64,000 nucleotides of DNA from Candidatus Bathyarchaeota archaeon. GTDB taxonomy: Archaea; Thermoproteota; Bathyarchaeia; Bathyarchaeales; Bathycorpusculaceae. The stretch's first letter is position 1. Each line of letters begins with the position of its first letter. Positions 1 through 64,000 of this stretch are shown piece by piece. The notes beneath the pieces were generated by a model, which searched no databases, had not been told where the DNA came from, and worked only from the letters and a program-made list of their open reading frames with translations. Where the stretch lies: assembly GCA_963715865.1 (NCBI GenBank), contig OY970280.1, positions 1,024,001-1,088,000 on the forward strand. The letters are read 5' to 3'. Made by a program: the position numbers and the translations under genes.

Positions 1-696
1 AATCCAATATTGAAGTGGACATCCCTTGATGTTTGGTTGTACATTTTCTGGAAAGAAATCCCGTACAACAAAGCTTATGAATACGGATTTTCGAGGATAG
101 GCTGCTGGGCATGTCCATCAAAGACTTTGAGGGATTTCTCGATATTGGAGGGGGTACATCCTGAGTTGATAACCAAGCTTTATTCCATTCTCGACAACTT
201 TGCCATGAAACGGAACATTGTCGACAATAAATGGAGTAAATCTGGGGACTGGAGAACTAGAAAGTCTAGAGTTAGTAAAATGAGCGTATGTGCCTCTAAG
301 CCTTGTTCGACAAGCAAAGAGTTTGTGTTTTCTATTAACAATCTTTCAACTGTCTGCAATGTCTTAGAGTTTTTCAAAATATTTGGGAAGATAAAGAAAA
401 GAGGACCAATATCAGTCATCAATGGTACTGATGTGGAACTTTCGACAGTTGGCAAGAGTATTCGAATATTGTTCAAAAACGAGGAGAAAGAAGATCAGAT
501 ACTCCATTACCTTGAAAGAGCACTAAATTGCATTAGCTGTGGTGCATGCCAAGGAGTTTGCAAAGTAGGAGCGATTACGCAATCTGAAGGTCAACGGTTC
601 ATTGATGCAACAAAATGCACGGGGTGCCAGAAATGTCTGATTTTCAGTTGTATTGCATTTCGCTACGGATCCGATCGGATGTCGGTTGAATTGTAA
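1..696 (+). CDS. PAPS reductase-family protein with C-terminal 4Fe-4S ferredoxin domain (5'-truncated by window edge)
   Basis: Frame is open from base 1: NPILKWTSLDVWLYI...YNKAYEYGFSRIGCWACP (PAPS reductase family C-terminal motif), then CISCGACQGVC and CTGCQKC..C clusters. Confidence 0.85.
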   Translation, partial: NPILKWTSLDVWLYIFWKEIPYNKAYEYGFSRIGCWACPSKTLRDFSILEGVHPELITKLYSILDNFAMKRNIVDNKWSKSGDWRTRKSRVSKMSVCASKPCSTSKEFVFSINNLSTVCNVLEFFKIFGKIKKRGPISVINGTDVELSTVGKSIRILFKNEEKEDQILHYLERALNCISCGACQGVCKVGAITQSEGQRFIDATKCTGCQKCLIFSCIAFRYGSDRMSVEL

Positions 697-759
697 TCCT
701 ATCGTTTTGGATAACTGCAGTATTTCTAAGTTATAAGCAGAATCATCGATATTGGTTAT

Positions 760-1155
760 TTGCATTTGAGGTCCTCAGATGTTAAGTCTGTTTCAGGTGA
801 AATAATGACTCGAATCAGGAACCATCAAGTAATTGGAAAACAAGGGGCATATGAGCTTCTAGGACTCCTTGAACAGAATTTGAACTTAACCGAGTCTTTA
901 ATTGTTGACAAACTAAGCAGAATCTTGTCTTCAAAAGAAACTTCTAAACTTACGAGAGAACTTTTAGACATCGCATTTATCAGGCGTATACCTCAAAAAG
1001 AATATTTGGAGCTGACTGATATTGGACGAGAAGCCTTCCTCCTTGCGAAAGTTATTAATGGAGCGTCTCTTGATTCAGTCGTAAATCAACTTTCAAGACT
1101 TCGAGCTAGGCAGCTTCTCTCTGATTACTCAGGATATTTGCGGATGCTTCCTTAA
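760..1155 (+). CDS. Winged-helix domain protein; probably the N-terminal half of a wHTH-PLD fusion
   Basis: Helical HTH followed by ELLDIAFIRR...YLELTDIGRE wing motif; its stop lies 1 nt before the next ATG. Confidence 0.6.
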   Translation: MHLRSSDVKSVSGEIMTRIRNHQVIGKQGAYELLGLLEQNLNLTESLIVDKLSRILSSKETSKLTRELLDIAFIRRIPQKEYLELTDIGREAFLLAKVINGASLDSVVNQLSRLRARQLLSDYSGYLRMLP

Positions 1156-1156
1156 C

Positions 1157-1612
1157 ATGATCAAAAACAGACATGCTGTCGAAGAAGTATACATATGTTC
1201 TCCTTGGATACGACTGAGCGACAATTATCTAGCGGATTTAGAGGAAACCACTCGAAAAAGTCATGGGGGCATCGACTTTCGAATTATTACAAGACCACCT
1301 TCAGAGCTTATTTGCGGCACACCTTCTTCGTGGCATAATCAATCCCTGAAAACACTAAGATGGTTTAAGGAACACGATGCTGATATGGTTAAACTAAGGA
1401 AATTGCATACAAAGTTGTATTGTGCACTCGGAGGAAATTGGCAATGTGCTCTTTTTGGATCCGAGAATCTTACAGAAGCAGGAAACGTTGAGTTAGGAAT
1501 TCGGATTGATGATGAGCAGATGACGCAAAAACTCTTAAGCTACTTTAATCGAATTTATAGTCACAGCACCGAAATATCAAAGGATGAATTGTATGTCGAG
1601 AATCGATGTTAA
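1157..1612 (+). CDS. Phospholipase D-superfamily (single HxK) nuclease domain
   Basis: VYICSPWI, FRIITRP, LHTKLY and GSENLT...GNVELGI motifs. Confidence 0.85.
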   Translation: MIKNRHAVEEVYICSPWIRLSDNYLADLEETTRKSHGGIDFRIITRPPSELICGTPSSWHNQSLKTLRWFKEHDADMVKLRKLHTKLYCALGGNWQCALFGSENLTEAGNVELGIRIDDEQMTQKLLSYFNRIYSHSTEISKDELYVENRC

Positions 1613-2759
1613 CCTGCATGAATGGTTTGGTCTAACCCGAGATAACTATATACTCAGGCCAAGAGAAATCGTTGAGGACAGGAAATTTTATGCTCGCCGA
1701 CCAGAATCAGTCCAGATAGAGAAACAGATAACCAACCTTGAAGTAGACCTTGCAGGTAAGATGTCTCCCAAGAAGCTATATTGGGGAGTTATTGGTGGAG
1801 GCAAGACTCACACTCTATACAATATTCTAGAAGAACTAAGAGTCAGGCTTGATATAGAGGTAGTTTTCGTTGAATGCCCAGTGACAAAGAAATCTCTCAA
1901 CTTCTCTGAACTTTACAGAAAAGTATTGGATTCAATGGGTATGGACCTTATTGTAAATGATCTGCTTCGGGGCGTAGTCAGCAACGTAGTCCAACGCGTT
2001 GGCATAATTGAGCAGGGCAAAGCGGAAAAGGAACTTAACAAGCTTCTTGGTTACGAAGACTTGGCTAGGGCTTCTTACACGATATTAACAGCAGGTTCAG
2101 AATTTAATCCTCTTACAATGTGGAGGTGGCTTAAAGCAGAGGAAGTCTCGAGCTCTGAAAGAGACAGTCTAAGAGTTTCAGCTGACCTTAAGACAGACCC
2201 AGAAGTACTGGCTGACATTTTGATTCTGATTGGGCGATTTATGCAGGAAAGGAAAAACAAAACTCTTGTTCTTGTTTTTGATGAACTCGATAGGATCCAC
2301 GATGCTTCGGTAGATGCAAAGGAGACTTTTAAAGCGGCATTCACAAAGCTTACCGAGCCTGGGCAGTCATATGTTTCGGTTTTCTTGTGTGCTTCCGCCG
2401 AAAGTTCTGCAAATGTACCAGACCTGATTGGCGAAGCCGTGGAAGACCGACTGAAAGGTGATATCAGTGAGATTCCTACAATGACAAGCAATGATGTGCT
2501 TCCTTTTGTAACGGATCTTGTGAAACACTTTAGGGACCCTGCTGCCAATATTAGCGAATTGGTTAAGATCGCGAAAGAGGAAACAGATGAAACTCTGGAT
2601 GAAGATCTTTATCCTTTTACGCAAGATGCCGTGGAAGCCATCAAAGCTGCTTGCGGCGATAAGAAGACCCCGAGGGCAATAACCAGAGCAATGTCCAAAG
2701 GGGCTGGAAGAGCCGTTATAAGGAAAAAGCACGTTGTTTCCAGCAAAGAAATAGAATAA
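1593..2759 (+). CDS. P-loop AAA+-type ATPase, BrxD/DUF2791-like
   Basis: Walker A GVIGGGKT, Walker B LVLVFDELD, WRWLKAE motif, C-terminal YPFT..A..AI...TPR lid; overlaps the PLD stop. Confidence 0.7.
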   Translation: MSRIDVNLHEWFGLTRDNYILRPREIVEDRKFYARRPESVQIEKQITNLEVDLAGKMSPKKLYWGVIGGGKTHTLYNILEELRVRLDIEVVFVECPVTKKSLNFSELYRKVLDSMGMDLIVNDLLRGVVSNVVQRVGIIEQGKAEKELNKLLGYEDLARASYTILTAGSEFNPLTMWRWLKAEEVSSSERDSLRVSADLKTDPEVLADILILIGRFMQERKNKTLVLVFDELDRIHDASVDAKETFKAAFTKLTEPGQSYVSVFLCASAESSANVPDLIGEAVEDRLKGDISEIPTMTSNDVLPFVTDLVKHFRDPAANISELVKIAKEETDETLDEDLYPFTQDAVEAIKAACGDKKTPRAITRAMSKGAGRAVIRKKHVVSSKEIE

Positions 2760-2786
2760 GAACGGAAATACAGGTCTGCAACCTTT

Positions 2787-4232
2787 ATGATAGCTCAGAA
2801 ACCCATAAGTTTCGATCACGGTTACCGCTTTTTCGATCCTCTTAAACTTGCTCAATTTGGTTCAGAAGGAGATCTTATTGCGGGACTGATTAGCGAGGAA
2901 AAAAACCCGGATGCAATCTTCTTTGGGAAGATCGCAGAATTCGATGGGATAATGGGAAAGAATGTTTGGTTTGACACTAAAGGCGCCCATGTAATATACA
3001 TAATAGGAAAACGAAGGGGCGGAAAAAGCTTCACATTAGGAACGTTAGCGGAAGGTTTGGGCTCAGATACATTTCATGTTGGTGATTCTAAGCAAGCTAT
3101 CCTCATTTTGGACACTCTCAACATTTTCTGGACTATGGAAAGCGGAGCAACAGACTCAGAACAATTGAAGGAACTTGAAAAATGGGGTCTAAAACCTGAA
3201 CCAATGAAAAATGTTGTGTGCTTTTATCCTAGGGGGCTAAAAAAACCGTATACTCCTCAACATTACAAAGAATTTGCACTGAAACCATCTGACCTTGAAG
3301 GGTCAGATTGGGCAGCACTCTTCGGTGTTGATCCCATATTGGATCCAATGGGCCAGTTACTGACGGAATTGCATGAAAAAGTGGCTATTGACGGATACAC
3401 AGGGGCAGGATCTTTCGTAAAACCTAACCACAATTATTCTGTTTCTGACCTTCTCCAATGCCTCAGCAGGGACAAAGAAATTTTGAGGTTTGCCACTCAA
3501 ACTATTGAAGCGGTAAGACGATATCTAAAAGCAGTAGAACGGTCTCCATTCTTCTCAAGTACAGGAACCGATGTAAGAGACATTTTTAGAAAAGGCCAAA
3601 TAACAATTTTGCTATTACGGGACCTTGATCAGCAAATTAGAGGATTAATAATCGGGCTCTTGATCAAAAAAATTATGAAAATTCGCGGGGAAACGGTTGA
3701 ATGCGAAAAAAGGCTGGCCATAAAGAAGAAGCAACTTAGCCTTTCTGAAAAGAGTCAGGAACAAACACCTGATGCCGATTCAGTAACCCTGGAAAAACTC
3801 GTGGAAAATGGTTTACCGAGAGGTTGGATTCTAATTGATGAGGCGCATAATTACATTCCTCAAAACGGAATAATCGGTTCAAAAGAACCTCTTAAGAAAT
3901 ATGTGAATGAAGGGCGCAATATCGGGCTTTCTATTGCGGTTACAACTCAACAACCATCAGGACTTGATGCAGCAATAAGAAGAAATGCGGATATCCTAGT
4001 TGTTCATGCCATTACTATGGCGAGTGATTTGGAAGTGACTGAAGGTATGCTGAATACATCAGTGCCAAAGACCGTTGCTATCGAAAGAAAAAAAGTTGAC
4101 GCCCATGTCTTCGAAAACATGGTCCGCGACCTCAAAATAGGCTACGCCATCATATCTTGCGTAAACGTCAACAGAGTCTTTCTCGTTAAGGTAAGACCAA
4201 GAGCTACCACACATGGCGGGGTTGAATATTAA
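2787..4232 (+). CDS. HerA/FtsK-like ATPase (DUF87 family)
   Basis: HVIYIIGKRRGGKS, ILILDTLNIF, ILIDEAHNY, EGRNIGLSIAVTTQQPS. Confidence 0.85.
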   Translation: MIAQKPISFDHGYRFFDPLKLAQFGSEGDLIAGLISEEKNPDAIFFGKIAEFDGIMGKNVWFDTKGAHVIYIIGKRRGGKSFTLGTLAEGLGSDTFHVGDSKQAILILDTLNIFWTMESGATDSEQLKELEKWGLKPEPMKNVVCFYPRGLKKPYTPQHYKEFALKPSDLEGSDWAALFGVDPILDPMGQLLTELHEKVAIDGYTGAGSFVKPNHNYSVSDLLQCLSRDKEILRFATQTIEAVRRYLKAVERSPFFSSTGTDVRDIFRKGQITILLLRDLDQQIRGLIIGLLIKKIMKIRGETVECEKRLAIKKKQLSLSEKSQEQTPDADSVTLEKLVENGLPRGWILIDEAHNYIPQNGIIGSKEPLKKYVNEGRNIGLSIAVTTQQPSGLDAAIRRNADILVVHAITMASDLEVTEGMLNTSVPKTVAIERKKVDAHVFENMVRDLKIGYAIISCVNVNRVFLVKVRPRATTHGGVEY

Positions 4233-5430
4233 CAAGAAAGGTTTCATATACAATACTCATGAAAGTGCTGAACGACCTTATTATGTATCTGCGCTGATTA
4301 AGGAATGTACCAAGCCACGTGAATCAATTTCAATTAACAATCTGGCAATTCTTGTCCACCAAAAACTGCGTCGAGAAATGTTTTTTCCAATCCCTGAGAG
4401 AGCGTGTCCATACATAATTCAAACAGCAATAGAGCTTAGGGTTCTTGAGAAAGATGTGTACAACGAAGGCATCGTGAACAGGTGGGGTGCCAGGGGATAT
4501 GTTCTCAACGAAATATCGCCTCAAATACCTTCAGGGCTACCTGACGACCTAAGGCTTCTGGAAAAAGACAGACTTGCTTTCTTGAAATATTACCTTGACG
4601 CCGATGGTCTTGCTCTGCTCTATCTTGTCAACAAGCTCAATTCAGAAGGGGAAATCAAACTTGCGGAACTGGTTCAAGGAAAACAGGTTGAACAAATGTG
4701 GAACAGCATCATCAAAGAATCACTGTTGTATACAAAGAACAGCAAGCTTAGAAGCGAAATGCAAGAGCTTATGAAAAGCAGCAGATTCCTGACAGGAAAC
4801 CCTCGAGCAACCGGCAAAACTTTGGAGCATATCAGGAAACAAAGAGTTACTCCCCATTTGGATATATTGGTGGATTTGGGTATCCTGGAGAGAAGCCCTC
4901 CACCCATGAATAGAACCGCTGTCGCAGAAGGTCTAAGAATGAAGGATAATAGAATGAAGAAGGCTGCATTAACAAGCAGTGAGAGAGTTGTCTATCGTCC
5001 AAAGTTTGAAAACAACATTAATCGAGTAGAGGCCTTTTTGAAGGAGTTTATGAATGCCCAAACTGTGGACCGCATACTCTCAACGCATGAAGGAGGGTTT
5101 TTTTCAGCCGCTGCCTTGATGTATGGTTTCAGTTTCCCCAGAGTTAGTTTAGAAACAGACTTTGTCCTAATACAAAAAGAAGTCGTTAAAGCTTACGAGT
5201 CTTGTCGCGATGACGTATACCGGCTAGCCTTCATTGACGCGATTTCTGATATAGTTTGTGTTAACTTACAAGTATTTGCTAAGAAGGTTTGTGAGCCTCA
5301 AGATGTCCGATCAGTTGTAGAAAAAATGCACCAAGCTTCGGAGAAAGATGTAAGATTTCACAGAGACAACTATGGAGTTATTACCTACCTAGTGTTAAGC
5401 AACGATTATGTCAAGACAGTTTTATCCTAA
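4213..5430 (+). CDS. Hypothetical 405-aa protein, possibly with several winged-helix segments
   Basis: Long ORF overlapping the HerA stop by 20 nt; wHTH-like segments QTAIELRVLEK and HLDILVDLGILER. Confidence 0.6.
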   Translation: MAGLNINKKGFIYNTHESAERPYYVSALIKECTKPRESISINNLAILVHQKLRREMFFPIPERACPYIIQTAIELRVLEKDVYNEGIVNRWGARGYVLNEISPQIPSGLPDDLRLLEKDRLAFLKYYLDADGLALLYLVNKLNSEGEIKLAELVQGKQVEQMWNSIIKESLLYTKNSKLRSEMQELMKSSRFLTGNPRATGKTLEHIRKQRVTPHLDILVDLGILERSPPPMNRTAVAEGLRMKDNRMKKAALTSSERVVYRPKFENNINRVEAFLKEFMNAQTVDRILSTHEGGFFSAAALMYGFSFPRVSLETDFVLIQKEVVKAYESCRDDVYRLAFIDAISDIVCVNLQVFAKKVCEPQDVRSVVEKMHQASEKDVRFHRDNYGVITYLVLSNDYVKTVLS

Positions 5431-5431
5431 A

Positions 5432-6583
5432 CTAATCCTGTGGAACTGTTGGGAAATGAGCTTGAACAAATTCTGGTGTTATTTTGTTTGGATAGATCTC
5501 ATCTTGTGCCCGTGAAGTCAGAAAGTCGAAGTATTTCATAAGATTGCGCGGGGTCAAATCATCCCCTTGTTTTGATATTAATTGAATTGTCAATTTCAAA
5601 CTTTCTTTGGTGAATGGATAGTATTTGTCCTCCACTTTTTCGTTCTGGAATTTTTTATTGCATAGTAAGTCCGAAATGAATTCGAGACTTTCTTCAAACG
5701 TAAGCGGAGGGATTTGAATTGTACGCGAGACCCTGCTTTGCAGGTCCAGAATGAGGAGATCTTTCATAACCGAGAAACTACCAGAAGCAAAGGAGAGGGC
5801 AAGTGAGAGATTATCGGGGCAGAGGTCAAACATATCACGTATTCCTTGTTGTATCGCAACAAAGTTATTTTGACTTTGCTTTCTTATTTCGGCAAAGTAA
5901 TGGCAATCATCTAGCACCCAAATTAAAGAGCAATACTCGTGGCATTTATCATCCTGATAAGTTAACATTCTGACAATAGAAGATGCTGCTTTGACAAAAT
6001 CCGAATCGTCAGTTAGATTTGCTGAAACGCCCAGAACCGATAAATATCTTTTGGAAAGGCGCTCTCCGGAAAGCCAAGCCTGCGAAAGCAAACAAATTGG
6101 GTCTCTAACAGACTTTGACGTTGCGACACTTCTTCCAAGAGCTAGAATGACGTTGGCAATGTCCATCCGCCCGCAAGCTATTTCATTTGTGACGATTTCG
6201 ATGGCCTTCATCTCTTCATCTAAATTTACTCCGCTGGGATTCAGTTTCGTCCAGATATCGGCGGCGACCTTGGCGAGGGCAATTGGGTTCATAGCTGAAA
6301 AAAATCCCTGTTGGTACAAATCTGCAAATCTGCGCATTTCTTTGGGCAGAGGTGAATAAACAACCGTATTCTTTCCCTCTTTTTCGAATGAGTTTTTGAA
6401 ATGAAGTAGAGAGTGAGATTTACCCGCGCCTACATAGCCCCAAACGCATAGCAGCGTCGACCTCTTCTTTTCTATTGTGTCGGCAAACGACATTTTTAAT
6501 TCTTCAAATAATTTCTTTCTATCCGCCCAGATATCAGGGGATCGCTCCGGCACCATTCTAAATGGCCAACTTTTGAAATACAT
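5432..6583 (-). CDS. Second P-loop AAA+-type ATPase, BrxD/DUF2791-like
   Basis: Walker A GYVGAGKS, Walker B LIWVLDDCH, AWLSGE motif, YPFT...LTPR lid; start placed at MYFKSWPF (6583) so the gene does not overlap the divergent ORF. Confidence 0.7.
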   Translation of the reverse strand: MYFKSWPFRMVPERSPDIWADRKKLFEELKMSFADTIEKKRSTLLCVWGYVGAGKSHSLLHFKNSFEKEGKNTVVYSPLPKEMRRFADLYQQGFFSAMNPIALAKVAADIWTKLNPSGVNLDEEMKAIEIVTNEIACGRMDIANVILALGRSVATSKSVRDPICLLSQAWLSGERLSKRYLSVLGVSANLTDDSDFVKAASSIVRMLTYQDDKCHEYCSLIWVLDDCHYFAEIRKQSQNNFVAIQQGIRDMFDLCPDNLSLALSFASGSFSVMKDLLILDLQSRVSRTIQIPPLTFEESLEFISDLLCNKKFQNEKVEDKYYPFTKESLKLTIQLISKQGDDLTPRNLMKYFDFLTSRAQDEIYPNKITPEFVQAHFPTVPQD

Positions 6584-6659
6584 AATTTGACTCCGTGCAT
6601 GAATTTTAGGAATAAGACTATTATCTCTCAACCTAAATAAAACAATGTGGAAATAAAAC

Positions 6660-7721
6660 ATGGCTAGGACTGGGTTTCTTCTCAGCGGAGAAGGCTTTGT
6701 TTGGGCGCGCCAAGGTCTGACCAAAATTAACGAACTGAGCCCTGGGGACAAATTACTTGGACTAGAATCAGGAAAACCCTCATGGTCCATTCTCGAATCG
6801 GTAAGCAAGAGACCCGGTCTTGATCGATTACTTAGAATAACAACGGACGGAAATGAGATTCTAATTTCAAAAGATTCTGAGGTTTTTGCCGTGGGAGGAG
6901 TTAAAAGGGCTTCCGAATTAACGGTGGGTGAAATTATTGAAACTTATAATATTCCGCAGGAAACTCAAGAATTAATGAATGACGGAAAGCCGATCTTCGT
7001 GGAATCTGAAGCAGGGCCTCTACGAATTGATAGCAAAATAGCATACATTTTGGGCACCCAAGTTAGGTCTCAAAAATTTGAGGATAAAGTAATCATAAAA
7101 GACCTTAGTCCAAACCACGCTTATGAAGTTGCCAAGTTGTGCTCAGAGGCATTGAAGGAACAATTCATTCCACATAAGGTCTATTACCTTGATGGAGGAA
7201 AAAAAGTCCGAGTTGACTGCGTTCCTCTGGCTCAAGCTTGCAGAGAAATAACTCAAACGAATATCCCAAGATTCATTCGGCAGTCAAATACTACGGTCTT
7301 GAGGTATTTTCTCATCGGTATACTGGATACCATCATTTGTTTAAATGAATCTGAAGATCCGCCAACTTCGTTCATTACCCTCGCTAAGCAAAGCGAGTTT
7401 AGAAGATTTGTTATAGATTGCTTACGATTGTTTGGAATAATTCCAATAAAGACATACGTTATTCACTCCTCCCAAGGACCTGCATACGTAAAGACATATG
7501 CAAATCCTAAAGACTTGATTCAATTGGGTCTGAAGTTCATCAAGGTTGAAGATGCACCGATTCTGACGGCAATACACGAAAAGGATGCTATGAGTTATTG
7601 CATTATCAGAAATATCTCAGAGTTTCAGGGGAAGCTATATTTTGTGCCCGAACCTAAGCTGCACTGGAGCCTCATAGCGGACATGGCGCCTTTGCATCGC
7701 CACGCTTTCTCTGATCCTTAA
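6660..7721 (+). CDS. Stand-alone degenerate intein (Hint + LAGLIDADG-like) protein
   Basis: LLSGEGFV..RQG...INEL.PGD (block A-like), AYILG and FLIGILDT (blocks C/E-like), CLRLFGI (block H-like), LYFVP...H...IAD...LHR (blocks F/G-like); no exteins. Confidence 0.7.
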   Translation: MARTGFLLSGEGFVWARQGLTKINELSPGDKLLGLESGKPSWSILESVSKRPGLDRLLRITTDGNEILISKDSEVFAVGGVKRASELTVGEIIETYNIPQETQELMNDGKPIFVESEAGPLRIDSKIAYILGTQVRSQKFEDKVIIKDLSPNHAYEVAKLCSEALKEQFIPHKVYYLDGGKKVRVDCVPLAQACREITQTNIPRFIRQSNTTVLRYFLIGILDTIICLNESEDPPTSFITLAKQSEFRRFVIDCLRLFGIIPIKTYVIHSSQGPAYVKTYANPKDLIQLGLKFIKVEDAPILTAIHEKDAMSYCIIRNISEFQGKLYFVPEPKLHWSLIADMAPLHRHAFSDP

Positions 7722-7852
7722 GTGGACAGCAGACATATGCTCGTTTGAAAGTACATTGCAACGGAAAAAGCGTGATAAATCCAGTCATTCTTTTAAAGCA
7801 ATATTGTTATATGTTGTTTCTGTGTCTGATTTGAGACTTGAGCGGTCCCTTT

Positions 7853-7987
7853 TTGCAGCTTAATCCAGAAAAGAAGCCTAACAGGCTGATTAATGAAAAG
7901 CGTCCTTGTCTTCTTCAGCATGCTTACAATCCTGCGGATTGGTTTCCGTGGGGTCAAGAAACCTTGACAAAGCAACTCATCCCTTAA
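7853..7987 (+). pseudogene. N-terminal stub of a YyaL/SSP411 (DUF255 thioredoxin-domain) gene
   Basis: Manual translation: [30 protein letters not shown] then a stop; matches the family start NRLxxExSPYLLQHAxNPVDWxPWGEE. Confidence 0.8.
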
Positions 7988-8074
7988 ACGCTTGTTAAAC
8001 GCACTAAACAAGTTTAGTCAAAAGCTTTATTGTAAAAAATATTAAAAACTAATGAAAAGTTAGGACTAAATGAG

Positions 8075-8369
8075 TTATTGTGGCTTCCATGTGCAGTTGA
8101 TTGCTTTATTATCGCAGGCTAACACGCATGGAGCCTTATTGGTTTCGGGCTTGCAGGAAGAGCAGGTGTACTTTATTTTTTTCCGGTGCTCCTCCGTAAC
8201 GGATGCAACGGTCTTATCCTCAAGGTCTATGAGCATGGTTTCCAGCTGAAGTGCTGATTGAGGACATTGCTTAACGCATTTGCCGCAGCCGTTGCACTTG
8301 TCTGTGTCGATAGTTATGTAGTAATCGCCTGACCCATTGCTGTAGCCATAATGCGTAATAATAATCCAT
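8075..8369 (-). CDS. BzdM-type ferredoxin (not in ORF track; start codon 1 nt out of frame)
   Basis: Manual translation: ITHYGYSNGSGDYYITIDTDKCNGCGKCVKQCP...KIKYTCSSCKP...PCVLACDNKAINCTW*. Confidence 0.85.
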
Positions 8370-9292
8370 CAACCCCTTCCGTCTGTTTTTTGCGCCTTCT
8401 CATACAGCGCCTTAGCAAAAAGCGCCGCGCCCAACGCACCCGCAATCATCGGGTCTAACCCGTTTTCCCGCCAATTAGGCATCGGCAAACACTTCACGCC
8501 CAAAACAACCTCTATTCTGCTGACAACCCCAATGTTTTTCGACTGCCCACCCGTAATCACCAATTCTTTTTCTAAACCTACCCTATCGATTAAGTTAGCC
8601 ATGCGAACCGCCATGGCTCGCGTGTAAGCAGCCAAAACCATCTCTTTAGACCAGCCCTTACGCAAGAGCCCCATGGCTTCGGTTTTCGCAAAAGCCACGC
8701 AGGTGCAACTTACCGGCGGCGGCTCCTCGTCCACCTTTAATGAGATTTCACCAATTTCTTCAATGGAAATTTTTAGTAAATCAGCGAAAACTTCCATGCC
8801 TCTGCCAGTTCCAGCTGCACATTTGTCATTCATCAAGAAAGAAACCACTCTGCCTGTTTCATCGCTGCGGATGGCTTTGATGTCTTGTCCTCCAACATCC
8901 AGCACGGTTCGAACGCTGGGTCCCCAAATATAATTTGCGCCTTTAGCATGACAAGCAATTTCCGTTACGGCTTTGTTTGCCATGGGAACGTTAACTCGCC
9001 CATAACCCGTGCCAACAATATATTTGAGGTCACTTACCTTAAGCCCAGTTCCCTCCAGCGCCCAATCTAAAGCTTTCTTGGCGCTCTCAGGACTGTTAGA
9101 GCCAGTTCGTGTTATTCCCCAAGAGTAAGCTTCACCATTAATCATTATGGCTGCTTTGGAGCTGACTGAACCAACATCAACACCTGCGGTGATTATGTCC
9201 TTGTTTGTCCATTTCTTGCCCTGCACTACACGATGGTACTCGCGCCAACGCCAAAACTCAACCTCATCCTTAATTGTGCTTGGCTCTTTCAT
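8369..9292 (-). CDS. bzdQ: ATP-dependent activase subunit, benzoyl-CoA reductase BzdQ-like
   Basis: EFWRWREY N-terminus, AGVDVGSVSSK, VGTGYGR, EIACHAKG, DVGGQDIK, MNDKCAAGTGR. Confidence 0.8.
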   Translation of the reverse strand: MKEPSTIKDEVEFWRWREYHRVVQGKKWTNKDIITAGVDVGSVSSKAAIMINGEAYSWGITRTGSNSPESAKKALDWALEGTGLKVSDLKYIVGTGYGRVNVPMANKAVTEIACHAKGANYIWGPSVRTVLDVGGQDIKAIRSDETGRVVSFLMNDKCAAGTGRGMEVFADLLKISIEEIGEISLKVDEEPPPVSCTCVAFAKTEAMGLLRKGWSKEMVLAAYTRAMAVRMANLIDRVGLEKELVITGGQSKNIGVVSRIEVVLGVKCLPMPNWRENGLDPMIAGALGAALFAKALYEKAQKTDGRG

Positions 9293-10074
9293 TTTTGCCC
9301 CTCCTTAGCTCGGCTTGCCGCTGCAAGAGCTGCACCTAAAGCACCAGCAAAATCTGGAAACTCGGGAATCAACACGTTAACACCTAACTTTCGATTTAGC
9401 GATGCAACAAAACCAACGTCCTTTGCTATACCGCCAACCAGAACCACGTCAGGGTTTACCCCTAACCTGTGAACCATAGATGAAATTCGGTCAGCCATTG
9501 CATCAAAAACTGCCCTTGCAATTTCAGGCTTAGACTCTTGGCGGTGAATCAGCGACACAACATCGGATTCACCGAAGATAACGCAGGAAGCGTTTATGGG
9601 GCTTGCCCGTTCCGCCTTAAGCGACAGCGGACCCATTTCCTCCAATTTCACCTCTAAAGCCCTTGCCATCGCCTCAATGAAAGCTCCCGCACCAGCGGCG
9701 CAGCGTTCGTTAACGACAAAATCAACCATGAGACCTTTCTCGTCGCATTTGACGGCTCTTGCTTCTTCGGCGCCAACATCAATTATCGTTCTAGCCTTCG
9801 GAAAAAGGTAGACTCCTGCTTTAGCATCAGCGCCCATCATGCTTACGGTGCTTTTGGCATAAGGCGCCATTTCCATGGCTGAACCAGTAGCAACAAAATA
9901 AGCCACATCAGATATTTTCAGGTTTGCCTTTTTCAGTGCCTCATCCACTGCTTGTTCGGCGGCTTTGGTTGGATCGAACCCTGAGAAAGCTTGTCCTCTT
10001 GATACAACAGCGTCGTCTTTTAGGATTACCGCTTTTACTCTTTGAGTGCCTAAATCCATTCCAACGGTAATCAC
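9289..10074 (-). CDS. bzdP: ATP-dependent activase subunit, benzoyl-CoA reductase BzdP-like
   Basis: ITVGMDLGT, IIDVGAEEAR, NERCAAGAGAFIEAMARALE, CVIFGESDVVSLIH. Confidence 0.75.
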   Translation of the reverse strand: MITVGMDLGTQRVKAVILKDDAVVSRGQAFSGFDPTKAAEQAVDEALKKANLKISDVAYFVATGSAMEMAPYAKSTVSMMGADAKAGVYLFPKARTIIDVGAEEARAVKCDEKGLMVDFVVNERCAAGAGAFIEAMARALEVKLEEMGPLSLKAERASPINASCVIFGESDVVSLIHRQESKPEIARAVFDAMADRISSMVHRLGVNPDVVLVGGIAKDVGFVASLNRKLGVNVLIPEFPDFAGALGAALAAASRAKEGQK

Positions 10075-10084
10075 GAAATCACCT

Positions 10085-11428
10085 TTAGAAATCCACTCTT
10101 GCCGTTAACATTTCAAGGAACGCTTCAACACGCGTCTTCATTTGTCCCACGTCTTCCCTAGTGTAATCTGTGTCAAGATAGTACACGGGTATATTTATTT
10201 TGTCAAGAGCTTTCTTAATTCTGGTGTACTCCATGCCGTAGAGCATGCAACCGCGCACTACATAGTAAATAACGCCTTGAACATTCCATTCTTTAACCTT
10301 ATTTATCAACCAGTTAATTCTATCTTCATTTCCATCGCTAGACGTGAAGCAGGGGCAAGTGGAAGCCATCAAGTATCGTTCTCCAATAGCACTCAGCATG
10401 TCATCCATTGTCCATTCGTCTACGCCAACTGGGTCGTTGAGAATTCTTTCGCCTGAACAGAGCTCGTCTGCAACAATAATGCCCTTAGGATTAGCTTCCT
10501 CGACTAACGTTGGAAGCTTCCAGTTATCAGGCCAAAACATTGGAGTACCCGTAACTAGTACCCGCGGAGTATCAGGTGAACAAACCCACTCTTTCCTTTG
10601 CGCTCTCTGCTCAAGCTCATCACACAATGCCTCAGTTTTCTCTGTCCACCGCTTTTTATCGTCCCACAAGTACGTTTGATTAACAAGCATAGCGTCTCTG
10701 CCCATAATTACCGGTGGACCCTTACGCAAATCCTGCAAGCGACGGAACGCTTTTGTTGCCCTCTGGGTCTGTTCAATAGCCTCTTTCAAGCTTTTACGAG
10801 TGATTTTGTTGCCAGTAAACTCTTCAATCTGCGCTTTCATGTGTCTTATTTCATCATTCCAAAAGCGAAGTGATTGGGCTGAATCTTTAACCCTTGGAAT
10901 ATTCATTCCCCAAATCGTTTTGTAATCACTTAAAATCTCACTAAGCTTAGTCATTCCGTCACATGTTAAAACACTGATCAAAGCGTCGCTCAGCTCAAGA
11001 AAAGGTGACAGCTCAATCATTTTCGCGCCTATAGTTGAACGAATAACTGGACAAACCTCCACTGGCACAACCCTGTCGCCAAGCTTGGAAGTATCATACC
11101 AACCTGAATTCACTCGGACTGGAATGGCGTCTGCTGCTAAAATCAACTCTGTCGGAGCAAACAAACACATGTAACCAATAACTTTCTTGCCTTTCTCCTT
11201 CTCAGCCGCAATTTCTTTTTGGCGCTGACCAAATAAGTTTGCCATCTCATCAAAATATTTCATTGCTTGGGGCCTGTTAGGGTCAGCTTTCTTCATGCGT
11301 TCAATGTTGTCAGCAATTATCTTTTCAGAAGCAGTTTTTATTGTGTTTCTTAGTTCGTCAATTTCTTTCCTTGGAACTTCAGGCATGAACTTTTTTTCTA
11401 CTTTTTCGCTCTTCATTCTTCCCTTCAC
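10085..11428 (-). CDS. 2-hydroxyacyl-CoA dehydratase-family Fe-S protein, double-cubane cluster protein (DCCP)-like
   Basis: IGYMC, VCPVIRSTIG, LTCDG, ELCSGER, TCPCF, RGC, DTDYTREDVGQMKTRVEAF; seven family-position Cys. Confidence 0.75.
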   Translation of the reverse strand: MKGRMKSEKVEKKFMPEVPRKEIDELRNTIKTASEKIIADNIERMKKADPNRPQAMKYFDEMANLFGQRQKEIAAEKEKGKKVIGYMCLFAPTELILAADAIPVRVNSGWYDTSKLGDRVVPVEVCPVIRSTIGAKMIELSPFLELSDALISVLTCDGMTKLSEILSDYKTIWGMNIPRVKDSAQSLRFWNDEIRHMKAQIEEFTGNKITRKSLKEAIEQTQRATKAFRRLQDLRKGPPVIMGRDAMLVNQTYLWDDKKRWTEKTEALCDELEQRAQRKEWVCSPDTPRVLVTGTPMFWPDNWKLPTLVEEANPKGIIVADELCSGERILNDPVGVDEWTMDDMLSAIGERYLMASTCPCFTSSDGNEDRINWLINKVKEWNVQGVIYYVVRGCMLYGMEYTRIKKALDKINIPVYYLDTDYTREDVGQMKTRVEAFLEMLTARVDF

Positions 11429-12408
11429 TCACTTGTTGACGGTTCTAACCAGTTTCTTGACTTAAATAGTGTCTTATTCCCAAACTTAACTTTCAACGTA
11501 TCCTCATACGGGCACATTTCCGCACACCGTAGGCATAGCATGCACATTGAAGTGTTAATTTTTCCTCCCTTCTGCTCATACACATCAGTTACTTGCGATT
11601 GGCAAACCCTCTTGCAAACGCCACATTTCGTGCATTTTTCCTCGTCTTTTTCAATATGAAGGAGAGGAGCCCACTTAAAACCCTTAAACCTATTCACCAC
11701 CGCTAATGAGGCGCCGGTTGGACAGAAGCGGCACCAAAAACGTCTCACAAAGAATGAACCTGCCAGCGTCAAACCCACAAAAGCAATAGCGACTGCTTGA
11801 CCAATGTTTTGGCCTAGATAAGTGAGAACTTCTTGAACATAGGGATAAGTCAAGTTAATCTGGAAAACAGCTACCGCCGCATTAGTCCACGGCACAACGA
11901 ACGGTATCAGAGGGTCAATCAGAATACTATATGGCCTAAATGGACCAGCTAAAAGCTGCGTCTCCATAACTGCGACAGCCATACTTGGAGGCGGCTGAAC
12001 CAGCCATAAAGCAGTGGGCACAAACAGGAAAAACAGTAATATTGCGTATCTTGATTTGTGCAGTATATTGTTTAGTCTATCAGGAAGGATTCGGTAACGG
12101 ATTTTTAACGCCTTTCTAACTAGAATGGTTAGGTCCATGACAAAGCCCAATGGGCAGATCCATCCGCAGTACAGCCGACCTATAACAATAGTCACTGCAA
12201 AAATAGCAATCAGCACGTAAAGAAGTGGGACGGTAAAGGTGAAAAAGTAAAAAAGTGATGCAAAAGCAACCGCCTGAATTACTAGTCTCATGTAGGTTAT
12301 TCTTGTTGCTAAGTTTTTCTTCCAAATCAAAATGGCGAGCACCCCCGCTACTCCAAGGCCTGCAAGCACTGCGATTCTTAGTATGTCGCCAACGATTTCC
12401 CAATCCAT
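11425..12408 (-). CDS. Membrane 4Fe-4S protein, NapH/MauN family
   Basis: GRLYCGWICPLG, RFWCRFCPTG, CTKCGVCKRVC, CMLCLRCAEMCP; multiple TM helices. Confidence 0.85.
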   Translation of the reverse strand: MDWEIVGDILRIAVLAGLGVAGVLAILIWKKNLATRITYMRLVIQAVAFASLFYFFTFTVPLLYVLIAIFAVTIVIGRLYCGWICPLGFVMDLTILVRKALKIRYRILPDRLNNILHKSRYAILLFFLFVPTALWLVQPPPSMAVAVMETQLLAGPFRPYSILIDPLIPFVVPWTNAAVAVFQINLTYPYVQEVLTYLGQNIGQAVAIAFVGLTLAGSFFVRRFWCRFCPTGASLAVVNRFKGFKWAPLLHIEKDEEKCTKCGVCKRVCQSQVTDVYEQKGGKINTSMCMLCLRCAEMCPYEDTLKVKFGNKTLFKSRNWLEPSTSE

Positions 12409-12429
12409 TCTTTTTTCGCCATTTTGATA

Positions 12430-13140
12430 TTATAAGTGGATTACCGAGCTTATCAATGTGCTAATTCCAAGCAGTATCAATATCCCTGCGCCACCTAACG
12501 CAACCCACTTCCTAAATAACGGTGCCTTGTTAAGAAGCCAACCCGTAACTCCTCCTAACAGCAATATGGGAGATAGAGCGGTTCCCAAGCCAAACATGAC
12601 TGCTAAAGCTACACTGCCAATGGGGTTTGAAAACGGCAAGGAATAAATCAAGAGCGCTACGAGCGGGGGACATATGATTAATCCTCTGCTTAAACCAAGC
12701 GAAAAAGCGCCAAAATCAAACCCAAACCTGCCTGTTTTAGCTTTTGCAACTAGGCTTTTGGTGTCAGCTGAACTGCATTCGCATGGTTTTCGATATTTTA
12801 CAAGCACACTAGCGCCAATTATTATAGTTACAATGCCGAAGGCAAGTGAAGAATACATTTGAAAGGGAGAAATAGCCGCGTTAGATACAAACAATCGAAA
12901 TAAGCCGCTGAATAAACCGACTAACCCTCCAATCAACGCGTAACCAGCAACCCGTCCCCCACTAAAAATTAAAGTTACGCCGATGCCTTTACGGAATCCA
13001 GCGCCGATACCTGCAATGTAGCTTGCAATATAAGGGAGACAGGATGCGGTGCAAACAACTAATCCATATAATAGTCCACCGGCAAACGCTCCTATATACG
13101 GGTTAGAGATTTGAGGTATTAACGACATGCAGGTGCTCAT
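12430..13140 (-). CDS. DsbD/CcdA-like (DsbD_2/TauE-like) membrane protein
   Basis: About six TM segments with CTASCLPY and ICPP cysteine motifs. Confidence 0.7.
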   Translation of the reverse strand: MSTCMSLIPQISNPYIGAFAGGLLYGLVVCTASCLPYIASYIAGIGAGFRKGIGVTLIFSGGRVAGYALIGGLVGLFSGLFRLFVSNAAISPFQMYSSLAFGIVTIIIGASVLVKYRKPCECSSADTKSLVAKAKTGRFGFDFGAFSLGLSRGLIICPPLVALLIYSLPFSNPIGSVALAVMFGLGTALSPILLLGGVTGWLLNKAPLFRKWVALGGAGILILLGISTLISSVIHL

Positions 13141-13251
13141 CCAATTTTTGTTAACCCAAATAATAAAGGCGAATCAATTTAAAGCTTACATTTTTTTTGC
13201 CTGCATATCTTTTTACCTTTTAAATGCAGCTTCCAGGAAGAGAAATGTGCC

Positions 13252-15507
13252 TTAAGAAGCTGGTATTTCTCTTGTGTTGTACTGTTTGAGATATGCTAAG
13301 TGTGCGGCGTCATAGGGGTAACTTTCATTCGCTGGGTATGGGAATCCGCTCATAGCCATGAAAGGCATCGGGTCAACGGTGTAAGTGAATCCGTAACCCC
13401 ATTGTCCTGGTGGGTCTTTAAACCAGCAGGCTATGAATAGGAAGTAGTCTCTTTCCATGCCTGGTGCAGGTGCTGTTAGGTTGGCGGTTGGGAATTCGAG
13501 AGTGACTAGGTCACCTTGTCTTCCAATTACGTACATATCGTCTGCGTTTTGAACTAGCGCTGTAACATCACCATATCTTGTAAAGTTTCCAGACGAAGTA
13601 GAGTTGGTAACACAGAATTGGCTGAGAGTTGCAGTAGGACTGATTTTTTGCACTGTTATGTTTTCTTGAGTACTTGTGTCTATTCCGACGTAGTCATAGG
13701 TCACGTTCCAGAAGTTGGTTATTCTTATTTGGTAATCACTTATGCCCTTGGGGAATAGTCCTGTTAATTCTACGACAAAAGTTCTAGGGTTGGAGTCTGA
13801 AGGTATCGGTATCTGCCTGTCTTGTGGAGCGCGCACCCAACTGCCGTTTGCGGCTTTTATTTCCATGTACGGAGCCGGTGTAATCGGTGTGCCATCTGGT
13901 ACAAGTCCTTGGGCGGCTGCAGCCTTGAACTGGTCTATCCAATTGTTATAGGATTGGTATGGTCCCCAATCAACAATTCCAGTAATTACAAGTTTTATCT
14001 GTTGAGCCGAAGATAGATTACCAAGGTCAAGTGTTAACTGGTTTAGCGTTATATTGTTCCATGATGGGCTTTGATTTCCATTGCTGCCAGGCGTATAAAC
14101 GCCGTCCTGTTTTAAGATGTCTGGAAGGACGTTTTGTCCTTTTTCGTTGGTTGCTGCGATAGGTGACAAGATGTTAGTTGTGTTTACAGTGTAAATCTGT
14201 TCTGTCGAACCTTTGTTAAGATAATTAGTCATGGTTGTATAAGCATCTGTGCCTACTGGATGGTCAACAACCACCAAAGAAGCTGCGTCTAAGTAGAACA
14301 GTTCATCCCATTGCTGTGAAAGAGCCATCTCGTAGTAGCTGTTACCATTGATGGTTTGTGTTGCTAGCAGGTTTTTGTCAAGTTTTACGTAATCCCACGG
14401 GTTTCCTCCACTAAAGATGATATTGCCATTTTGGTTTATGGAGCCTATGTATCCTAGCCAGCCAGAGTTTGCTACATCAGTGACATAAGAGTACCCTGTG
14501 CCGTTCCAGATGAAGAGTGATGGGCATGATGCGTATCCGCTGATTACGTAATAGGTTGCAACTAATATTGTCCATTTATCTAATGTAAAGGTTCTTGTCG
14601 GATTAGTATTTCCATCGCTCCAATAGGAAAATCCTACGACGCCAGTTCCAACATCATAAGGGCTTGGTACAGATATAGTATGTTCTCCTGCTGGCAATAG
14701 CGCAGTATATGGAGTGCCATAATCTTGCCCGTCTAATGTGAAGGGTAACGGTTTCGGACCACCACCTGACCTGTTAACCATAAGCGTATGGTACCCAGTC
14801 TCTACAACTGTGAATAACCCCGGAAGACTGTTTACTGTGACGTTATATCGTCCTTCTGTTGCGCCTGCAGTAACATTGAATTCGACGGTTTGGGTTATTC
14901 CAGCATCCAATTGAATAACTTCAGTTTGGACCACTGCACCATCAACTGCTACTTTAACTGTAAGATTATCAGCTTCTGTGGTGGGATTTTGCGCAGTTGC
15001 AGTTAAAGTAACTGTTTGATTTGCCCAAACCTCCCATGGATCAACTCTCAAGTTGGACAACACTATTTTACTTGATTCTGGCGGAGCAGGGTTAATGATA
15101 AAGTTTCCAGTCAAATCGCCAACTTTAACACTATAATTGCCAGGTGAAGTTTCGATGTCTGTAAACTGGACGATTTGAGACGAGCCTGCTACAAGTGACA
15201 CGTTCTCTGTGTTCTTTACGGCATTATTGATTTCAAAATTTACCGTTTCGTTACCTTGTAAATCGCCAATATTTGTTACGTTAACTGAAATTTGTACGGC
15301 GTTACCAGCGGTTGTTTCACCTGGGCTGATGATTAAGTTTTTTAGAGTAAACTCAGCTGGCCTAGTTGCACCTGCTATCATGCCTTCGTTTTGAAGATAA
15401 AAGTAGACTCCTGCGGCTGCACCTACTATAATAAGGTCAATAACGAGAATAGCTTTCAGTTTAACTATGGCTGAGTGAGATAGCATTCTCATAGCACCTT
15501 TAACCAT
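13252..15507 (-). CDS. Membrane-anchored extracellular protein with two CARDB/Ig-like domains and a large conserved C-terminal domain
   Basis: N-terminal TM; VSVNVTNIGD..G.E.V.F CARDB pattern twice; SCPSLFIWNG, WFKD and MSGFPYP...YNTR motifs. Confidence 0.75.
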   Translation of the reverse strand: MVKGAMRMLSHSAIVKLKAILVIDLIIVGAAAGVYFYLQNEGMIAGATRPAEFTLKNLIISPGETTAGNAVQISVNVTNIGDLQGNETVNFEINNAVKNTENVSLVAGSSQIVQFTDIETSPGNYSVKVGDLTGNFIINPAPPESSKIVLSNLRVDPWEVWANQTVTLTATAQNPTTEADNLTVKVAVDGAVVQTEVIQLDAGITQTVEFNVTAGATEGRYNVTVNSLPGLFTVVETGYHTLMVNRSGGGPKPLPFTLDGQDYGTPYTALLPAGEHTISVPSPYDVGTGVVGFSYWSDGNTNPTRTFTLDKWTILVATYYVISGYASCPSLFIWNGTGYSYVTDVANSGWLGYIGSINQNGNIIFSGGNPWDYVKLDKNLLATQTINGNSYYEMALSQQWDELFYLDAASLVVVDHPVGTDAYTTMTNYLNKGSTEQIYTVNTTNILSPIAATNEKGQNVLPDILKQDGVYTPGSNGNQSPSWNNITLNQLTLDLGNLSSAQQIKLVITGIVDWGPYQSYNNWIDQFKAAAAQGLVPDGTPITPAPYMEIKAANGSWVRAPQDRQIPIPSDSNPRTFVVELTGLFPKGISDYQIRITNFWNVTYDYVGIDTSTQENITVQKISPTATLSQFCVTNSTSSGNFTRYGDVTALVQNADDMYVIGRQGDLVTLEFPTANLTAPAPGMERDYFLFIACWFKDPPGQWGYGFTYTVDPMPFMAMSGFPYPANESYPYDAAHLAYLKQYNTREIPAS

Positions 15508-15703
15508 TTACATAAGCTAGTATATAATGATAAGCATTAAAGTGTCTATGCGCTAATTAACTTCAACTTTGCTATCTCTACTCCAGTGGTTTCAAAAATT
15601 CCAAGCGTTATGTTGTTGTTGCACTACAGTCACATAGTTAAATATATCAAATTCACTTCTTCAAAGAAGTAAGCATTCTAAATTTTTAGGGAGATAACAA
15701 AAA

Positions 15704-16465
15704 TTGTTAAAATCTAATAAAACCTTCCAAGTTTTTGCTTTGATTCTACTAGCGTCAGCACTCTTACTAGCGGCTACAAATCCAGGTATCCAAAGCGTGA
15801 AAGCACAAGGACAAGACACTGTAGTCATCTATGCCTCAGTAGGCGGAACAACAAATCCAACCGAAGGAACCTACAATTATACTGACGGCACGGCTGTTAC
15901 AATCACAGCGAACCCGGGCATTGGCTTTGAATTCGTGAATTGGGCGGTTGCCAGCGCTGCAGGAGCCAACACTTTCGCCGATAACCCACTCGTAATCACC
16001 GTTTCCGAGAGCGCCTACGCTGTACAGGCAATGTTCCAGCCAATAAATTATATTTCACCAGCCACTTCAAGTACATCTAATAACGCCATCGTCGTGGTCT
16101 TGGCTGCAGTGGGAGGAACAACAACCCCTGCACCAGGAACATATGCTTTGGCTAATGCGGCCAATCTTAACTTAACGGCAACCCCAGACAGCGGCTGGGT
16201 ATTTCACAACTGGATCATTGGAGGCTCTCCACTTACTCACGGTGCATACTCATTCACAGATACTCCCACAGATAACCCGTACAATGTGAATCACGGTTAC
16301 GGAAACACCTACACTTACCAACCAGTATTCAGTCCCATCAGCACTACTACTTCACCGACGCCTACAGTAAGTGAGTTTTCAACTGAAGCTACAATCATCA
16401 TAGCTGTCGTATTAGTCACAGTACTGATCGCTTTCGGAACATACGCATACAGCAAAAGAAAGTAA
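15704..16465 (+). CDS. Secreted protein with two InlB-B-like repeats and a C-terminal TM anchor
   Basis: Signal peptide; two GGTTxP..G.Y...(T)A.P..G..F.NW repeats; VSEF + TM + KRK tail. Confidence 0.75.
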   Translation: MLKSNKTFQVFALILLASALLLAATNPGIQSVKAQGQDTVVIYASVGGTTNPTEGTYNYTDGTAVTITANPGIGFEFVNWAVASAAGANTFADNPLVITVSESAYAVQAMFQPINYISPATSSTSNNAIVVVLAAVGGTTTPAPGTYALANAANLNLTATPDSGWVFHNWIIGGSPLTHGAYSFTDTPTDNPYNVNHGYGNTYTYQPVFSPISTTTSPTPTVSEFSTEATIIIAVVLVTVLIAFGTYAYSKRK

Positions 16466-16555
16466 ATTTGCCCCTTCCTTTTTTGTTTTTTTAAAACACT
16501 CGAAATCAATTTGTCAAGTTAAATTTTTAATTGAAAAAACGGTTTTTAGGGAATT

Positions 16556-17890
16556 TTATTCGCATTCTGGTTCCATGTGCACAGTGACAACTGCGTTTGC
16601 AAAACGCTCCTTAGTTTCTTTTTCAACCTGTGAAGCGATTTTGTGTGCCTCCTTTATTTGAACCTGCTTGGTGATGCAGCAGTCTATGTTAATGTAACGT
16701 TTCCCTGCGGAAGCGTATGTTACTATCCGTTTAATGCGCAGATTACCAGCGATGCTTTTGGCAACTTCGTAAACGACTTTTCTAAGTTGAGCCTCATTTA
16801 CTTCGGCGGCTGGAACCGCCACGCCTGAAGGTTCAACGTGCACGGTGACGTTTTCAAGCGGCTTTATTTCTGCATGTATTCTTCGCTCAATAGCTTCAGC
16901 AATGTTATGCGCTTCTTCAACTGACAATTCAGGGTTCACGTACGCGTGCAAGGTAATATAGAGTTTACCGCCAATGTAGATGGTTGAGATTTCATGCACT
17001 TCTTTCACGCCCTCAACCGTCGCTAGTTTCTCAACTAGCTGTTCCATTTTAGTCTCTTTTTCAGATGGCTCAATATGAATTGTGGCGTCAACATTGCCAA
17101 GGGCTACTTTCAAGTCAGCCTCTATTTTTGAGGCTAAAGAATGCGCTTCTTCCAAGCTCATGATACTTGAAACTTGTACGGATGCGTCAATGAAGATTTT
17201 AGAGCTTACTTTGCGGACTTTGAGGTTTTCGGTTTTCACTACGCCCTCATTTGAAAGAATTACTTTTCTTGTTTTTTGAACAAGCTCCTTTGATGCTGTG
17301 TCGCTTAGTTCCATAACACTGAATTTCACAAGTTTAAAGCTCAAATAACTAAGCATAATTCCAAGGAAGATTGATGCTACGGCATCTCCGTAAAAAAAGC
17401 CTAAGGTAGCTAAGCCAAACCCCAGCAGAGCTATCAAAGTTGAGCTTAAATCTGAAATAGCATCGTAAAGACCAACCTTCATAGAGGGACTTTCAATGTG
17501 CTGAGTTTTCCTGAAAACCGTAACTCTTAAAGAAGCAATAAAAAGAGCGTAGCCGATGGCGATGAAACCTGCAAACTCTACGCTTGCAACAATCTTGGGC
17601 ATGTTCTCTATCAATCTTAGTGCGGCTTCGTAAAAAATCAAGAATGCCACGGCAATTAAGACTATGCCACCGATAAGTCCGCCTATAGTTTCAAACTTCT
17701 CATGCCCGTAAGTATGTTCTTCGTCTGGAGGCTTGATTGAAGCGCGAACCGCAAAAAATAACATAATAGTTGATACGGCATCAAGTAATGCGTGCAAGCC
17801 GTCGCTGAGTATAGCTAAACTGTTAACAATTAAGCCTACCGAAACCTCAACTATTACAACACTAAAGATTGCAATAGCCGAAATTTTCAA
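16556..17890 (-). CDS. Cation diffusion facilitator with three C-terminal ZT_dimer domains
   Basis: AILSDGLHALLD, HTYGHEKFE, YDAISD; three repeats of EAH.IA..IE...A.IH.EP. Confidence 0.9.
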   Translation of the reverse strand: MKISAIAIFSVVIVEVSVGLIVNSLAILSDGLHALLDAVSTIMLFFAVRASIKPPDEEHTYGHEKFETIGGLIGGIVLIAVAFLIFYEAALRLIENMPKIVASVEFAGFIAIGYALFIASLRVTVFRKTQHIESPSMKVGLYDAISDLSSTLIALLGFGLATLGFFYGDAVASIFLGIMLSYLSFKLVKFSVMELSDTASKELVQKTRKVILSNEGVVKTENLKVRKVSSKIFIDASVQVSSIMSLEEAHSLASKIEADLKVALGNVDATIHIEPSEKETKMEQLVEKLATVEGVKEVHEISTIYIGGKLYITLHAYVNPELSVEEAHNIAEAIERRIHAEIKPLENVTVHVEPSGVAVPAAEVNEAQLRKVVYEVAKSIAGNLRIKRIVTYASAGKRYINIDCCITKQVQIKEAHKIASQVEKETKERFANAVVTVHMEPECE

Positions 17891-18057
17891 TGCTTTAAGT
17901 TTGTAGTTTCCTTCAGCGAGAGCCTTGCATTTTGCTTAATCCAAATATGCTCGTTGCAAGGGCGATTTAAGAATTGCGGGAGAAAATAAACCAATCATTT
18001 TTGAAATCAAGCGTTCCTCATGGTCACTGTAAGTAAAAAGTTTAAGCGAAGGGTTGC

Positions 18058-18123
18058 TTAGTCAAGAAACTTCGACTAAAAAGTAGCTGGTTAGTCAAGA
18101 AATCTTGACAAAAAGGCTTATAT
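18058..18123. promoter_or_regulatory. Two tandem palindromic operator-like sites next to a BRE/TATA
   Basis: TTAGTCAAGAAACTTCGACTAA (18058-18079) and GTCAAGA-AA-TCTTGAC (18094-18109), then AAAAAGGCTTATAT. Confidence 0.55.
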
Positions 18124-18157
18124 CAAAAAATAGCCTTAGCGAAATAAGAGTGGAACT

Positions 18158-19267
18158 ATGAGCAAAAGTCTCTGCTTGGTGCTTGTTCTCGTCTTCCTTA
18201 TGGGGTCCTGCTTATTCATTGCTAAGCCTTCTTTTGGCGCCAGTGTGACTGAGAATTCTTGGGTTTCGAAGGCACTGATGCCAACGGCAAGAGGATATTT
18301 AGGAGTAGCTGAAGTTAACGGGAAGATATATGCTATCGGAGGAAGTGGACCCATTGGGGCAAACGAAGAATACGATCCTGAAACAGATACTTGGACTACA
18401 AAAGCACCTATGCCCATACCTGAACAAAGTTTTGCTATAGCTGCCTACCAAAATAAGATTTACTGTATAGGCGGAATACCCACAGGCAGCACCGGAGTGA
18501 GCCAAGTCTATGATCCAGCAACTGATTCTTGGGAAACCAAAGCACCCATGCCCACAGGCAGGTACGGCTTGCAAGCTAACGTTGTAGACGGCAAAATCTA
18601 CTTAATAGGAGGAGTGAATCCGAATCTTGGTTACAATAAAGGTGTCGAGCCATTAAACGTAACCGAAGTTTACGACCCATCAAGTAACACATGGTCCACA
18701 AAAGCGCCGATGCCGAACACAAATGGCTATGTTTCAGCAGTAATAAATAATAAAATATACATTATCGGATCAGGGCTCAATCAAATTTACAACCCTAAAA
18801 CAAATACGTGGAGTGAAGGCGCGCCCACACCTGTAAACATCAGCGCTGGTGGGGCAAATGGTGTTGCAGCTGCGGCAGCTGCGACAACTGGAGTTATGGC
18901 GCCCAAGCGGATTTACGTGTACGACGGGTTTTATCTTCAAGTTTACAATCCCCAGAATAACAGTTGGACACTTGGCGCTGATCCACCTGTCAACCGCCAA
19001 TACCTAGCTATTGCCGTTGTAAATGACATGCTGTACTTTATCGGTGGTTTTACTGACCATCTCGACAATATCCCTGGCTATTTTGGTGATTATTCGACGA
19101 ACGAACAGTATACGCCTTTCGGATATGGAACTATTCCGCCAGAATCCCAGCAAGAGCCTTTCCCAACTGCATTTGCCGCAGCTTCAGGAGCAGCCATCAT
19201 CTTGGTTGGCGCAGGTACAATACTCTACCTTAAAAAGTACCGTCATAAAGCAGTTTCGAGCGAGTGA
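18158..19267 (+). CDS. Secreted Kelch-repeat beta-propeller protein with C-terminal TM anchor
   Basis: Repeated GKIYAIGG...YDP.TDTW.TKAPMP; signal peptide; EPFPT-TM-KK tail. Confidence 0.9.
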   Translation: MSKSLCLVLVLVFLMGSCLFIAKPSFGASVTENSWVSKALMPTARGYLGVAEVNGKIYAIGGSGPIGANEEYDPETDTWTTKAPMPIPEQSFAIAAYQNKIYCIGGIPTGSTGVSQVYDPATDSWETKAPMPTGRYGLQANVVDGKIYLIGGVNPNLGYNKGVEPLNVTEVYDPSSNTWSTKAPMPNTNGYVSAVINNKIYIIGSGLNQIYNPKTNTWSEGAPTPVNISAGGANGVAAAAAATTGVMAPKRIYVYDGFYLQVYNPQNNSWTLGADPPVNRQYLAIAVVNDMLYFIGGFTDHLDNIPGYFGDYSTNEQYTPFGYGTIPPESQQEPFPTAFAAASGAAIILVGAGTILYLKKYRHKAVSSE

Positions 19268-19785
19268 AGCTGTTCAAAAGTTATCGCTCTTAATTTAAAT
19301 ATGTTTGAGCCGATTGCATTAGCATAATGAAGTTGTCAGCGCTTTTCCGCGGAGACGCGGCGGCTGCAATACCTCTTTCTGTTTTTGTATTTTGGAGGGT
19401 TTACGAGCCTATCATCAAAGAAACGTAAAGGATTTTTAACGCTAAATTGCTGAGTTTAGAGAGAAACGGCATTTAACATTAATGTTTTATCGTTTGTTTT
19501 GGAAACCCATCCTTTGGTATGATATTTTCATATATGATTATTGCTCGAGAACGGTTCCATGCCTTTTGAAATGTTCCTTGTAAACATCAACTGTGTTCTG
19601 GGCACTTTCTCTTTCATCGTATAATTTGCCTGCCCGAACCTAAGCTTACCCACAAGTATTCGAACAAACTAAGACTCCTAGCTCTTTTTAAAGTAAAAAT
19701 CGTTTAATCAAGCATATCTAAAGTTAAAAGCTTAAAATCGATAGGCATTTAGGTTTGAAAATAAGTATTAAATGGAAATGGTTGA

Positions 19786-21075
19786 ATGCTGATGACTTTG
19801 GTAAAAATAGGCGAAGTATTAGAAGGACGCTATCCAGACCAGAAAGTAACTCTACGCGGCTGGGTTTACCGTAAACGTGAAGGAAAAGAGCTAATCTTTC
19901 TATTAATCCGCGATTCAACAGGAGTAATCCAGTGTACTGTTAAAAAAACTAGCCCTTGCTGGAACGAGGCACAGAAATTAACAATTGAATCTGCACTCTC
20001 GCTTGAAGGCGCCGCTAAACAAGACAAGCGCGCCCCTGGCGGATATGAAATCAGCGCAGAAAACATAACGATTATCGGTTTGGCAGAAACCTTCCCTATA
20101 TCGAAAGATAAAAGCGAAGAATTCATCCGCGACATGCGTCACCTTTGGCTCCGCAGCAGAAAAATGAACTTAATCATGAAGGTTCGAGCTGATGTGTTAG
20201 AAGCAGCACGCCAATACTTTAAAAGCCAAGAATTCACTGAGGTTTCACCTCCAATGTTTATTTCCGCCGCAGTTGAAGGTGGCTCAACACTTTTCGGCTT
20301 GAAATATTTTGATCAAGACCTTTACCTAACGCAGAGTTCTCAGCTTTACCTTGAAATTCTAATCTACTCTTTAGAAAATGTCTATTGCATCGCGCCGTCG
20401 TTTCGAGCTGAAAAAAGCAGAACAATCAGGCATTTGACTGAGTATTGGCACATCGAAGGCGAATGGCCCTTCGCTGACATGAATGGTTTGATGAAGTTTG
20501 AAGAAGGCTTAATGGCGCATGTTTGCCAAAGCATCGGCGATAAATGCCAAAAGGAATTTGCAGAGTTAGGCGCGGACATAAATAAGCTGAAAGCGGTGAA
20601 AACTCCGTTTCCACGCATAACTTACGCTGAAGCAATCAATAGGCTTAAAGTGAAAAATCCAGCGTTAACCTGGGGCACTGATTTAGGTTACGAGGACGAG
20701 AAGGTTTTAGCTGAAGATTTCGGCAAACCATTCTTCGTTTACGATTACCCAACGGCGATTAAGGCGTTTTACTGCAAAACGTACAGTGACCACCCTGAAG
20801 TCGCAATGTCAGTGGACATGATGGTACCAAGAATAGGCGAAATCAGCACAGGCGGCGCAAGAGAAGAAGACAAGGACGTACTTATTCAACGTATGAAAGA
20901 GCAGGGCTTAAAACCTGAAGATTACGAATGGTACCTTGACCTGCGACGTTACGGCACGGTGCCTCATGTTGGTTTTGGCATGGGACTAGAACGCCTTTTG
21001 ACGTGGATGCTTGACTTAGATAACATAATAGATGCCATTCCGTTCCCCAGAACCACCAGAAGGTTCTACCCCTAG
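19786..21075 (+). CDS. asnS: Asparaginyl-tRNA synthetase
   Basis: VTLRGWV, RHLWLRS, LTQSSQLYLE, FRAEKSRT.RHLTEYW, GFGMGLERL. Confidence 0.92.
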   Translation: MLMTLVKIGEVLEGRYPDQKVTLRGWVYRKREGKELIFLLIRDSTGVIQCTVKKTSPCWNEAQKLTIESALSLEGAAKQDKRAPGGYEISAENITIIGLAETFPISKDKSEEFIRDMRHLWLRSRKMNLIMKVRADVLEAARQYFKSQEFTEVSPPMFISAAVEGGSTLFGLKYFDQDLYLTQSSQLYLEILIYSLENVYCIAPSFRAEKSRTIRHLTEYWHIEGEWPFADMNGLMKFEEGLMAHVCQSIGDKCQKEFAELGADINKLKAVKTPFPRITYAEAINRLKVKNPALTWGTDLGYEDEKVLAEDFGKPFFVYDYPTAIKAFYCKTYSDHPEVAMSVDMMVPRIGEISTGGAREEDKDVLIQRMKEQGLKPEDYEWYLDLRRYGTVPHVGFGMGLERLLTWMLDLDNIIDAIPFPRTTRRFYP

Positions 21076-21113
21076 CAAGGAGAATTGAGAAAAGGGCAAT
21101 TTTCGCCCTTTAT

Positions 21114-21587
21114 TCAAAGTCCCTTCCAACTCATAAGGGGTGGCTCAACGTTCATTTGCCAAAGCAGCGCAATCAGCTCGCCCCTATGATGGATCTCCTC
21201 CTCAAAAACGTGAACTAAAACGTCTTCCGCTGTGACAGACACGGTTTTTTTGTCATCGTCTTTAGCGGTGTAGGTTTTCTGGAGCTCTTCTTGTGTCAAT
21301 GATTTGAGGTATTTTTTCATGCGATTTTCAACATGCTCCATGTAGACACGCACTTCCTCGTATGTTTTGTACGCGTCGAATTCTCTGCGTGAATACAGGT
21401 TTTGCTGCTGCAGAAAATCCAGCCAAAAATCGATAGATCCCATCGTGTGGAGAAAAATGTTTCTTATAGAGTGGAAGCTCGCTTCCCTGTTCTTTGTGAA
21501 CTCGCCCCAGGGCAGGTTGCTTAAGGCGTCGAAGTATCGATGTCTCACCTGCATGTTGTATTCCAAGAGCTCTTTGACACCAACCAT
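21114..21587 (-). CDS. DinB family protein
   Basis: SIRNIFLH and HVFEEEIHHRGEL motifs; start placed at MVGVKELLEYN. Confidence 0.85.
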   Translation of the reverse strand: MVGVKELLEYNMQVRHRYFDALSNLPWGEFTKNREASFHSIRNIFLHTMGSIDFWLDFLQQQNLYSRREFDAYKTYEEVRVYMEHVENRMKKYLKSLTQEELQKTYTAKDDDKKTVSVTAEDVLVHVFEEEIHHRGELIALLWQMNVEPPLMSWKGL

Positions 21588-21697
21588 TGAATGACACCGA
21601 AAACCGTTATCAGCATAGGTAAGTATTAACACTTGCCAATTCCGCTGATGCATCGTTTCGCAGGCTACAAGTTAAGAAAAAAGGCGATTTGCGCCTT

Positions 21698-22399
21698 CTA
21701 CGCGTGCCCCACAAAGTATTCCAGCTTCAACTGCGTCCCTGGCAGACCCAAAGCGGCGACCACTTTCTGCATTGCAGTCACCATTCTAGGGGGGCCACAG
21801 GCGTAGAAAATGCGGTCTTTGAAGTCTGGAACTTCCTGCTTTATCAGGTCTACGGTGACGAAGCCAACTTTGCCGGTCCAGCCCGGGCTGGGTTCGTTGA
21901 GGATGTAAATCACTTTTAGATGCGAGTTTTTCTTCTGCATGTCCTCCAACTCTTGCTTAAAGGCAATTTCTTGCTCGCTGCGGCAACCATAGAAAAGCGT
22001 AATTTTCGAGTCTAAGCGTTTGTCTGTGGCGTATTTGCATATGCTCATGAACGGGGTTATGCCTATGCCTCCAGCAAGCAGTGCGATTTTGGGGTATTCG
22101 CCTTCGAAAGTGAATTGTCCATATGGCGCGTCTATTCTTGCCCAGTCGCCTACTTTGGCGGCCTTTAGAGCCATCGAGTATTCGTGGTCTGTGAATTTTT
22201 TAGTGAATTCGAAGAAGTCTTTTTCCGTTGGGCTGCTGCTAAAACTAAAAGGTTTAGTTAACTCTTTGCCGCCTTGTTTTATGGTTATGAAAAAGTATTG
22301 TCCTGGCTTGTAAGTTAATTCTGGAGGTCGGGGAAACCCGTAGCTGGCTACGTCAACTGTTCTTGGGATTATTTCTTTGATTTTGGTTTCAAACTTCAT
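21698..22399 (-). CDS. Ferredoxin-NADP reductase-like FAD/NAD(P)-binding oxidoreductase
   Basis: YKPGQY, KPFSFSSSP, APYGQF, LLAGGIGITPF, YACGPP. Confidence 0.9.
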   Translation of the reverse strand: MKFETKIKEIIPRTVDVASYGFPRPPELTYKPGQYFFITIKQGGKELTKPFSFSSSPTEKDFFEFTKKFTDHEYSMALKAAKVGDWARIDAPYGQFTFEGEYPKIALLAGGIGITPFMSICKYATDKRLDSKITLFYGCRSEQEIAFKQELEDMQKKNSHLKVIYILNEPSPGWTGKVGFVTVDLIKQEVPDFKDRIFYACGPPRMVTAMQKVVAALGLPGTQLKLEYFVGHA

Positions 22400-22461
22400 G
22401 AAAAAGCCTCTCTTCGAAGCGATTTTAATAATTCTTTAATTGCTCCATTAAACTTTTGCGG

Positions 22462-23892
22462 CTACGTTACGCTGCTAGTGCCTTCTATGATGTCGCTTAT
22501 TCGGGTTAGATTGCTTGCAACAACATTCCTCCGGTAAGAACTCTGCAGTGTCTTTCCAACTTGCCTCAGCAGATACGATGGTCGGCGGACATGCTCCATG
22601 AACGCTTTGTGAATCATTTGTTTTATTTCTTCACAGGGCACGGCGGTTGGGCAAATCTTGGAAACACCCACTCCAGTCTCCCAATCTTCATCCGCGTTCA
22701 AGAAGCCCTTTGATTCCATCTCGTTCCAGATGTCGTTTCCTGGGTGTGCGCCTAAAATGTTGAATTGTGGGAGGTCAATGGGTAGGCGTTTGGCAAAGTT
22801 TATGGTGTTTTGGATTTCCTGCCTCGTCTCGTCCGGGGCGCCAACGATGAAGGAGCCTACAATCACGTCTACGCCTGCTTTACGGGCGGTTTTCACAGCG
22901 GTTTCTGTTTGCTGCGGCGTGATTGTTTTGTTAAAGTAATCAAGTATTCTTTGGTTAGCGTTTTCTATGCCGAAATACAGGATTTTGAGGCCCGCTTTCA
23001 CCATTGCTTTTAGCAGTTCACTTGAGCAGTTGTCTACTCTTCCTTCGCATATCCATTGGAAATCCATTTTTTCTTTTATCATGCCTTTGCAGAGTTCTAT
23101 TGTTCTTTTAGGGTTCAATGTGAAGTTGTCATCAACAAAAATTAACTGTTTGTAGCCTTCGCTTACGAGCAGTTCCAGTTCTTCAAGAGTGTTTTGGGCT
23201 GACCGAGCCCTCCAAACGTTATGGGCGAATTCTGTACAACTACAAAAGCGACACGAGTAAACGCAGCCTCGGCTGGAAACTATGCTTGTGAACTTTTTAG
23301 GCGCTACGTTTGCTCCCGCTATCATGCAGTGATAATCAACATTGATCAGTTTGCGGTCTGGAAAAGGCAAAGCATCCAAGTTTTTGATTAAAGGCTGGTC
23401 GGGTGTGGATACTATGTCGTGGTTGTTTCTGTAGTTAATGCCAAGTACGTTGCTTAAGGGTTCATTGCGTTTTAGGCAGTCCGCTAATTGCGTGATTGTT
23501 TTTTCGCCTTCTCCCCGTACAATAACATCCACTGATGGGTATCGTTTTAGGATTCGATGTGCGTTAAAGGTAGCGTAATGGTTACCTAGAACGGTTGTGA
23601 TATTTGGGTTTCTCTCTTTCACTTTACTGCTGATTAATGCCGCCGTTTTGCCTGAGGTAGAAAGCGCTGAGAAACCTAAAACATCAGGGTTCTCCTTCAT
23701 GACCCAATCCACGGTTTCATTCACCGTTAAGCCTTGACCTGGCTGGTCTAGTACTGAAACTTCAACGCCGTTTATTTTTAGAGCCGAAGCTAAATAGAGA
23801 AGGCTTAGGGGCGGAAATGCAGCGATTGATTTGTTTTTTTCCCGTTCGTCCAGCCCCTCGTTAGGACTAGCGCTGACTAAGCAAAACTTCAT
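22462..23892 (-). CDS. B12-binding-domain radical SAM protein
   Basis: PPLSLLYLAS, SSRGCVYSCRFC, FVDDNFT, FGIENAN. Confidence 0.92.
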   Translation of the reverse strand: MKFCLVSASPNEGLDEREKNKSIAAFPPLSLLYLASALKINGVEVSVLDQPGQGLTVNETVDWVMKENPDVLGFSALSTSGKTAALISSKVKERNPNITTVLGNHYATFNAHRILKRYPSVDVIVRGEGEKTITQLADCLKRNEPLSNVLGINYRNNHDIVSTPDQPLIKNLDALPFPDRKLINVDYHCMIAGANVAPKKFTSIVSSRGCVYSCRFCSCTEFAHNVWRARSAQNTLEELELLVSEGYKQLIFVDDNFTLNPKRTIELCKGMIKEKMDFQWICEGRVDNCSSELLKAMVKAGLKILYFGIENANQRILDYFNKTITPQQTETAVKTARKAGVDVIVGSFIVGAPDETRQEIQNTINFAKRLPIDLPQFNILGAHPGNDIWNEMESKGFLNADEDWETGVGVSKICPTAVPCEEIKQMIHKAFMEHVRRPSYLLRQVGKTLQSSYRRNVVASNLTRISDIIEGTSSVT

Positions 23893-24066
23893 GTTGACAC
23901 GCTTGTATACTTATTTTGGTGATAAGTAAGACAACTTAAAGTTTTAGGTAAATTCCTTTTTACAAAATTGTTAGCTTATCTGCTTGCAGTTTTCTTATAA
24001 GCCAGTTTAATCAATCTAAACAAGGTTGTGAGAAAAGAGTATAACTAAAGCACTTAAAGAGAAAGG

Positions 24067-26835
24067 GTGGAAATGGGGCAGACATCAAAGAATTGGCATT
24101 CTCAAAGCATAGATGAAACTCTAAGAAAACTTGATTCTAACGCTGATGGGTTAACCATAAAAGAAGCCCAAAAGCGTCTCAGCATTTATGGACCCAACGA
24201 GTTGAAGAAGGAGAAAAGAAAGTCGCCCCTGAAACTTTTGCTAGGACAGTTCACGAACGTACTCATGATCATCCTACTCATAGCCACAGGGCTTTCCCTG
24301 GCTGTTGGCGAAGCAACCGACGCCGCCATCATCCTAGCCATCGTCATAGCGAGCGCAGTTTTAGGTTTCACCCAAGAATACCGCAGCGAAAAAGCAGTTG
24401 AAGCCCTCAAAAAGATGACTGCACCCACCGCCAATGTTCTTCGCGAAGGAAAAAGTATGAAGGTTGCAACCAGCCAACTTGTTCCCGGCGATATCATCTT
24501 GCTTTACACTGGCGATAAGATTCCTGCAGACGCAAGGCTTCTGGAAGCCTTCACTCTGAAAGTGGATGAAGCATCATTAACTGGAGAGTCAACTCCCGTC
24601 AATAAATTCACCCCGGAGCTATCTGAGCAAACGCCACTAAATGACAGACGCAACATGGTTTTCACGGGAACAATCATCGTCTACGGAAGAGGCAAAGCCG
24701 TCGTCACCACCACAGGCATGAACACGGAATTTGGCAAAATCGCCGAAATGGTCCAAGCTGCACCCCAAGAGCGAACACCCTTGGAAAAGCGAATGGCAGT
24801 TGTGGGCAAGTGGATAGGCATCATAGCCATAATTGTTACTATCAGCGTAGGAATAGTCGGCATAGTTGTTGAACAGCGCCCTGTTGTCGATATGATTTTA
24901 TGGGCTGTCAGTCTCGCTGTTGCCGCGGTTCCTGAAGCGTTACCTGCCATCGTAACTGGCGCTCTGGCTATAGGCATGTATCGCATGGCTAAAGTCAACA
25001 CCATAGTTAAGCGGTTGCCCGCCGTGGAGACGCTTGGAAGCACCAGCGTCATATGCAGCGATAAAACTGGAACAATGACGAAGGGAGAGATGACAGTCCA
25101 ACGTATCTACGCCAACGACCGGGTCATAAAAGTAACGGGAATAGGGTATGCTCCAACGGGCGAATTCCTGTTTGAAGATAAAGCAGTCTCCCCTGACGAT
25201 CACCTGAAAACCCTGCTCAAAGTCGCGGCGCTATGCAATGACTCCAGCCTTGAAAAACACATGAAAACAGGAACTTGGACTGTTAAAGGCGACCCTACTG
25301 AGGGAGCGCTAATTGTTGCCGCAAAAAAAGCAGGCATTGACAAAGAAGAGCTTGAAAAGCAAGAGCCACGAATAGCTGAAATTCCATTCTCTTCTGAAAG
25401 AAAACGCATGACAACCATACATGCTACACAAGGCAGAAAAATCGCCTACATGAAAGGTGCCCCTGAAGTAGTCTTGGAGAGATGCAGCAAAATCTTCATA
25501 GACGGAAAAGTACAGCCGTTCAGCAGGGAAACCCTCGCTAAACACCTCAAAGTCACGGAAGCCATGGCACTCCAAGCCTTAAGGAACTTGGGCTTTGCCT
25601 ACAAAGAATTGCCTAACGAAGCTGGCAAATTAGACGAAGAGCTCGAACATGACTTTGTATTCGTCGGTATAATGGGCATGATTGATCCTCCTCGTCCCGA
25701 AGTCAAGGATGCCATAGGCATCTGCAAAAGCGCTGGAATCCGTGTCGTTATGATCACAGGCGACCACAAACTTACCGCAGTAGCCGTTGCTAAGGGGCTG
25801 AATTTGCTTGGTGAAAAAGAGGAAGAAGGCAAGGTGCTGACGGGTGCAGAACTTGAAGAGATGACGGATGATCAGTTAGCTGCTGTAGTAGAGAAAGTGG
25901 TTATTTACGCTAGGGTGTCACCTGAACATAAGATGCGAATTATCAAGGCTTGGAAGAAAAAAAATGAAGTTGTTGCCATGACAGGTGACGGCGTCAACGA
26001 TGCCCCAGCACTGAAAATGAGTGACATAGGTATAGCCATGGGCATTACGGGCACCGAAGTGACGAAGGAAGCCGCAGATATGGTTTTGGCAGATGATAAC
26101 TTTGCCAGCATCGTTAAAGCCGTAAAAGAAGGCAGAGAAATCTACGATAACATCAAAAAATACCTAACCTACCTGCTCCAGTGCAACATCATGGAGATTC
26201 TCGTTATATTCTTTGCTGTGATTAGCGTTCCGTACATAGCCCAAATGTTTACGCCTAATCCTGACATAGCCTTGGTAAGCAGCGCTGGAATCGCATTGAC
26301 TGCTGTACAACTCCTTTGGATAAACTTAGTTACCGATGGATTGCCAGCCATTGCTTTAGGCGTAGACCCGGGCGATCCAGATTTAATGCAACGGAAACCG
26401 CGTAAGCCCAACGAGAGCATGTTCAGCAAAGACGTGAAAATTTACCTTACCGTTATGCCGATTTTCATGACTGCTCTTTTGCTGCTGGCTTTCTTCTCTA
26501 ATGTTCCTTGGGAAAGCCCATTTAAACTGGCAGAGGCTCGGACGCAACTGTTTACTGCCATGATAATGATCGAGTTAGTCATTGCAATTTCTGCTCGGTC
26601 CTTAAAGTATACCGTCTTCAAAGTAGGACTATTCAAGAACAAGTTCCTCTGGCTTGCAGTGCTCTCATCGTTTGCCCTGCAACTGTTCGTGCTTTACACA
26701 CCAGGCGTACAAGCCCTCTTTGATGTGCATACGCCTGAACTAATTGATTGGGCAATTGCTGTTCTGTTTGCATTTGTGGTCTTTAGCGTCTTAGAAATTG
26801 GCAAGTATGTGGCTTCGCGACGGAGAAAGGCATGA
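24067..26835 (+). CDS. Cation-transporting P-type ATPase (type II, Ca2+-like)
   Basis: LTGES, AVPEALP, DKTGT, MITGD, GDGVND, QLLWINLVTDG. Confidence 0.95.
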   Translation: MEMGQTSKNWHSQSIDETLRKLDSNADGLTIKEAQKRLSIYGPNELKKEKRKSPLKLLLGQFTNVLMIILLIATGLSLAVGEATDAAIILAIVIASAVLGFTQEYRSEKAVEALKKMTAPTANVLREGKSMKVATSQLVPGDIILLYTGDKIPADARLLEAFTLKVDEASLTGESTPVNKFTPELSEQTPLNDRRNMVFTGTIIVYGRGKAVVTTTGMNTEFGKIAEMVQAAPQERTPLEKRMAVVGKWIGIIAIIVTISVGIVGIVVEQRPVVDMILWAVSLAVAAVPEALPAIVTGALAIGMYRMAKVNTIVKRLPAVETLGSTSVICSDKTGTMTKGEMTVQRIYANDRVIKVTGIGYAPTGEFLFEDKAVSPDDHLKTLLKVAALCNDSSLEKHMKTGTWTVKGDPTEGALIVAAKKAGIDKEELEKQEPRIAEIPFSSERKRMTTIHATQGRKIAYMKGAPEVVLERCSKIFIDGKVQPFSRETLAKHLKVTEAMALQALRNLGFAYKELPNEAGKLDEELEHDFVFVGIMGMIDPPRPEVKDAIGICKSAGIRVVMITGDHKLTAVAVAKGLNLLGEKEEEGKVLTGAELEEMTDDQLAAVVEKVVIYARVSPEHKMRIIKAWKKKNEVVAMTGDGVNDAPALKMSDIGIAMGITGTEVTKEAADMVLADDNFASIVKAVKEGREIYDNIKKYLTYLLQCNIMEILVIFFAVISVPYIAQMFTPNPDIALVSSAGIALTAVQLLWINLVTDGLPAIALGVDPGDPDLMQRKPRKPNESMFSKDVKIYLTVMPIFMTALLLLAFFSNVPWESPFKLAEARTQLFTAMIMIELVIAISARSLKYTVFKVGLFKNKFLWLAVLSSFALQLFVLYTPGVQALFDVHTPELIDWAIAVLFAFVVFSVLEIGKYVASRRRKA

Positions 26836-26903
26836 AGTCCCCCGAAAAGCTTTATAACAAAACGTGCAGAATTCAAGGGTCAATACAATAACTTGGGGAA
26901 ACA

Positions 26904-27512
26904 TTGAAAATGAGTGATGAACTAGTAACAAAATTGGCGAATCCTGCACCGCTGGGACTACTCGGCTTTGGCATGACCACAGTTCTGTTGAACTTGGTTA
27001 ACGCTGGCGTTTTTCCTCTGGACACGATGATTTTAGCTATGGGCATAGCGTACGGAGGACTAGCACAGATAATTGTTGGCATAATGGAGTATCGGAAAGG
27101 CAATACCTTTGGCACGGTAGCTTTCAGTTCTTACGGCTTCTTTTGGTGGTCCCTTGTCATTCTTCTTGTTCTGCCCAAAGTAACATTCTTGACTGGACTC
27201 AATGCACCAACAGAAACCGCTATGGCGGCGTATTTCCTGATGTGGGGAATCTTTACCTTCGCCATGTTCTTTGGTACATTGAAAGCTAATCGCGGGCTGC
27301 AGTTCGTGTTCATGAGTTTAGCTATACTATTCTTCATGTTAACGATAAGAGAGTTAACCAACAACCCAGTTCTGTTTGGGAACGTAACATTCAACACAAT
27401 CACTGGCATCGAAGGCGTCATCTGCGGCTTAAGTGCAGTATACCTTGCAATAGCTGAAGTCTTAAATGAAGCGCACCATAAGACTATCTTGCCGATTTGC
27501 CCGACAAGTTAA
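26904..27512 (+). CDS. satP: Acetate channel, SatP/GPR1/FUN34/YaaH family
   Basis: [30 protein letters not shown]. Confidence 0.92.
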
Positions 27513-27598
27513 AAATAACTAAATTCTTTTTTTTATTTTCTAACTTATGACTGAAAAACTTATATTCTTTAGAACTTACCTTTCCCAGCAATTTAAGA

Positions 27599-29566
27599 GT
27601 GAAAGAAATGTCAGAAACAAGTTTACCTTTCAATGAGAAGTATAGCCCAAGTAACGCAAAAGTTTCTTCTGGAGAAAAACGAAAAAAGGAATGGGAAGAA
27701 TCGTTAAAGAACCCGCAGGAATACTGGTCAGAAAAAGCCAAAGCCATCGACTGGTTCAAACCCCCAAGCAAAGTCTTAGATGACTCCAACCCACCGTTTT
27801 ACAAGTGGTTCCCTGACGGCGAACTAAACATTTCCTATAACGCCCTAGACAGGCACGTAAAAAGCAACCGCAAAAACAAGCTTGCCTACATTTGGGAAGG
27901 CGAAATGGGCGAAATAAAAACTTACACATACTACCAACTATACCGCGAAGTAAACAAACTTGCAAAAGCACTAAAAGACTTCGGCGTCAAAAAAGGCGAC
28001 CGAGTCGCAGTTTTCCTCCCTGTTATCCCTGAGTTGCCAATAACTTTGCTTGCAACAGCAAGGATAGGCGGAGTTCATGCAGTAGTCTTTTCAGGATTCA
28101 GCGCTGAAGCATTAGCTGACCGAGTTAACGATTGTGGAGCAAAAATTCTAGTTACAGCAGACGGATCCTTCCGACGAGGAAAACCAGTCTCTATCAAAGA
28201 CAACGCAGACCGCGGATTACCCAACATGCCTAACATTGAAAAAGTTATTGTTGTCAAAAGAACTGGCCAAGCCGTTCAGATGAAGGAAGGTAGAGACGTA
28301 TGGTACCATGACGCTCTTGCAAATGCAGGCGCAAACGCCTACGTAGAACCTGAAAGCCTGAAATCCACAGACCCACTATTCATCCTTTACACTTCTGGAA
28401 CAACAGGCAAACCAAAAGGCGTACAGCATGGTACAGGAGGCTATCTTGTTTGGGCTTACTGGACGCTCAAGTGGGCTTTTAACCCAACTGACGAGGATAT
28501 TTTCTGGTGTGTTGCTGACATTGGCTGGATTACCGGGCACACGTACAACGTTTATGCACCGTTAAGCATGGGCATCACAGCGTTCCTTTTCGAAGGCACA
28601 CCTGATTACCCCGCGCAAGACCGATGGTGGGACATAATTGAAAGACACGGCATAACCATCCTCTATGGCACACCAACCGCTGTCAGAATGTTCATGAAAT
28701 TCGGTGAACAATGGGTACTAAAGCATGACCTAAGCACCCTACGCATCTTGGGCACTGTCGGCGAACCGATAAACCCTGAAGCGTGGAAATGGTACTACCG
28801 CGTCGTCGGCAAAGAAAAACTTCCGATAATTGATACTTGGTGGCAAACAGAAACCGGCGGATTCATGATTTCCCCAGCATTAGGCATAGAACTCACGCCT
28901 TTCAAGCCAGGTTCAGCAACATTCCCGCTGCCATCCATCAACGCTGATATCTACGATGAGAAAGGACAGCCAGTCAAAGCAGGCACCAAAGGTGTTCTAG
29001 TAATCAAATCACCTTGGCCAGGAATGCTGCAGACACTTTGGAAAGACTCAGATCGCTTCAAGCAGACGTACTTTGGCAGGTGGCCAGGAATCTATTACTC
29101 AGGCGACTACTCAGTCCGAGACCCTGACGGCTACTTCTGGCTACTTGGCAGAGCAGATGAAGTCCTCAAAGTTGCAGGGCACCGCATAGGCACAGTAGAA
29201 CTTGAAAGTGCATTGGTTGCGCACCCAGCAGTCTCTGAAGCAGCAGTGATGGGCAAAGAAGACGCAGTGAAAGGCGAAGTTCCAGTAGCATTTGTAACAT
29301 TACGAAGTGGTTTCACGCCATCCGAAGAGCTCCGTGCTGAACTCATAAAGCACATTAGAACCACGATAGGTCCAATAGCCACTCCAGATGCCATTGTTAT
29401 TGTTAACAAGCTGCCGAAGACACGAAGCGGCAAAATAATGCGCAGGCTACTCAAAGCAGTACTGGTTGGAGCACCACTCGGCGACACGTCAACACTTGAA
29501 GACGAAGGCTCAATTGAAGACATAAAAGCAACATACAACGACCTGCGAAAGCAACTCACTAAATAA
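27599..29566 (+). CDS. acs: AMP-forming acetyl-CoA synthetase
   Basis: YTSGTTGKPKG, ADIGWITGHTY, DTWWQTETGG, LPKTRSGKIMRR. Confidence 0.95.
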   Translation: MKEMSETSLPFNEKYSPSNAKVSSGEKRKKEWEESLKNPQEYWSEKAKAIDWFKPPSKVLDDSNPPFYKWFPDGELNISYNALDRHVKSNRKNKLAYIWEGEMGEIKTYTYYQLYREVNKLAKALKDFGVKKGDRVAVFLPVIPELPITLLATARIGGVHAVVFSGFSAEALADRVNDCGAKILVTADGSFRRGKPVSIKDNADRGLPNMPNIEKVIVVKRTGQAVQMKEGRDVWYHDALANAGANAYVEPESLKSTDPLFILYTSGTTGKPKGVQHGTGGYLVWAYWTLKWAFNPTDEDIFWCVADIGWITGHTYNVYAPLSMGITAFLFEGTPDYPAQDRWWDIIERHGITILYGTPTAVRMFMKFGEQWVLKHDLSTLRILGTVGEPINPEAWKWYYRVVGKEKLPIIDTWWQTETGGFMISPALGIELTPFKPGSATFPLPSINADIYDEKGQPVKAGTKGVLVIKSPWPGMLQTLWKDSDRFKQTYFGRWPGIYYSGDYSVRDPDGYFWLLGRADEVLKVAGHRIGTVELESALVAHPAVSEAAVMGKEDAVKGEVPVAFVTLRSGFTPSEELRAELIKHIRTTIGPIATPDAIVIVNKLPKTRSGKIMRRLLKAVLVGAPLGDTSTLEDEGSIEDIKATYNDLRKQLTK

Positions 29567-29626
29567 AATTCTTCTTTTATTTTTTCATTTTTCTTAATTA
29601 CTTTAAACAAGAAATAAGAAAGTTAG

Positions 29627-30040
29627 TTAAAAGTTCATAAATTGTGTTCCATGTGGCAGCCAGCCTGTACTGATTCCCATTAATGTCAGCACAAGAACGA
29701 TAAGGAACAATATTACAACTGCTATGATCACCGCTACTATACTTATTGCTAAAGCTTTCAGCCATCCGCAGTCAAAGAAATGCTTCACCAAAGCCAACCA
29801 AATAACTAAAAGTATGAGGTACGACAGTATAACCGAGCCTATTAAGTCTTGGAGGAAATAGCTGAAAAAATAAAAGATTACCGTTCCAATGAGCACTATC
29901 CATAAGGCATGGGTGAACTTTGCTTTTTTGCCTGCTAGCAGTCTTCCTGAAATCCAAAGAACGGGCGCGATTATGATGATGTTAGCGATGATAGTTACTA
30001 TTAGGCCTAGCAATAACGGATCTAAATTGAGTGTTGCCAT
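29627..30040 (-). CDS. Small hypothetical membrane protein (about four TM)
   Basis: Hydrophobic ORF with F..ALW and WLKAL motifs. Confidence 0.7.
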   Translation of the reverse strand: MATLNLDPLLLGLIVTIIANIIIIAPVLWISGRLLAGKKAKFTHALWIVLIGTVIFYFFSYFLQDLIGSVILSYLILLVIWLALVKHFFDCGWLKALAISIVAVIIAVVILFLIVLVLTLMGISTGWLPHGTQFMNF

Positions 30041-30136
30041 TCTTTCCCCTCGTTAGATTTTTTCAGAAGTATCTCTGGTACAGCTTAAATATTTTATGTT
30101 AGGTCTGACTCTGCAGAGTGCAGTTGCAATAGGCGT

Positions 30137-31249
30137 TTAGAAATGGAATTTTCGGTTTTTCGCTTGCACATCTGTGTTGAACTCTGTTGCTAATTGTTCA
30201 ATAAGTGCCCTTTGCTGGGGTGTAAGTTTTTCTGGAACTGAAATTCCTATGCGCACAAATAAGTCGCCCTTGCCGTATGCCCTGAAACGCGGCATCCCTC
30301 TTCCCCTAAGCGTTATGACTTCGCCTGCTTGTGTTCCTGGATGAATCTTAACGGTTGTGGGTCCATCAAGGGTGGGAACGGTTATTTCAGCGCCTAATGC
30401 TGCTTGCGGATAAGTAATTATGGCTACGTGCCAAATGTCGTCTCCTTCCCGCATGAATTGCTGGTGAGGCTTAACGTGAACGACAACATAGAGGTCGCCT
30501 GCTTCGCCGCCGTTGGGCGCCATCTCTCCTTCTCCTCGAAGCCTAAGCTGGTAGCCTTCGTCTATGCCCATTGGAATGCGGACGCTGATTTTTCTTCGTT
30601 TCCTAACTAGCCCTGAACCGTGACAATTACTGCATAGCGTCTCTATCAGTTTGCCTTTTCCCCTGCATGTTGGACAAGCAGTAACCTGCACGTACATGGC
30701 GAAGCTGCTTTTGCGCATGTTTTGTACTTGGCCAGAACCACCGCATCTTGGGCAAACTTTAGCCGTGGTGCCTGGGCTTGCGCCTGAGCCTCCGCATACA
30801 TCGCATCTTTCGGTTCGGGGGATTTCGATTTCTTTTTCGGTTCCCTTTGCTGCATCTTCTAGAGTTATTTCAAGGTCATAAGCTAAGTCTTGACCTATAT
30901 TGCTTCTTTCGCCTCCGAATCCTCCGCCGCCGAAGAAAGTTCGGAAAAGGTCGCCGAAGCCCATATCTCTAAAAACGGAGTCAAAGTCGGCGCCTCTGAA
31001 AATGTCTTCTGAAGTGTATCTTTGGTCAAAGCCTGAATGGCCAAGGGTATCGTATTGTTGTCTTTTTTGGTCGTCGGAGAGAACAGCGTAAGCTTCAGAG
31101 ATTTCTTTGAATTTTTCTTCTGCACCTAGTGCCTTGTTTCGGTCTGGATGATACTGCATTGCCAGTTTTCGGTAAGCATCTTTGATTTGGTCTTTTGATG
31201 TGTTGCGTTGAACGCCTAGAACTTCATAGTAGTCTCGTTTTTCAGCCAT
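30137..31249 (-). CDS. dnaJ: Chaperone DnaJ
   Basis: DYYEVLGV, HPDRN, four CxxCxGxG repeats. Confidence 0.97.
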   Translation of the reverse strand: MAEKRDYYEVLGVQRNTSKDQIKDAYRKLAMQYHPDRNKALGAEEKFKEISEAYAVLSDDQKRQQYDTLGHSGFDQRYTSEDIFRGADFDSVFRDMGFGDLFRTFFGGGGFGGERSNIGQDLAYDLEITLEDAAKGTEKEIEIPRTERCDVCGGSGASPGTTAKVCPRCGGSGQVQNMRKSSFAMYVQVTACPTCRGKGKLIETLCSNCHGSGLVRKRRKISVRIPMGIDEGYQLRLRGEGEMAPNGGEAGDLYVVVHVKPHQQFMREGDDIWHVAIITYPQAALGAEITVPTLDGPTTVKIHPGTQAGEVITLRGRGMPRFRAYGKGDLFVRIGISVPEKLTPQQRALIEQLATEFNTDVQAKNRKFHF

Positions 31250-31281
31250 TAGGTTTTACCGCTAAATTAACATCTATTATT

Positions 31282-33195
31282 TCATTTAACTTTGTAATCT
31301 TCCGAGTCAACCACTTTCTCTTCACCAGAGCCTTCGGGACCTGGACCGCCGCTTGGAGGTGGTTGTGGTCCTGCTCCTGCTTCTGGTCCTTGGCCTGGTT
31401 GTTGCTGTCCTTGCTGTTTTGCGTATTCTGCTGCTGCTTGCTGGTAAACCATGGTGCCGATTTCCTGCAGAATCTTTTGGAGCTCGTCGGATTTTGCTTT
31501 AACCTGGGTCATGTCTTTGGCTAATGCGTCTTTTAATGCTGCTACGGCTGTGTCGATTTTGCCTATTTGCTCTTGTGTTATTTTGCCTGCGAGGTCGGTT
31601 TTTGTTTTTTCTGCTGTGTAGACTAGGCTGTCAGCGTTGTTTCGTATTTCTGCTTCTTCACGTTTCTTTTTGTCTTGGTCTGCGAATTGTTCGGCGTCTT
31701 TGATTAAGCGTTCTTTTTCTTCTTTGGAAAGTTTGGTTGATGCAGTTATGCGTATTTTTGATTCTTTTCCTGTGCCGCGGTCTTTGGCGGTTACGTTTAG
31801 GATGCCGTTAGCGTCAATGTCGAAGGTTACTTCTATTTGTGGGACGCCTCTTGGCGCTGGCGGCAAATCAACGAGGTTGAACATGCCTAATGATACGTTG
31901 TCTGATGCCATTGCTCGTTCTCCTTGAAGCACGTGGATTGTTACTGCTGTTTGGAAGTCTGCTGCTGTAGTGAACACTTGGCTTCTTTTGGTTGGGATGG
32001 TGGTGTTCTTTTCCATTACTTGGGTGAATACTCCGCCCATGGTTTCAACACCAAGCGATAATGGCGTAACATCTAAGAGTAATAGGTCTGTGACTTCGCC
32101 TGTTATGACTGCGGCTTGGATGGCTGCGCCTATGGCAACGCATTCCATTGGGTCAAGTCCTCGTTCGGGTGCTTTGCCCAAGATTTGTTCTACGAACCTT
32201 TGGACTAGGGGCATTCGGGTCATTCCGCCGATTAAGATGATTTTGTCGATTCCTTGCGGCGTTAGTTTTGCGTCTTCCAATGCTTTGAGGAGTGTTTTTT
32301 CGGTTTTTTGAACGATTGGTTGCGCTAAAGATTCCAGTTTAGTGCGTGTTAATGCGAGGTGTAAGTGTTTTGGTCCTGCAGCGTCTGCTGTTAGGAATGG
32401 CAGGTCAATGTCGGTGCTCATCAGCGTTGAAAGTTCAATTTTGGCTTTTTCCGCTGCTTCTTTAAGCCTGGGCATTGCCATTCTGTCGCTTGAGATATCT
32501 ATGCCTGTTTGGCGTTTGAACTCGCCTAGAATGTAGTCCATGACTGCTTTGTCAACGTCTGTTCCGCCGAGTTGGGTATCGCCGCTTGTGCTGAGCACTT
32601 GGAAGACTCCTTTGCCGAAATCCATTAATGTTACATCGTGGGTTCCGCCGCCGAAGCTGAAAACGAGAATTTTCATTTCTTGTTGAATCTTGTCTATGCC
32701 GTATGCGAGGCATGCGGCGGTTGGTTCGTTGACTATTCGCATGACTTGGAAGCCTGCGATTTCCCCTGCGTCTTTGGTTGCTTGGCGTTGGTTGTCATCG
32801 AAGTGGGCTGGGACAGTAATGACGGCTTTGCGCATTGTGCCGCCAAGGTATGTTTCTGCGTCTTTCTTTATTTTTTGCAGTATGAATGCTGAGATTTGCT
32901 GTGGGCTGTACTCTTTTCCGTAAACGTTAACTTTGTAGTCAGTGCCCATTTTGCGTTTTATTTCAAAAATGGTTCCATCTGGGTTGGCGGCTGCTTGGCG
33001 TTTCGCCGGTTCACCTACCAAGAGTTGTCCATCTTTTGTGAAGGCAACGACTGATGGAAACATTTTTCCCGCCATTGTGGGGCCTTCCGCGCTTGGAATA
33101 ACGGTGGCGTGTCCGCCTTCGTATATGGCGGCTGCTGAATTGGTTGTTCCCAAATCTATTCCTAATACTTTTTCACTTGTTTTTTGATTACTCAT
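31282..33195 (-). CDS. dnaK: Chaperone DnaK (Hsp70)
   Basis: [32 protein letters not shown]. Confidence 0.97.
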
Positions 33196-33729
33196 TTACT
33201 TTTTTTCCTCCGTTTGGTTACTTTGATTTTTTGATGATTTTACTGCTACTTTGACGATGCTGGGTCGAATCACTTTGCCCCTCATCATGTACCCTTTTCT
33301 TATTTCCTCAATTACGGTAGAGCCTTGAACATCGTCTCGCTCGACTGCGGCAATAGCATTATGCCGTGAGGGGTCAAAAACTTTACCTTCTGGGTTTTCT
33401 ATTGGAGTAACACCTTCTTGCTCAAGAACCTTTCTGAGCTTTTTCAGGGTCATTTCCACGCCTTCTAGCAGGGATTCGGGCGATGTTGAGATTTCACCAT
33501 TTTTAACCGCTAACTCCAACTCATCCACAACATCCAACAGTTGAATGACTAAGCGTTCGGTGCAGTAATTCTTTATCTGCTCCGCTTCCCTATCAAACCG
33601 CTTCTTAAAGTTTTCAAGGTCAGCCTGCAAATACTTCAGCCTAGTCAAATAATCTTCTGCACGCTTCCTCTCGCAATCCAGAAGCTGCTCTAAGCGGTCA
33701 ACAGACTGCTCTTCTTCTGCATCAACCAT
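33196..33729 (-). CDS. grpE: Nucleotide exchange factor GrpE
   Basis: ADLENFKKR, FDPSRHNA, KGY......RPSIVKV; directly upstream of dnaK. Confidence 0.93.
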   Translation of the reverse strand: MVDAEEEQSVDRLEQLLDCERKRAEDYLTRLKYLQADLENFKKRFDREAEQIKNYCTERLVIQLLDVVDELELAVKNGEISTSPESLLEGVEMTLKKLRKVLEQEGVTPIENPEGKVFDPSRHNAIAAVERDDVQGSTVIEEIRKGYMMRGKVIRPSIVKVAVKSSKNQSNQTEEKK

Positions 33730-33856
33730 TTTTCGCTTTGCCCCTGTATTCAAAATCAATCTTACACTCTAACAAAAAAATTTTTCTATCCTAAAAAAGA
33801 TTTGCACCTGCAATCTTTATTGTTTACAATTATCTGGGCAGTTTAGCCTAGATTTT

Positions 33857-33895
33857 TTAGTCGCAACTAATCGCAACGCAATAGTCGCAACTATT
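33857..33895. promoter_or_regulatory. Duplicated quasi-palindrome TAGT-CGCA-ACTA upstream of grpE-dnaK-dnaJ
   Basis: TTAGTCGCAACTAA at 33857 and AATAGTCGCAACTATT at 33880, with a partial TCGCAAC between. Confidence 0.5.
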
Positions 33896-33909
33896 GAGAC
33901 AGCTTAAAA

Positions 33910-34254
33910 TCAATTTTTCATGAACTCTTTTTTTCTTTTCGTTGCCACACTGTAGAACAAAATCAGTAGCGGAAAAGCCAACAATAAAATCTTGTACAAT
34001 GTAAATTCTTGGCTTATTGAAACCGCGAGAAGGACCGTTGGAATGATGGTCAATAAGCTATAAGTGACAAGAAGCAAAATTAGCAAAGTGCGTGGCTTTA
34101 CACCGCCGAGTTCAGCTTTTCCGAAGACCAACTCTGATAGCTTGCCAAAACCCATTGTACAAGTTTTGCAATAGGCGCAAGTCTTACAGAGTTGCTTTCG
34201 CACAACGCCATAAACCACTATGAAGGCAACAAACGCGAAAATCAACGCATCCAC
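33910..34254 (-). CDS. Small membrane protein with Cys cluster (start uncertain)
   Basis: LCKTCAYCKTCTMGFG between TM helices. Confidence 0.65.
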   Translation of the reverse strand: MDALIFAFVAFIVVYGVVRKQLCKTCAYCKTCTMGFGKLSELVFGKAELGGVKPRTLLILLLVTYSLLTIIPTVLLAVSISQEFTLYKILLLAFPLLILFYSVATKRKKEFMKN

Positions 34255-34366
34255 TGTATTCAGGGACCAAATATTCCCCAGTTAACCTAATTAAAATTTA
34301 ATCCCGCACACACCAAATCTTATATCTGCGAGAAGGCTCCCCTAATATGAGAGAGGTACTATTTCG

Positions 34367-35116
34367 TTGCAAAAGTGTTTTATTGTTATGGAGAAAAGGT
34401 TTAGCAAAGCAACGCTTGTGCTACTTTTTCTAAGCATATTAACTTTAGCAGCAATAATAACGCCAGTGGCGAAAGCAGAAAACCTGTCGGTAACCTTGAA
34501 TCCTTCCGAGGGTCCCGCAGGAACAATAGTGGTGGTCATGATATCTGGGTTCCAAGCTCCCGACCCAGTAAGCGTCACCTTTGACACAACAAACGTCGGG
34601 ACGATAACAACAGGATATTCGTATAATGTTGCAAGCATGGAATTCACAGTTCCACCAGTATCTCTCGGCACGTATACTGTTACCGCTACGGATAGCCTAG
34701 GCGGCGGCGTTGCCACAACAACATTTGCCGTCACCCAAGCGCCATCTCCAACGCCCACAGGGACATCTACGGGGATACCAACATGGGTAAGCCCCACGAA
34801 TAGCCCCGTAATCGTGAGCACTGGATTTTGGTCACCGCTAATGATCGCCATAATCTCAGCTGTGATAGCTTTCGTCAGTTTTATGATAGTCGTATACGTA
34901 AAACGCGGCAAACAAAAAACGTCACCAGTTCAGGAGACCTCGCTTTACAAGCCTAGGCCGTCAGCTCCGTCAATGAAGCCTACCGCGGGCTCGAAGATTA
35001 ATCAGCCGGCGACTAATAGTCCACAACCGCCTTTTACAAAGGTATGCCGACATTGCAAACGAACTGTTAGAGATGACTTGAATGTCTGTCCATACTGCTT
35101 AAAAAGGCTAAAGTAG
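34367..35116 (+). CDS. Membrane-anchored Ig-like (IPT/TIG) protein with cytoplasmic zinc ribbon
   Basis: Signal peptide, LNPSEGPAGT, P/T linker, TM, CRHC...CPYC. Confidence 0.75.
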   Translation: MQKCFIVMEKRFSKATLVLLFLSILTLAAIITPVAKAENLSVTLNPSEGPAGTIVVVMISGFQAPDPVSVTFDTTNVGTITTGYSYNVASMEFTVPPVSLGTYTVTATDSLGGGVATTTFAVTQAPSPTPTGTSTGIPTWVSPTNSPVIVSTGFWSPLMIAIISAVIAFVSFMIVVYVKRGKQKTSPVQETSLYKPRPSAPSMKPTAGSKINQPATNSPQPPFTKVCRHCKRTVRDDLNVCPYCLKRLK

Positions 35117-35146
35117 ATAGGGGATTTCTAATCTTCTCATTTTTTT

Positions 35147-35362
35147 GCGTGTTGTGTGTTGTGTTGTGTCGTGTGTTGTGTGCGGCGTCGTGTGTCCCAT
35201 GGGTGTAGTGTAAGGGGGTAAGGGGCTAAGTAGTAAGCGTAAGCGTGTAAGCGGGTTTGGGTTATTAATTTTTAATCTTTTTCTCTGGTGTGTTCTTCCA
35301 CTCGTACACACACGCTAACACGCACGAACGTAAACACGCACTCTAACACGCACACACAACAT
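35147..35362. repeat. Low-complexity GT arm / TAAG(C/G) core / CA arm, quasi-inverted
   Basis: GCGTGTTGTGTGTTGTGTT... at 35147-35195; AACACGCAC three times at about 35317-35353. Confidence 0.7.
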
Positions 35363-35669
35363 AAAATACTAAGCTATTCTAATAAACTCATTTTAAACAC
35401 TTATGGAGCTGAAATTGAAAATTTTATGCAGTAAACATGATTTAGTGAATCGACAGAAACATGTTACCGCAAGATTTAAGCTAAGAAACAGACAACAACT
35501 TATGTGAAGTGAGAGACGGAGTCGCTGGCAGAAGCTCAACTGTCCAAGGCTATAAGCAAACAAAGAACAGTTTTTCTCCGTTGAACGAAAGCCCAAGACT
35601 ATCCTCGAAACCGTAGTGACGACCGTGAAGAAAACGAAATCAAAAAAACAGTATAGGTGGTGAAAAATA

Positions 35670-36209
35670 ATGGAGAAAAAAATGATGTACGCTTTAGTCG
35701 CAGTAGTTGTAATAATCGTTGTTGCAGTGGCAGTTGCTGGCGCTTACGTGCTAATGAATAGCGGCGGAGGCGGCGGTGGCGCAGACACTTATACCGTGGC
35801 GAACGCGACCAGTTTACAGTACAACGCTAACGTGACATATCAGGGGGCGTCCCCGACACTATTCAATGTGGCGGCAAAGAATGTGGGCGCTACGGACATG
35901 GTGCTGCGGATCGACATTTTAGGCGGTGAGTCGGGTAATTACACCTACATCATGGACCATGGAACCCAGACGGCTTGGCTATCAAATAACGGCACTTGGA
36001 CTAACGTTTCCAGCGATTTCACAAATCAGTGGAACACTTGGGTGGGAACGGGCAAGCCGCGGACAACCGACTTGGATGCTCTGGCGACAAATTGGAGCGG
36101 CACTGGAGACTACACTTACACTAATTCAGCAACCGGGACCACTATCAGATTCTACAACATAGCCATAAATCCTACGCTGGCTGATTCGCTGTTCCAGCCT
36201 AATACATAA
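35670..36209 (+). CDS. N-terminally anchored extracellular protein
   Basis: GGTGGTGA RBS, one TM, Gly linker, Asn/Thr-rich domain. Confidence 0.75.
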   Translation: MEKKMMYALVAVVVIIVVAVAVAGAYVLMNSGGGGGGADTYTVANATSLQYNANVTYQGASPTLFNVAAKNVGATDMVLRIDILGGESGNYTYIMDHGTQTAWLSNNGTWTNVSSDFTNQWNTWVGTGKPRTTDLDALATNWSGTGDYTYTNSATGTTIRFYNIAINPTLADSLFQPNT

Positions 36210-36408
36210 GCGGTTGAGCGGTTAAGCGCCTTGAAGCAAAAAAACCAACCTTTTTCTTTTTTTCGACTTTCCCGAGAAAGACAAAACAGCAACCAGAGAA
36301 AACAACACCACAATAGTAGTTTTGGGTTTGGGTTTTATTATAATTTAATTAAAAGTAGAAATAAATTTTAGGATTAAACTAAAGCTATAAAGAAGCTCTT
36401 TCCAAGCA

Positions 36409-39216
36409 CTAGCGCTTTACCTGTTTCTTAATTGCTTCCTCAGCCGCTTTTACTGCTTCCTGCAGTTTGTCAAGCTTTGTTCCGCCGCCTTGCGCAAAAT
36501 TCGCTCTTCCGCCGCCTCCGCCGCCAAAAATCGGCGCAACCTCCTTCATTATCATGTTTGCGTTTACGCCTTTTTGCACTGCCACTTCTCCAGCCATAAC
36601 CATGAGTCTGCAGGTTTTGCCGTCGGAACCATAAAACAGCGTCACGGTTGCTTCGTTGCGTTTTATCATTTCGCTTGCGGTTTGTACCATGCGGTTAACG
36701 TCGATGACTTCGCCGAAGTCACGTTTAACAATGGCTATGCCGTCCGCTTCAACTGTTGCTTCAGCCGTTTTCGCTTGGCCAATTGCGCTTTCTTTCTCAG
36801 CCAGTTCCTTGATTAGTTTACGTTTCTCAAAATTAGCCTCTTTCAGCTCTTTCACGATTTTCTCAGCCGTCTTATCCAACTTCTCCACAGGAGCCATCAA
36901 AACTTCCGAAACCTTCCAGAGCAGGCTTTCCTGTTTCTGCACTGCCTTCAACGCTTCAAGCCCAACCGCGTAACCTAAGCGTTCGACGCCATCTTGCACT
37001 CGCTCAGTGTAAACAATTTTTACAAAGCCAACTTCCAGAGTGCTTCCCAGATGCGTTCCAGCACAAGCTTCAACATCCCAATCGCCAGTCTTCACCACGC
37101 GAATATCCTTCCCTGGAACCGCGCCGCCTTGGTAGAGCCTGAAGCCGTAACGTGCTTCCGCCTCGTTCCGCGGTAGCCAAGCTGTCTCAACCTTCATGTT
37201 AGCCATAATAGCCTGATTCGCTAACGTCTCGATTTTGTGGGTTTCTTCAGGAGTTAATCTTCGGTAATGTGAAATGTCCAATCGTGAAGTTTCCAAGCCC
37301 TTCTGTGTCCCAGACTGCCAAACATGCTCGCCTAGAACTCGTCTTGCAGCGCCGTTAACCACGTGCGTAACCGTATGCGCCTTCATCAATGCATAGCGCC
37401 TGTCCCAGTCAAGAACGCCGTGAACAGTGCTGCCTTCCTTGAATGATGGCGAAGCGCCGATTTTGTGAACTATGACTTTACCAATCTTCTGAACATCAAC
37501 TACATCGTATTTTGAAGCGCCGACTGTTAGCCATCCATGGTCTGCTGGCTGCCCTCCCCCTTCGGGATAAAAGCATGTTCCATCCAATACTACGTACTTG
37601 CCGTTTATTATTTTGAGAACTTTAGCATCGAACTCGCGCATGTACGTGTCAGCATAGTACAGTTGCTCTGTTGCAGGTAGTTGCTCAGCCACTTTTTCCA
37701 GCGTTTCTTCAGCTTGGGTTTCTTCCTCTTCAACGGGTTTTGTTGCCTGCATGTGCCGTTTAGCGATTAACGCGTAAAAGTTCTCAGGAACCTCCACTTG
37801 CACGCCTTCTTTCTCAGCCGCCTGCTTAACAATTTCAGGTGGAAGCCCATGCGAATCGTACAGTTCTGTCAGCGTGTCCTGCGGGATTTTGCCTGTGCCT
37901 TTTGCCTTTAACTCACTGGCTATTCGTTTAACCATACCTTCTCCACGCTTAAGCGTCTCTTCGAACTTTTCCTCTTCAACCTTAAGCATCTCAACAATTT
38001 CGTTTCGCATAGTTTTGATGTGGGGGAAGTCTTTTGACCAGTAATCAACCTGCATATCCACGATATCATAGAGTTTTGCTGGTTCCATGTTGAGGGTTCG
38101 CATTAAACGGTAAACCCTTCGGAACAGCAGCCTAGCCAAGTATCCTTCCTGAATGTTCGATGGCACGACGCCTTCGGAAAGCATGAAGCTCAACGTTTTG
38201 GTGTGGTCTGTTACTGCCCAAGCATTCTCAATTGGAATCAGCACTTTATCGAGCGTTTTCATGTCGATGCCTGAAAGCTCCGACACGCGTTTCCTAGTGA
38301 CAAGTCGATTTGCGTTTTTGTCAACGCTAACTAAACCCGAATACTTCGCCACGCGAGATAAGAAATCGTTGTCAACATTGGTTATTCCCGCCATGCCTAG
38401 GACTTTGTCGAGCATTTTTCCGTAGATTGCTTGGAAGAGGCTTGGTGTACCTTGGCTAATCCAGGTGAAACGGTCGATGCCATATCCCGTGTCCACCGTG
38501 CGAATAGGCAGCTTTACGAATTCGTCGCCGACGACCTTGTACTGCATGAAAACCAACGTGCTAACCTCCAATCCGCGGACGATGCATTCCACGTCTGGGC
38601 CAGCGTTGCCGCCGCCAACCCACACATCCTCCTTGTACACGACCGCCTCAGATTTTATGCCAAGCACTTCAGTGGCAAACCTGTGGTGAAAACGCACTGT
38701 TTCATCCTTCCAGTACACTTCCTTGTCAGGATAATTGAACGCGTGAGCCCCACCCATCTCGAAAATGGTCAAGTGCCTGCCAAACGTAGGTCCAGTATTA
38801 GAAATATCCGTCAGCCTGATGCATGGCTGAGAAATCACCAGCGGATTAGCCGGTGGCGGCGCAATGCCCTCGGTCACGTAGGGTTGGAAATCAATTATGC
38901 TTGCGTGAGTTAGGTAAATGTCTTTTCGCCATCTGGCAACAACAGGATAAGGCTTTATACGCGTGTGCCCGTTCTTCTCGAAAAACGAAAGAAACGCCTC
39001 TCTCATTTCAGAAAGACTATACTTTTTCTTAGTTGCTGGATTATTAATGAAAGTGTAGAATCCGCACTCATCTGAGCTGGCTTCACCGCAAGTCTCCTGC
39101 TCTGCATTCTGGGTCCAGAAATATTCACCGCATTTTGGACAATGCTTCCTAACAAAACCTTCTTGCTTGAAGAATGGAAGTGCATATTCCTCTGCTGGAA
39201 ATCTTTTCTCAGCCAT
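36409..39216 (-). CDS. alaS: Alanyl-tRNA synthetase (archaeal type)
   Basis: N-terminal CPKC zinc region, QPCIR, VDTGYGIDR, HTVTH...EACAGTH editing domain, GGGGG...AQGGG. Confidence 0.96.
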   Translation of the reverse strand: MAEKRFPAEEYALPFFKQEGFVRKHCPKCGEYFWTQNAEQETCGEASSDECGFYTFINNPATKKKYSLSEMREAFLSFFEKNGHTRIKPYPVVARWRKDIYLTHASIIDFQPYVTEGIAPPPANPLVISQPCIRLTDISNTGPTFGRHLTIFEMGGAHAFNYPDKEVYWKDETVRFHHRFATEVLGIKSEAVVYKEDVWVGGGNAGPDVECIVRGLEVSTLVFMQYKVVGDEFVKLPIRTVDTGYGIDRFTWISQGTPSLFQAIYGKMLDKVLGMAGITNVDNDFLSRVAKYSGLVSVDKNANRLVTRKRVSELSGIDMKTLDKVLIPIENAWAVTDHTKTLSFMLSEGVVPSNIQEGYLARLLFRRVYRLMRTLNMEPAKLYDIVDMQVDYWSKDFPHIKTMRNEIVEMLKVEEEKFEETLKRGEGMVKRIASELKAKGTGKIPQDTLTELYDSHGLPPEIVKQAAEKEGVQVEVPENFYALIAKRHMQATKPVEEEETQAEETLEKVAEQLPATEQLYYADTYMREFDAKVLKIINGKYVVLDGTCFYPEGGGQPADHGWLTVGASKYDVVDVQKIGKVIVHKIGASPSFKEGSTVHGVLDWDRRYALMKAHTVTHVVNGAARRVLGEHVWQSGTQKGLETSRLDISHYRRLTPEETHKIETLANQAIMANMKVETAWLPRNEAEARYGFRLYQGGAVPGKDIRVVKTGDWDVEACAGTHLGSTLEVGFVKIVYTERVQDGVERLGYAVGLEALKAVQKQESLLWKVSEVLMAPVEKLDKTAEKIVKELKEANFEKRKLIKELAEKESAIGQAKTAEATVEADGIAIVKRDFGEVIDVNRMVQTASEMIKRNEATVTLFYGSDGKTCRLMVMAGEVAVQKGVNANMIMKEVAPIFGGGGGGRANFAQGGGTKLDKLQEAVKAAEEAIKKQVKR

Positions 39217-39439
39217 TAAGATGCCTCTTTTAAACCGTGTTTTCTTTGTTTTGAATTGGTTTATGGGCTTCACGAATTTAAATCATTTCAATAAAATTAG
39301 GTGTTTTTTGCTAAATGAAAAAAGAATATTGGCATTGGCGCCTTAAAATAGTGGACCAGCAGGAATTAGCTCTGCAGTTTGTAAAGTGCTTTCAAAAAGC
39401 AATTAAAAAAAGGGGAATAGTGGATATACTTTCTATAGT

Positions 39440-40351
39440 TCAAAATGTGCCCAAGTACGTTGTTTGGGTTTGTTGAGTCTTGGGCTTGCGGCGGCGTCTG
39501 TACCATGCAAGGATTATGAGGATTAACACTATGATGATAACGGCGATCACTATGAGCCAGTCAACTGCACTGAAAACGAATGCTGCTGCAGTTGCTGTTG
39601 GCGTGTGCGCAGTTGTAGGTGTAGGCGAAATTCCAGTAGCTGTAGGTGTAGGCGAAATTCCAGTAGCTGTAGGTGTAGGCGAAATTCCAGTAGCTGTAGG
39701 TGTAGGCGCGCTCGCTACTGTCCAAACGTCTGCGTTTGTGTTTGTAATCGTTTCTGTGAAAGCTTCCGTTTCGGAACCAAATGTGTCAATGCTTTCGTAA
39801 TACGATGAAACAGCTACACCTTTAATTTTATCGTAGTATACATCTGTTTTGTCATAGTGGTTTACAGATGTTGTTTCGACTAGACGTTCGTTTGTCTGTC
39901 TATTACCGCTTTGATAGGTTCTTACTACTGTATAGTTTATGGTCGCGTCCCCGCCAGATGGATAGATTTTATCGTTTGCATTGAGGTTTCCCGCGATTAT
40001 AAGCGATCCGAAGGGCAGGTGGATAGAGCCAGATTCAACGTCCACGAAGCCTGTTTGTGTATTTGTTGATCCATTGCGGTATGTGCTTATGACTTCGGCG
40101 TTTACTGTTGTTCCTGAAATGCCTGTTATTGTGATTTGAAAGCTTTGAGTTTGGTTCAGTTCAATTACGTCGCTAGGTACTGGTAATGTAGGGTCTGTTG
40201 AGTTCCAGCTAACATTGTAATTATATTGAAACACGTCTCCTTTGGTTACTCCCGGACTTACGAGTTGAGGGGATTGAGCAGATGCGACTGATATGGACAG
40301 TATTGATAGAGCAGATAGAAGAAAGATTGTTAAAATTATTTTGTTTTTCAT
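39440..40351 (-). CDS. Secreted protein with Pro/Thr linker and C-terminal TM anchor
   Basis: Signal peptide, PTPTATGIS repeats, TM followed by RRRRK. Confidence 0.8.
   Translation of the reverse strand: MKNKIILTIFLLSALSILSISVASAQSPQLVSPGVTKGDVFQYNYNVSWNSTDPTLPVPSDVIELNQTQSFQITITGISGTTVNAEVISTYRNGSTNTQTGFVDVESGSIHLPFGSLIIAGNLNANDKIYPSGGDATINYTVVRTYQSGNRQTNERLVETTSVNHYDKTDVYYDKIKGVAVSSYYESIDTFGSETEAFTETITNTNADVWTVASAPTPTATGISPTPTATGISPTPTATGISPTPTTAHTPTATAAAFVFSAVDWLIVIAVIIIVLILIILAWYRRRRKPKTQQTQTTYLGTF
39614..39708. repeat. 27-bp perfect tandem repeat, about 3.5 copies, in coding sequence
   Basis: TGTAGGTGTAGGCGAAATTCCAGTAGC three times plus a partial copy. Confidence 0.95.
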
Positions 40352-40448
40352 TTTGCTCTTGCCTTTTTGTTTAATTTAGGCTTATTGTTTTTTAGGCTTT
40401 TAATTTTTTGGAAGAAATAAAAAGGGGGTGAAAAAAGGTTTTTGGGTG

Positions 40449-42617
40449 TCATTTGTACACGGTGATTACCACATTGTCAACCCAAATTGCTGCCCTGCTA
40501 CTCAGACTTTGGCTTAGGAACGATATTCTGAAATCGGTTGTGAAGACTGAGGTGTCAGCGATTGTTACTGTGTACTGGTGCCATACCATGGGGCTATATA
40601 CGCTGGTATCGCCTAGGTTTGCTCCGTTTGTTCCAAGAGTTTTCCAGGTTACGCTGTTGTAATTGTTTGTGACAGTTCCACCATAGCGGACTTGGAAGTT
40701 TGTTGGCTGCGTTTGGTATATCATGAACTCGAAAGTCACTGTTATGTATTTTGCGCCTGTGGCGTCTATCGGGTTGCATGAGAACGGTCCTTCATTGCTA
40801 CTTGTTGCTTTAACTGACTGTGGTGCGCTGTAATAGTAATCAGTAGCAACATTCCATGGTGGGTTGGACCAGTAGTTCCATCCATCTTGCCAACTTGTGC
40901 CACTGCCATCAAAGGATGAATTAAGCACGACTGTGGGTGTTCCGGTGTTAATTGTGAAGGTTGTGCTTACTGAGGCATAGTTTGTTGCAGAAGCTGTTAA
41001 GGTTGGTGTACCTGTAGCGGAAGCCTCATAATAGAAGCTGGCCGTGCTTCCTGAACTGATGGATACTGAACTAATTTGTGTTGTGCAAAACGCATCTGAA
41101 TAGAATGCTCCGGAAGTCGCAGTTAAGGTAACAGTTGTAGTGCCGCTGGTTATTGCGGTGCCTGAGGCTGTTTGGCGTTGAACTGTGATTACTGATGATG
41201 GCTGACCAACCAACAATGTTTGGCTTGCTCCTGCTGTGAATACGAGTTTCTGGCTTGTAGACGAGATAAAGTTGGCGGTTATGCTGCCTGCTCCATTGAT
41301 TTGCGCTGTGGTCGAAGTTGCTACTGGGTTTGTTATTTGAATTGATCCTGAGAATGTCCAAGATGAGAATGTGTAGCCATTAGTTGCGGTGGCAGTAATC
41401 GGTACTGATGCGCTTGCAGTGTAGGTCTGGGTTCCTGTTGGGTTTACGTTTCCACTCCCTGACGGGCTAGCCGCGAAAGTTACCTGGAATTGGTTTCCAG
41501 GTGGAGTTGTCGGGGTTGGAGTTGGTGTAGGTGTTGGGGTTGGAGTAGGCGTTGGAGTAGGGGTAGGTGTTGGGGTTGGTGTAGGCGTTGGGCTGTTAAT
41601 ATTGAATGTTGTGCTTACTGATGAGTAGCCTGTGGCTGAAGCTGTCAACATTGGCGTACCTACAGTTGCATCTTTGTACCAGACATTAGCTGAGCTTGCT
41701 GGGCTGTTAATTGTAATTGAAGTAATTTGGGTTGTACCTGCCGCATCGGAGTAGAAGGTTCCGCTGGAGGTTGTAGCTAAGTTGACGGTTGTGCTGCCGG
41801 TTGTTATTGGGGTGCCAGATAAGTCTTGGCGTTGAATCGTTATTACAGACGACATGGCATTAACAAGGATGCTTTGGCCTGCGCCTGCTGTCAAGGCAAG
41901 TCTTGGGTTTGCTGCTGAGATGAAATTGGCGGTTACTGTGCCTGCCCCGTTGATTTCTGCAGTAGTCGAAGCCGACGTTGGATTGTTTATTTGAATGCTT
42001 CCAGTGAATATCCAGGATGAAAATATGTAGCCATTATTAGCGGTTGCATAAATCGGTATCACTGTGCCTGTAGCGTAAGTTTGAGTCCCTGACGGGCTTA
42101 CGGTTCCAGCTTCCGCAGGACTTGCCGAGAAAGTTACTTGGACTTGTACTGGTGTTTGGGAACCAGAGTTGCCAGAGTTGCCTGAATTACCTGTGATCTG
42201 CATGAATGTTCCTTCAACGGTGACTATTTTGATTCTATCACCAGGATGGAATGGACAATTAACGACAAGTTCGACAGTTTGACCCACATTTATCGGGATA
42301 AGCTGACCCTGTGTAACATCATTGCCGTCTACTCGAAGAATATCTTGGAGGACATCGTTGACGTAGACGCTGCCGTCCTGCTTAAGATGCACTATTCCTT
42401 GGCCGGTGTTTTGCACGTAAACGATTAAGTTGCCTCCGGTTACGTAGTTTTGTATTTGTATTGCGTTGCCTGTCTGCGTGGTTTTGCCACCTATGTAGCC
42501 CATGACCCAGGCGTAAGCGAATAGTGAAGCTACGACGGCTATTGCTATCATTAATAGAACTGATATTACTGGTGAAATTGCTCTGATAGAGCGTTTTATC
42601 TTAGTTATTTTTCGCAT
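40449..42617 (-). CDS. Giant archaeal type IV pilin-like protein (722 aa) with duplicated Ig-like modules
   Basis: RSIRA|ISPVISVLLMIAIAVVAS class III signal; about 185-aa internal duplication; (PT)n linker. Confidence 0.85.
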   Translation of the reverse strand: MRKITKIKRSIRAISPVISVLLMIAIAVVASLFAYAWVMGYIGGKTTQTGNAIQIQNYVTGGNLIVYVQNTGQGIVHLKQDGSVYVNDVLQDILRVDGNDVTQGQLIPINVGQTVELVVNCPFHPGDRIKIVTVEGTFMQITGNSGNSGNSGSQTPVQVQVTFSASPAEAGTVSPSGTQTYATGTVIPIYATANNGYIFSSWIFTGSIQINNPTSASTTAEINGAGTVTANFISAANPRLALTAGAGQSILVNAMSSVITIQRQDLSGTPITTGSTTVNLATTSSGTFYSDAAGTTQITSITINSPASSANVWYKDATVGTPMLTASATGYSSVSTTFNINSPTPTPTPTPTPTPTPTPTPTPTPTPTPTTPPGNQFQVTFAASPSGSGNVNPTGTQTYTASASVPITATATNGYTFSSWTFSGSIQITNPVATSTTAQINGAGSITANFISSTSQKLVFTAGASQTLLVGQPSSVITVQRQTASGTAITSGTTTVTLTATSGAFYSDAFCTTQISSVSISSGSTASFYYEASATGTPTLTASATNYASVSTTFTINTGTPTVVLNSSFDGSGTSWQDGWNYWSNPPWNVATDYYYSAPQSVKATSSNEGPFSCNPIDATGAKYITVTFEFMIYQTQPTNFQVRYGGTVTNNYNSVTWKTLGTNGANLGDTSVYSPMVWHQYTVTIADTSVFTTDFRISFLSQSLSSRAAIWVDNVVITVYK

Positions 42618-43140
42618 ACTTCTTTCTCCTTATTGATTTTTGAATTAGAGCTAAAGTTATCGTTTCTCTCCTTTCTTTTGTGTATCTTTTGCGGTCGCAG
42701 CTATTTAAGGCTGTATAGAACAAATCTCCAGAACAAAAATAAGCTAAAAAATAATTTAATGAAAACATATGCGGATTTTTTGTTGAATTTGAAAAATAAT
42801 TATTTAGTGAATGTTAGCGAAGTCGATGCAAAAAGTGAAGTGAGCAAGGGGCAAAAAGAAGCTGCCGCTGCCGTTTGAATTGCAGAAGCTAAGATGGGAT
42901 TACAAGTAACTAATTGAGTTTGCAGGATTGTGGCAAATGTTGGATTATTGATGTGGCATGTTTTTGTGTTTAATCTTATCTGCCTGGCTTTGATTTGACT
43001 TTTTGATTTATCAGCTTTCTCTTTAGGGTTTATGGAGTCTATATTACGAAATCCGAAATATTAAGACGAACGAAACATGACTTATAACACGAAACCGCTT
43101 AACTCGAATATAGAGAACAGTTCTAGAAGAGGAGACCAAA

Positions 43141-43467
43141 ATGACCTTAACAATAATCGAAAATTCGCCGAAAAGACGGGACAAACTCGTCATTATGGCA
43201 GAAATCATAGACATCGCCAAAAAAGGCACTTCGAAAACCCACATCATGTTTAAAGCCAACCTCAGTTTCAGCCAACTAAAACAGTACCTCGCACTACTCT
43301 CGCATACCAGTCTTCTCGAAACATCTGCATACAACGGAAGAGTAATCTATAAACCCACACAAAAAGGCTTAGAGTTCATGGAAAGACAACAACAAATAAT
43401 GGATCTGCTAAATGAAGATGTGCGTGTATACAGAAACGGCGTGAAAACTCCCCTATTCGACTATTAA
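43141..43467 (+). CDS. Archaeal winged-helix transcriptional regulator
   Basis: RRDKLVIMAEII...KTHIMFKANLSFSQLKQYL...Y..T.KG. Confidence 0.85.
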   Translation: MTLTIIENSPKRRDKLVIMAEIIDIAKKGTSKTHIMFKANLSFSQLKQYLALLSHTSLLETSAYNGRVIYKPTQKGLEFMERQQQIMDLLNEDVRVYRNGVKTPLFDY

Positions 43468-43901
43468 CGCTCTCCAAAGAAGTTAACCCTTACCGCACCA
43501 ACTGCACAAAAAATCAAATTTCTAACTTCTCAGTCAAAAGAAGAAAAACTTGCTGCTTCATCGGAAACTATTTTTTTTCCAAACTTAGTATGTTAATAAC
43601 AAGCTGATACATTTGAAGTAATTTGCGTTATCAATAGTTCATCCTCGTCAAAATTTCAGCGCGTATGCGTGTTCATTAATTGGTGGAAAATGGTTTTAAT
43701 TCATGTTTTAAGGTTGGGTCAGTTTTGATGGCATGGATTCCGAGCATATTCCAGGATTGGTTGTGGATGCCAAGAGGTGCATTATTACCATTTTTAGCCA
43801 TTTTTCGGAAGAAGGCAACGCGGGAGAAAAGAGAACTAATTCTTCTTTTCCAAATAGTTTAAAACGAAGAGAGAAAAAGGAGGATTTGAAGCAGCTGATT
43901 A

Positions 43902-44123
43902 TTATATTCTGTCGAAGTAGTTCATTGGTGCATACCAATAGATTGTAATGGGTTTTTTGCAATCTGAATTTCGACAAACAAGATTTTGTTCCATGTCGTC
44001 ACCGTAAAAACTGCCTCTTGAAGGCTTTTCAAAGGAATATGCAGAATGAAGTCTATCTGGAGGATTAACTTCAAAAGGCCAATCGCAACAAGGGCATCTG
44101 AGGAGTATTTTGGATACAGCCAT
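43902..44123 (-). CDS. Small zinc-finger protein
   Basis: RCPCC...CRNSDC cysteine pairs. Confidence 0.6.
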   Translation of the reverse strand: MAVSKILLRCPCCDWPFEVNPPDRLHSAYSFEKPSRGSFYGDDMEQNLVCRNSDCKKPITIYWYAPMNYFDRI

Positions 44124-44480
44124 AAAACACCCCAACAGTACCTCAGCATAAGTATTATATTAATTTAGAGACAGAGCCCCTTCGCCTTATTGTTTATAAT
44201 TCTTTATGCTGTAATAGCGTTCTTGAAATGATTATTGTTTAGTTAGCTGTTTTAAAAACATATGGAACATTCTGCTAAACAAATCAATTATATCAAAAAA
44301 AACAATAACTACAAAAAATCAATATATACTATAACTCCAAAATCATTCAAGAATACTCTATTAAACTACCATAAAAGCTCAGAAGACTAAAAATATTTGA
44401 TACCTAGAAAAGACTACCACGCCCCTATAAGGTTAAAACAAGAACTTTTAAATCTAAAAGACCAAAAACAAAAAAAGAAA

Positions 44481-46118
44481 TTATGGAGCTACGAGTCTAA
44501 CGTAGTCAATTTGCCAGGCACTTTGCGTTGTATCTGATGTTCTGGTTGTGTCGTAGAATCTGAGGTCAAACGTTGTTCCAGTCAGGCTTACGGTGTAAGT
44601 ATTAACAGTGTTTGCAGTCAATGTGCCTAAGAGTTGCCAAGACGAACTGGTAGTGCTCCAGTAGTAGACTTGAAGGTTTTCGGTGTCAAGTGTTCCTGTT
44701 TTGATTTGAAGCTGAGTGTAGGATGCAAAGTTGGTTACGCCTGAGAATTGAACTTCTGAGTCAAGTTGGTAGTTTGCTCTGTTGACGGTTGCGTAGAAGG
44801 CGCGGTAGTTATATGTGCCGCTGGATGCGTCTGTTGGGTTTGTCGGGTTGGAGTAGCTGTTGTCATTGTCATATTGGCTTGTACCCCCCGTTGTTCCGAC
44901 GTAATAAAGCCTAAAGGTATCATCCTGGGATACTATTAGGATCCAGTAGGTTGTGCCGGCCGTGATTGTTGGGGGCGTTGCGAATGTAGCTGTTCTGGAT
45001 GCTTCTGAAGTGGTGCAGGATATGGCGGTACTTATACCGTTGGTTAAGATGTGCCCTGTGCTATCAGTTATTATTGCTTTGACGTTGAATGTTCCCGAAT
45101 TTGTTCTGCCGTAGAAAGTGACGCTTGCCACGCTTATGGCGTCTGCGGGGGCTGTGAAGGCTTGCCCTCGTACGTGGTCTTGGTCTATATCACTATAGGA
45201 GGTTCCTGTGTTGGTAAGTGTTCCCATCGTGGTTGTCGTTGGAACAGTATTCGCTTCTGTTAATGTATCGTACGATCCGTCGTTTTGCATGTTTGCGAAG
45301 CTACTATGGGTCCCAACGTTGCTGTCATGAACAGCACTATTTGAAGTAACATAGATTGACGGTAGAGCTGCAGCAGAAACGGTTACTGGGTATTCTTGGT
45401 AGTCAGTTGCACCATCATTGTCAGTAACAGTCAAACGCACAGTATACGTTCCAGCAGAAGCATAAGTGTGAGATGGATTGGTCTCAGTGCTGGTTTGAGT
45501 ATCACCAAAATTCCATGCCCGAGAAGCAATAGTGCCATCTGAGTCAGATGAAGCATCAGTGAACTGAACCACAAGGTTTGTAGCTGAGAATGTAAAGTCT
45601 GCAGAAGGAGCAACATTACCTGAAGGTGGGGTTGTTGTGCTGCTTGGGTTGCCTGTGCTTGTACCCTGTGCGATGGTTCCGCCGACGGTTACTATTTTAA
45701 TTTTGAGCTGCTCACCAGAAGTGTAGATATAACTCACGGTCAGCCCAACAGTTTGTCCTTCTTTTACTGTTATAGTATTCCCTGACAGCATTTCAGACGG
45801 AGCAACTCCATTTTGGATAATTGCTATTGGGACATCGTTGACGTAGACAGTATTATCAGGGTAGTTAAGTTGTATCGCTCCTTGGCCGACGTTCTGAACG
45901 TAAACAGTAAGCTCAGTACCTTCAGTGTTAAATGCGGAGCTTTGTATTTGTATCGCTTGGCCTGTCTTAGCGGTTTGGAATCCTATATACCCCATAACCC
46001 AAGCGTAAGCGACTAATGAGGCCACTACGGCTATTGCTATCATTAGCAAAACTGAAATCACTGGTGATATTGCTTTAATAGATCGTCGAATTTTAGTAAT
46101 TTTTCGCACGTTTTTCAT
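44481..46118 (-). CDS. Large archaeal type IV pilin-like protein (545 aa) with PKD domain
   Basis: RSIKA|ISPVISVLLMIAIAVVAS; PKD motif FTDASSDSDGTI..R.WNFGD...NPSHTY...GTYTV.LTVTD. Confidence 0.88.
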   Translation of the reverse strand: MKNVRKITKIRRSIKAISPVISVLLMIAIAVVASLVAYAWVMGYIGFQTAKTGQAIQIQSSAFNTEGTELTVYVQNVGQGAIQLNYPDNTVYVNDVPIAIIQNGVAPSEMLSGNTITVKEGQTVGLTVSYIYTSGEQLKIKIVTVGGTIAQGTSTGNPSSTTTPPSGNVAPSADFTFSATNLVVQFTDASSDSDGTIASRAWNFGDTQTSTETNPSHTYASAGTYTVRLTVTDNDGATDYQEYPVTVSAAALPSIYVTSNSAVHDSNVGTHSSFANMQNDGSYDTLTEANTVPTTTTMGTLTNTGTSYSDIDQDHVRGQAFTAPADAISVASVTFYGRTNSGTFNVKAIITDSTGHILTNGISTAISCTTSEASRTATFATPPTITAGTTYWILIVSQDDTFRLYYVGTTGGTSQYDNDNSYSNPTNPTDASSGTYNYRAFYATVNRANYQLDSEVQFSGVTNFASYTQLQIKTGTLDTENLQVYYWSTTSSSWQLLGTLTANTVNTYTVSLTGTTFDLRFYDTTRTSDTTQSAWQIDYVRLVAP

Positions 46119-46371
46119 TTCCTTTCTCTTTTGGAGAGTAACCGCTAAAAAGCGCTCTCTCCAGTTGCAGTTATTTACGCTTGAGGGACTATTTAAGAAT
46201 AAATGGAGTAGTGTTCTATAGCCAAACGGAATGTTCGGTCAAGATCTGGTGCAAAAACCTCAACCAAGCGCATTACAACCACGTTAACTCGTCTGAGGAG
46301 TTTTGCTCTTTTCCGATAAATTAAAATTCTCAAAGCTTAAGATAAGTAACCAATTCTTGGAGCTAAGACTC

Positions 46372-47550
46372 ATGGACCTTTCAAACATACGCATAAAAGA
46401 ACACTTTGGAATAGTAACAAACGACACAAACACCACACAATTCAACTTCCTAGTCAGCCCCCCAAAAAACCGCGAAACCATCCAAAAACAGGACATAATC
46501 TGCCTTGACCACCCAACATACGGCGACGCATGCCAAGTACTCGCCGAAGTTAAAGAAATAACCAGCTATGAACAAGTCGCAGGCTCAACCATCGGCGACC
46601 GCATAGGAAAAATGTTAGCCACAGCCCAAATAATCGGCTACATCGACCTAAGAAACGAAGACCAGCCACTGCGCAAGCTACTTGTGCCGCCAAATCCTGG
46701 CAGCCGCATCTACATGCCCTACGCCTCATTCCTAGAAGACGCATTCAACCGAGGAACCGAAGGAAAACCCTATGTGCAGCCACTTCATCTGGGCAAAGCA
46801 GAAGTCTTCGCTGCCTCCCAGGAAGCTAACGACCAACAAATAAACTATTACCTAAACGCCGCTGACCTCATCAGCAAGCATACACTTATTTCTGCAGTAG
46901 ACGGAGCAGGAAAAACCCACATTGCCGCAGTCATCATTGAAGAACTTGCCAACAAAACCAGCCATCCAATAGTAATCTTCGACCCAAACAACGAATACAC
47001 CACAATAAGCACAGCCAAAAACCCAGACCAAAACTACCCATTCAACTTCCAAACCGCACTAATCAACTCCAACACCGCAAAGAACAGCCAAGACGCAATA
47101 GCGAAAAAAATCAAACAAGGCCAAGTCACCATAATAACTGCCGAAAACTTGACGCTCACCGAAAAAACCGAATACTACGCCAGCATCTTAAACGCATTAG
47201 CTAAAAGCAGACGAGAAAAAACCACACAGCCATTCCTCCTTGTAGTTGAGGACACAGAAAATCTCCCGCCTCAAGTAATCCAAGAAATTCTCACTACAAA
47301 AAATGACATAGCAACCATCCTCATCACATCCCACCCAACCATGCTAGGCGGAAAAGTCCTATCTCAAACACGAAACTACATCATCGGAAAAACCATCGAC
47401 CCACAGGATTTAGCCTACCTAAAAAACATGATCAGCGGATGTGACGAGCAGTTACCCAGCTTAGGCGTTGGCGAATGGGTAATCAACGGCTTAAACATTA
47501 TTCGCCCAACAAAAATCCACGTTAGAGAACGCTACTCCAAAGCAAAATAA
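46372..47550 (+). CDS. Degenerate HerA-like ATPase with N-terminal HAS-barrel
   Basis: Barrel region followed by HTLISAVDGAGKT, IVIFDPNNEY, divergent Walker B LVVEDTEN. Confidence 0.75.
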   Translation: MDLSNIRIKEHFGIVTNDTNTTQFNFLVSPPKNRETIQKQDIICLDHPTYGDACQVLAEVKEITSYEQVAGSTIGDRIGKMLATAQIIGYIDLRNEDQPLRKLLVPPNPGSRIYMPYASFLEDAFNRGTEGKPYVQPLHLGKAEVFAASQEANDQQINYYLNAADLISKHTLISAVDGAGKTHIAAVIIEELANKTSHPIVIFDPNNEYTTISTAKNPDQNYPFNFQTALINSNTAKNSQDAIAKKIKQGQVTIITAENLTLTEKTEYYASILNALAKSRREKTTQPFLLVVEDTENLPPQVIQEILTTKNDIATILITSHPTMLGGKVLSQTRNYIIGKTIDPQDLAYLKNMISGCDEQLPSLGVGEWVINGLNIIRPTKIHVRERYSKAK

Positions 47551-47641
47551 TCTTTTTTTAACCTTTGCCATTGATTTGTACTCCACAAACGTTTTATGTC
47601 AAATCCCTTCAAATACTACATTCAAAAGGGGAAAAACAGTC

Positions 47642-48091
47642 ATGAGTGAAAAGAAAAGATCACTAAACATAACCAACGTCCTCGGCGCTGTTCTCATAAT
47701 CGTATTAGTCGCCTTAAGCGTTTTATTAGGCGTTTACATCCAGCAAAACACCACCTTACAAGACAAAGACAACCAAATAGCTAGTCTCCAAAACCAATTA
47801 GCCACACCAAAACTCATAATTTTTGGCTTACAATACACAGATAACCGCTCAGATGCAAATGCGCCTTTCCTGCATATTACAGGCTATGTAGTTAATGTTG
47901 GAAGTGCTAAAGCAAACAACTGCACAATCTATGTTAACGCTGTACAAAGTGGAAACGTAACTGCTTTTGACACTACAACAACCATTACCTCACTTGATGC
48001 AGGAGCATACGAGGCTATAGACCTACAGTTTCCATACACAGGGCAAGCGTTAGTAGCGTATACTAGCCCACGTCTAGCATGGACTAACTAG
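47642..48091 (+). CDS. Membrane-anchored protein with coiled coil and Ig-like domain
   Basis: One TM, IASLQNQL coil, ITGYVVNVG. Confidence 0.7.
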   Translation: MSEKKRSLNITNVLGAVLIIVLVALSVLLGVYIQQNTTLQDKDNQIASLQNQLATPKLIIFGLQYTDNRSDANAPFLHITGYVVNVGSAKANNCTIYVNAVQSGNVTAFDTTTTITSLDAGAYEAIDLQFPYTGQALVAYTSPRLAWTN

Positions 48092-48172
48092 GCAAACCCA
48101 GCTTTTTTTATATTTTTAAGTAGAAAACACTTAGTTTAAAAAATAAAGTTAATTTTTTTATAGTTAGCGATG

Positions 48173-48595
48173 TCATGGAGGATAGGTGCAAGAGGCCGAG
48201 TTTCCCAGAGTAGTAACAACCTTGAATGATACTTTTCCTGAGCTGTAATGAGATGGTATCAGTACAGATGAACCTGCGGGTACTTTATTGCTAAGCGTAT
48301 AGTTAGAATGCATCTGATCTGGGCCGCCGCTACCGGATTTAAGGTCTACCCATAACATGGTAAGTTGGGCATCCATTCCACCCACATTAGTTACGTTTAA
48401 GTTTAAGCGGTCAGCGGTTAGACTTACCGTGATGGGCGTGTTAATTTTTTCAACATACATGTCGTTCATCTCTTTGGTGGCGGCATCATGCCACAGGTAG
48501 ACATTCGTGAAAAAGAACAATAGTATGACGATAAACATTATTGTACCAATTACTTCGGCTGTTCCCTTGCGATTTTTAATTATTCTTTTCCACAT
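48173..48595 (-). CDS. Minor pilin-like protein
   Basis: KNRKG|TAEVIGTIMFIVILL class III signal. Confidence 0.8.
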   Translation of the reverse strand: MWKRIIKNRKGTAEVIGTIMFIVILLFFFTNVYLWHDAATKEMNDMYVEKINTPITVSLTADRLNLNVTNVGGMDAQLTMLWVDLKSGSGGPDQMHSNYTLSNKVPAGSSVLIPSHYSSGKVSFKVVTTLGNSASCTYPP

Positions 48596-48614
48596 TTTTT
48601 CTTCACCTCACATT

Positions 48615-49073
48615 TCACGGGGCATCGATTGATTCCACAAAACTCGAGCCTCGCACCGTATTTACTTTGAACACATAAGTGGCGCCACTTATCCAACTTG
48701 ATGATGCTTGAACAGTGATCGGTACATGAGCGCCAACTGGTACGGGAATATTAAAATTAATAGTGGATGATCCATTAGTGGCTGCTACTCCATTGATATA
48801 GATCACGTTAATTGTGGCACCAATTTGTCCTGAGTTGTAGACACAAAGCATTACATGATTGGTGTACTGTAATGGTGAATCTGTAGAGTTTAGACAAATA
48901 TCCTCGATTGTTAAGGATTCCATTACTGAACTGCCTATTCCAGCCTTGTAATTCTGTGCGTAAACAGCAACGTAAGCAAACAGTAAACTCATGCCAACCA
49001 TAACAACCATTATCATCAAGATTGTAGAAATGACCGTTGAAAGACCCTTTTTATTCCTGTAAAGTTTTCTCAT
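48615..49073 (-). CDS. Minor pilin-like protein
   Basis: RNKKG|LSTVISTILMIMVVM class III signal. Confidence 0.85.
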   Translation of the reverse strand: MRKLYRNKKGLSTVISTILMIMVVMVGMSLLFAYVAVYAQNYKAGIGSSVMESLTIEDICLNSTDSPLQYTNHVMLCVYNSGQIGATINVIYINGVAATNGSSTINFNIPVPVGAHVPITVQASSSWISGATYVFKVNTVRGSSFVESIDAP

Positions 49074-49077
49074 GTTT

Positions 49078-49926
49078 TCACACCCAACTCGGCGGAATTG
49101 CAAAGAAGAATATTGCATACCCTACGATACTTAGGATTATGGCGTGTTTTAAGCCGCCTGCCACTCGCCGCTCCCCAAGCTTTCCAGCCATCAACCCGCC
49201 AGTAACCGCGGAAACCAGCATGTCCTCATAGAAGAAGTTTTTCAATCCGCTTGTGCTACCCAATGAAACTTGGCTCATGATTTGCGGCGCTCCTTGCATG
49301 GGAGCAAGGAAAGACCGCACAAGAAGGATTGCTGTAACTATAAAGACGAAAAAAGCCGCGTAAATTATGATTATGTAGGGTTTCATCTGGGCACTTGTTT
49401 CCTTGTCCATGTCGTTCATTTCCTCCATGAAACCCGATGTGGCAGTGAAAACCTTCTTTATTGTGCCACCTGAGCGACTTGCCTCAAGCACCAAAGCGCA
49501 GAACCTGTTTACTATTGGCGAATTGATGCGCTCTTTGAAGTTGATCAGAGCCTGTTCGAAGGATGTCCCCCAAGACATTTGAACGGTCAGCTTCTTGACT
49601 TCGTCAGACAACGGATGCCCTATCATCTTGTTGTCAACGACTTTTTCCAATGCCTTAACTAAAGTTAATCCGGTTTCCTGAGATTCCGAAACTCCACGCA
49701 CTAGAAGGGGCATTTGGTCCTCTATTGCTGAAACCCATCTTTGGTTTTCGTAGTCGAGTATTGCAGAAGGGACTATGATTACAAGGACTGCCACTAGGAA
49801 TATTTCGTTAGCATAAACCGTTAGGGCATTGGAATCAGTTATGGCCAATATGGCAACGTCTATTAGAACCAACATAATGGAAACAACAGCGGTGATCTGC
49901 CTTTTTTTCTTTGATACCTGGCGCAT
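49078..49926 (-). CDS. TadC/type II secretion F-family membrane platform protein
   Basis: ESQETGLTL..AL, G.SFEQAL, EASRSGG, GGLMAGKL. Confidence 0.85.
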   Translation of the reverse strand: MRQVSKKKRQITAVVSIMLVLIDVAILAITDSNALTVYANEIFLVAVLVIIVPSAILDYENQRWVSAIEDQMPLLVRGVSESQETGLTLVKALEKVVDNKMIGHPLSDEVKKLTVQMSWGTSFEQALINFKERINSPIVNRFCALVLEASRSGGTIKKVFTATSGFMEEMNDMDKETSAQMKPYIIIIYAAFFVFIVTAILLVRSFLAPMQGAPQIMSQVSLGSTSGLKNFFYEDMLVSAVTGGLMAGKLGERRVAGGLKHAIILSIVGYAIFFFAIPPSWV

Positions 49927-49931
49927 TTTCT

Positions 49932-50798
49932 TTACCTCGGGGGAGTCATCGAATCAATCATCAATAGAAGTATGCCCACACCTGCAGGCGTTATCACGAA
50001 CGCTACGAGCATAAGTATCACCTGTGGGTCAAGGTTGCCTAACATTGATGCGCCACCGCCCAAAAAGGACATTATCGAGAGCATAACCACAAGTGCCAGC
50101 GGAAGAGCAATCATGAAGCTAACGTAGACTTCAGCCATGCCACCTAAACTCTCTAAGTAACTCTTCATCGATGCAACCCTTACTTTTTTGTACTTCTCAG
50201 ACTCTTCCCGCAAATAGGCAGCCAAGTCTCCACCCATGTGCGAAGTGGTCACAATACCGTCAAGCATTGCACCGAACTTTCTTGAAGCTGACCTTAAAGA
50301 ACCGCTTCTCAGAGCAGCGTTAAGGTCTAAACCTAATAGTTCAATATCAGCAATTATTCTGCGCAATTCTTCACCTACACCAAATTCGTCTCCAACATTA
50401 GCTAGTGAACGAAAAATGCGCTCTGGAGGCATACCAGCACTGGCAAGAACAGCCATGAAGTTTGCAGTAAGCGGAAGGTTGGCTTCTATTTTCCTTGCTC
50501 TTGAAGAGATTTCGAGCAAGGGGTATATGTAGCATATGCCAAGCGAAGAAAAAAGGGCTACCAAACCAATTAAGACAGAGAACAAAATAGAGGAGTATAA
50601 GAACATTGGGAACAAGAAGGAGGATAAGAGCATTGAGAACAAGAAGGCTACAATTCCCGAAACAACTGAAGCGAACAGCATTAATCCCATGTAGGCTTGG
50701 AAGGTAATTCTTAAGCTCGTTTTCGCCAAGTTCTTTTGTAAACTCTCAAACTTGGAAAAGATACTTTTTGGTATTAGGTTGGATATTCGCAGGAACAA
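49932..50798 (-). CDS. TadC/type II secretion F-family membrane platform protein
   Basis: IEANLP, LASAGMPP..IF, LGLDL..AL, SHMGGDL..YL. Confidence 0.85.
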   Translation of the reverse strand: MFLRISNLIPKSIFSKFESLQKNLAKTSLRITFQAYMGLMLFASVVSGIVAFLFSMLLSSFLFPMFLYSSILFSVLIGLVALFSSLGICYIYPLLEISSRARKIEANLPLTANFMAVLASAGMPPERIFRSLANVGDEFGVGEELRRIIADIELLGLDLNAALRSGSLRSASRKFGAMLDGIVTTSHMGGDLAAYLREESEKYKKVRVASMKSYLESLGGMAEVYVSFMIALPLALVVMLSIMSFLGGGASMLGNLDPQVILMLVAFVITPAGVGILLLMIDSMTPPR

Positions 50799-50811
50799 GG
50801 TTAGCAGTTGT

Positions 50812-52472
50812 TTATTCGTTTTTCAGGGCCTCCGCGAGAATAGGCTCTGGGTTTTCAAGGTAACTTCTGACTATGTTTGAGACGCCCTTGTAGTTTCGCA
50901 CATTGTTTTTAACCATCCACTGTATAACTTTAGCCCTACGTTGGATCTCTTCACTTGCTTGTTCGGTGGTTATGCCTGTTTTCTCAGCAATTTTCTCTAT
51001 GATGTAACTCCTACCGGTAAAATCAAAAGTGTCTTCAGCAGGGTTCCATCTATAAACTTCGTTTGTAAGGATTTCTCCTGAACGGGGATCCAGACCTACT
51101 ATTTCGGAGGTTGAGACGGTTTTCCTCACGGGTTTGCCGCCTATTTCGACTCTCTTTTGAACAAGAATTATGTCTATTCCAGCGATAAGTGTTCTCGGAA
51201 TATTCATTGGCGCTGACTCTAACCGATATACACGTTGATTCTACTGATTCTGCATGAACCGTTGACATTCCAAGGTGACCTGTGCTTACAGCCTGGAAGA
51301 GAGTGTAAGCTTCTGCTCCTCTGATTTCACCCACAATGATGTAGTCGGGTCTTTGTCTAAGTGAGGCTTTGAGCAGGTCAAAGAGGGAGATATCTGCGTT
51401 TTCTGTGGAAAGCCCAAAATGTGTTCTTGTAGCAGCGGGAATCCAGTTTTCGTGTGGAAGATTCAGTTCAGGAGTATCTTCGATTGATACGACTTTCAGG
51501 TCTGGCTTAATGAACATGCTTAAGCAGTTAAGTAAGGTGGTTTTGCCCGCTGCGATTCCTCCTGCAACCAGAATTGAAACTCTGTTTTCAACTGCATACC
51601 AGAAGAAAGCAGCCATCTCAGGCGAGAGAGAATTAAAGCTTACAAGGTCTGTGACTGTGAAGGGGTCCAGCTTGAATTTTCTGATAGTGAAAGTGGAGCC
51701 TTTGCGTGTGACTTCGCTTCCGTAGGTTAAGTTGATTCGGCTGCCGTCCGGCAAGCTTGCATCTAGCAGTGGCTGCGCTATTGAGACGTGGCTTCCACAG
51801 AGGTAAGCAAGTCTGAGGGCATTTGTGTCGAGTTCATCGGCAGTTTCGAAGCGAATGTTGGTCGGGATGGACTCAAATTTTCTGTGCCAAATGTAAAGGG
51901 GCACGTTGATTCCATCGCATGAAACGTCTTCGATTAATGGATCACGCATGAGTGGATCTATTTTTCCATACCCAAGATTGTCCCTGACGACATAATAGAG
52001 CAGTTTGCCGCGGGTTTCAGACGTTGGATTAAAACGGTAATCATCAAATATTTCATTGCATTTTTTAATCAGATATTCTCCAGCGGCCTGTTTTGAATGC
52101 AGTTCCGTTGGCTTAAGCTGTAACACTTCATTTAGAATTCCTTTCAAGCGCTGGAGATCTGTAACATCAGTTTTGTTAAGCTGTGGCTCTTCCACAGTAT
52201 AAGTGATGTTGCCTCTGACCACATCTCGGGTTACATTGACATAAGCATAAGGTGCGTTAAGCGGGTAATTTTCTAAAACAGCTAACATTCTTGATAGGAG
52301 CTTGCATATCAGCCCCAGATATCCCAAGCGCTATGCCTTGATTATCCAAGTTCGATGAAAGCGGATTCTCCGCAGCTTTGTTTTCGCTACCTAAATTTTC
52401 TTGCGAAGTACCTGCAGGTTTCTTTCGATTAAACAATTTCAATTTCCCTATCTGCCTTAAGTGGAATACCAT
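50812..52472 (-). pseudogene. Pilus assembly ATPase (TadA/VirB11/ArlI family), split by two apparent +1 frameshifts
   Basis: GYGKIDPLMRDP.IEDVS, AGGIAAGKTT, LRQRPDYIIVGEIRGAE; joins needed near 52283 and at 51232 (ST|VYRLESAPMNIPR). Confidence 0.85.
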
Positions 52473-52553
52473 TGCTACATCATCCTTGGTTAAATCAGTT
52501 GTTATTTTAAGTTAAAAATATAGGAAAAAAGGGTTTTGTAAGCGATCACTTTC

Positions 52554-53019
52554 TTATGGGAATGACTGTGTTACTTGACTGAATGTTCCGCCTGTTGTAG
52601 TAACCTTGGCAGTCACGGTCACACTTGTTTGTGTACCTGATGTTATCAGACCAGTGTAGCCTGTAACCCCGATCGCCAAAGTTGATTGCGGTTGTATAGT
52701 GGTAGAGCTCGTTATGTTAGTGGCATATTGTGCACCGTTGACATAAACAGAGTTAGCATCGATATTCACGGCTCCATCACCGACATTTTGGGCATATATC
52801 ACTAATCTGCCCGGAGTAACGCCGACTGTTGCGTTTGCCATACTTTGTATTTGTATTGCTGAACCTGTTTTACCTGTTTGGAACCCTACGTATCCCATGA
52901 CCCAAGCGTAGACTACAAGTGACGCTACGACTGCAACGGCAATCATTAATAGCACTGAAATTACTGGTGAGATCGCTTTCAGATTTCTACGAAATTTACG
53001 GAATTTTTTAAAGTTTCAT
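52554..53019 (-). CDS. Short (probable major) archaeal pilin; ATG separated from the body by a +1 shift
   Basis: ATG AAA CTT TAA at 53019; the +1 frame gives KKFRKFRRNLKA|ISPVISVLLMIAVAVVAS. Confidence 0.8.
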
Positions 53020-53256
53020 TTTTCACTTCTCCTTCTTAAGGAATCTTGATACTTAATTTAAGAACGCTTGCTTAAAAACAACTATGCAATAATGTTCTAC
53101 CTAAATTTGATATAATACCAATAACGAAATAACCATTAAGACTCAATAAGAAAAATCCCAGCCATAAAATTCACAGAAAATACATGAATTATTACATCGC
53201 TTCAATTGAAAAACGTTATAACACAGCAATTCACAAATAAGATAAGGAAGCCAAAC

Positions 53257-53907
53257 ATGAAACTTGTAAAAACAGGAATCGCAGGTCTCGATGAATTCCT
53301 AACTGGAGGCCTACCGCCTAAAATACTCCTTCTCACAGGTTTACCAGGCGCAGGAAACGAAATATTCGCCAGACAAATCGCGTACACAAGGGCAAAACAA
53401 ATCGGAATAACCTACTTCACCGTAAACGCAACCGCAGACAGCGTGAAAGAAGACATGGTAGCTTACAACTGGGACACCACACCACTAGAAGCCACCGGAA
53501 ACTGGAAATTCAAAACCTTAACAAAAACCAACCACTTAGAAGAAACCGTAATCGAAGAAATGAAACAACACCGAACAATCATCATAGACTCACTTTCCGA
53601 ATTGCTCCTCACACGCAAAATCGAAGAAGCCATCAACCTCCTCACCGCAATGTCCCGCCAAAACAAAAACACCGAAGAATACCACCTACTCCTCCTGACC
53701 GAAGGGATGCAAGACCCAAAAGCTGAAACCGCAATGCAACACTTCGCCGAAGGCGTAATAATATTCAACACCACATGGACAACAGACACCACACACAGAG
53801 ACATCCTGATAAAGAAGATGAAAGGCACCTTTGTACCAACACGAAGACTACCATACACAATCAGCAAAAAAGGATTCATCATAGAAACAGCCACTAGAAT
53901 AACATAA
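53257..53907 (+). CDS. KaiC/RAD55-family RecA-superfamily protein with degenerate Walker A
   Basis: TGIAGLDEFLTGG, TGLPGAGNE, IIIDSLS, AEGVIIF, KKMKG. Confidence 0.85.
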   Translation: MKLVKTGIAGLDEFLTGGLPPKILLLTGLPGAGNEIFARQIAYTRAKQIGITYFTVNATADSVKEDMVAYNWDTTPLEATGNWKFKTLTKTNHLEETVIEEMKQHRTIIIDSLSELLLTRKIEEAINLLTAMSRQNKNTEEYHLLLLTEGMQDPKAETAMQHFAEGVIIFNTTWTTDTTHRDILIKKMKGTFVPTRRLPYTISKKGFIIETATRIT

Positions 53908-53989
53908 CAAACCCCTCAAACACAAAAACCTAAACATACTACAAATCATTAGCCAAAATTCATAATTTACTTATCACGAAAAACGATAC

Positions 53990-54214
53990 ATGTCCAACGA
54001 TGATACAATGAAGCCAATTCATAACAACTGGAACGAACTCTTCCATGATTGCATGCTAATAATTTTTGTATGCGGAACAATCGGTATAGCGGTAAAATTC
54101 GTAACCTTCTTCAATCAATGGGTTTATTTCCCATCATTCCCAAACGCGCTGGACTCAACATTCCTCATCTCTGCAGTTATGTACCTCGCCTGGAAATCAC
54201 GCAAAGGCAAATAA
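53990..54214 (+). CDS. Small hypothetical membrane protein
   Basis: Two hydrophobic segments, basic C-terminus. Confidence 0.5.
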   Translation: MSNDDTMKPIHNNWNELFHDCMLIIFVCGTIGIAVKFVTFFNQWVYFPSFPNALDSTFLISAVMYLAWKSRKGK

Positions 54215-54333
54215 TCTCTGATCATTCAACCAATGCCATGAAAATTCGCTTATCAATAACCTAAGACCTTTGTTAAAAAAAGAGATAGACGAACCTTGAA
54301 AGAACAAATTCAAAGCGAAGTTACATAGAAAAA

Positions 54334-54543
54334 TTGATCGACATCAATTGCCGACTAAGCGAATTCCTTAAAGAAAAGAAAATCATAAAGCGTCTCATAA
54401 AAATCTCATGCGCAGTCCAAGGCGTGAATGCTTTGATGGACGGTTTCTTATGGTTCACCTCAGGCTTCCACGTGCCTTCATGGACCATCTCCACACTTGT
54501 CGTCGGCTACTCAGTCATACTCCTAGCCTACGACAGACTATAA
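54334..54543 (+). CDS. Small hypothetical membrane protein
   Basis: Two hydrophobic segments. Confidence 0.4.
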   Translation: MIDINCRLSEFLKEKKIIKRLIKISCAVQGVNALMDGFLWFTSGFHVPSWTISTLVVGYSVILLAYDRL

Positions 54544-54691
54544 GTGCCTCTTACTCCGCCCTAGTTTAGACGTGGGATTTGACTCTGCGGTACTCCTCAG
54601 TTAGCTGTCATAGGATTGCTTTAAATAATGCACTTCAGAGTTCGCGAACGCTTCAATTTTGTAAATGCATTTAAATAATTTCCCCAAACTT

Positions 54692-56047
54692 TCAAACAAA
54701 AGAAGAATGCCAGCCCTCAATCATACGCTTCTCTTCTAAGTTCTGTTTTTCTAAGCCATAACGCCTCAACGGCTTAGTGAGATGCCTTTGCGACCTAGTA
54801 GAAGTAATGTATAAACCAGGCTTGAGTGGTCTTGGAATTAAAACCTCTTTTTTACTGTAGTCACTGAATCTTTCACCGCATTTTTCACAGCGGAATCCTT
54901 GGTTTTTGCCCATGGATTTCAATCGTTTACCACAGTTAGGGCAAAGCGGATTTTCCAAAAGCGTTTTTGGTTTAAGGTCTAAGATGTAGATTTTTTCCAG
55001 ATTAATTGTCAACGGCTTGCTTGATGTTGGCTTATGTACGGCTCCATAAACTTCAACGCTGTCGCCAACGATGAGTTCTCTTGCGATTTTGCGAAGGCCG
55101 CCTGTTGGCTCGTAAGCAGCGCAATCCACTTCCGCCGAATCATCCTTAATTGAAAAGATAACGTGGCGCAAGGGAACTATCCGCGGGTTCCGTGAAACAA
55201 CGCCTTTAGCTATGACTGAACTGTATGGTTCAATCCTGCTTAACGCTTCAACATGCTTTAGGTGAGCATCTGTGCCTTGGTTTGAACGGAAAATAACCCA
55301 GCGCTCAACAGGTTCAAGCGGCTTAACCAGCCCGTAAGCTTTCTTTACTATTTCTGGTGATTCGCCTCTGATGCCGAAGAGAATTGGGTCTGGACCTCGT
55401 GGCGTAATGATTACCCGTCGTTTCTCTGAATCCACATTGTTAAAAGTGTACGGCTGCGTCTGTTTATCCATTTCAAAAATTGATGGCTCATCAACTTTTC
55501 TTTTAGAGCCCCAATTTTGCGGTGTTCTATAAGCAATTAACTCGTAGGTGTGGTCGCCTTCGAGGGTTTCGCCAATTGCTGCTAAAGCGCCGATGATGCC
55601 TCTGCAAGAATTAAAGCCTAACGCTTCAGCCTCAAACTTTTTGATAAGCGCCATGGCTTCCTTGAGTGTTACAATGCTTGTTTCAGTTTTTTTCGCAAAA
55701 ACCCCAAGTTCCTCTGAGATTTCTTGCCCTTTCAAAAAAACTATTCCAGGATCCGTGCCTTTCTCTTTGATGGCTGAGTTTTCTTCCCATAAAGTTATAG
55801 CTGCATCTTTTATTTCCCCTTCAAGCTCGGCGTCATGTTTGAATCTTAGGCATAGGGCGCCGTTGCCTCTTGTTTTCCATGGCACGTTAGGATTAAGCCT
55901 AATCAAGCTTGGGTAATCAATAAATTGGACTTGGAACTTTGCAAGTTTTTCGACGAGTAATGCAGCAAGATAAGTAGTGCATCCACCTTTCGTTGAGTCT
56001 GTGTCGTCTAACCCAATGTGCATTACCTGTTGTTTAGTCAAAGGCAA
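54692..56047 (-). CDS. tiaS: tRNA(Ile2) agmatinylcytidine synthetase
   Basis: HIGLDDTDS..GGCTTY, RLNPNVPWKTRGNGA, CAAYEPTG, NPLCPNCG..LKSMG..QGFRC. Confidence 0.95.
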   Translation of the reverse strand: MPLTKQQVMHIGLDDTDSTKGGCTTYLAALLVEKLAKFQVQFIDYPSLIRLNPNVPWKTRGNGALCLRFKHDAELEGEIKDAAITLWEENSAIKEKGTDPGIVFLKGQEISEELGVFAKKTETSIVTLKEAMALIKKFEAEALGFNSCRGIIGALAAIGETLEGDHTYELIAYRTPQNWGSKRKVDEPSIFEMDKQTQPYTFNNVDSEKRRVIITPRGPDPILFGIRGESPEIVKKAYGLVKPLEPVERWVIFRSNQGTDAHLKHVEALSRIEPYSSVIAKGVVSRNPRIVPLRHVIFSIKDDSAEVDCAAYEPTGGLRKIARELIVGDSVEVYGAVHKPTSSKPLTINLEKIYILDLKPKTLLENPLCPNCGKRLKSMGKNQGFRCEKCGERFSDYSKKEVLIPRPLKPGLYITSTRSQRHLTKPLRRYGLEKQNLEEKRMIEGWHSSFV

Positions 56048-56127
56048 CTATTCTCCAAGTCAAACTAGAGAATTAAGCTGCGAAGCTAAAAAATATTGTT
56101 TAGCCTAAAGCTGAGTTTAGCTTTGAC

Positions 56128-56415
56128 TTATAGGAGAATAGGATTTTGTTCAAAAATTACTTGCTCTTGCAGTGTTGTTTGCGGTTTCTCAGCTATTACC
56201 ATGGTTAATTTTGAATTTATTTTGCCGATTTTCTCAATTCTTTTAGTTATGATGAATTTGAGTTTCTCCATATTGTCTGCTTTTATGTTTGCGATTATGT
56301 CGTAGACCCCCCAGAGGGTGTGCGCTTCTTCGACACCTTCAATTTTTTTTAGCGCATTCAGTACCTGGTTTTCAGCTCCTATTTCAGTATTTAAGAGAAC
56401 CCATGCAACTGGCAA
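56128..56415 (-). CDS. Stand-alone Lrp/AsnC ligand-binding domain protein
   Basis: AWVLLNTE.G....L..IEGVEEAH..WGVYDIIA; no HTH. Confidence 0.85.
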   Translation of the reverse strand: MPVAWVLLNTEIGAENQVLNALKKIEGVEEAHTLWGVYDIIANIKADNMEKLKFIITKRIEKIGKINSKLTMVIAEKPQTTLQEQVIFEQNPILL

Positions 56416-56683
56416 TTTTTTTTAACTCTCCTTTAGTTTTGAGGTGGTTGGCTTCAGAGGCCTGGGTGCTCTTTCTTGTTCAAGGGGAACGAAAAAAGGT
56501 TCAATGTGAAACCAGACTTCTTCATCCAACCAATAAAAAATTCGGTGCATCTGTAAATAGTGAGAGCTCTTACTATAATTTGGCTACTCCCAGGCATGTT
56601 ATCTTGGATTTGCAAGTTCGCTTTCATTCTCTCACTACTCAGACACACATAAGTATAAATCGGTTGCAAAAAATTTAAAACTA

Positions 56684-56707
56684 TGTGACTGTATCTACGC
56701 AGTCACA
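56684..56707. promoter_or_regulatory. Perfect 8-bp inverted repeat TGTGACTG-N8-CAGTCACA adjoining a TATA-like element
   Basis: Seen directly; the minus strand continues TAGTTTTAAATT. Confidence 0.45.
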
Positions 56708-56965
56708 ACCTACCGTTCATTTTGGAAAAATATTCGTTTTATTAAGCTAACTGCACTTAGAATAGTGGTTTCTAGCATGGGTGTCTAGCTCTTTTCCGTT
56801 TTGGAAGTGGGTTCCACACCATGGGCATTTGAATTCTACTTTCATGTGTTATCATGTTTGCATCTGGTTTTTTGATGATTTACGTTTGTGTACGTATTAA
56901 AAATGACAACAATGGTTACTGGTTTATTTAGGGATATTAGCAAAAGAAAGGGAATTTAAGTGAAG

Positions 56966-57202
56966 TTATCGTTCTTCTACTACAATCATTGTTAGAGTTG
57001 ACCGTACTTTGTCTAACCGTCGAATACGCCATGTCACTATTTCTTTTAGTTTATCCATAGTGTCTGCTTTGACCCTTGCTACTATGTCGTAGACTCCGTA
57101 AACGGCTGATGCTTCTTCAACGCCTTCGACTTTTTTCAGGTCTTTAAGTACGTCTGATTCTGAACCTATTTCGGTATTTATTAATACAAAGGCTGTGGGC
57201 AT
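56966..57202 (-). CDS. Stand-alone Lrp/AsnC ligand-binding domain protein
   Basis: MPTAFVLINTE...VEGVEEA..VYGVYDIVA...IRRLDKVRSTLT. Confidence 0.9.
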   Translation of the reverse strand: MPTAFVLINTEIGSESDVLKDLKKVEGVEEASAVYGVYDIVARVKADTMDKLKEIVTWRIRRLDKVRSTLTMIVVEER

Positions 57203-57327
57203 ATCAATCCCGATCCTATAATAAATGATTAGTTCCGTGTACATTAAAATGTTTCCTAGAAAACCGCGCAAGTCACCGCTTACATTGCCATCTGTAAGGC
57301 AAACGTTTGATAAATTAGAAACTAAAA

Positions 57328-58374
57328 TTAAGGAAAGTTATCGTTTTGCTTTTTTCGCATAATTTTTATACCTGCCCATTGCAGGGCTACATAAGAGACG
57401 ACAAGTCGGAACCACAGGCTCACAACCCTCGTCAGCAAAGTGACAGAAACACTTAGTGCCGCTGGGATTCCAAGAGCAGTAAATGAAATGCTCATGATTA
57501 ATTCTGGAAAACCGAAAAATGTTACGCCTATGGTTTGAAGTGTTCCAGTTAAAGTAAACACTATAAGCACTTTATCCACTGGCACAGGATAACCTAAGGC
57601 GATAAAAGTTAGGAATGTGACTGAGATTTCGAAAATAAAACTTATAATAGCATATATAATGGGTTTAACTAGTGCTTTTGGGTTAGCTTTCAATTGTTGT
57701 ATGCCGACATGGAATCTACTCAATAGTTCTTCTGCTTTAAGCCTGAAATTTTGAGGGCTCCAAGTTTTTCGGAAAAACAATGCTATGCGTATCGACCAGT
57801 TTAGCAAAGTTTTGGTTGCCGATGGTTTGATGCTTACGTAGTAAACGAGCAGTAACGTTAAAATTGAGAGCGCCAAGACGAGCGAAATCAAAAAGGTAAC
57901 TATGAACGGCAAGGGATAGCTAATAAGCGCTAATCCTAAACCGAGCGCCATAGCAACAACGGTGATTGCCATTGTAAAAATTTTTTGGCCAACAACCGAT
58001 GCGCCTATTTTTCCTGAATCATGGCTTGAATCCTTGGTTAACAGGTAAGTTTTCGAGACTTCTCCCGACCAGCCCAATTGGGGAACTGTAGCTTCAAAAA
58101 ACAATCCAACCCACGTAAAGAGCAGCGCCTTCCGAGTGCTAATTTTTACTGACAGGTTGTTTAGCAGGTGGTGCCAAACTAGCGCAGAGAAGAATGCATA
58201 AAGGGAATAAGCTACAAAAGCACTTGCATAATAAACGAGATTTGTCTTTGAGAGTATCGCGACAACTTGAGCGGGATTAATGAATAAGATAAAATAAAGA
58301 ATGAAAGCTACTAATCCTAAAATTAAAACTAGCAGAATCACGTTTTGACGTAACGGTCTTTTTAATGAGTTCAT
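57328..58374 (-). CDS. Lysylphosphatidylglycerol synthase TM / flippase-like membrane protein
   Basis: Multi-TM; W..LL, TVPQLG.SGE, LLTRVVSLWF. Confidence 0.8.
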   Translation of the reverse strand: MNSLKRPLRQNVILLVLILGLVAFILYFILFINPAQVVAILSKTNLVYYASAFVAYSLYAFFSALVWHHLLNNLSVKISTRKALLFTWVGLFFEATVPQLGWSGEVSKTYLLTKDSSHDSGKIGASVVGQKIFTMAITVVAMALGLGLALISYPLPFIVTFLISLVLALSILTLLLVYYVSIKPSATKTLLNWSIRIALFFRKTWSPQNFRLKAEELLSRFHVGIQQLKANPKALVKPIIYAIISFIFEISVTFLTFIALGYPVPVDKVLIVFTLTGTLQTIGVTFFGFPELIMSISFTALGIPAALSVSVTLLTRVVSLWFRLVVSYVALQWAGIKIMRKKQNDNFP

Positions 58375-58608
58375 CTAGGATTTCAAGCCTTAGCTAAATT
58401 CTCAGTAGCTAAGCTATTAAGCGTATATACAAAAAATTAAAGCCGCTATTTTTCAGTTATTTTTGGCGCTCTTAAAAGCTCCAAAATCGCAAGGGCAGAT
58501 AACTGGACGAAAAGAAGGAAAACTACAATTTGTCATGAGACATTAATATGTTCATGTTATTAAAACAAAAAAGAGAGCGAGAAGTGATGCCTTTCTAAAT
58601 TTTCGCCG

Positions 58609-58842
58609 TTATTCTTCCATCATTATCAGTGTTAACGTGGATCTAACTCTGCTAATTGCTCTTACTTTTCGTGTTACCATGTCCTTGAGTTTTTCCATTG
58701 AGTCAGCTTTTATTTTAGTAATTATGTCGTACACGCCGTAGGAAAAGTACGCTTCTTCCACGCCTTCAATCTTTTTAAGTTCCCCGAGAACTTCTTCTTC
58801 TGCACCTGATTCAACGTTTATTAATACAAATGCTTTAGGCAT
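58609..58842 (-). CDS. Stand-alone Lrp/AsnC ligand-binding domain protein
   Basis: MPKAFVLINVE...IEGVEEAY.SYGVYDII...VRSTLTL. Confidence 0.9.
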   Translation of the reverse strand: MPKAFVLINVESGAEEEVLGELKKIEGVEEAYFSYGVYDIITKIKADSMEKLKDMVTRKVRAISRVRSTLTLIMMEE

Positions 58843-58982
58843 TTCAGTCTCCACTTATATTTTAGTGGACTCTTAATTAAAATTTTTCTAAATTAACGGG
58901 CAAATTTGCTTACTAAAATTTTATTTACCGCAAATTTTATGAGCACTTGCCTTCTAAAAAGATAAACAAGGAGAAAATAAGA

Positions 58983-59324
58983 TTGGTTTATTGTACAAAA
59001 TGCGGGACACTCAGCCCTGACAACGCTACCAATTGTTCTAATTGTGGGGCTCCACTTTATGGCGCTAGCGTCGAGAATAAGCCTTACTGGCATGAGCATC
59101 GGCATAGGTATTATGAGGAAGGGTATTATTATCGAAAAGGCAGCGGTGCGGGACTTCTCATTGCGGGTTTAATAGTAATTTTAATCGGGTTAGCATTATT
59201 TTTCGGTACGCTTTCAATGTTTTGGCAGTATTTCTGGCCGCTTGTGTTCGTTTTGATTGGTATATGGCTTATTGTACGAGGGTTAATGCGCCACAGCAGG
59301 AATAGGCAACCACCGCCCCATTAG
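58983..59324 (+). CDS. Zinc-ribbon membrane protein (LiaF-like TM pair)
   Basis: YCTKCG...CSNCGAPL; GLIVILIG...WP..L..IG. Confidence 0.8.
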   Translation: MVYCTKCGTLSPDNATNCSNCGAPLYGASVENKPYWHEHRHRYYEEGYYYRKGSGAGLLIAGLIVILIGLALFFGTLSMFWQYFWPLVFVLIGIWLIVRGLMRHSRNRQPPPH

Positions 59325-59436
59325 CCTGTTTACCTGTCTAGCACAAATCATTCTTGATTGCACGTTTTTACAGCTACGCACACAAAAGAGTTATATTAAG
59401 TCAGGTTGAAAGGTGTTTGTTATTGCGGGGAAAAGC

Positions 59437-61065
59437 ATGGTTAAGTACATTTTCGTGACAGGAGGCGTGTTAAGTTCCGTCGGTAAAGGCATTTTAACGT
59501 CTTCCATCGGTAAGATGCTTCAGGCTCGAGGATTAAAGCCTACGGTTATAAAAATCGACCCTTATGTGAACGTTGATGCGGGAACCATGAATCCCTATAT
59601 GCATGGGGAAGTCTTCGTAACGGATGATGGCGGCGAAACCGACTTAGATTTAGGCTGGTACGAACGCTTCTTAGATTTACGCCTCAAACAAGAAAACAAC
59701 TTAACCACTGGCATGGTGTATAAAGCGGTAATTGAGAAAGAGCGTCGCGGCGACTTTTTAGGACGCTGTGTCCAAATTGTGCCGCATATAACTAACGAAA
59801 TTAAAAATCGCATTAAAAGCGTTGGCAAAGCCGCATGTGCCGAGGTTGTTTTGACTGAAGTTGGCGGAACAGTTGGCGACATTGAAGGGTTACCGTTTTT
59901 GGAAGCTATTCGCCAGATGCGTATTGAAGAAGGCTATGAGAATACGCTTTATGTACATTTGGCTTTGGTGCCGATTTTGGATGTTACTGGTGAAATGAAA
60001 ACTAAACCCTTACAGCACAGCGTTAATGAGTTAAGAGGCATCGGTATTCAACCAGATACCATCGTGGCTAGAAGCCCCAAAATGATTGATGCTGAAGCCC
60101 TCAGAAAAATAGCTTTGTTCGGCACTATTCCTGAAAGCGCTGTCTTCTGCTCGTATAACGCTGAGTCTGTTTATCAGGTGCCGCTTATTTTGGATAAGCA
60201 AGGAATGGGCGATTTTATCTGCCAAAGATTAGGTATCAAATGTGAGACTAAAGATTTCGGTGCTTGGCAGCAGTATGTTGACGCCGTGGTTCATCCTGAA
60301 AATGAAGTTAAGATAGCGTTAGTGGGCAAATACGCTGGGTTAACTGACAGTTACGTGAGCATGACCGAGGCACTTCGGCACGCTGGTGGTGCATGCAAGA
60401 CTAAGGTTTGTATTTCTTACTTGGAAGCTGAGAAACTGGAGCAAGAACCTCAATGCGTAAAAGACCTTGCGAATTTTGACGGAGTTTTTGTTCCTTACGG
60501 TTTTGGTCCACGAGGAACTGAAGGCAAAATTGCGGCTACCCAGTTTGCCAGAGAGAATGATATTCCTTTCTTGGGCATATGTTATGGTTTTCAGTTGGCA
60601 GTTATCGAGTTCGCTCGGAATGTTTGCGGCTTAAAGGATGCCAATAGCACAGAGATTAATCCTGAAACGCCTCATCCAGTCATAGACCTTATGCCTGAGC
60701 AGCGTGGAATAGAAATTAAGGGTGCAACTATGCGTTTAGGTGCTCACAAAGTGGTTTTGCAAAAAGGCACGCTTGCTTACAGCTTGTATGGGCAGGAAGA
60801 AATTTACGAGCGCCACCGCCACCGCTTTGAAGTTAACTTAGACTACTTGGAAATCCTCAAAAAGAATGGTTTATGTTTCACTGGCAAAAGCGCTGACGGC
60901 AGAAGAATGGAAACCTTAGAGTTGCCAAACAACTACTTCTTCTTTGCCTCTCAGTTCCATGGAGAATTCAAAAGTCGACCTGGAAGGCCTTCACCTGAAT
61001 ACTTTGGGTTTATTCAAGCATGCGTTAATAAGAAGCTTGGAAAACCAAAACCCATTATTTCTTAG
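59437..61065 (+). CDS. pyrG: CTP synthase
   Basis: TGGVLSSVGKG, KIDPYVNVDAGTM, GICYGFQ, ERHRHRFE, QFHGE. Confidence 0.97.
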   Translation: MVKYIFVTGGVLSSVGKGILTSSIGKMLQARGLKPTVIKIDPYVNVDAGTMNPYMHGEVFVTDDGGETDLDLGWYERFLDLRLKQENNLTTGMVYKAVIEKERRGDFLGRCVQIVPHITNEIKNRIKSVGKAACAEVVLTEVGGTVGDIEGLPFLEAIRQMRIEEGYENTLYVHLALVPILDVTGEMKTKPLQHSVNELRGIGIQPDTIVARSPKMIDAEALRKIALFGTIPESAVFCSYNAESVYQVPLILDKQGMGDFICQRLGIKCETKDFGAWQQYVDAVVHPENEVKIALVGKYAGLTDSYVSMTEALRHAGGACKTKVCISYLEAEKLEQEPQCVKDLANFDGVFVPYGFGPRGTEGKIAATQFARENDIPFLGICYGFQLAVIEFARNVCGLKDANSTEINPETPHPVIDLMPEQRGIEIKGATMRLGAHKVVLQKGTLAYSLYGQEEIYERHRHRFEVNLDYLEILKKNGLCFTGKSADGRRMETLELPNNYFFFASQFHGEFKSRPGRPSPEYFGFIQACVNKKLGKPKPIIS

Positions 61066-61133
61066 AAATTAGCGTAATTACTAGAAAAGGCTATAATGCA
61101 TGATTTACATGAGACGGTAAGGATTGATTGAAA

Positions 61134-61424
61134 ATGGCAGAAGAAGGAAAATGGGATTCAAAAGGCTTTGACAAGTTAATGAAAAACAGCAAAAATGAAT
61201 TAGTTGACTTACAGAATCAACTGCAAAATTTAATGGTAAAGTTTTGCATGCGTGCATTACGTGTTTATCAATCTACAAGGCCTGAACCGCTAAGACCTGA
61301 TGAAGTCTCTTTGTTAATCAAGAACGAACTGAACAATGCTATTGCCGACCTTACAGCGCAGACAAACATGGATAACATTGTTAAGCTCGTTAAGGAAGAA
61401 TGGGCTAAACAACAGAAACCATAG
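61134..61424 (+). CDS. Hypothetical helical protein
   Basis: ORF with its own upstream TATA-like element and ordinary composition. Confidence 0.65.
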   Translation: MAEEGKWDSKGFDKLMKNSKNELVDLQNQLQNLMVKFCMRALRVYQSTRPEPLRPDEVSLLIKNELNNAIADLTAQTNMDNIVKLVKEEWAKQQKP

Positions 61425-61543
61425 GTTAAGTATCTTAGCCCTGTTTTTTCTTACGGTTTATAATTAATGAAGTTAGGTTTGTGTCTGTTAAATCGTTAAA
61501 AATTGTTGATGTTGGATAAAAAAAGTGTTATCGCTTTCGTCGA

Positions 61544-61966
61544 TTATTTTGTGCGACAGAACTCTTCCATCGTTGACATTAATGAAGGAACCGAGTAGAC
61601 TATGTCCCTGTCGTTTATCATGCCTACGAGGCAGCCGTTTTTGTCAACGATTGGTAAGTGCTTGATTTGCCAGTGTTTCATCAGTTTAGCTGCTTCTTCA
61701 ACTGTTGCTGACTCATCTATTGTTACCAGCGGGTTTGTGTAGACCATTCTTGCAATGATTGTGTTCAGAGGCACGCCATGTTCAACTGCTCTTACGAGAA
61801 CATCTTTGACTGTTATGATTCCTGTTGGTTTTCCGCTTTGCTCGACAAGTATTGCATCTTTGTCATACTTGTTCATTAATGCAACTACTTCTTTGACTGA
61901 CGTATCATTACGCACAGTTTTAACATCTTTTGACATTATGTCTCTTACGAGAACATTGCTTGCCAT
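61544..61966 (-). CDS. CBS-domain pair protein
   Basis: VRDIMS, GIITVKDV, HLPIVD...GMINDRDI. Confidence 0.9.
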   Translation of the reverse strand: MASNVLVRDIMSKDVKTVRNDTSVKEVVALMNKYDKDAILVEQSGKPTGIITVKDVLVRAVEHGVPLNTIIARMVYTNPLVTIDESATVEEAAKLMKHWQIKHLPIVDKNGCLVGMINDRDIVYSVPSLMSTMEEFCRTK

Positions 61967-62042
61967 TCAAATTTCACCTTAACGTCTATGACAAAAGCAC
62001 TTGTCATTTATCAATTTTTTGTTTATTGACCCTACCCTGCTA

Positions 62043-62607
62043 ATGGTGCAAAACTTAAAGGCTCGTTTCCCGTCATTCTTTTTGAAGGCGGCTTGCTTTT
62101 TGAGCAACAATTCCAAAGAATTGGAGAGGTTTGGCGTCAGGTTAGATAAAGCTGAAAATTACGCTGAAGTTTGGCAAATTGTAAAGGACACAGTGAAGTT
62201 TTCTTTGGGTAAAAGAAGGGATAGTATGATGCTGTTTTTGGATGATTTGCCTCTCCAGTTGGGCGCCTATTATCCCGATTGGAACCAACAACATTGTCCT
62301 AAACAGGTCGCTAGTGGAAATCGTTGAGGCATCTGTGAGCTCCAAGCCAATGGTTAATGCTTTGGTGTACAATCTCTTGTTGCATGAGTATTTGCATGCG
62401 CTCGGCGAGTATTCTGAGGTTGGGGTTAGGCGCATGGTTGTTGAAGTTGCAAAGAAATGCTTTGGAGAACAACACATTGCGACAGAGGTTGCACGCAAGA
62501 CACCTTGGGTTTTGCTAAAGGATATTCCTCTTGGACCATTCAACGCGCCTAAACGAGTAATGGAAATCGTTAAGGATTTCGAAAAAACAGGCAAATACAT
62601 CGTATAA
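62043..62607 (+). CDS. HEXXH-motif protein split by an apparent +1 frameshift near 62275
   Basis: LGAYYP|IGTNNIVLNR join; LLHEYLHALG. Confidence 0.7.
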
Positions 62608-62641
62608 AATATAAAATGCAGTGTGCCCAAGGGCTTTTGAA

Positions 62642-63046
62642 TTAATGTTGATCAATTGCCATTATGGAGAATTGTATTTGTTGAACAGGCTTGTTTGCTT
62701 TAAGCCCATCAATTAGGCTTCTAAGACGTTTTGAGGAGCCTTTTACAACCATGACTTCAAGGCAACTTGTTTCAGATAGGTGGGCATGCAGGTATGCGGT
62801 TATCATATCGTCAAATTCATGTTGTAGTCGGAATAATTCTTTATTTTCTTCAGTTTTTCCGTAAAGGACTGTTATTGTTGCGATGACGTTTCCTTTGATT
62901 TTGTCTAGTTCGTTGTATTGTGTAAGGTACATGCGAACAGCTTGTCGGACTACTTCTGACCGGTTTGCGCTTCGATCTTCTTCTCCAAGGATAGTGTCAA
63001 GTTGTTCAAGCAACTCGTTGGGTAATGAAAGACTAATTATGCTCAC
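62642..63046 (-). CDS. nikR: NikR-family ribbon-helix-helix metalloregulator
   Basis: IISLSLP..LL..LD, NRSEVVRQAVR, QHEF...LHAHL....CLEV. Confidence 0.85.
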   Translation of the reverse strand: MSIISLSLPNELLEQLDTILGEEDRSANRSEVVRQAVRMYLTQYNELDKIKGNVIATITVLYGKTEENKELFRLQHEFDDMITAYLHAHLSETSCLEVMVVKGSSKRLRSLIDGLKANKPVQQIQFSIMAIDQH

Positions 63047-63203
63047 TAAGCTTCACCTTTACTTAATCTACTTTGTTCTATTAGTTTGCTTGACTTAAAT
63101 ATTGCCTTCATTTCGCCCTAAAAATCAGGAGTTTGTTTACTTCGCTTTTTTGATTGCTTTTTTTGCAGGCGGTTTGGAAAGTAAACATAGAAAGAGTGAC
63201 TCG

Positions 63204-63233
63204 GTTATTAAAAAAAGCGCTAAATTTAATAAC
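63204..63233. promoter_or_regulatory. Candidate NikR operator
   Basis: GTTATTAAA-N12-TTTAATAAC perfect dyad; can be read as TTATTA-N16-TAATAA. Confidence 0.55.
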
Positions 63234-63263
63234 GTTTAATAAATAGTGCTGCTATTTTAATAA

Positions 63264-64000
63264 ATGGATATGTTCATGCGGAAAATAACCTATTTAGCCG
63301 TTGGAGTTTTGATTGCAGTAATTATTGTGGCAACAGTAACAGGTTTGTATCTTACTAATCGTCCAGGAACTAGCTCAGGTTCTCAGTTAAAGGTGCTTGC
63401 AACGTTTTATCCGCTGTATGATTTCGCCCAAAATGTGGGCGGCGATAAAGTTAACGTCTCGATACTTGTGCCAGAAACCGTTGATGTACACGAATTTGAA
63501 CCAACGCCCTCTTCCATAGCAGATGTTGCAAGCGCAAATGTACTCGTTTACAACGGCGTTGGACTGGAGCCATGGATCCAGAATATAATCAGCGCATCTG
63601 GAAACACAAAACTCGTACAGGTAGATACAAGCCAAGGAGTTCAACTTCTTCCAGTGCCAGCAGAATTCCAAAGGAATAACCAAACAGTTGACCCACATAT
63701 CTGGCTTGATCCCCTAAACGCAAAACAACAGGTCAACAACATTCTTCAAGGATTAATCAAAGCTGACCCTGCTGACACTCAATATTTCACGCAAAATGCA
63801 CAAGCTTACGAAGCTAAACTCGATAATTTGAACTCTCTTGCAATAAATGCCACATCAAACACTGCAACACGCTACTTTGTTACATTCCATGAAGCATTCG
63901 CCTATTTCGCTAACCAATACAACGTTACCCAACTTCCCATTTCAGGACCATTTGAAGAAGAACCCACACCAAGCGACATTCAAAACGTAATCAACGCAAT
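63264..64000 (+). CDS. Metal ABC transporter substrate-binding protein, ZnuA/TroA type (3'-truncated; not in ORF track)
   Basis: Manual translation: KVLATFYPLYDFAQNVGG, VHEFEPTP, DPHIWLDP, VTFHEAFAYF. Confidence 0.92.
   Translation, partial: MDMFMRKITYLAVGVLIAVIIVATVTGLYLTNRPGTSSGSQLKVLATFYPLYDFAQNVGGDKVNVSILVPETVDVHEFEPTPSSIADVASANVLVYNGVGLEPWIQNIISASGNTKLVQVDTSQGVQLLPVPAEFQRNNQTVDPHIWLDPLNAKQQVNNILQGLIKADPADTQYFTQNAQAYEAKLDNLNSLAINATSNTATRYFVTFHEAFAYFANQYNVTQLPISGPFEEEPTPSDIQNVINA

Follow-up and report, generated by a model that had tools for sequence, protein, structure and literature searches.

The 64,000-nt window analysed here, from a Bathyarchaeia archaeon of soil and peat, carries a gene cluster in which ATPases resembling those of Bzd-type benzoyl-CoA reductases stand beside a single gene of the dehydratase family, raising the question of whether the locus encodes an aromatic-ring reductase or an ATP-driven enzyme of another kind. 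The evidence set out below favors a low-potential reductase of the double-cubane cluster protein (DCCP) type, powered by ATP and supplied with electrons by a ferredoxin, over a benzoyl-CoA reductase, an assignment that we consider likely.

A conserved six-gene operon

The cluster consists of six genes transcribed in the same direction on the minus strand, which according to the gene calls in the window exactly fill the span from 13140 to 8075. From 5' to 3' they encode a DsbD_2/TauE-like protein, a NapH-like protein, the HGD-D-family DCCP homologue, a P-type ATPase, a Q-type ATPase and a ferredoxin (Table 1). The genes are tightly packed: 21 nt separate the DsbD_2 gene from the NapH-like gene, the stop of which overlaps the start of the DCCP gene by 4 nt; 10 nt lie between the DCCP gene and the 261-aa ATPase gene, which overlaps the 307-aa ATPase gene by 4 nt; and the latter is followed by the ferredoxin gene after 6 nt. 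The first-pass annotation had described co-oriented genes with short gaps or overlaps, in agreement with these spacings; its interval, 8075–13140, covers all six genes, yet its description omitted the two membrane protein genes. Two TATA-like boxes are located 21–43 nt 5' of the first gene, and oligo-T runs follow the last. The cluster is kept in about 80 Bathyarchaeia loci, and therefore the arrangement is not due to chance. At all of these loci the DCCP gene and both ATPase genes are retained, and the ferredoxin gene is present at 75 of 80. The operon often has a gene for a membrane-anchored CARDB surface protein upstream of it, and a neighboring CDF metal-efflux gene shares its synteny.

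Table 1. Features of the operon and its flanks, with the evidence for each
Feature	Positions	Strand	Evidence
Candidate archaeal promoter	13158..13183	-	A/T-rich TATA-like boxes TTTAAAT and TTTATTA, inferred by eye
DsbD_2/TauE-SafE/UreH-like polytopic membrane protein, 236 aa	12430..13140	-	PF13386, 66.8 bits
NapH/NosR-type membrane polyferredoxin, 327 aa	11425..12408	-	Fer4_5 x2, Fer4 x2
DCCP homologue, predicted catalytic subunit, 447 aa	10085..11428	-	Structure and HMM matches, tree, Cys conservation
P-type (BzdP/BcrD-position) ASKHA ATPase, 261 aa	9289..10074	-	PF01869, 153 bits; CoA_E_activ, 189.9 bits
Q-type (BzdQ-like) ASKHA ATPase, 307 aa, with BzdQ N-terminal extension	8369..9292	-	TIGR03192 bzdQ, full-length
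2x[4Fe-4S] ferredoxin, BzdM position, 95 aa	8075..8362	-	Fer4 family matches, open frame
Candidate archaeal terminator	8034..8058	-	Three oligo-T runs directly past the ferredoxin stop, inferred by eye

The catalytic subunit is a predicted double-cubane cluster protein

The 447-aa protein belongs to the Pfam family HGD-D (PF06050), and it is the only PF06050 match in the 2.35-Mb genome (single contig, 97.9% complete), which confirms the earlier statement that a single dehydratase-family gene is involved. Against the PDB, it matches the DCCP of Carboxydothermus hydrogenoformans (6ENO/7YYL) with an E value of 3e-84 and BzdN with one of 2e-23. On the family model NF040772 it scores 346.9 bits, 3 bits below the cut-off of 350, and its clade orthologues span 324–362 bits; the next family, HadC, reaches 101.7 bits against a cut-off of 700. 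Scores on the HadB (25.5 bits, cut-off 750), bzdN (92.2 bits, cut-off 453.8) and BzdO (TIGR03191; 25.5 bits, cut-off 448.6) models are far lower than their thresholds. An AF2 model (pLDDT 93.8) superimposes on 6ENO with TM-scores of 0.87/0.92 over 428 columns, the long N-terminal region included, whereas TM-scores to BzdN (8S02_B) and BzdO (8S02_A) are 0.76 and 0.69, respectively. In a phylogenetic tree, the protein falls into a clade with 100% support within the DCCP family (98%), apart from BzdN (100%) and BzdO (100%). The phylogeny proposed as a check thus gives no grouping with BzdN or BzdO, and HMM and structure scores agree with it. Judged from sequence and the predicted fold, the 447-aa protein is a DCCP.

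The six cysteines predicted to bind the double-cubane cluster, C88, C126, C156, C324, C358 and C394, follow the published DCCP motif and spacing (PMC7317905), with intervals of X37 (spanning the position of the absent seventh Cys), X29, X167, X33 and X35 (with a 3-residue insert). They are invariant in 87 clade orthologues and in all 55 aligned family members. At the seventh motif Cys, which adjoins the cluster opening and corresponds to Cys94 in C. hydrogenoformans DCCP, stands Asn107; across the 87 clade members this residue is Asn in 80, Ser in five and Gly in two, whereas outside the clade 28 of 32 family members have the Cys. Its absence is also described for the published class III DCCPs (PMC7317905). 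Because this Cys is lost, the chemistry may differ from that of the characterized DCCP. Cys269 and Cys360 are two further clade-invariant cysteines. The seven family-position cysteines counted previously (C88, C126, C156, C324, C358, C360 and C394) do align with cysteines of C. hydrogenoformans DCCP, but they comprise the six ligands and one extra residue, not the published seventh.

The closest characterized system is DCCP/DCCP-R of C. hydrogenoformans (CHY_0487/0488; 6ENO, 7YYL, 7YZM), the catalytic protein of which is about 35% identical to the 447-aa protein along almost its entire length, N-terminal region included; the six-Cys spacing, the single catalytic gene and an ATP-dependent ASKHA reductase partner are common to both systems. 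An [8Fe-9S] cluster and the ATP-dependent reduction of acetylene, azide or hydrazine are hallmarks of this family. DCCP-R is a homodimer encoded by one gene, whereas two diverged paralogues of P and Q type are found here; the present operon, from an archaeal host, further differs by a dedicated ferredoxin and two membrane redox/transport genes. Sibling Bathyarchaeia (L098, L110 and L111) encode a canonical DCCP paralogue of the same family, 38% identical to the 447-aa protein, with all six ligand cysteines, the seventh Cys kept and NF040772 scores of 478–498 bits. In the sibling genomes this paralogue is flanked by a DsrE-like gene and by SelD, and a close DCCP–SelD association is reported in Haft's preprint. 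In this genus the paralogue has no ATPase of its own, and it is absent from the window's genome, in which no SelD scored above cut-off either; selenium is therefore probably not the substrate.

ATPases and ferredoxin of the Bzd type

The two ATPases, 34% identical to each other, are the only PF01869 proteins of the genome. The P-type subunit scores 156.8 bits on the BcrD model (cut-off 312.9) and carries its cluster cysteines at 125 and 164. The Q-type subunit, with cluster cysteines at 158 and 198, reaches 363.8 bits on TIGR03192 (cut-off 380.2), as high as true BzdQ, given that Q subunits beside true BzdNO score 364–391 bits. In each ATPase, the two cluster cysteines are kept in all orthologues. 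In an ATPase tree without bacterial BzdP and BzdQ sequences, both share the P (support 99/98) and Q (100/100) paralogue clades with the pairs of genuine BzdNO operons, and they are 48–55% (P) and 61–66% (Q) identical to the subunits of true archaeal Bzd operons. Both also match MbdPQ, a solved heterodimer. The proposed BzdP/BzdQ-like identity of the activases is thus upheld by clades and HMMs, and the pair presumably assembles as a heterodimer.

The ferredoxin, with the motifs CxxCxxCxxxCP and CxxCx8CxxxC, occupies the BzdM position and is 51–60% identical to the ferredoxins of archaeal Bzd operons, as the BzdM-like label had implied. Its length, by contrast, had to be corrected from the 53 aa given by ORF callers to 95 aa, starting at an ATT codon (8362–8360) that aligns with the ATG, TTG or GTG of most orthologues.

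BzdNOPQ with BzdM (8S02; MbdONPQ, 9GAI) and the archaeal Bzd operons (L099, L101, L103, L115–L118 and L120), which carry orthologous P, Q and ferredoxin genes, share the P–Q–ferredoxin order. They differ from the present operon in that neither BzdO nor BzdN is found here, the DCCP partner being 23% identical to BzdN by structural alignment, and in the GltD/NuoG-like flavoprotein that follows their ferredoxin. Genuine BzdNO operons with the same ATPase–ATPase–ferredoxin order occur in other Bathyarchaeia and Thermoproteota. A sample of 201 Bathyarchaeia genomes contained 32 BzdQ-like genes; 25 of them neighbor a DCCP gene and five neighbor BzdNO, and none of these genomes has both kinds. Across these archaea the P/Q/ferredoxin module accompanies BzdNO, a HadBC-like pair or a canonical DCCP; a single-ATPase form of DCCP occurs elsewhere (L111). 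Since the ATPase pair is the sole one in these genomes, it probably serves every HGD-D-family enzyme present. The description of the locus as a mosaic reductase is supported in that a DCCP is combined with Bzd ATPases; the term overstates the oddity, however, because this is the only activase module in these archaea and accompanies any enzyme of the family.

Two membrane proteins accompany the reductase

The NapH-like protein contains CX3CP and CX2CP motifs and two [4Fe-4S] motifs, scores 72.9 bits on TIGR02163 napH (cut-off 213), and has all 12 of its cysteines invariant in 70 orthologues. Like members of the NapH/NosR/CcoG family, it is a polytopic membrane protein that combines a CX3CP motif with two [4Fe-4S] motifs. 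The 236-aa protein has the DsbD_2 fold of the CcdA/DsbD, TauE and UreH superfamily, with cysteines likewise placed in hydrophobic segments one and four; C30, C34 and C157 do not vary among 64 orthologues, 62 of which also have C122. In the Atlas it lies closest to clusters labelled "sulfite exporter TauE/SafE" and "UreH-like TM", and it may act as a thiol relay or as a permease. Unlike in the known systems, the Nap, Nos and Cco partner genes are not present here, and the two proteins are coupled to a cytoplasmic ATP-driven reductase. The NapH-like gene is missing or not adjacent at about 10 of 80 loci, the DsbD_2 gene is missing from about 11 of 80, and one locus (L055) lacks both. Each is thus absent from about one locus in eight. 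In our reading both are accessory and dispensable; synteny suggests their role.

The genome lacks a benzoyl-CoA pathway

In the 97.9%-complete genome, the Dch and Oah models TIGR03189 and TIGR03200, which in controls pick up any crotonase-family protein, gave no match at E <= 0.001; the genome thus yielded no benzoyl-CoA pathway gene of the crotonase family, and BzdO (TIGR03191) had no match. The suggested search for bzdNO elsewhere thus returned neither bzdNO nor downstream pathway genes, which bears out the warning against reading benzoate degradation from bzdPQ matches alone. In JGI the Q subunit is annotated as "bzd-type benzoyl-CoA reductase Q", and NCBI names relatives "2-hydroxyacyl-CoA dehydratase" and "acyl-CoA dehydratase activase".

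The cultivated Bathyarchaeum tardum M17C is described as having "BcrACD" without BcrB, that is, one HGD-D-type subunit and two ATPases in three adjacent genes; benzoate inhibits its growth, and CoA ligases are missing (PMC10477458). From this description, its cluster probably has the same arrangement as the operon here; its authors class the genes as an incomplete benzoyl-CoA reductase. In the literature, we found no paper presenting the arrangement as a DCCP system, and the refuting condition set in the first-pass annotation, a prior characterization of the arrangement as a standard benzoyl-CoA reductase, was decided in favor of its reading. The aromatic-ring degradation reading given in databases and papers is very probably wrong.

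Proposed mechanism and alternative readings

In the DCCP-type reductase proposed here, the operon ferredoxin would receive electrons from general metabolism or from the NapH-like polyferredoxin and pass them to a P/Q ATPase heterodimer holding one intersubunit [4Fe-4S] cluster on Cys125/Cys164 and Cys158/Cys198. ATP hydrolysis would then drive the electron uphill to an [8Fe-9S] cluster bound by the six invariant cysteines of a 447-aa homodimer, and this cluster would reduce a small substrate. That the substrate would not be a CoA ester is suggested by analogy: the N-terminal region aligns with that of 6ENO, which in C. hydrogenoformans DCCP makes the channel too narrow for CoA esters (PMC7317905). 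The two membrane proteins may supply electrons or substrate as accessories.

Could the operon nevertheless encode a new, simplified aromatic-ring reductase, in which a DCCP-like homodimer reduces benzoyl-CoA or a CoA-free lignin aromatic via the Bzd ATPase module? Orthology of the ATPases and ferredoxin to those of real Bzd operons, the JGI label of the Q subunit and literature tying Bathyarchaeia to lignin and aromatics (PMC12694404) speak for it. We regard it as very unlikely, however: it is BzdO that carries the substrate site and an aqua-[4Fe-4S] cluster (PMC11971306), and a BzdO-type subunit and crotonase-family ring-processing genes were not found in this genome; the benzoate sensitivity and missing ligases of B. 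tardum (PMC10477458) point the same way, and the same ATPase pair also accompanies family enzymes other than benzoyl-CoA reductases. We give next to no credence to a role in amino-acid fermentation, in which the protein would be a radical enzyme of the 2-hydroxyacyl-CoA dehydratase type served by its activator. Membership of HGD-D and the NCBI names of relatives fit such an enzyme, but dehydratases need two different subunits where this genome holds one HGD-D gene, the HadC and HadB scores fall far short, and the six-Cys double-cubane pattern contrasts with their three-Cys pattern (PMC7317905).

Two further alternatives keep the DCCP and change its task. It might reduce an inorganic chalcogen, oxyanion or metal species (S, Te, As or a metal ion) moved by the TauE/UreH-like permease, akin to the selenium link of canonical DCCPs. 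The setting of the sibling paralogue between DsrE-like gene and SelD, the association in Haft's preprint, the sulfite-exporter and UreH-like metal permease clusters nearest to the membrane protein and the neighboring CDF gene are in line with this proposal, which we hold to be doubtful: no SelD exceeded the cut-off in this genome, the clade is distinct from the SelD-linked paralogue in identity (38%) and tree position, permease family names are automatic labels, and the permease is absent at some loci. Improbable, in our view, is a DCCP that acts as an electron store or relay, handing ATP-energized electrons to the NapH-like and DsbD_2 proteins for reduction in or beyond the membrane. The [8Fe-9S] cluster of BzdN is indeed an electron transfer and storage cofactor (PMC11971306), and the overlapping NapH-like and DCCP genes, the invariant cysteines (12 in NapH-like, three in DsbD_2) and the frequent CARDB neighbor would suit a relay; against it, DCCP and ATPases are retained where one or both membrane genes are missing, and the characterized DCCP reduces substrates at its own cluster.

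A more far-reaching reading, which we hold to be rather unlikely, is that the clade forms a fourth, undescribed double-cubane class, marked by six cysteines and an Asn in place of the seventh, by a heterodimeric P/Q ATPase and a dedicated ferredoxin, and by membrane partners that are optional. Its task would be tied to the membrane: the enzyme might reduce an inorganic or metal species that the TauE/UreH-like protein transports, or it might send ATP-boosted electrons by way of the NapH-like and DsbD_2 proteins to an acceptor within the membrane or beyond it. If true, this would provide the first physiological role for the DCCP family, in an archaeal group that ranks among the most abundant in soils and sediments.

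Organization and conservation of the DCCP operon

On the minus strand of the window, between positions 13140 and 8075, six co-oriented genes follow one another with gaps of 6–21 nt or 4-nt overlaps, encoding two membrane proteins, a protein of the HGD-D family, two ATPases and a ferredoxin. The source genome is a single 2.35-Mb contig and is 97.9% complete. Read by eye, the region 5' of the first gene contains A/T-rich TATA-like boxes and that 3' of the last gene three oligo-T runs, while a search of the window for Rfam families and tRNA found none. Of the 80 loci fetched, all that are not truncated at a contig end carry the gene for the HGD-D protein, identified below as a double-cubane cluster protein (DCCP), together with both ATPase genes and the ferredoxin gene. 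Of 24 genomes sampled within the genus, 23 have the DCCP gene; at family level, 20 of 27 sampled genomes carry the operon. The membrane genes are more variable: the NapH-like gene is non-adjacent in about 10 of the 80 loci, about 11 lack DsbD_2, and one locus (L055) lacks both. The six-gene feature is a genuine, conserved one that databases mislabel.

Features of the window and of comparison loci (L-numbers are fetched loci; unprefixed positions are those of the window)
Feature	Location	Length	Families or domains
DsbD_2 membrane protein	12430–13140 (-)	236 aa	PF13386
NapH-type membrane polyferredoxin	11425–12408 (-)	327 aa	Fer4_5 x2, Fer4 x2
HGD-D family protein	10085–11428 (-)	447 aa	PF06050, 329 bits
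BcrAD_BadFG ATPase	9289–10074 (-)	261 aa	PF01869
BcrAD_BadFG ATPase	8369–9292 (-)	307 aa	PF01869
2x[4Fe-4S] ferredoxin	8075–8362 (-)	95 aa	Fer4 families
CARDB surface protein	13252–15507 (-)	751 aa	
Cation-diffusion-facilitator metal efflux protein	16556–17890 (-)		ZT_dimer x3
Complete Bzd-type operons	L099:6551-13566; L101, L103, L115-L118, L120		
Canonical DCCP paralogue with SelD	L110:3618-6671, L098:5926-8977, L111:3352-6606		
HadBC-like heterodimer pair, genome G030	L096:8056-10388	372 + 403 aa	

Losses of the NapH-like and DsbD_2 genes are independent of one another (loci L018-L093). NapH-like proteins of other families have 390–440 aa and share only about 40% identity with it. A PDB sequence search returned no match for DsbD_2 and generic ferredoxin domains only for the NapH-like protein; prediction of a complex between the two, with alignments, scored 0.00, which gives no verdict and is evidence neither way. 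In most loci, a co-oriented gene immediately upstream of the operon encodes a CARDB surface protein that is anchored in the membrane at its N terminus and has many N-x-S/T sites. A distant family (L119) retains this gene, with 35–39% protein identity, and there its stop and the start of DsbD_2 overlap by 4 nt. The gene is a possible seventh member of the unit. In many loci of this genus, synteny also extends to a cation-diffusion-facilitator gene, whose product carries three ZT_dimer domains instead of one. Downstream of the ferredoxin gene synteny is lost: the 80 related loci contain no counterpart of any gene at window positions 1–7721.

The catalytic subunit belongs to the DCCP family

Against solved structures, the 447-aa protein matches the DCCP of C. 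hydrogenoformans best (E 3e-84), followed by BzdN (2e-23), HadC (1e-18) and MbdN (1e-13). Its NCBIfam scores are 346.9 bits for double_cubane (cut-off 350), 92 for bzdN (cut-off 453.8) and 25.5 for bzdO. The AlphaFold model (pLDDT 93.8) superposes on the C. hydrogenoformans DCCP structure 6ENO with TM-scores of 0.87/0.92 over 428 columns, compared with 0.76 for BzdN and 0.69 for BzdO. A tree (quick search, with SH-aLRT as the only support measure) was built from Bathyarchaeial BzdN and BzdO, a HadBC-like pair, 34 family representatives and canonical DCCP paralogues. In it, the window protein falls in a clade with 100% support within the DCCP family (98%), and BzdN and BzdO form separate clades with 100% support each. 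The first-pass annotation had proposed a DCCP-type catalytic subunit, and the phylogeny bears this out; sequence and predicted fold identify the protein as a DCCP, neither BzdN nor BzdO.

The DCCP motif, CX19CX18-19CX29CX166-170CX32-34CX32C, comprises six cluster ligands and a seventh cysteine, Cys94, beside the cluster (PMC7317905). The ligand positions C88, C126, C156, C324, C358 and C394 do not vary across 87 orthologues, nor across the 55 family members aligned. The seventh motif position is Asn107 in the window protein and is never cysteine in its clade; outside the clade, 28 of 32 family members have cysteine there, the nearest outgroups among them. Two further cysteines, C269 and C360, are invariant in the window clade. 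The nearest relatives outside this clade (P0123-P0128) are 42–47% identical, and one of them, P0124, used as query in a metagenome scan, yielded nothing beyond a 1.3-kb fragment and a further orthologue of the window operon.

The two ATPases resemble the P/Q pair of Bzd operons

The two ATPases share 34% identity, and both keep their two cluster-binding cysteines in every orthologue. The match of the 307-aa protein to the BzdQ equivalog is full-length and takes in the N-terminal extension (363.8 bits, cut-off 380.2), and the 261-aa protein best matches a generic activase model, then BcrD. Genuine Bzd operons are present in other Bathyarchaeia families and other Thermoproteota, in the order BzdN, BzdO, P, Q, a 94-aa ferredoxin and usually an 830-aa GltD/NuoG-like flavoprotein; their BzdO scores 544–641 bits in the class sample, above cut-off. 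Relative to the window proteins, identities are 48–55% for P, 61–66% for Q and 51–60% for the ferredoxin. A Had-like dehydrogenase is encoded near one Bzd operon (L099). A joint ATPase tree resolves a P clade (99/98) and a Q clade (100/100), in which the DCCP-linked members are monophyletic (100/99 and 97/100). Since each clade holds both DCCP-linked and Bzd-linked members, the P/Q duplication is older than the split between operon types. By sequence, the window ATPases are a Bzd-type P/Q pair, in agreement with the BzdP/BzdQ-like activases first proposed. A literature search found no paper describing a DCCP with such a pair.

The operon very probably does not encode a benzoyl-CoA pathway

Hits to bzdPQ alone invite a reading as benzoate degradation, which the first-pass annotation had warned could be wrong. 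BzdQ model scores overlap between DCCP-type (340–398 bits) and Bzd-type operons (364–391 bits), so that the model cannot separate the two, which explains the database names. A search for bzdNO elsewhere in the source genome, as had been suggested, found no BzdO; a single HGD-D gene is present, and no BcrAD_BadFG ATPase besides these two. Nor did the genome yield a crotonase-family match to the dienoyl-CoA hydratase or Oah models, which pick up any crotonase in control genomes. The cultivated Bathyarchaeum tardum has an adjacent "BcrACD" without BcrB and without ligases, and benzoate inhibits its growth (PMC10477458). Among 201 evenly sampled Bathyarchaeia genomes, 32 have a BzdQ-like gene, 25 beside a window-type DCCP, five beside BzdNO and two at contig ends, and none has both operon types; a phylum-level sample added two DCCP-type and five Bzd-type operons outside the class. 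The window operon is very probably not part of a benzoyl-CoA pathway.

A selenium role was also considered. In G013 and G222, both of this genus, the canonical DCCP paralogue, which keeps the seventh cysteine, lies between a DsrE-like gene and SelD (NF010705, 332.7 bits, cut-off 291), and in a third genome, from another family (G136), SelD, this paralogue and a single ATPase are adjacent. This arrangement fits the DCCP–SelD association reported by Haft and the proposed selenium link of DCCPs. For the window copy such a role was set aside: in its source genome neither the canonical paralogue nor SelD over the cut-off was found. The window clade probably acts on a different substrate from the SelD-linked paralogue. 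In G013 and G222 the canonical paralogue also adjoins a LysR regulator, and the DsrE gene is DsrE/TusD-like.

One P/Q pair probably serves several enzymes

In sibling genomes with an extra canonical paralogue (478–498 bits, NF040772; seventh cysteine present), the operon's two ATPases are the only ones; since G013 and G222 have no ATPase gene beyond this P/Q pair, their canonical paralogue probably borrows it. Genome G030 has BzdNO and a HadBC-like pair, with a single P/Q pair for three enzymes of the family; no ATPase gene adjoins the HadBC-like pair. The system had been described as a hybrid, or mosaic. Its combination of a DCCP with Bzd-type P/Q ATPases stands, but because multi-enzyme genomes contain only one P/Q pair, the P/Q/ferredoxin unit is better read as a general electron-activating module shared by the whole enzyme family in these archaea.

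Probable non-canonical start of the ferredoxin gene

Under standard start rules, ORF callers shorten the 95-aa ferredoxin to 53 aa. Its frame is open back to the stop codon of the preceding gene, and in place of an ATG, GTG or TTG start, an ATT at 8362–8360 (-) aligns with the ATG/TTG/GTG of most orthologues. At this position ATT, ATA, ATC, GTT, GTA or TTT occurs in 29 of the 82 DCCP-operon loci with a readable ferredoxin 5' end, window included (loci L016-L113), which suggests non-canonical initiation. As the Q-ATPase and ferredoxin genes share one frame in the window, readthrough of the Q-ATPase stop was an alternative; it was rejected because in most orthologues the frames differ and an ordinary start codon is present.

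Proposed mechanism and implications

The DCCP operon represents the DCCP/DCCP-R system in variant form: its P/Q ATPases are of Bzd type, it encodes a ferredoxin of its own, and its membrane partners are optional. In the proposed mechanism, the ferredoxin would give electrons to the bridging [4Fe-4S] cluster of the P/Q heterodimer, ATP hydrolysis would drive them onward to the [8Fe-9S] cluster of a DCCP homodimer, and this cluster would pass them to a small non-CoA substrate. The likely electron-input unit of Bzd operons is the soluble flavoprotein encoded after the ferredoxin, whereas the DCCP operon has a NapH-like membrane polyferredoxin, which, judging from synteny and invariant cysteines, may supply electrons from the membrane. 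On the same basis, the DsbD_2/TauE/UreH-like protein may act as a thiol relay or permease.

Bathyarchaeia are among the most abundant archaea of soils, peat and sediments. Their "benzoyl-CoA reductase" genes have been cited as evidence for degradation of aromatics (PMC12694404, PMC12869995). With 25 of the 32 BzdQ-like genes of the 201-genome sample in a DCCP operon and only five in BzdNO operons, BzdQ or BcrA/D hits alone overcount aromatic-ring reduction, which touches carbon-cycle claims for these archaea. We know of no physiological function for any DCCP; the window clade, being conserved, near-universal in its genus and endowed with a distinct active-site surrounding and defined partners, offers a tractable route to one. 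Finally, one P/Q/ferredoxin module appears to serve benzoyl-CoA reductase, dehydratase-like and DCCP enzymes within one lineage, and this sharing bears on the origin of activase–client specificity.
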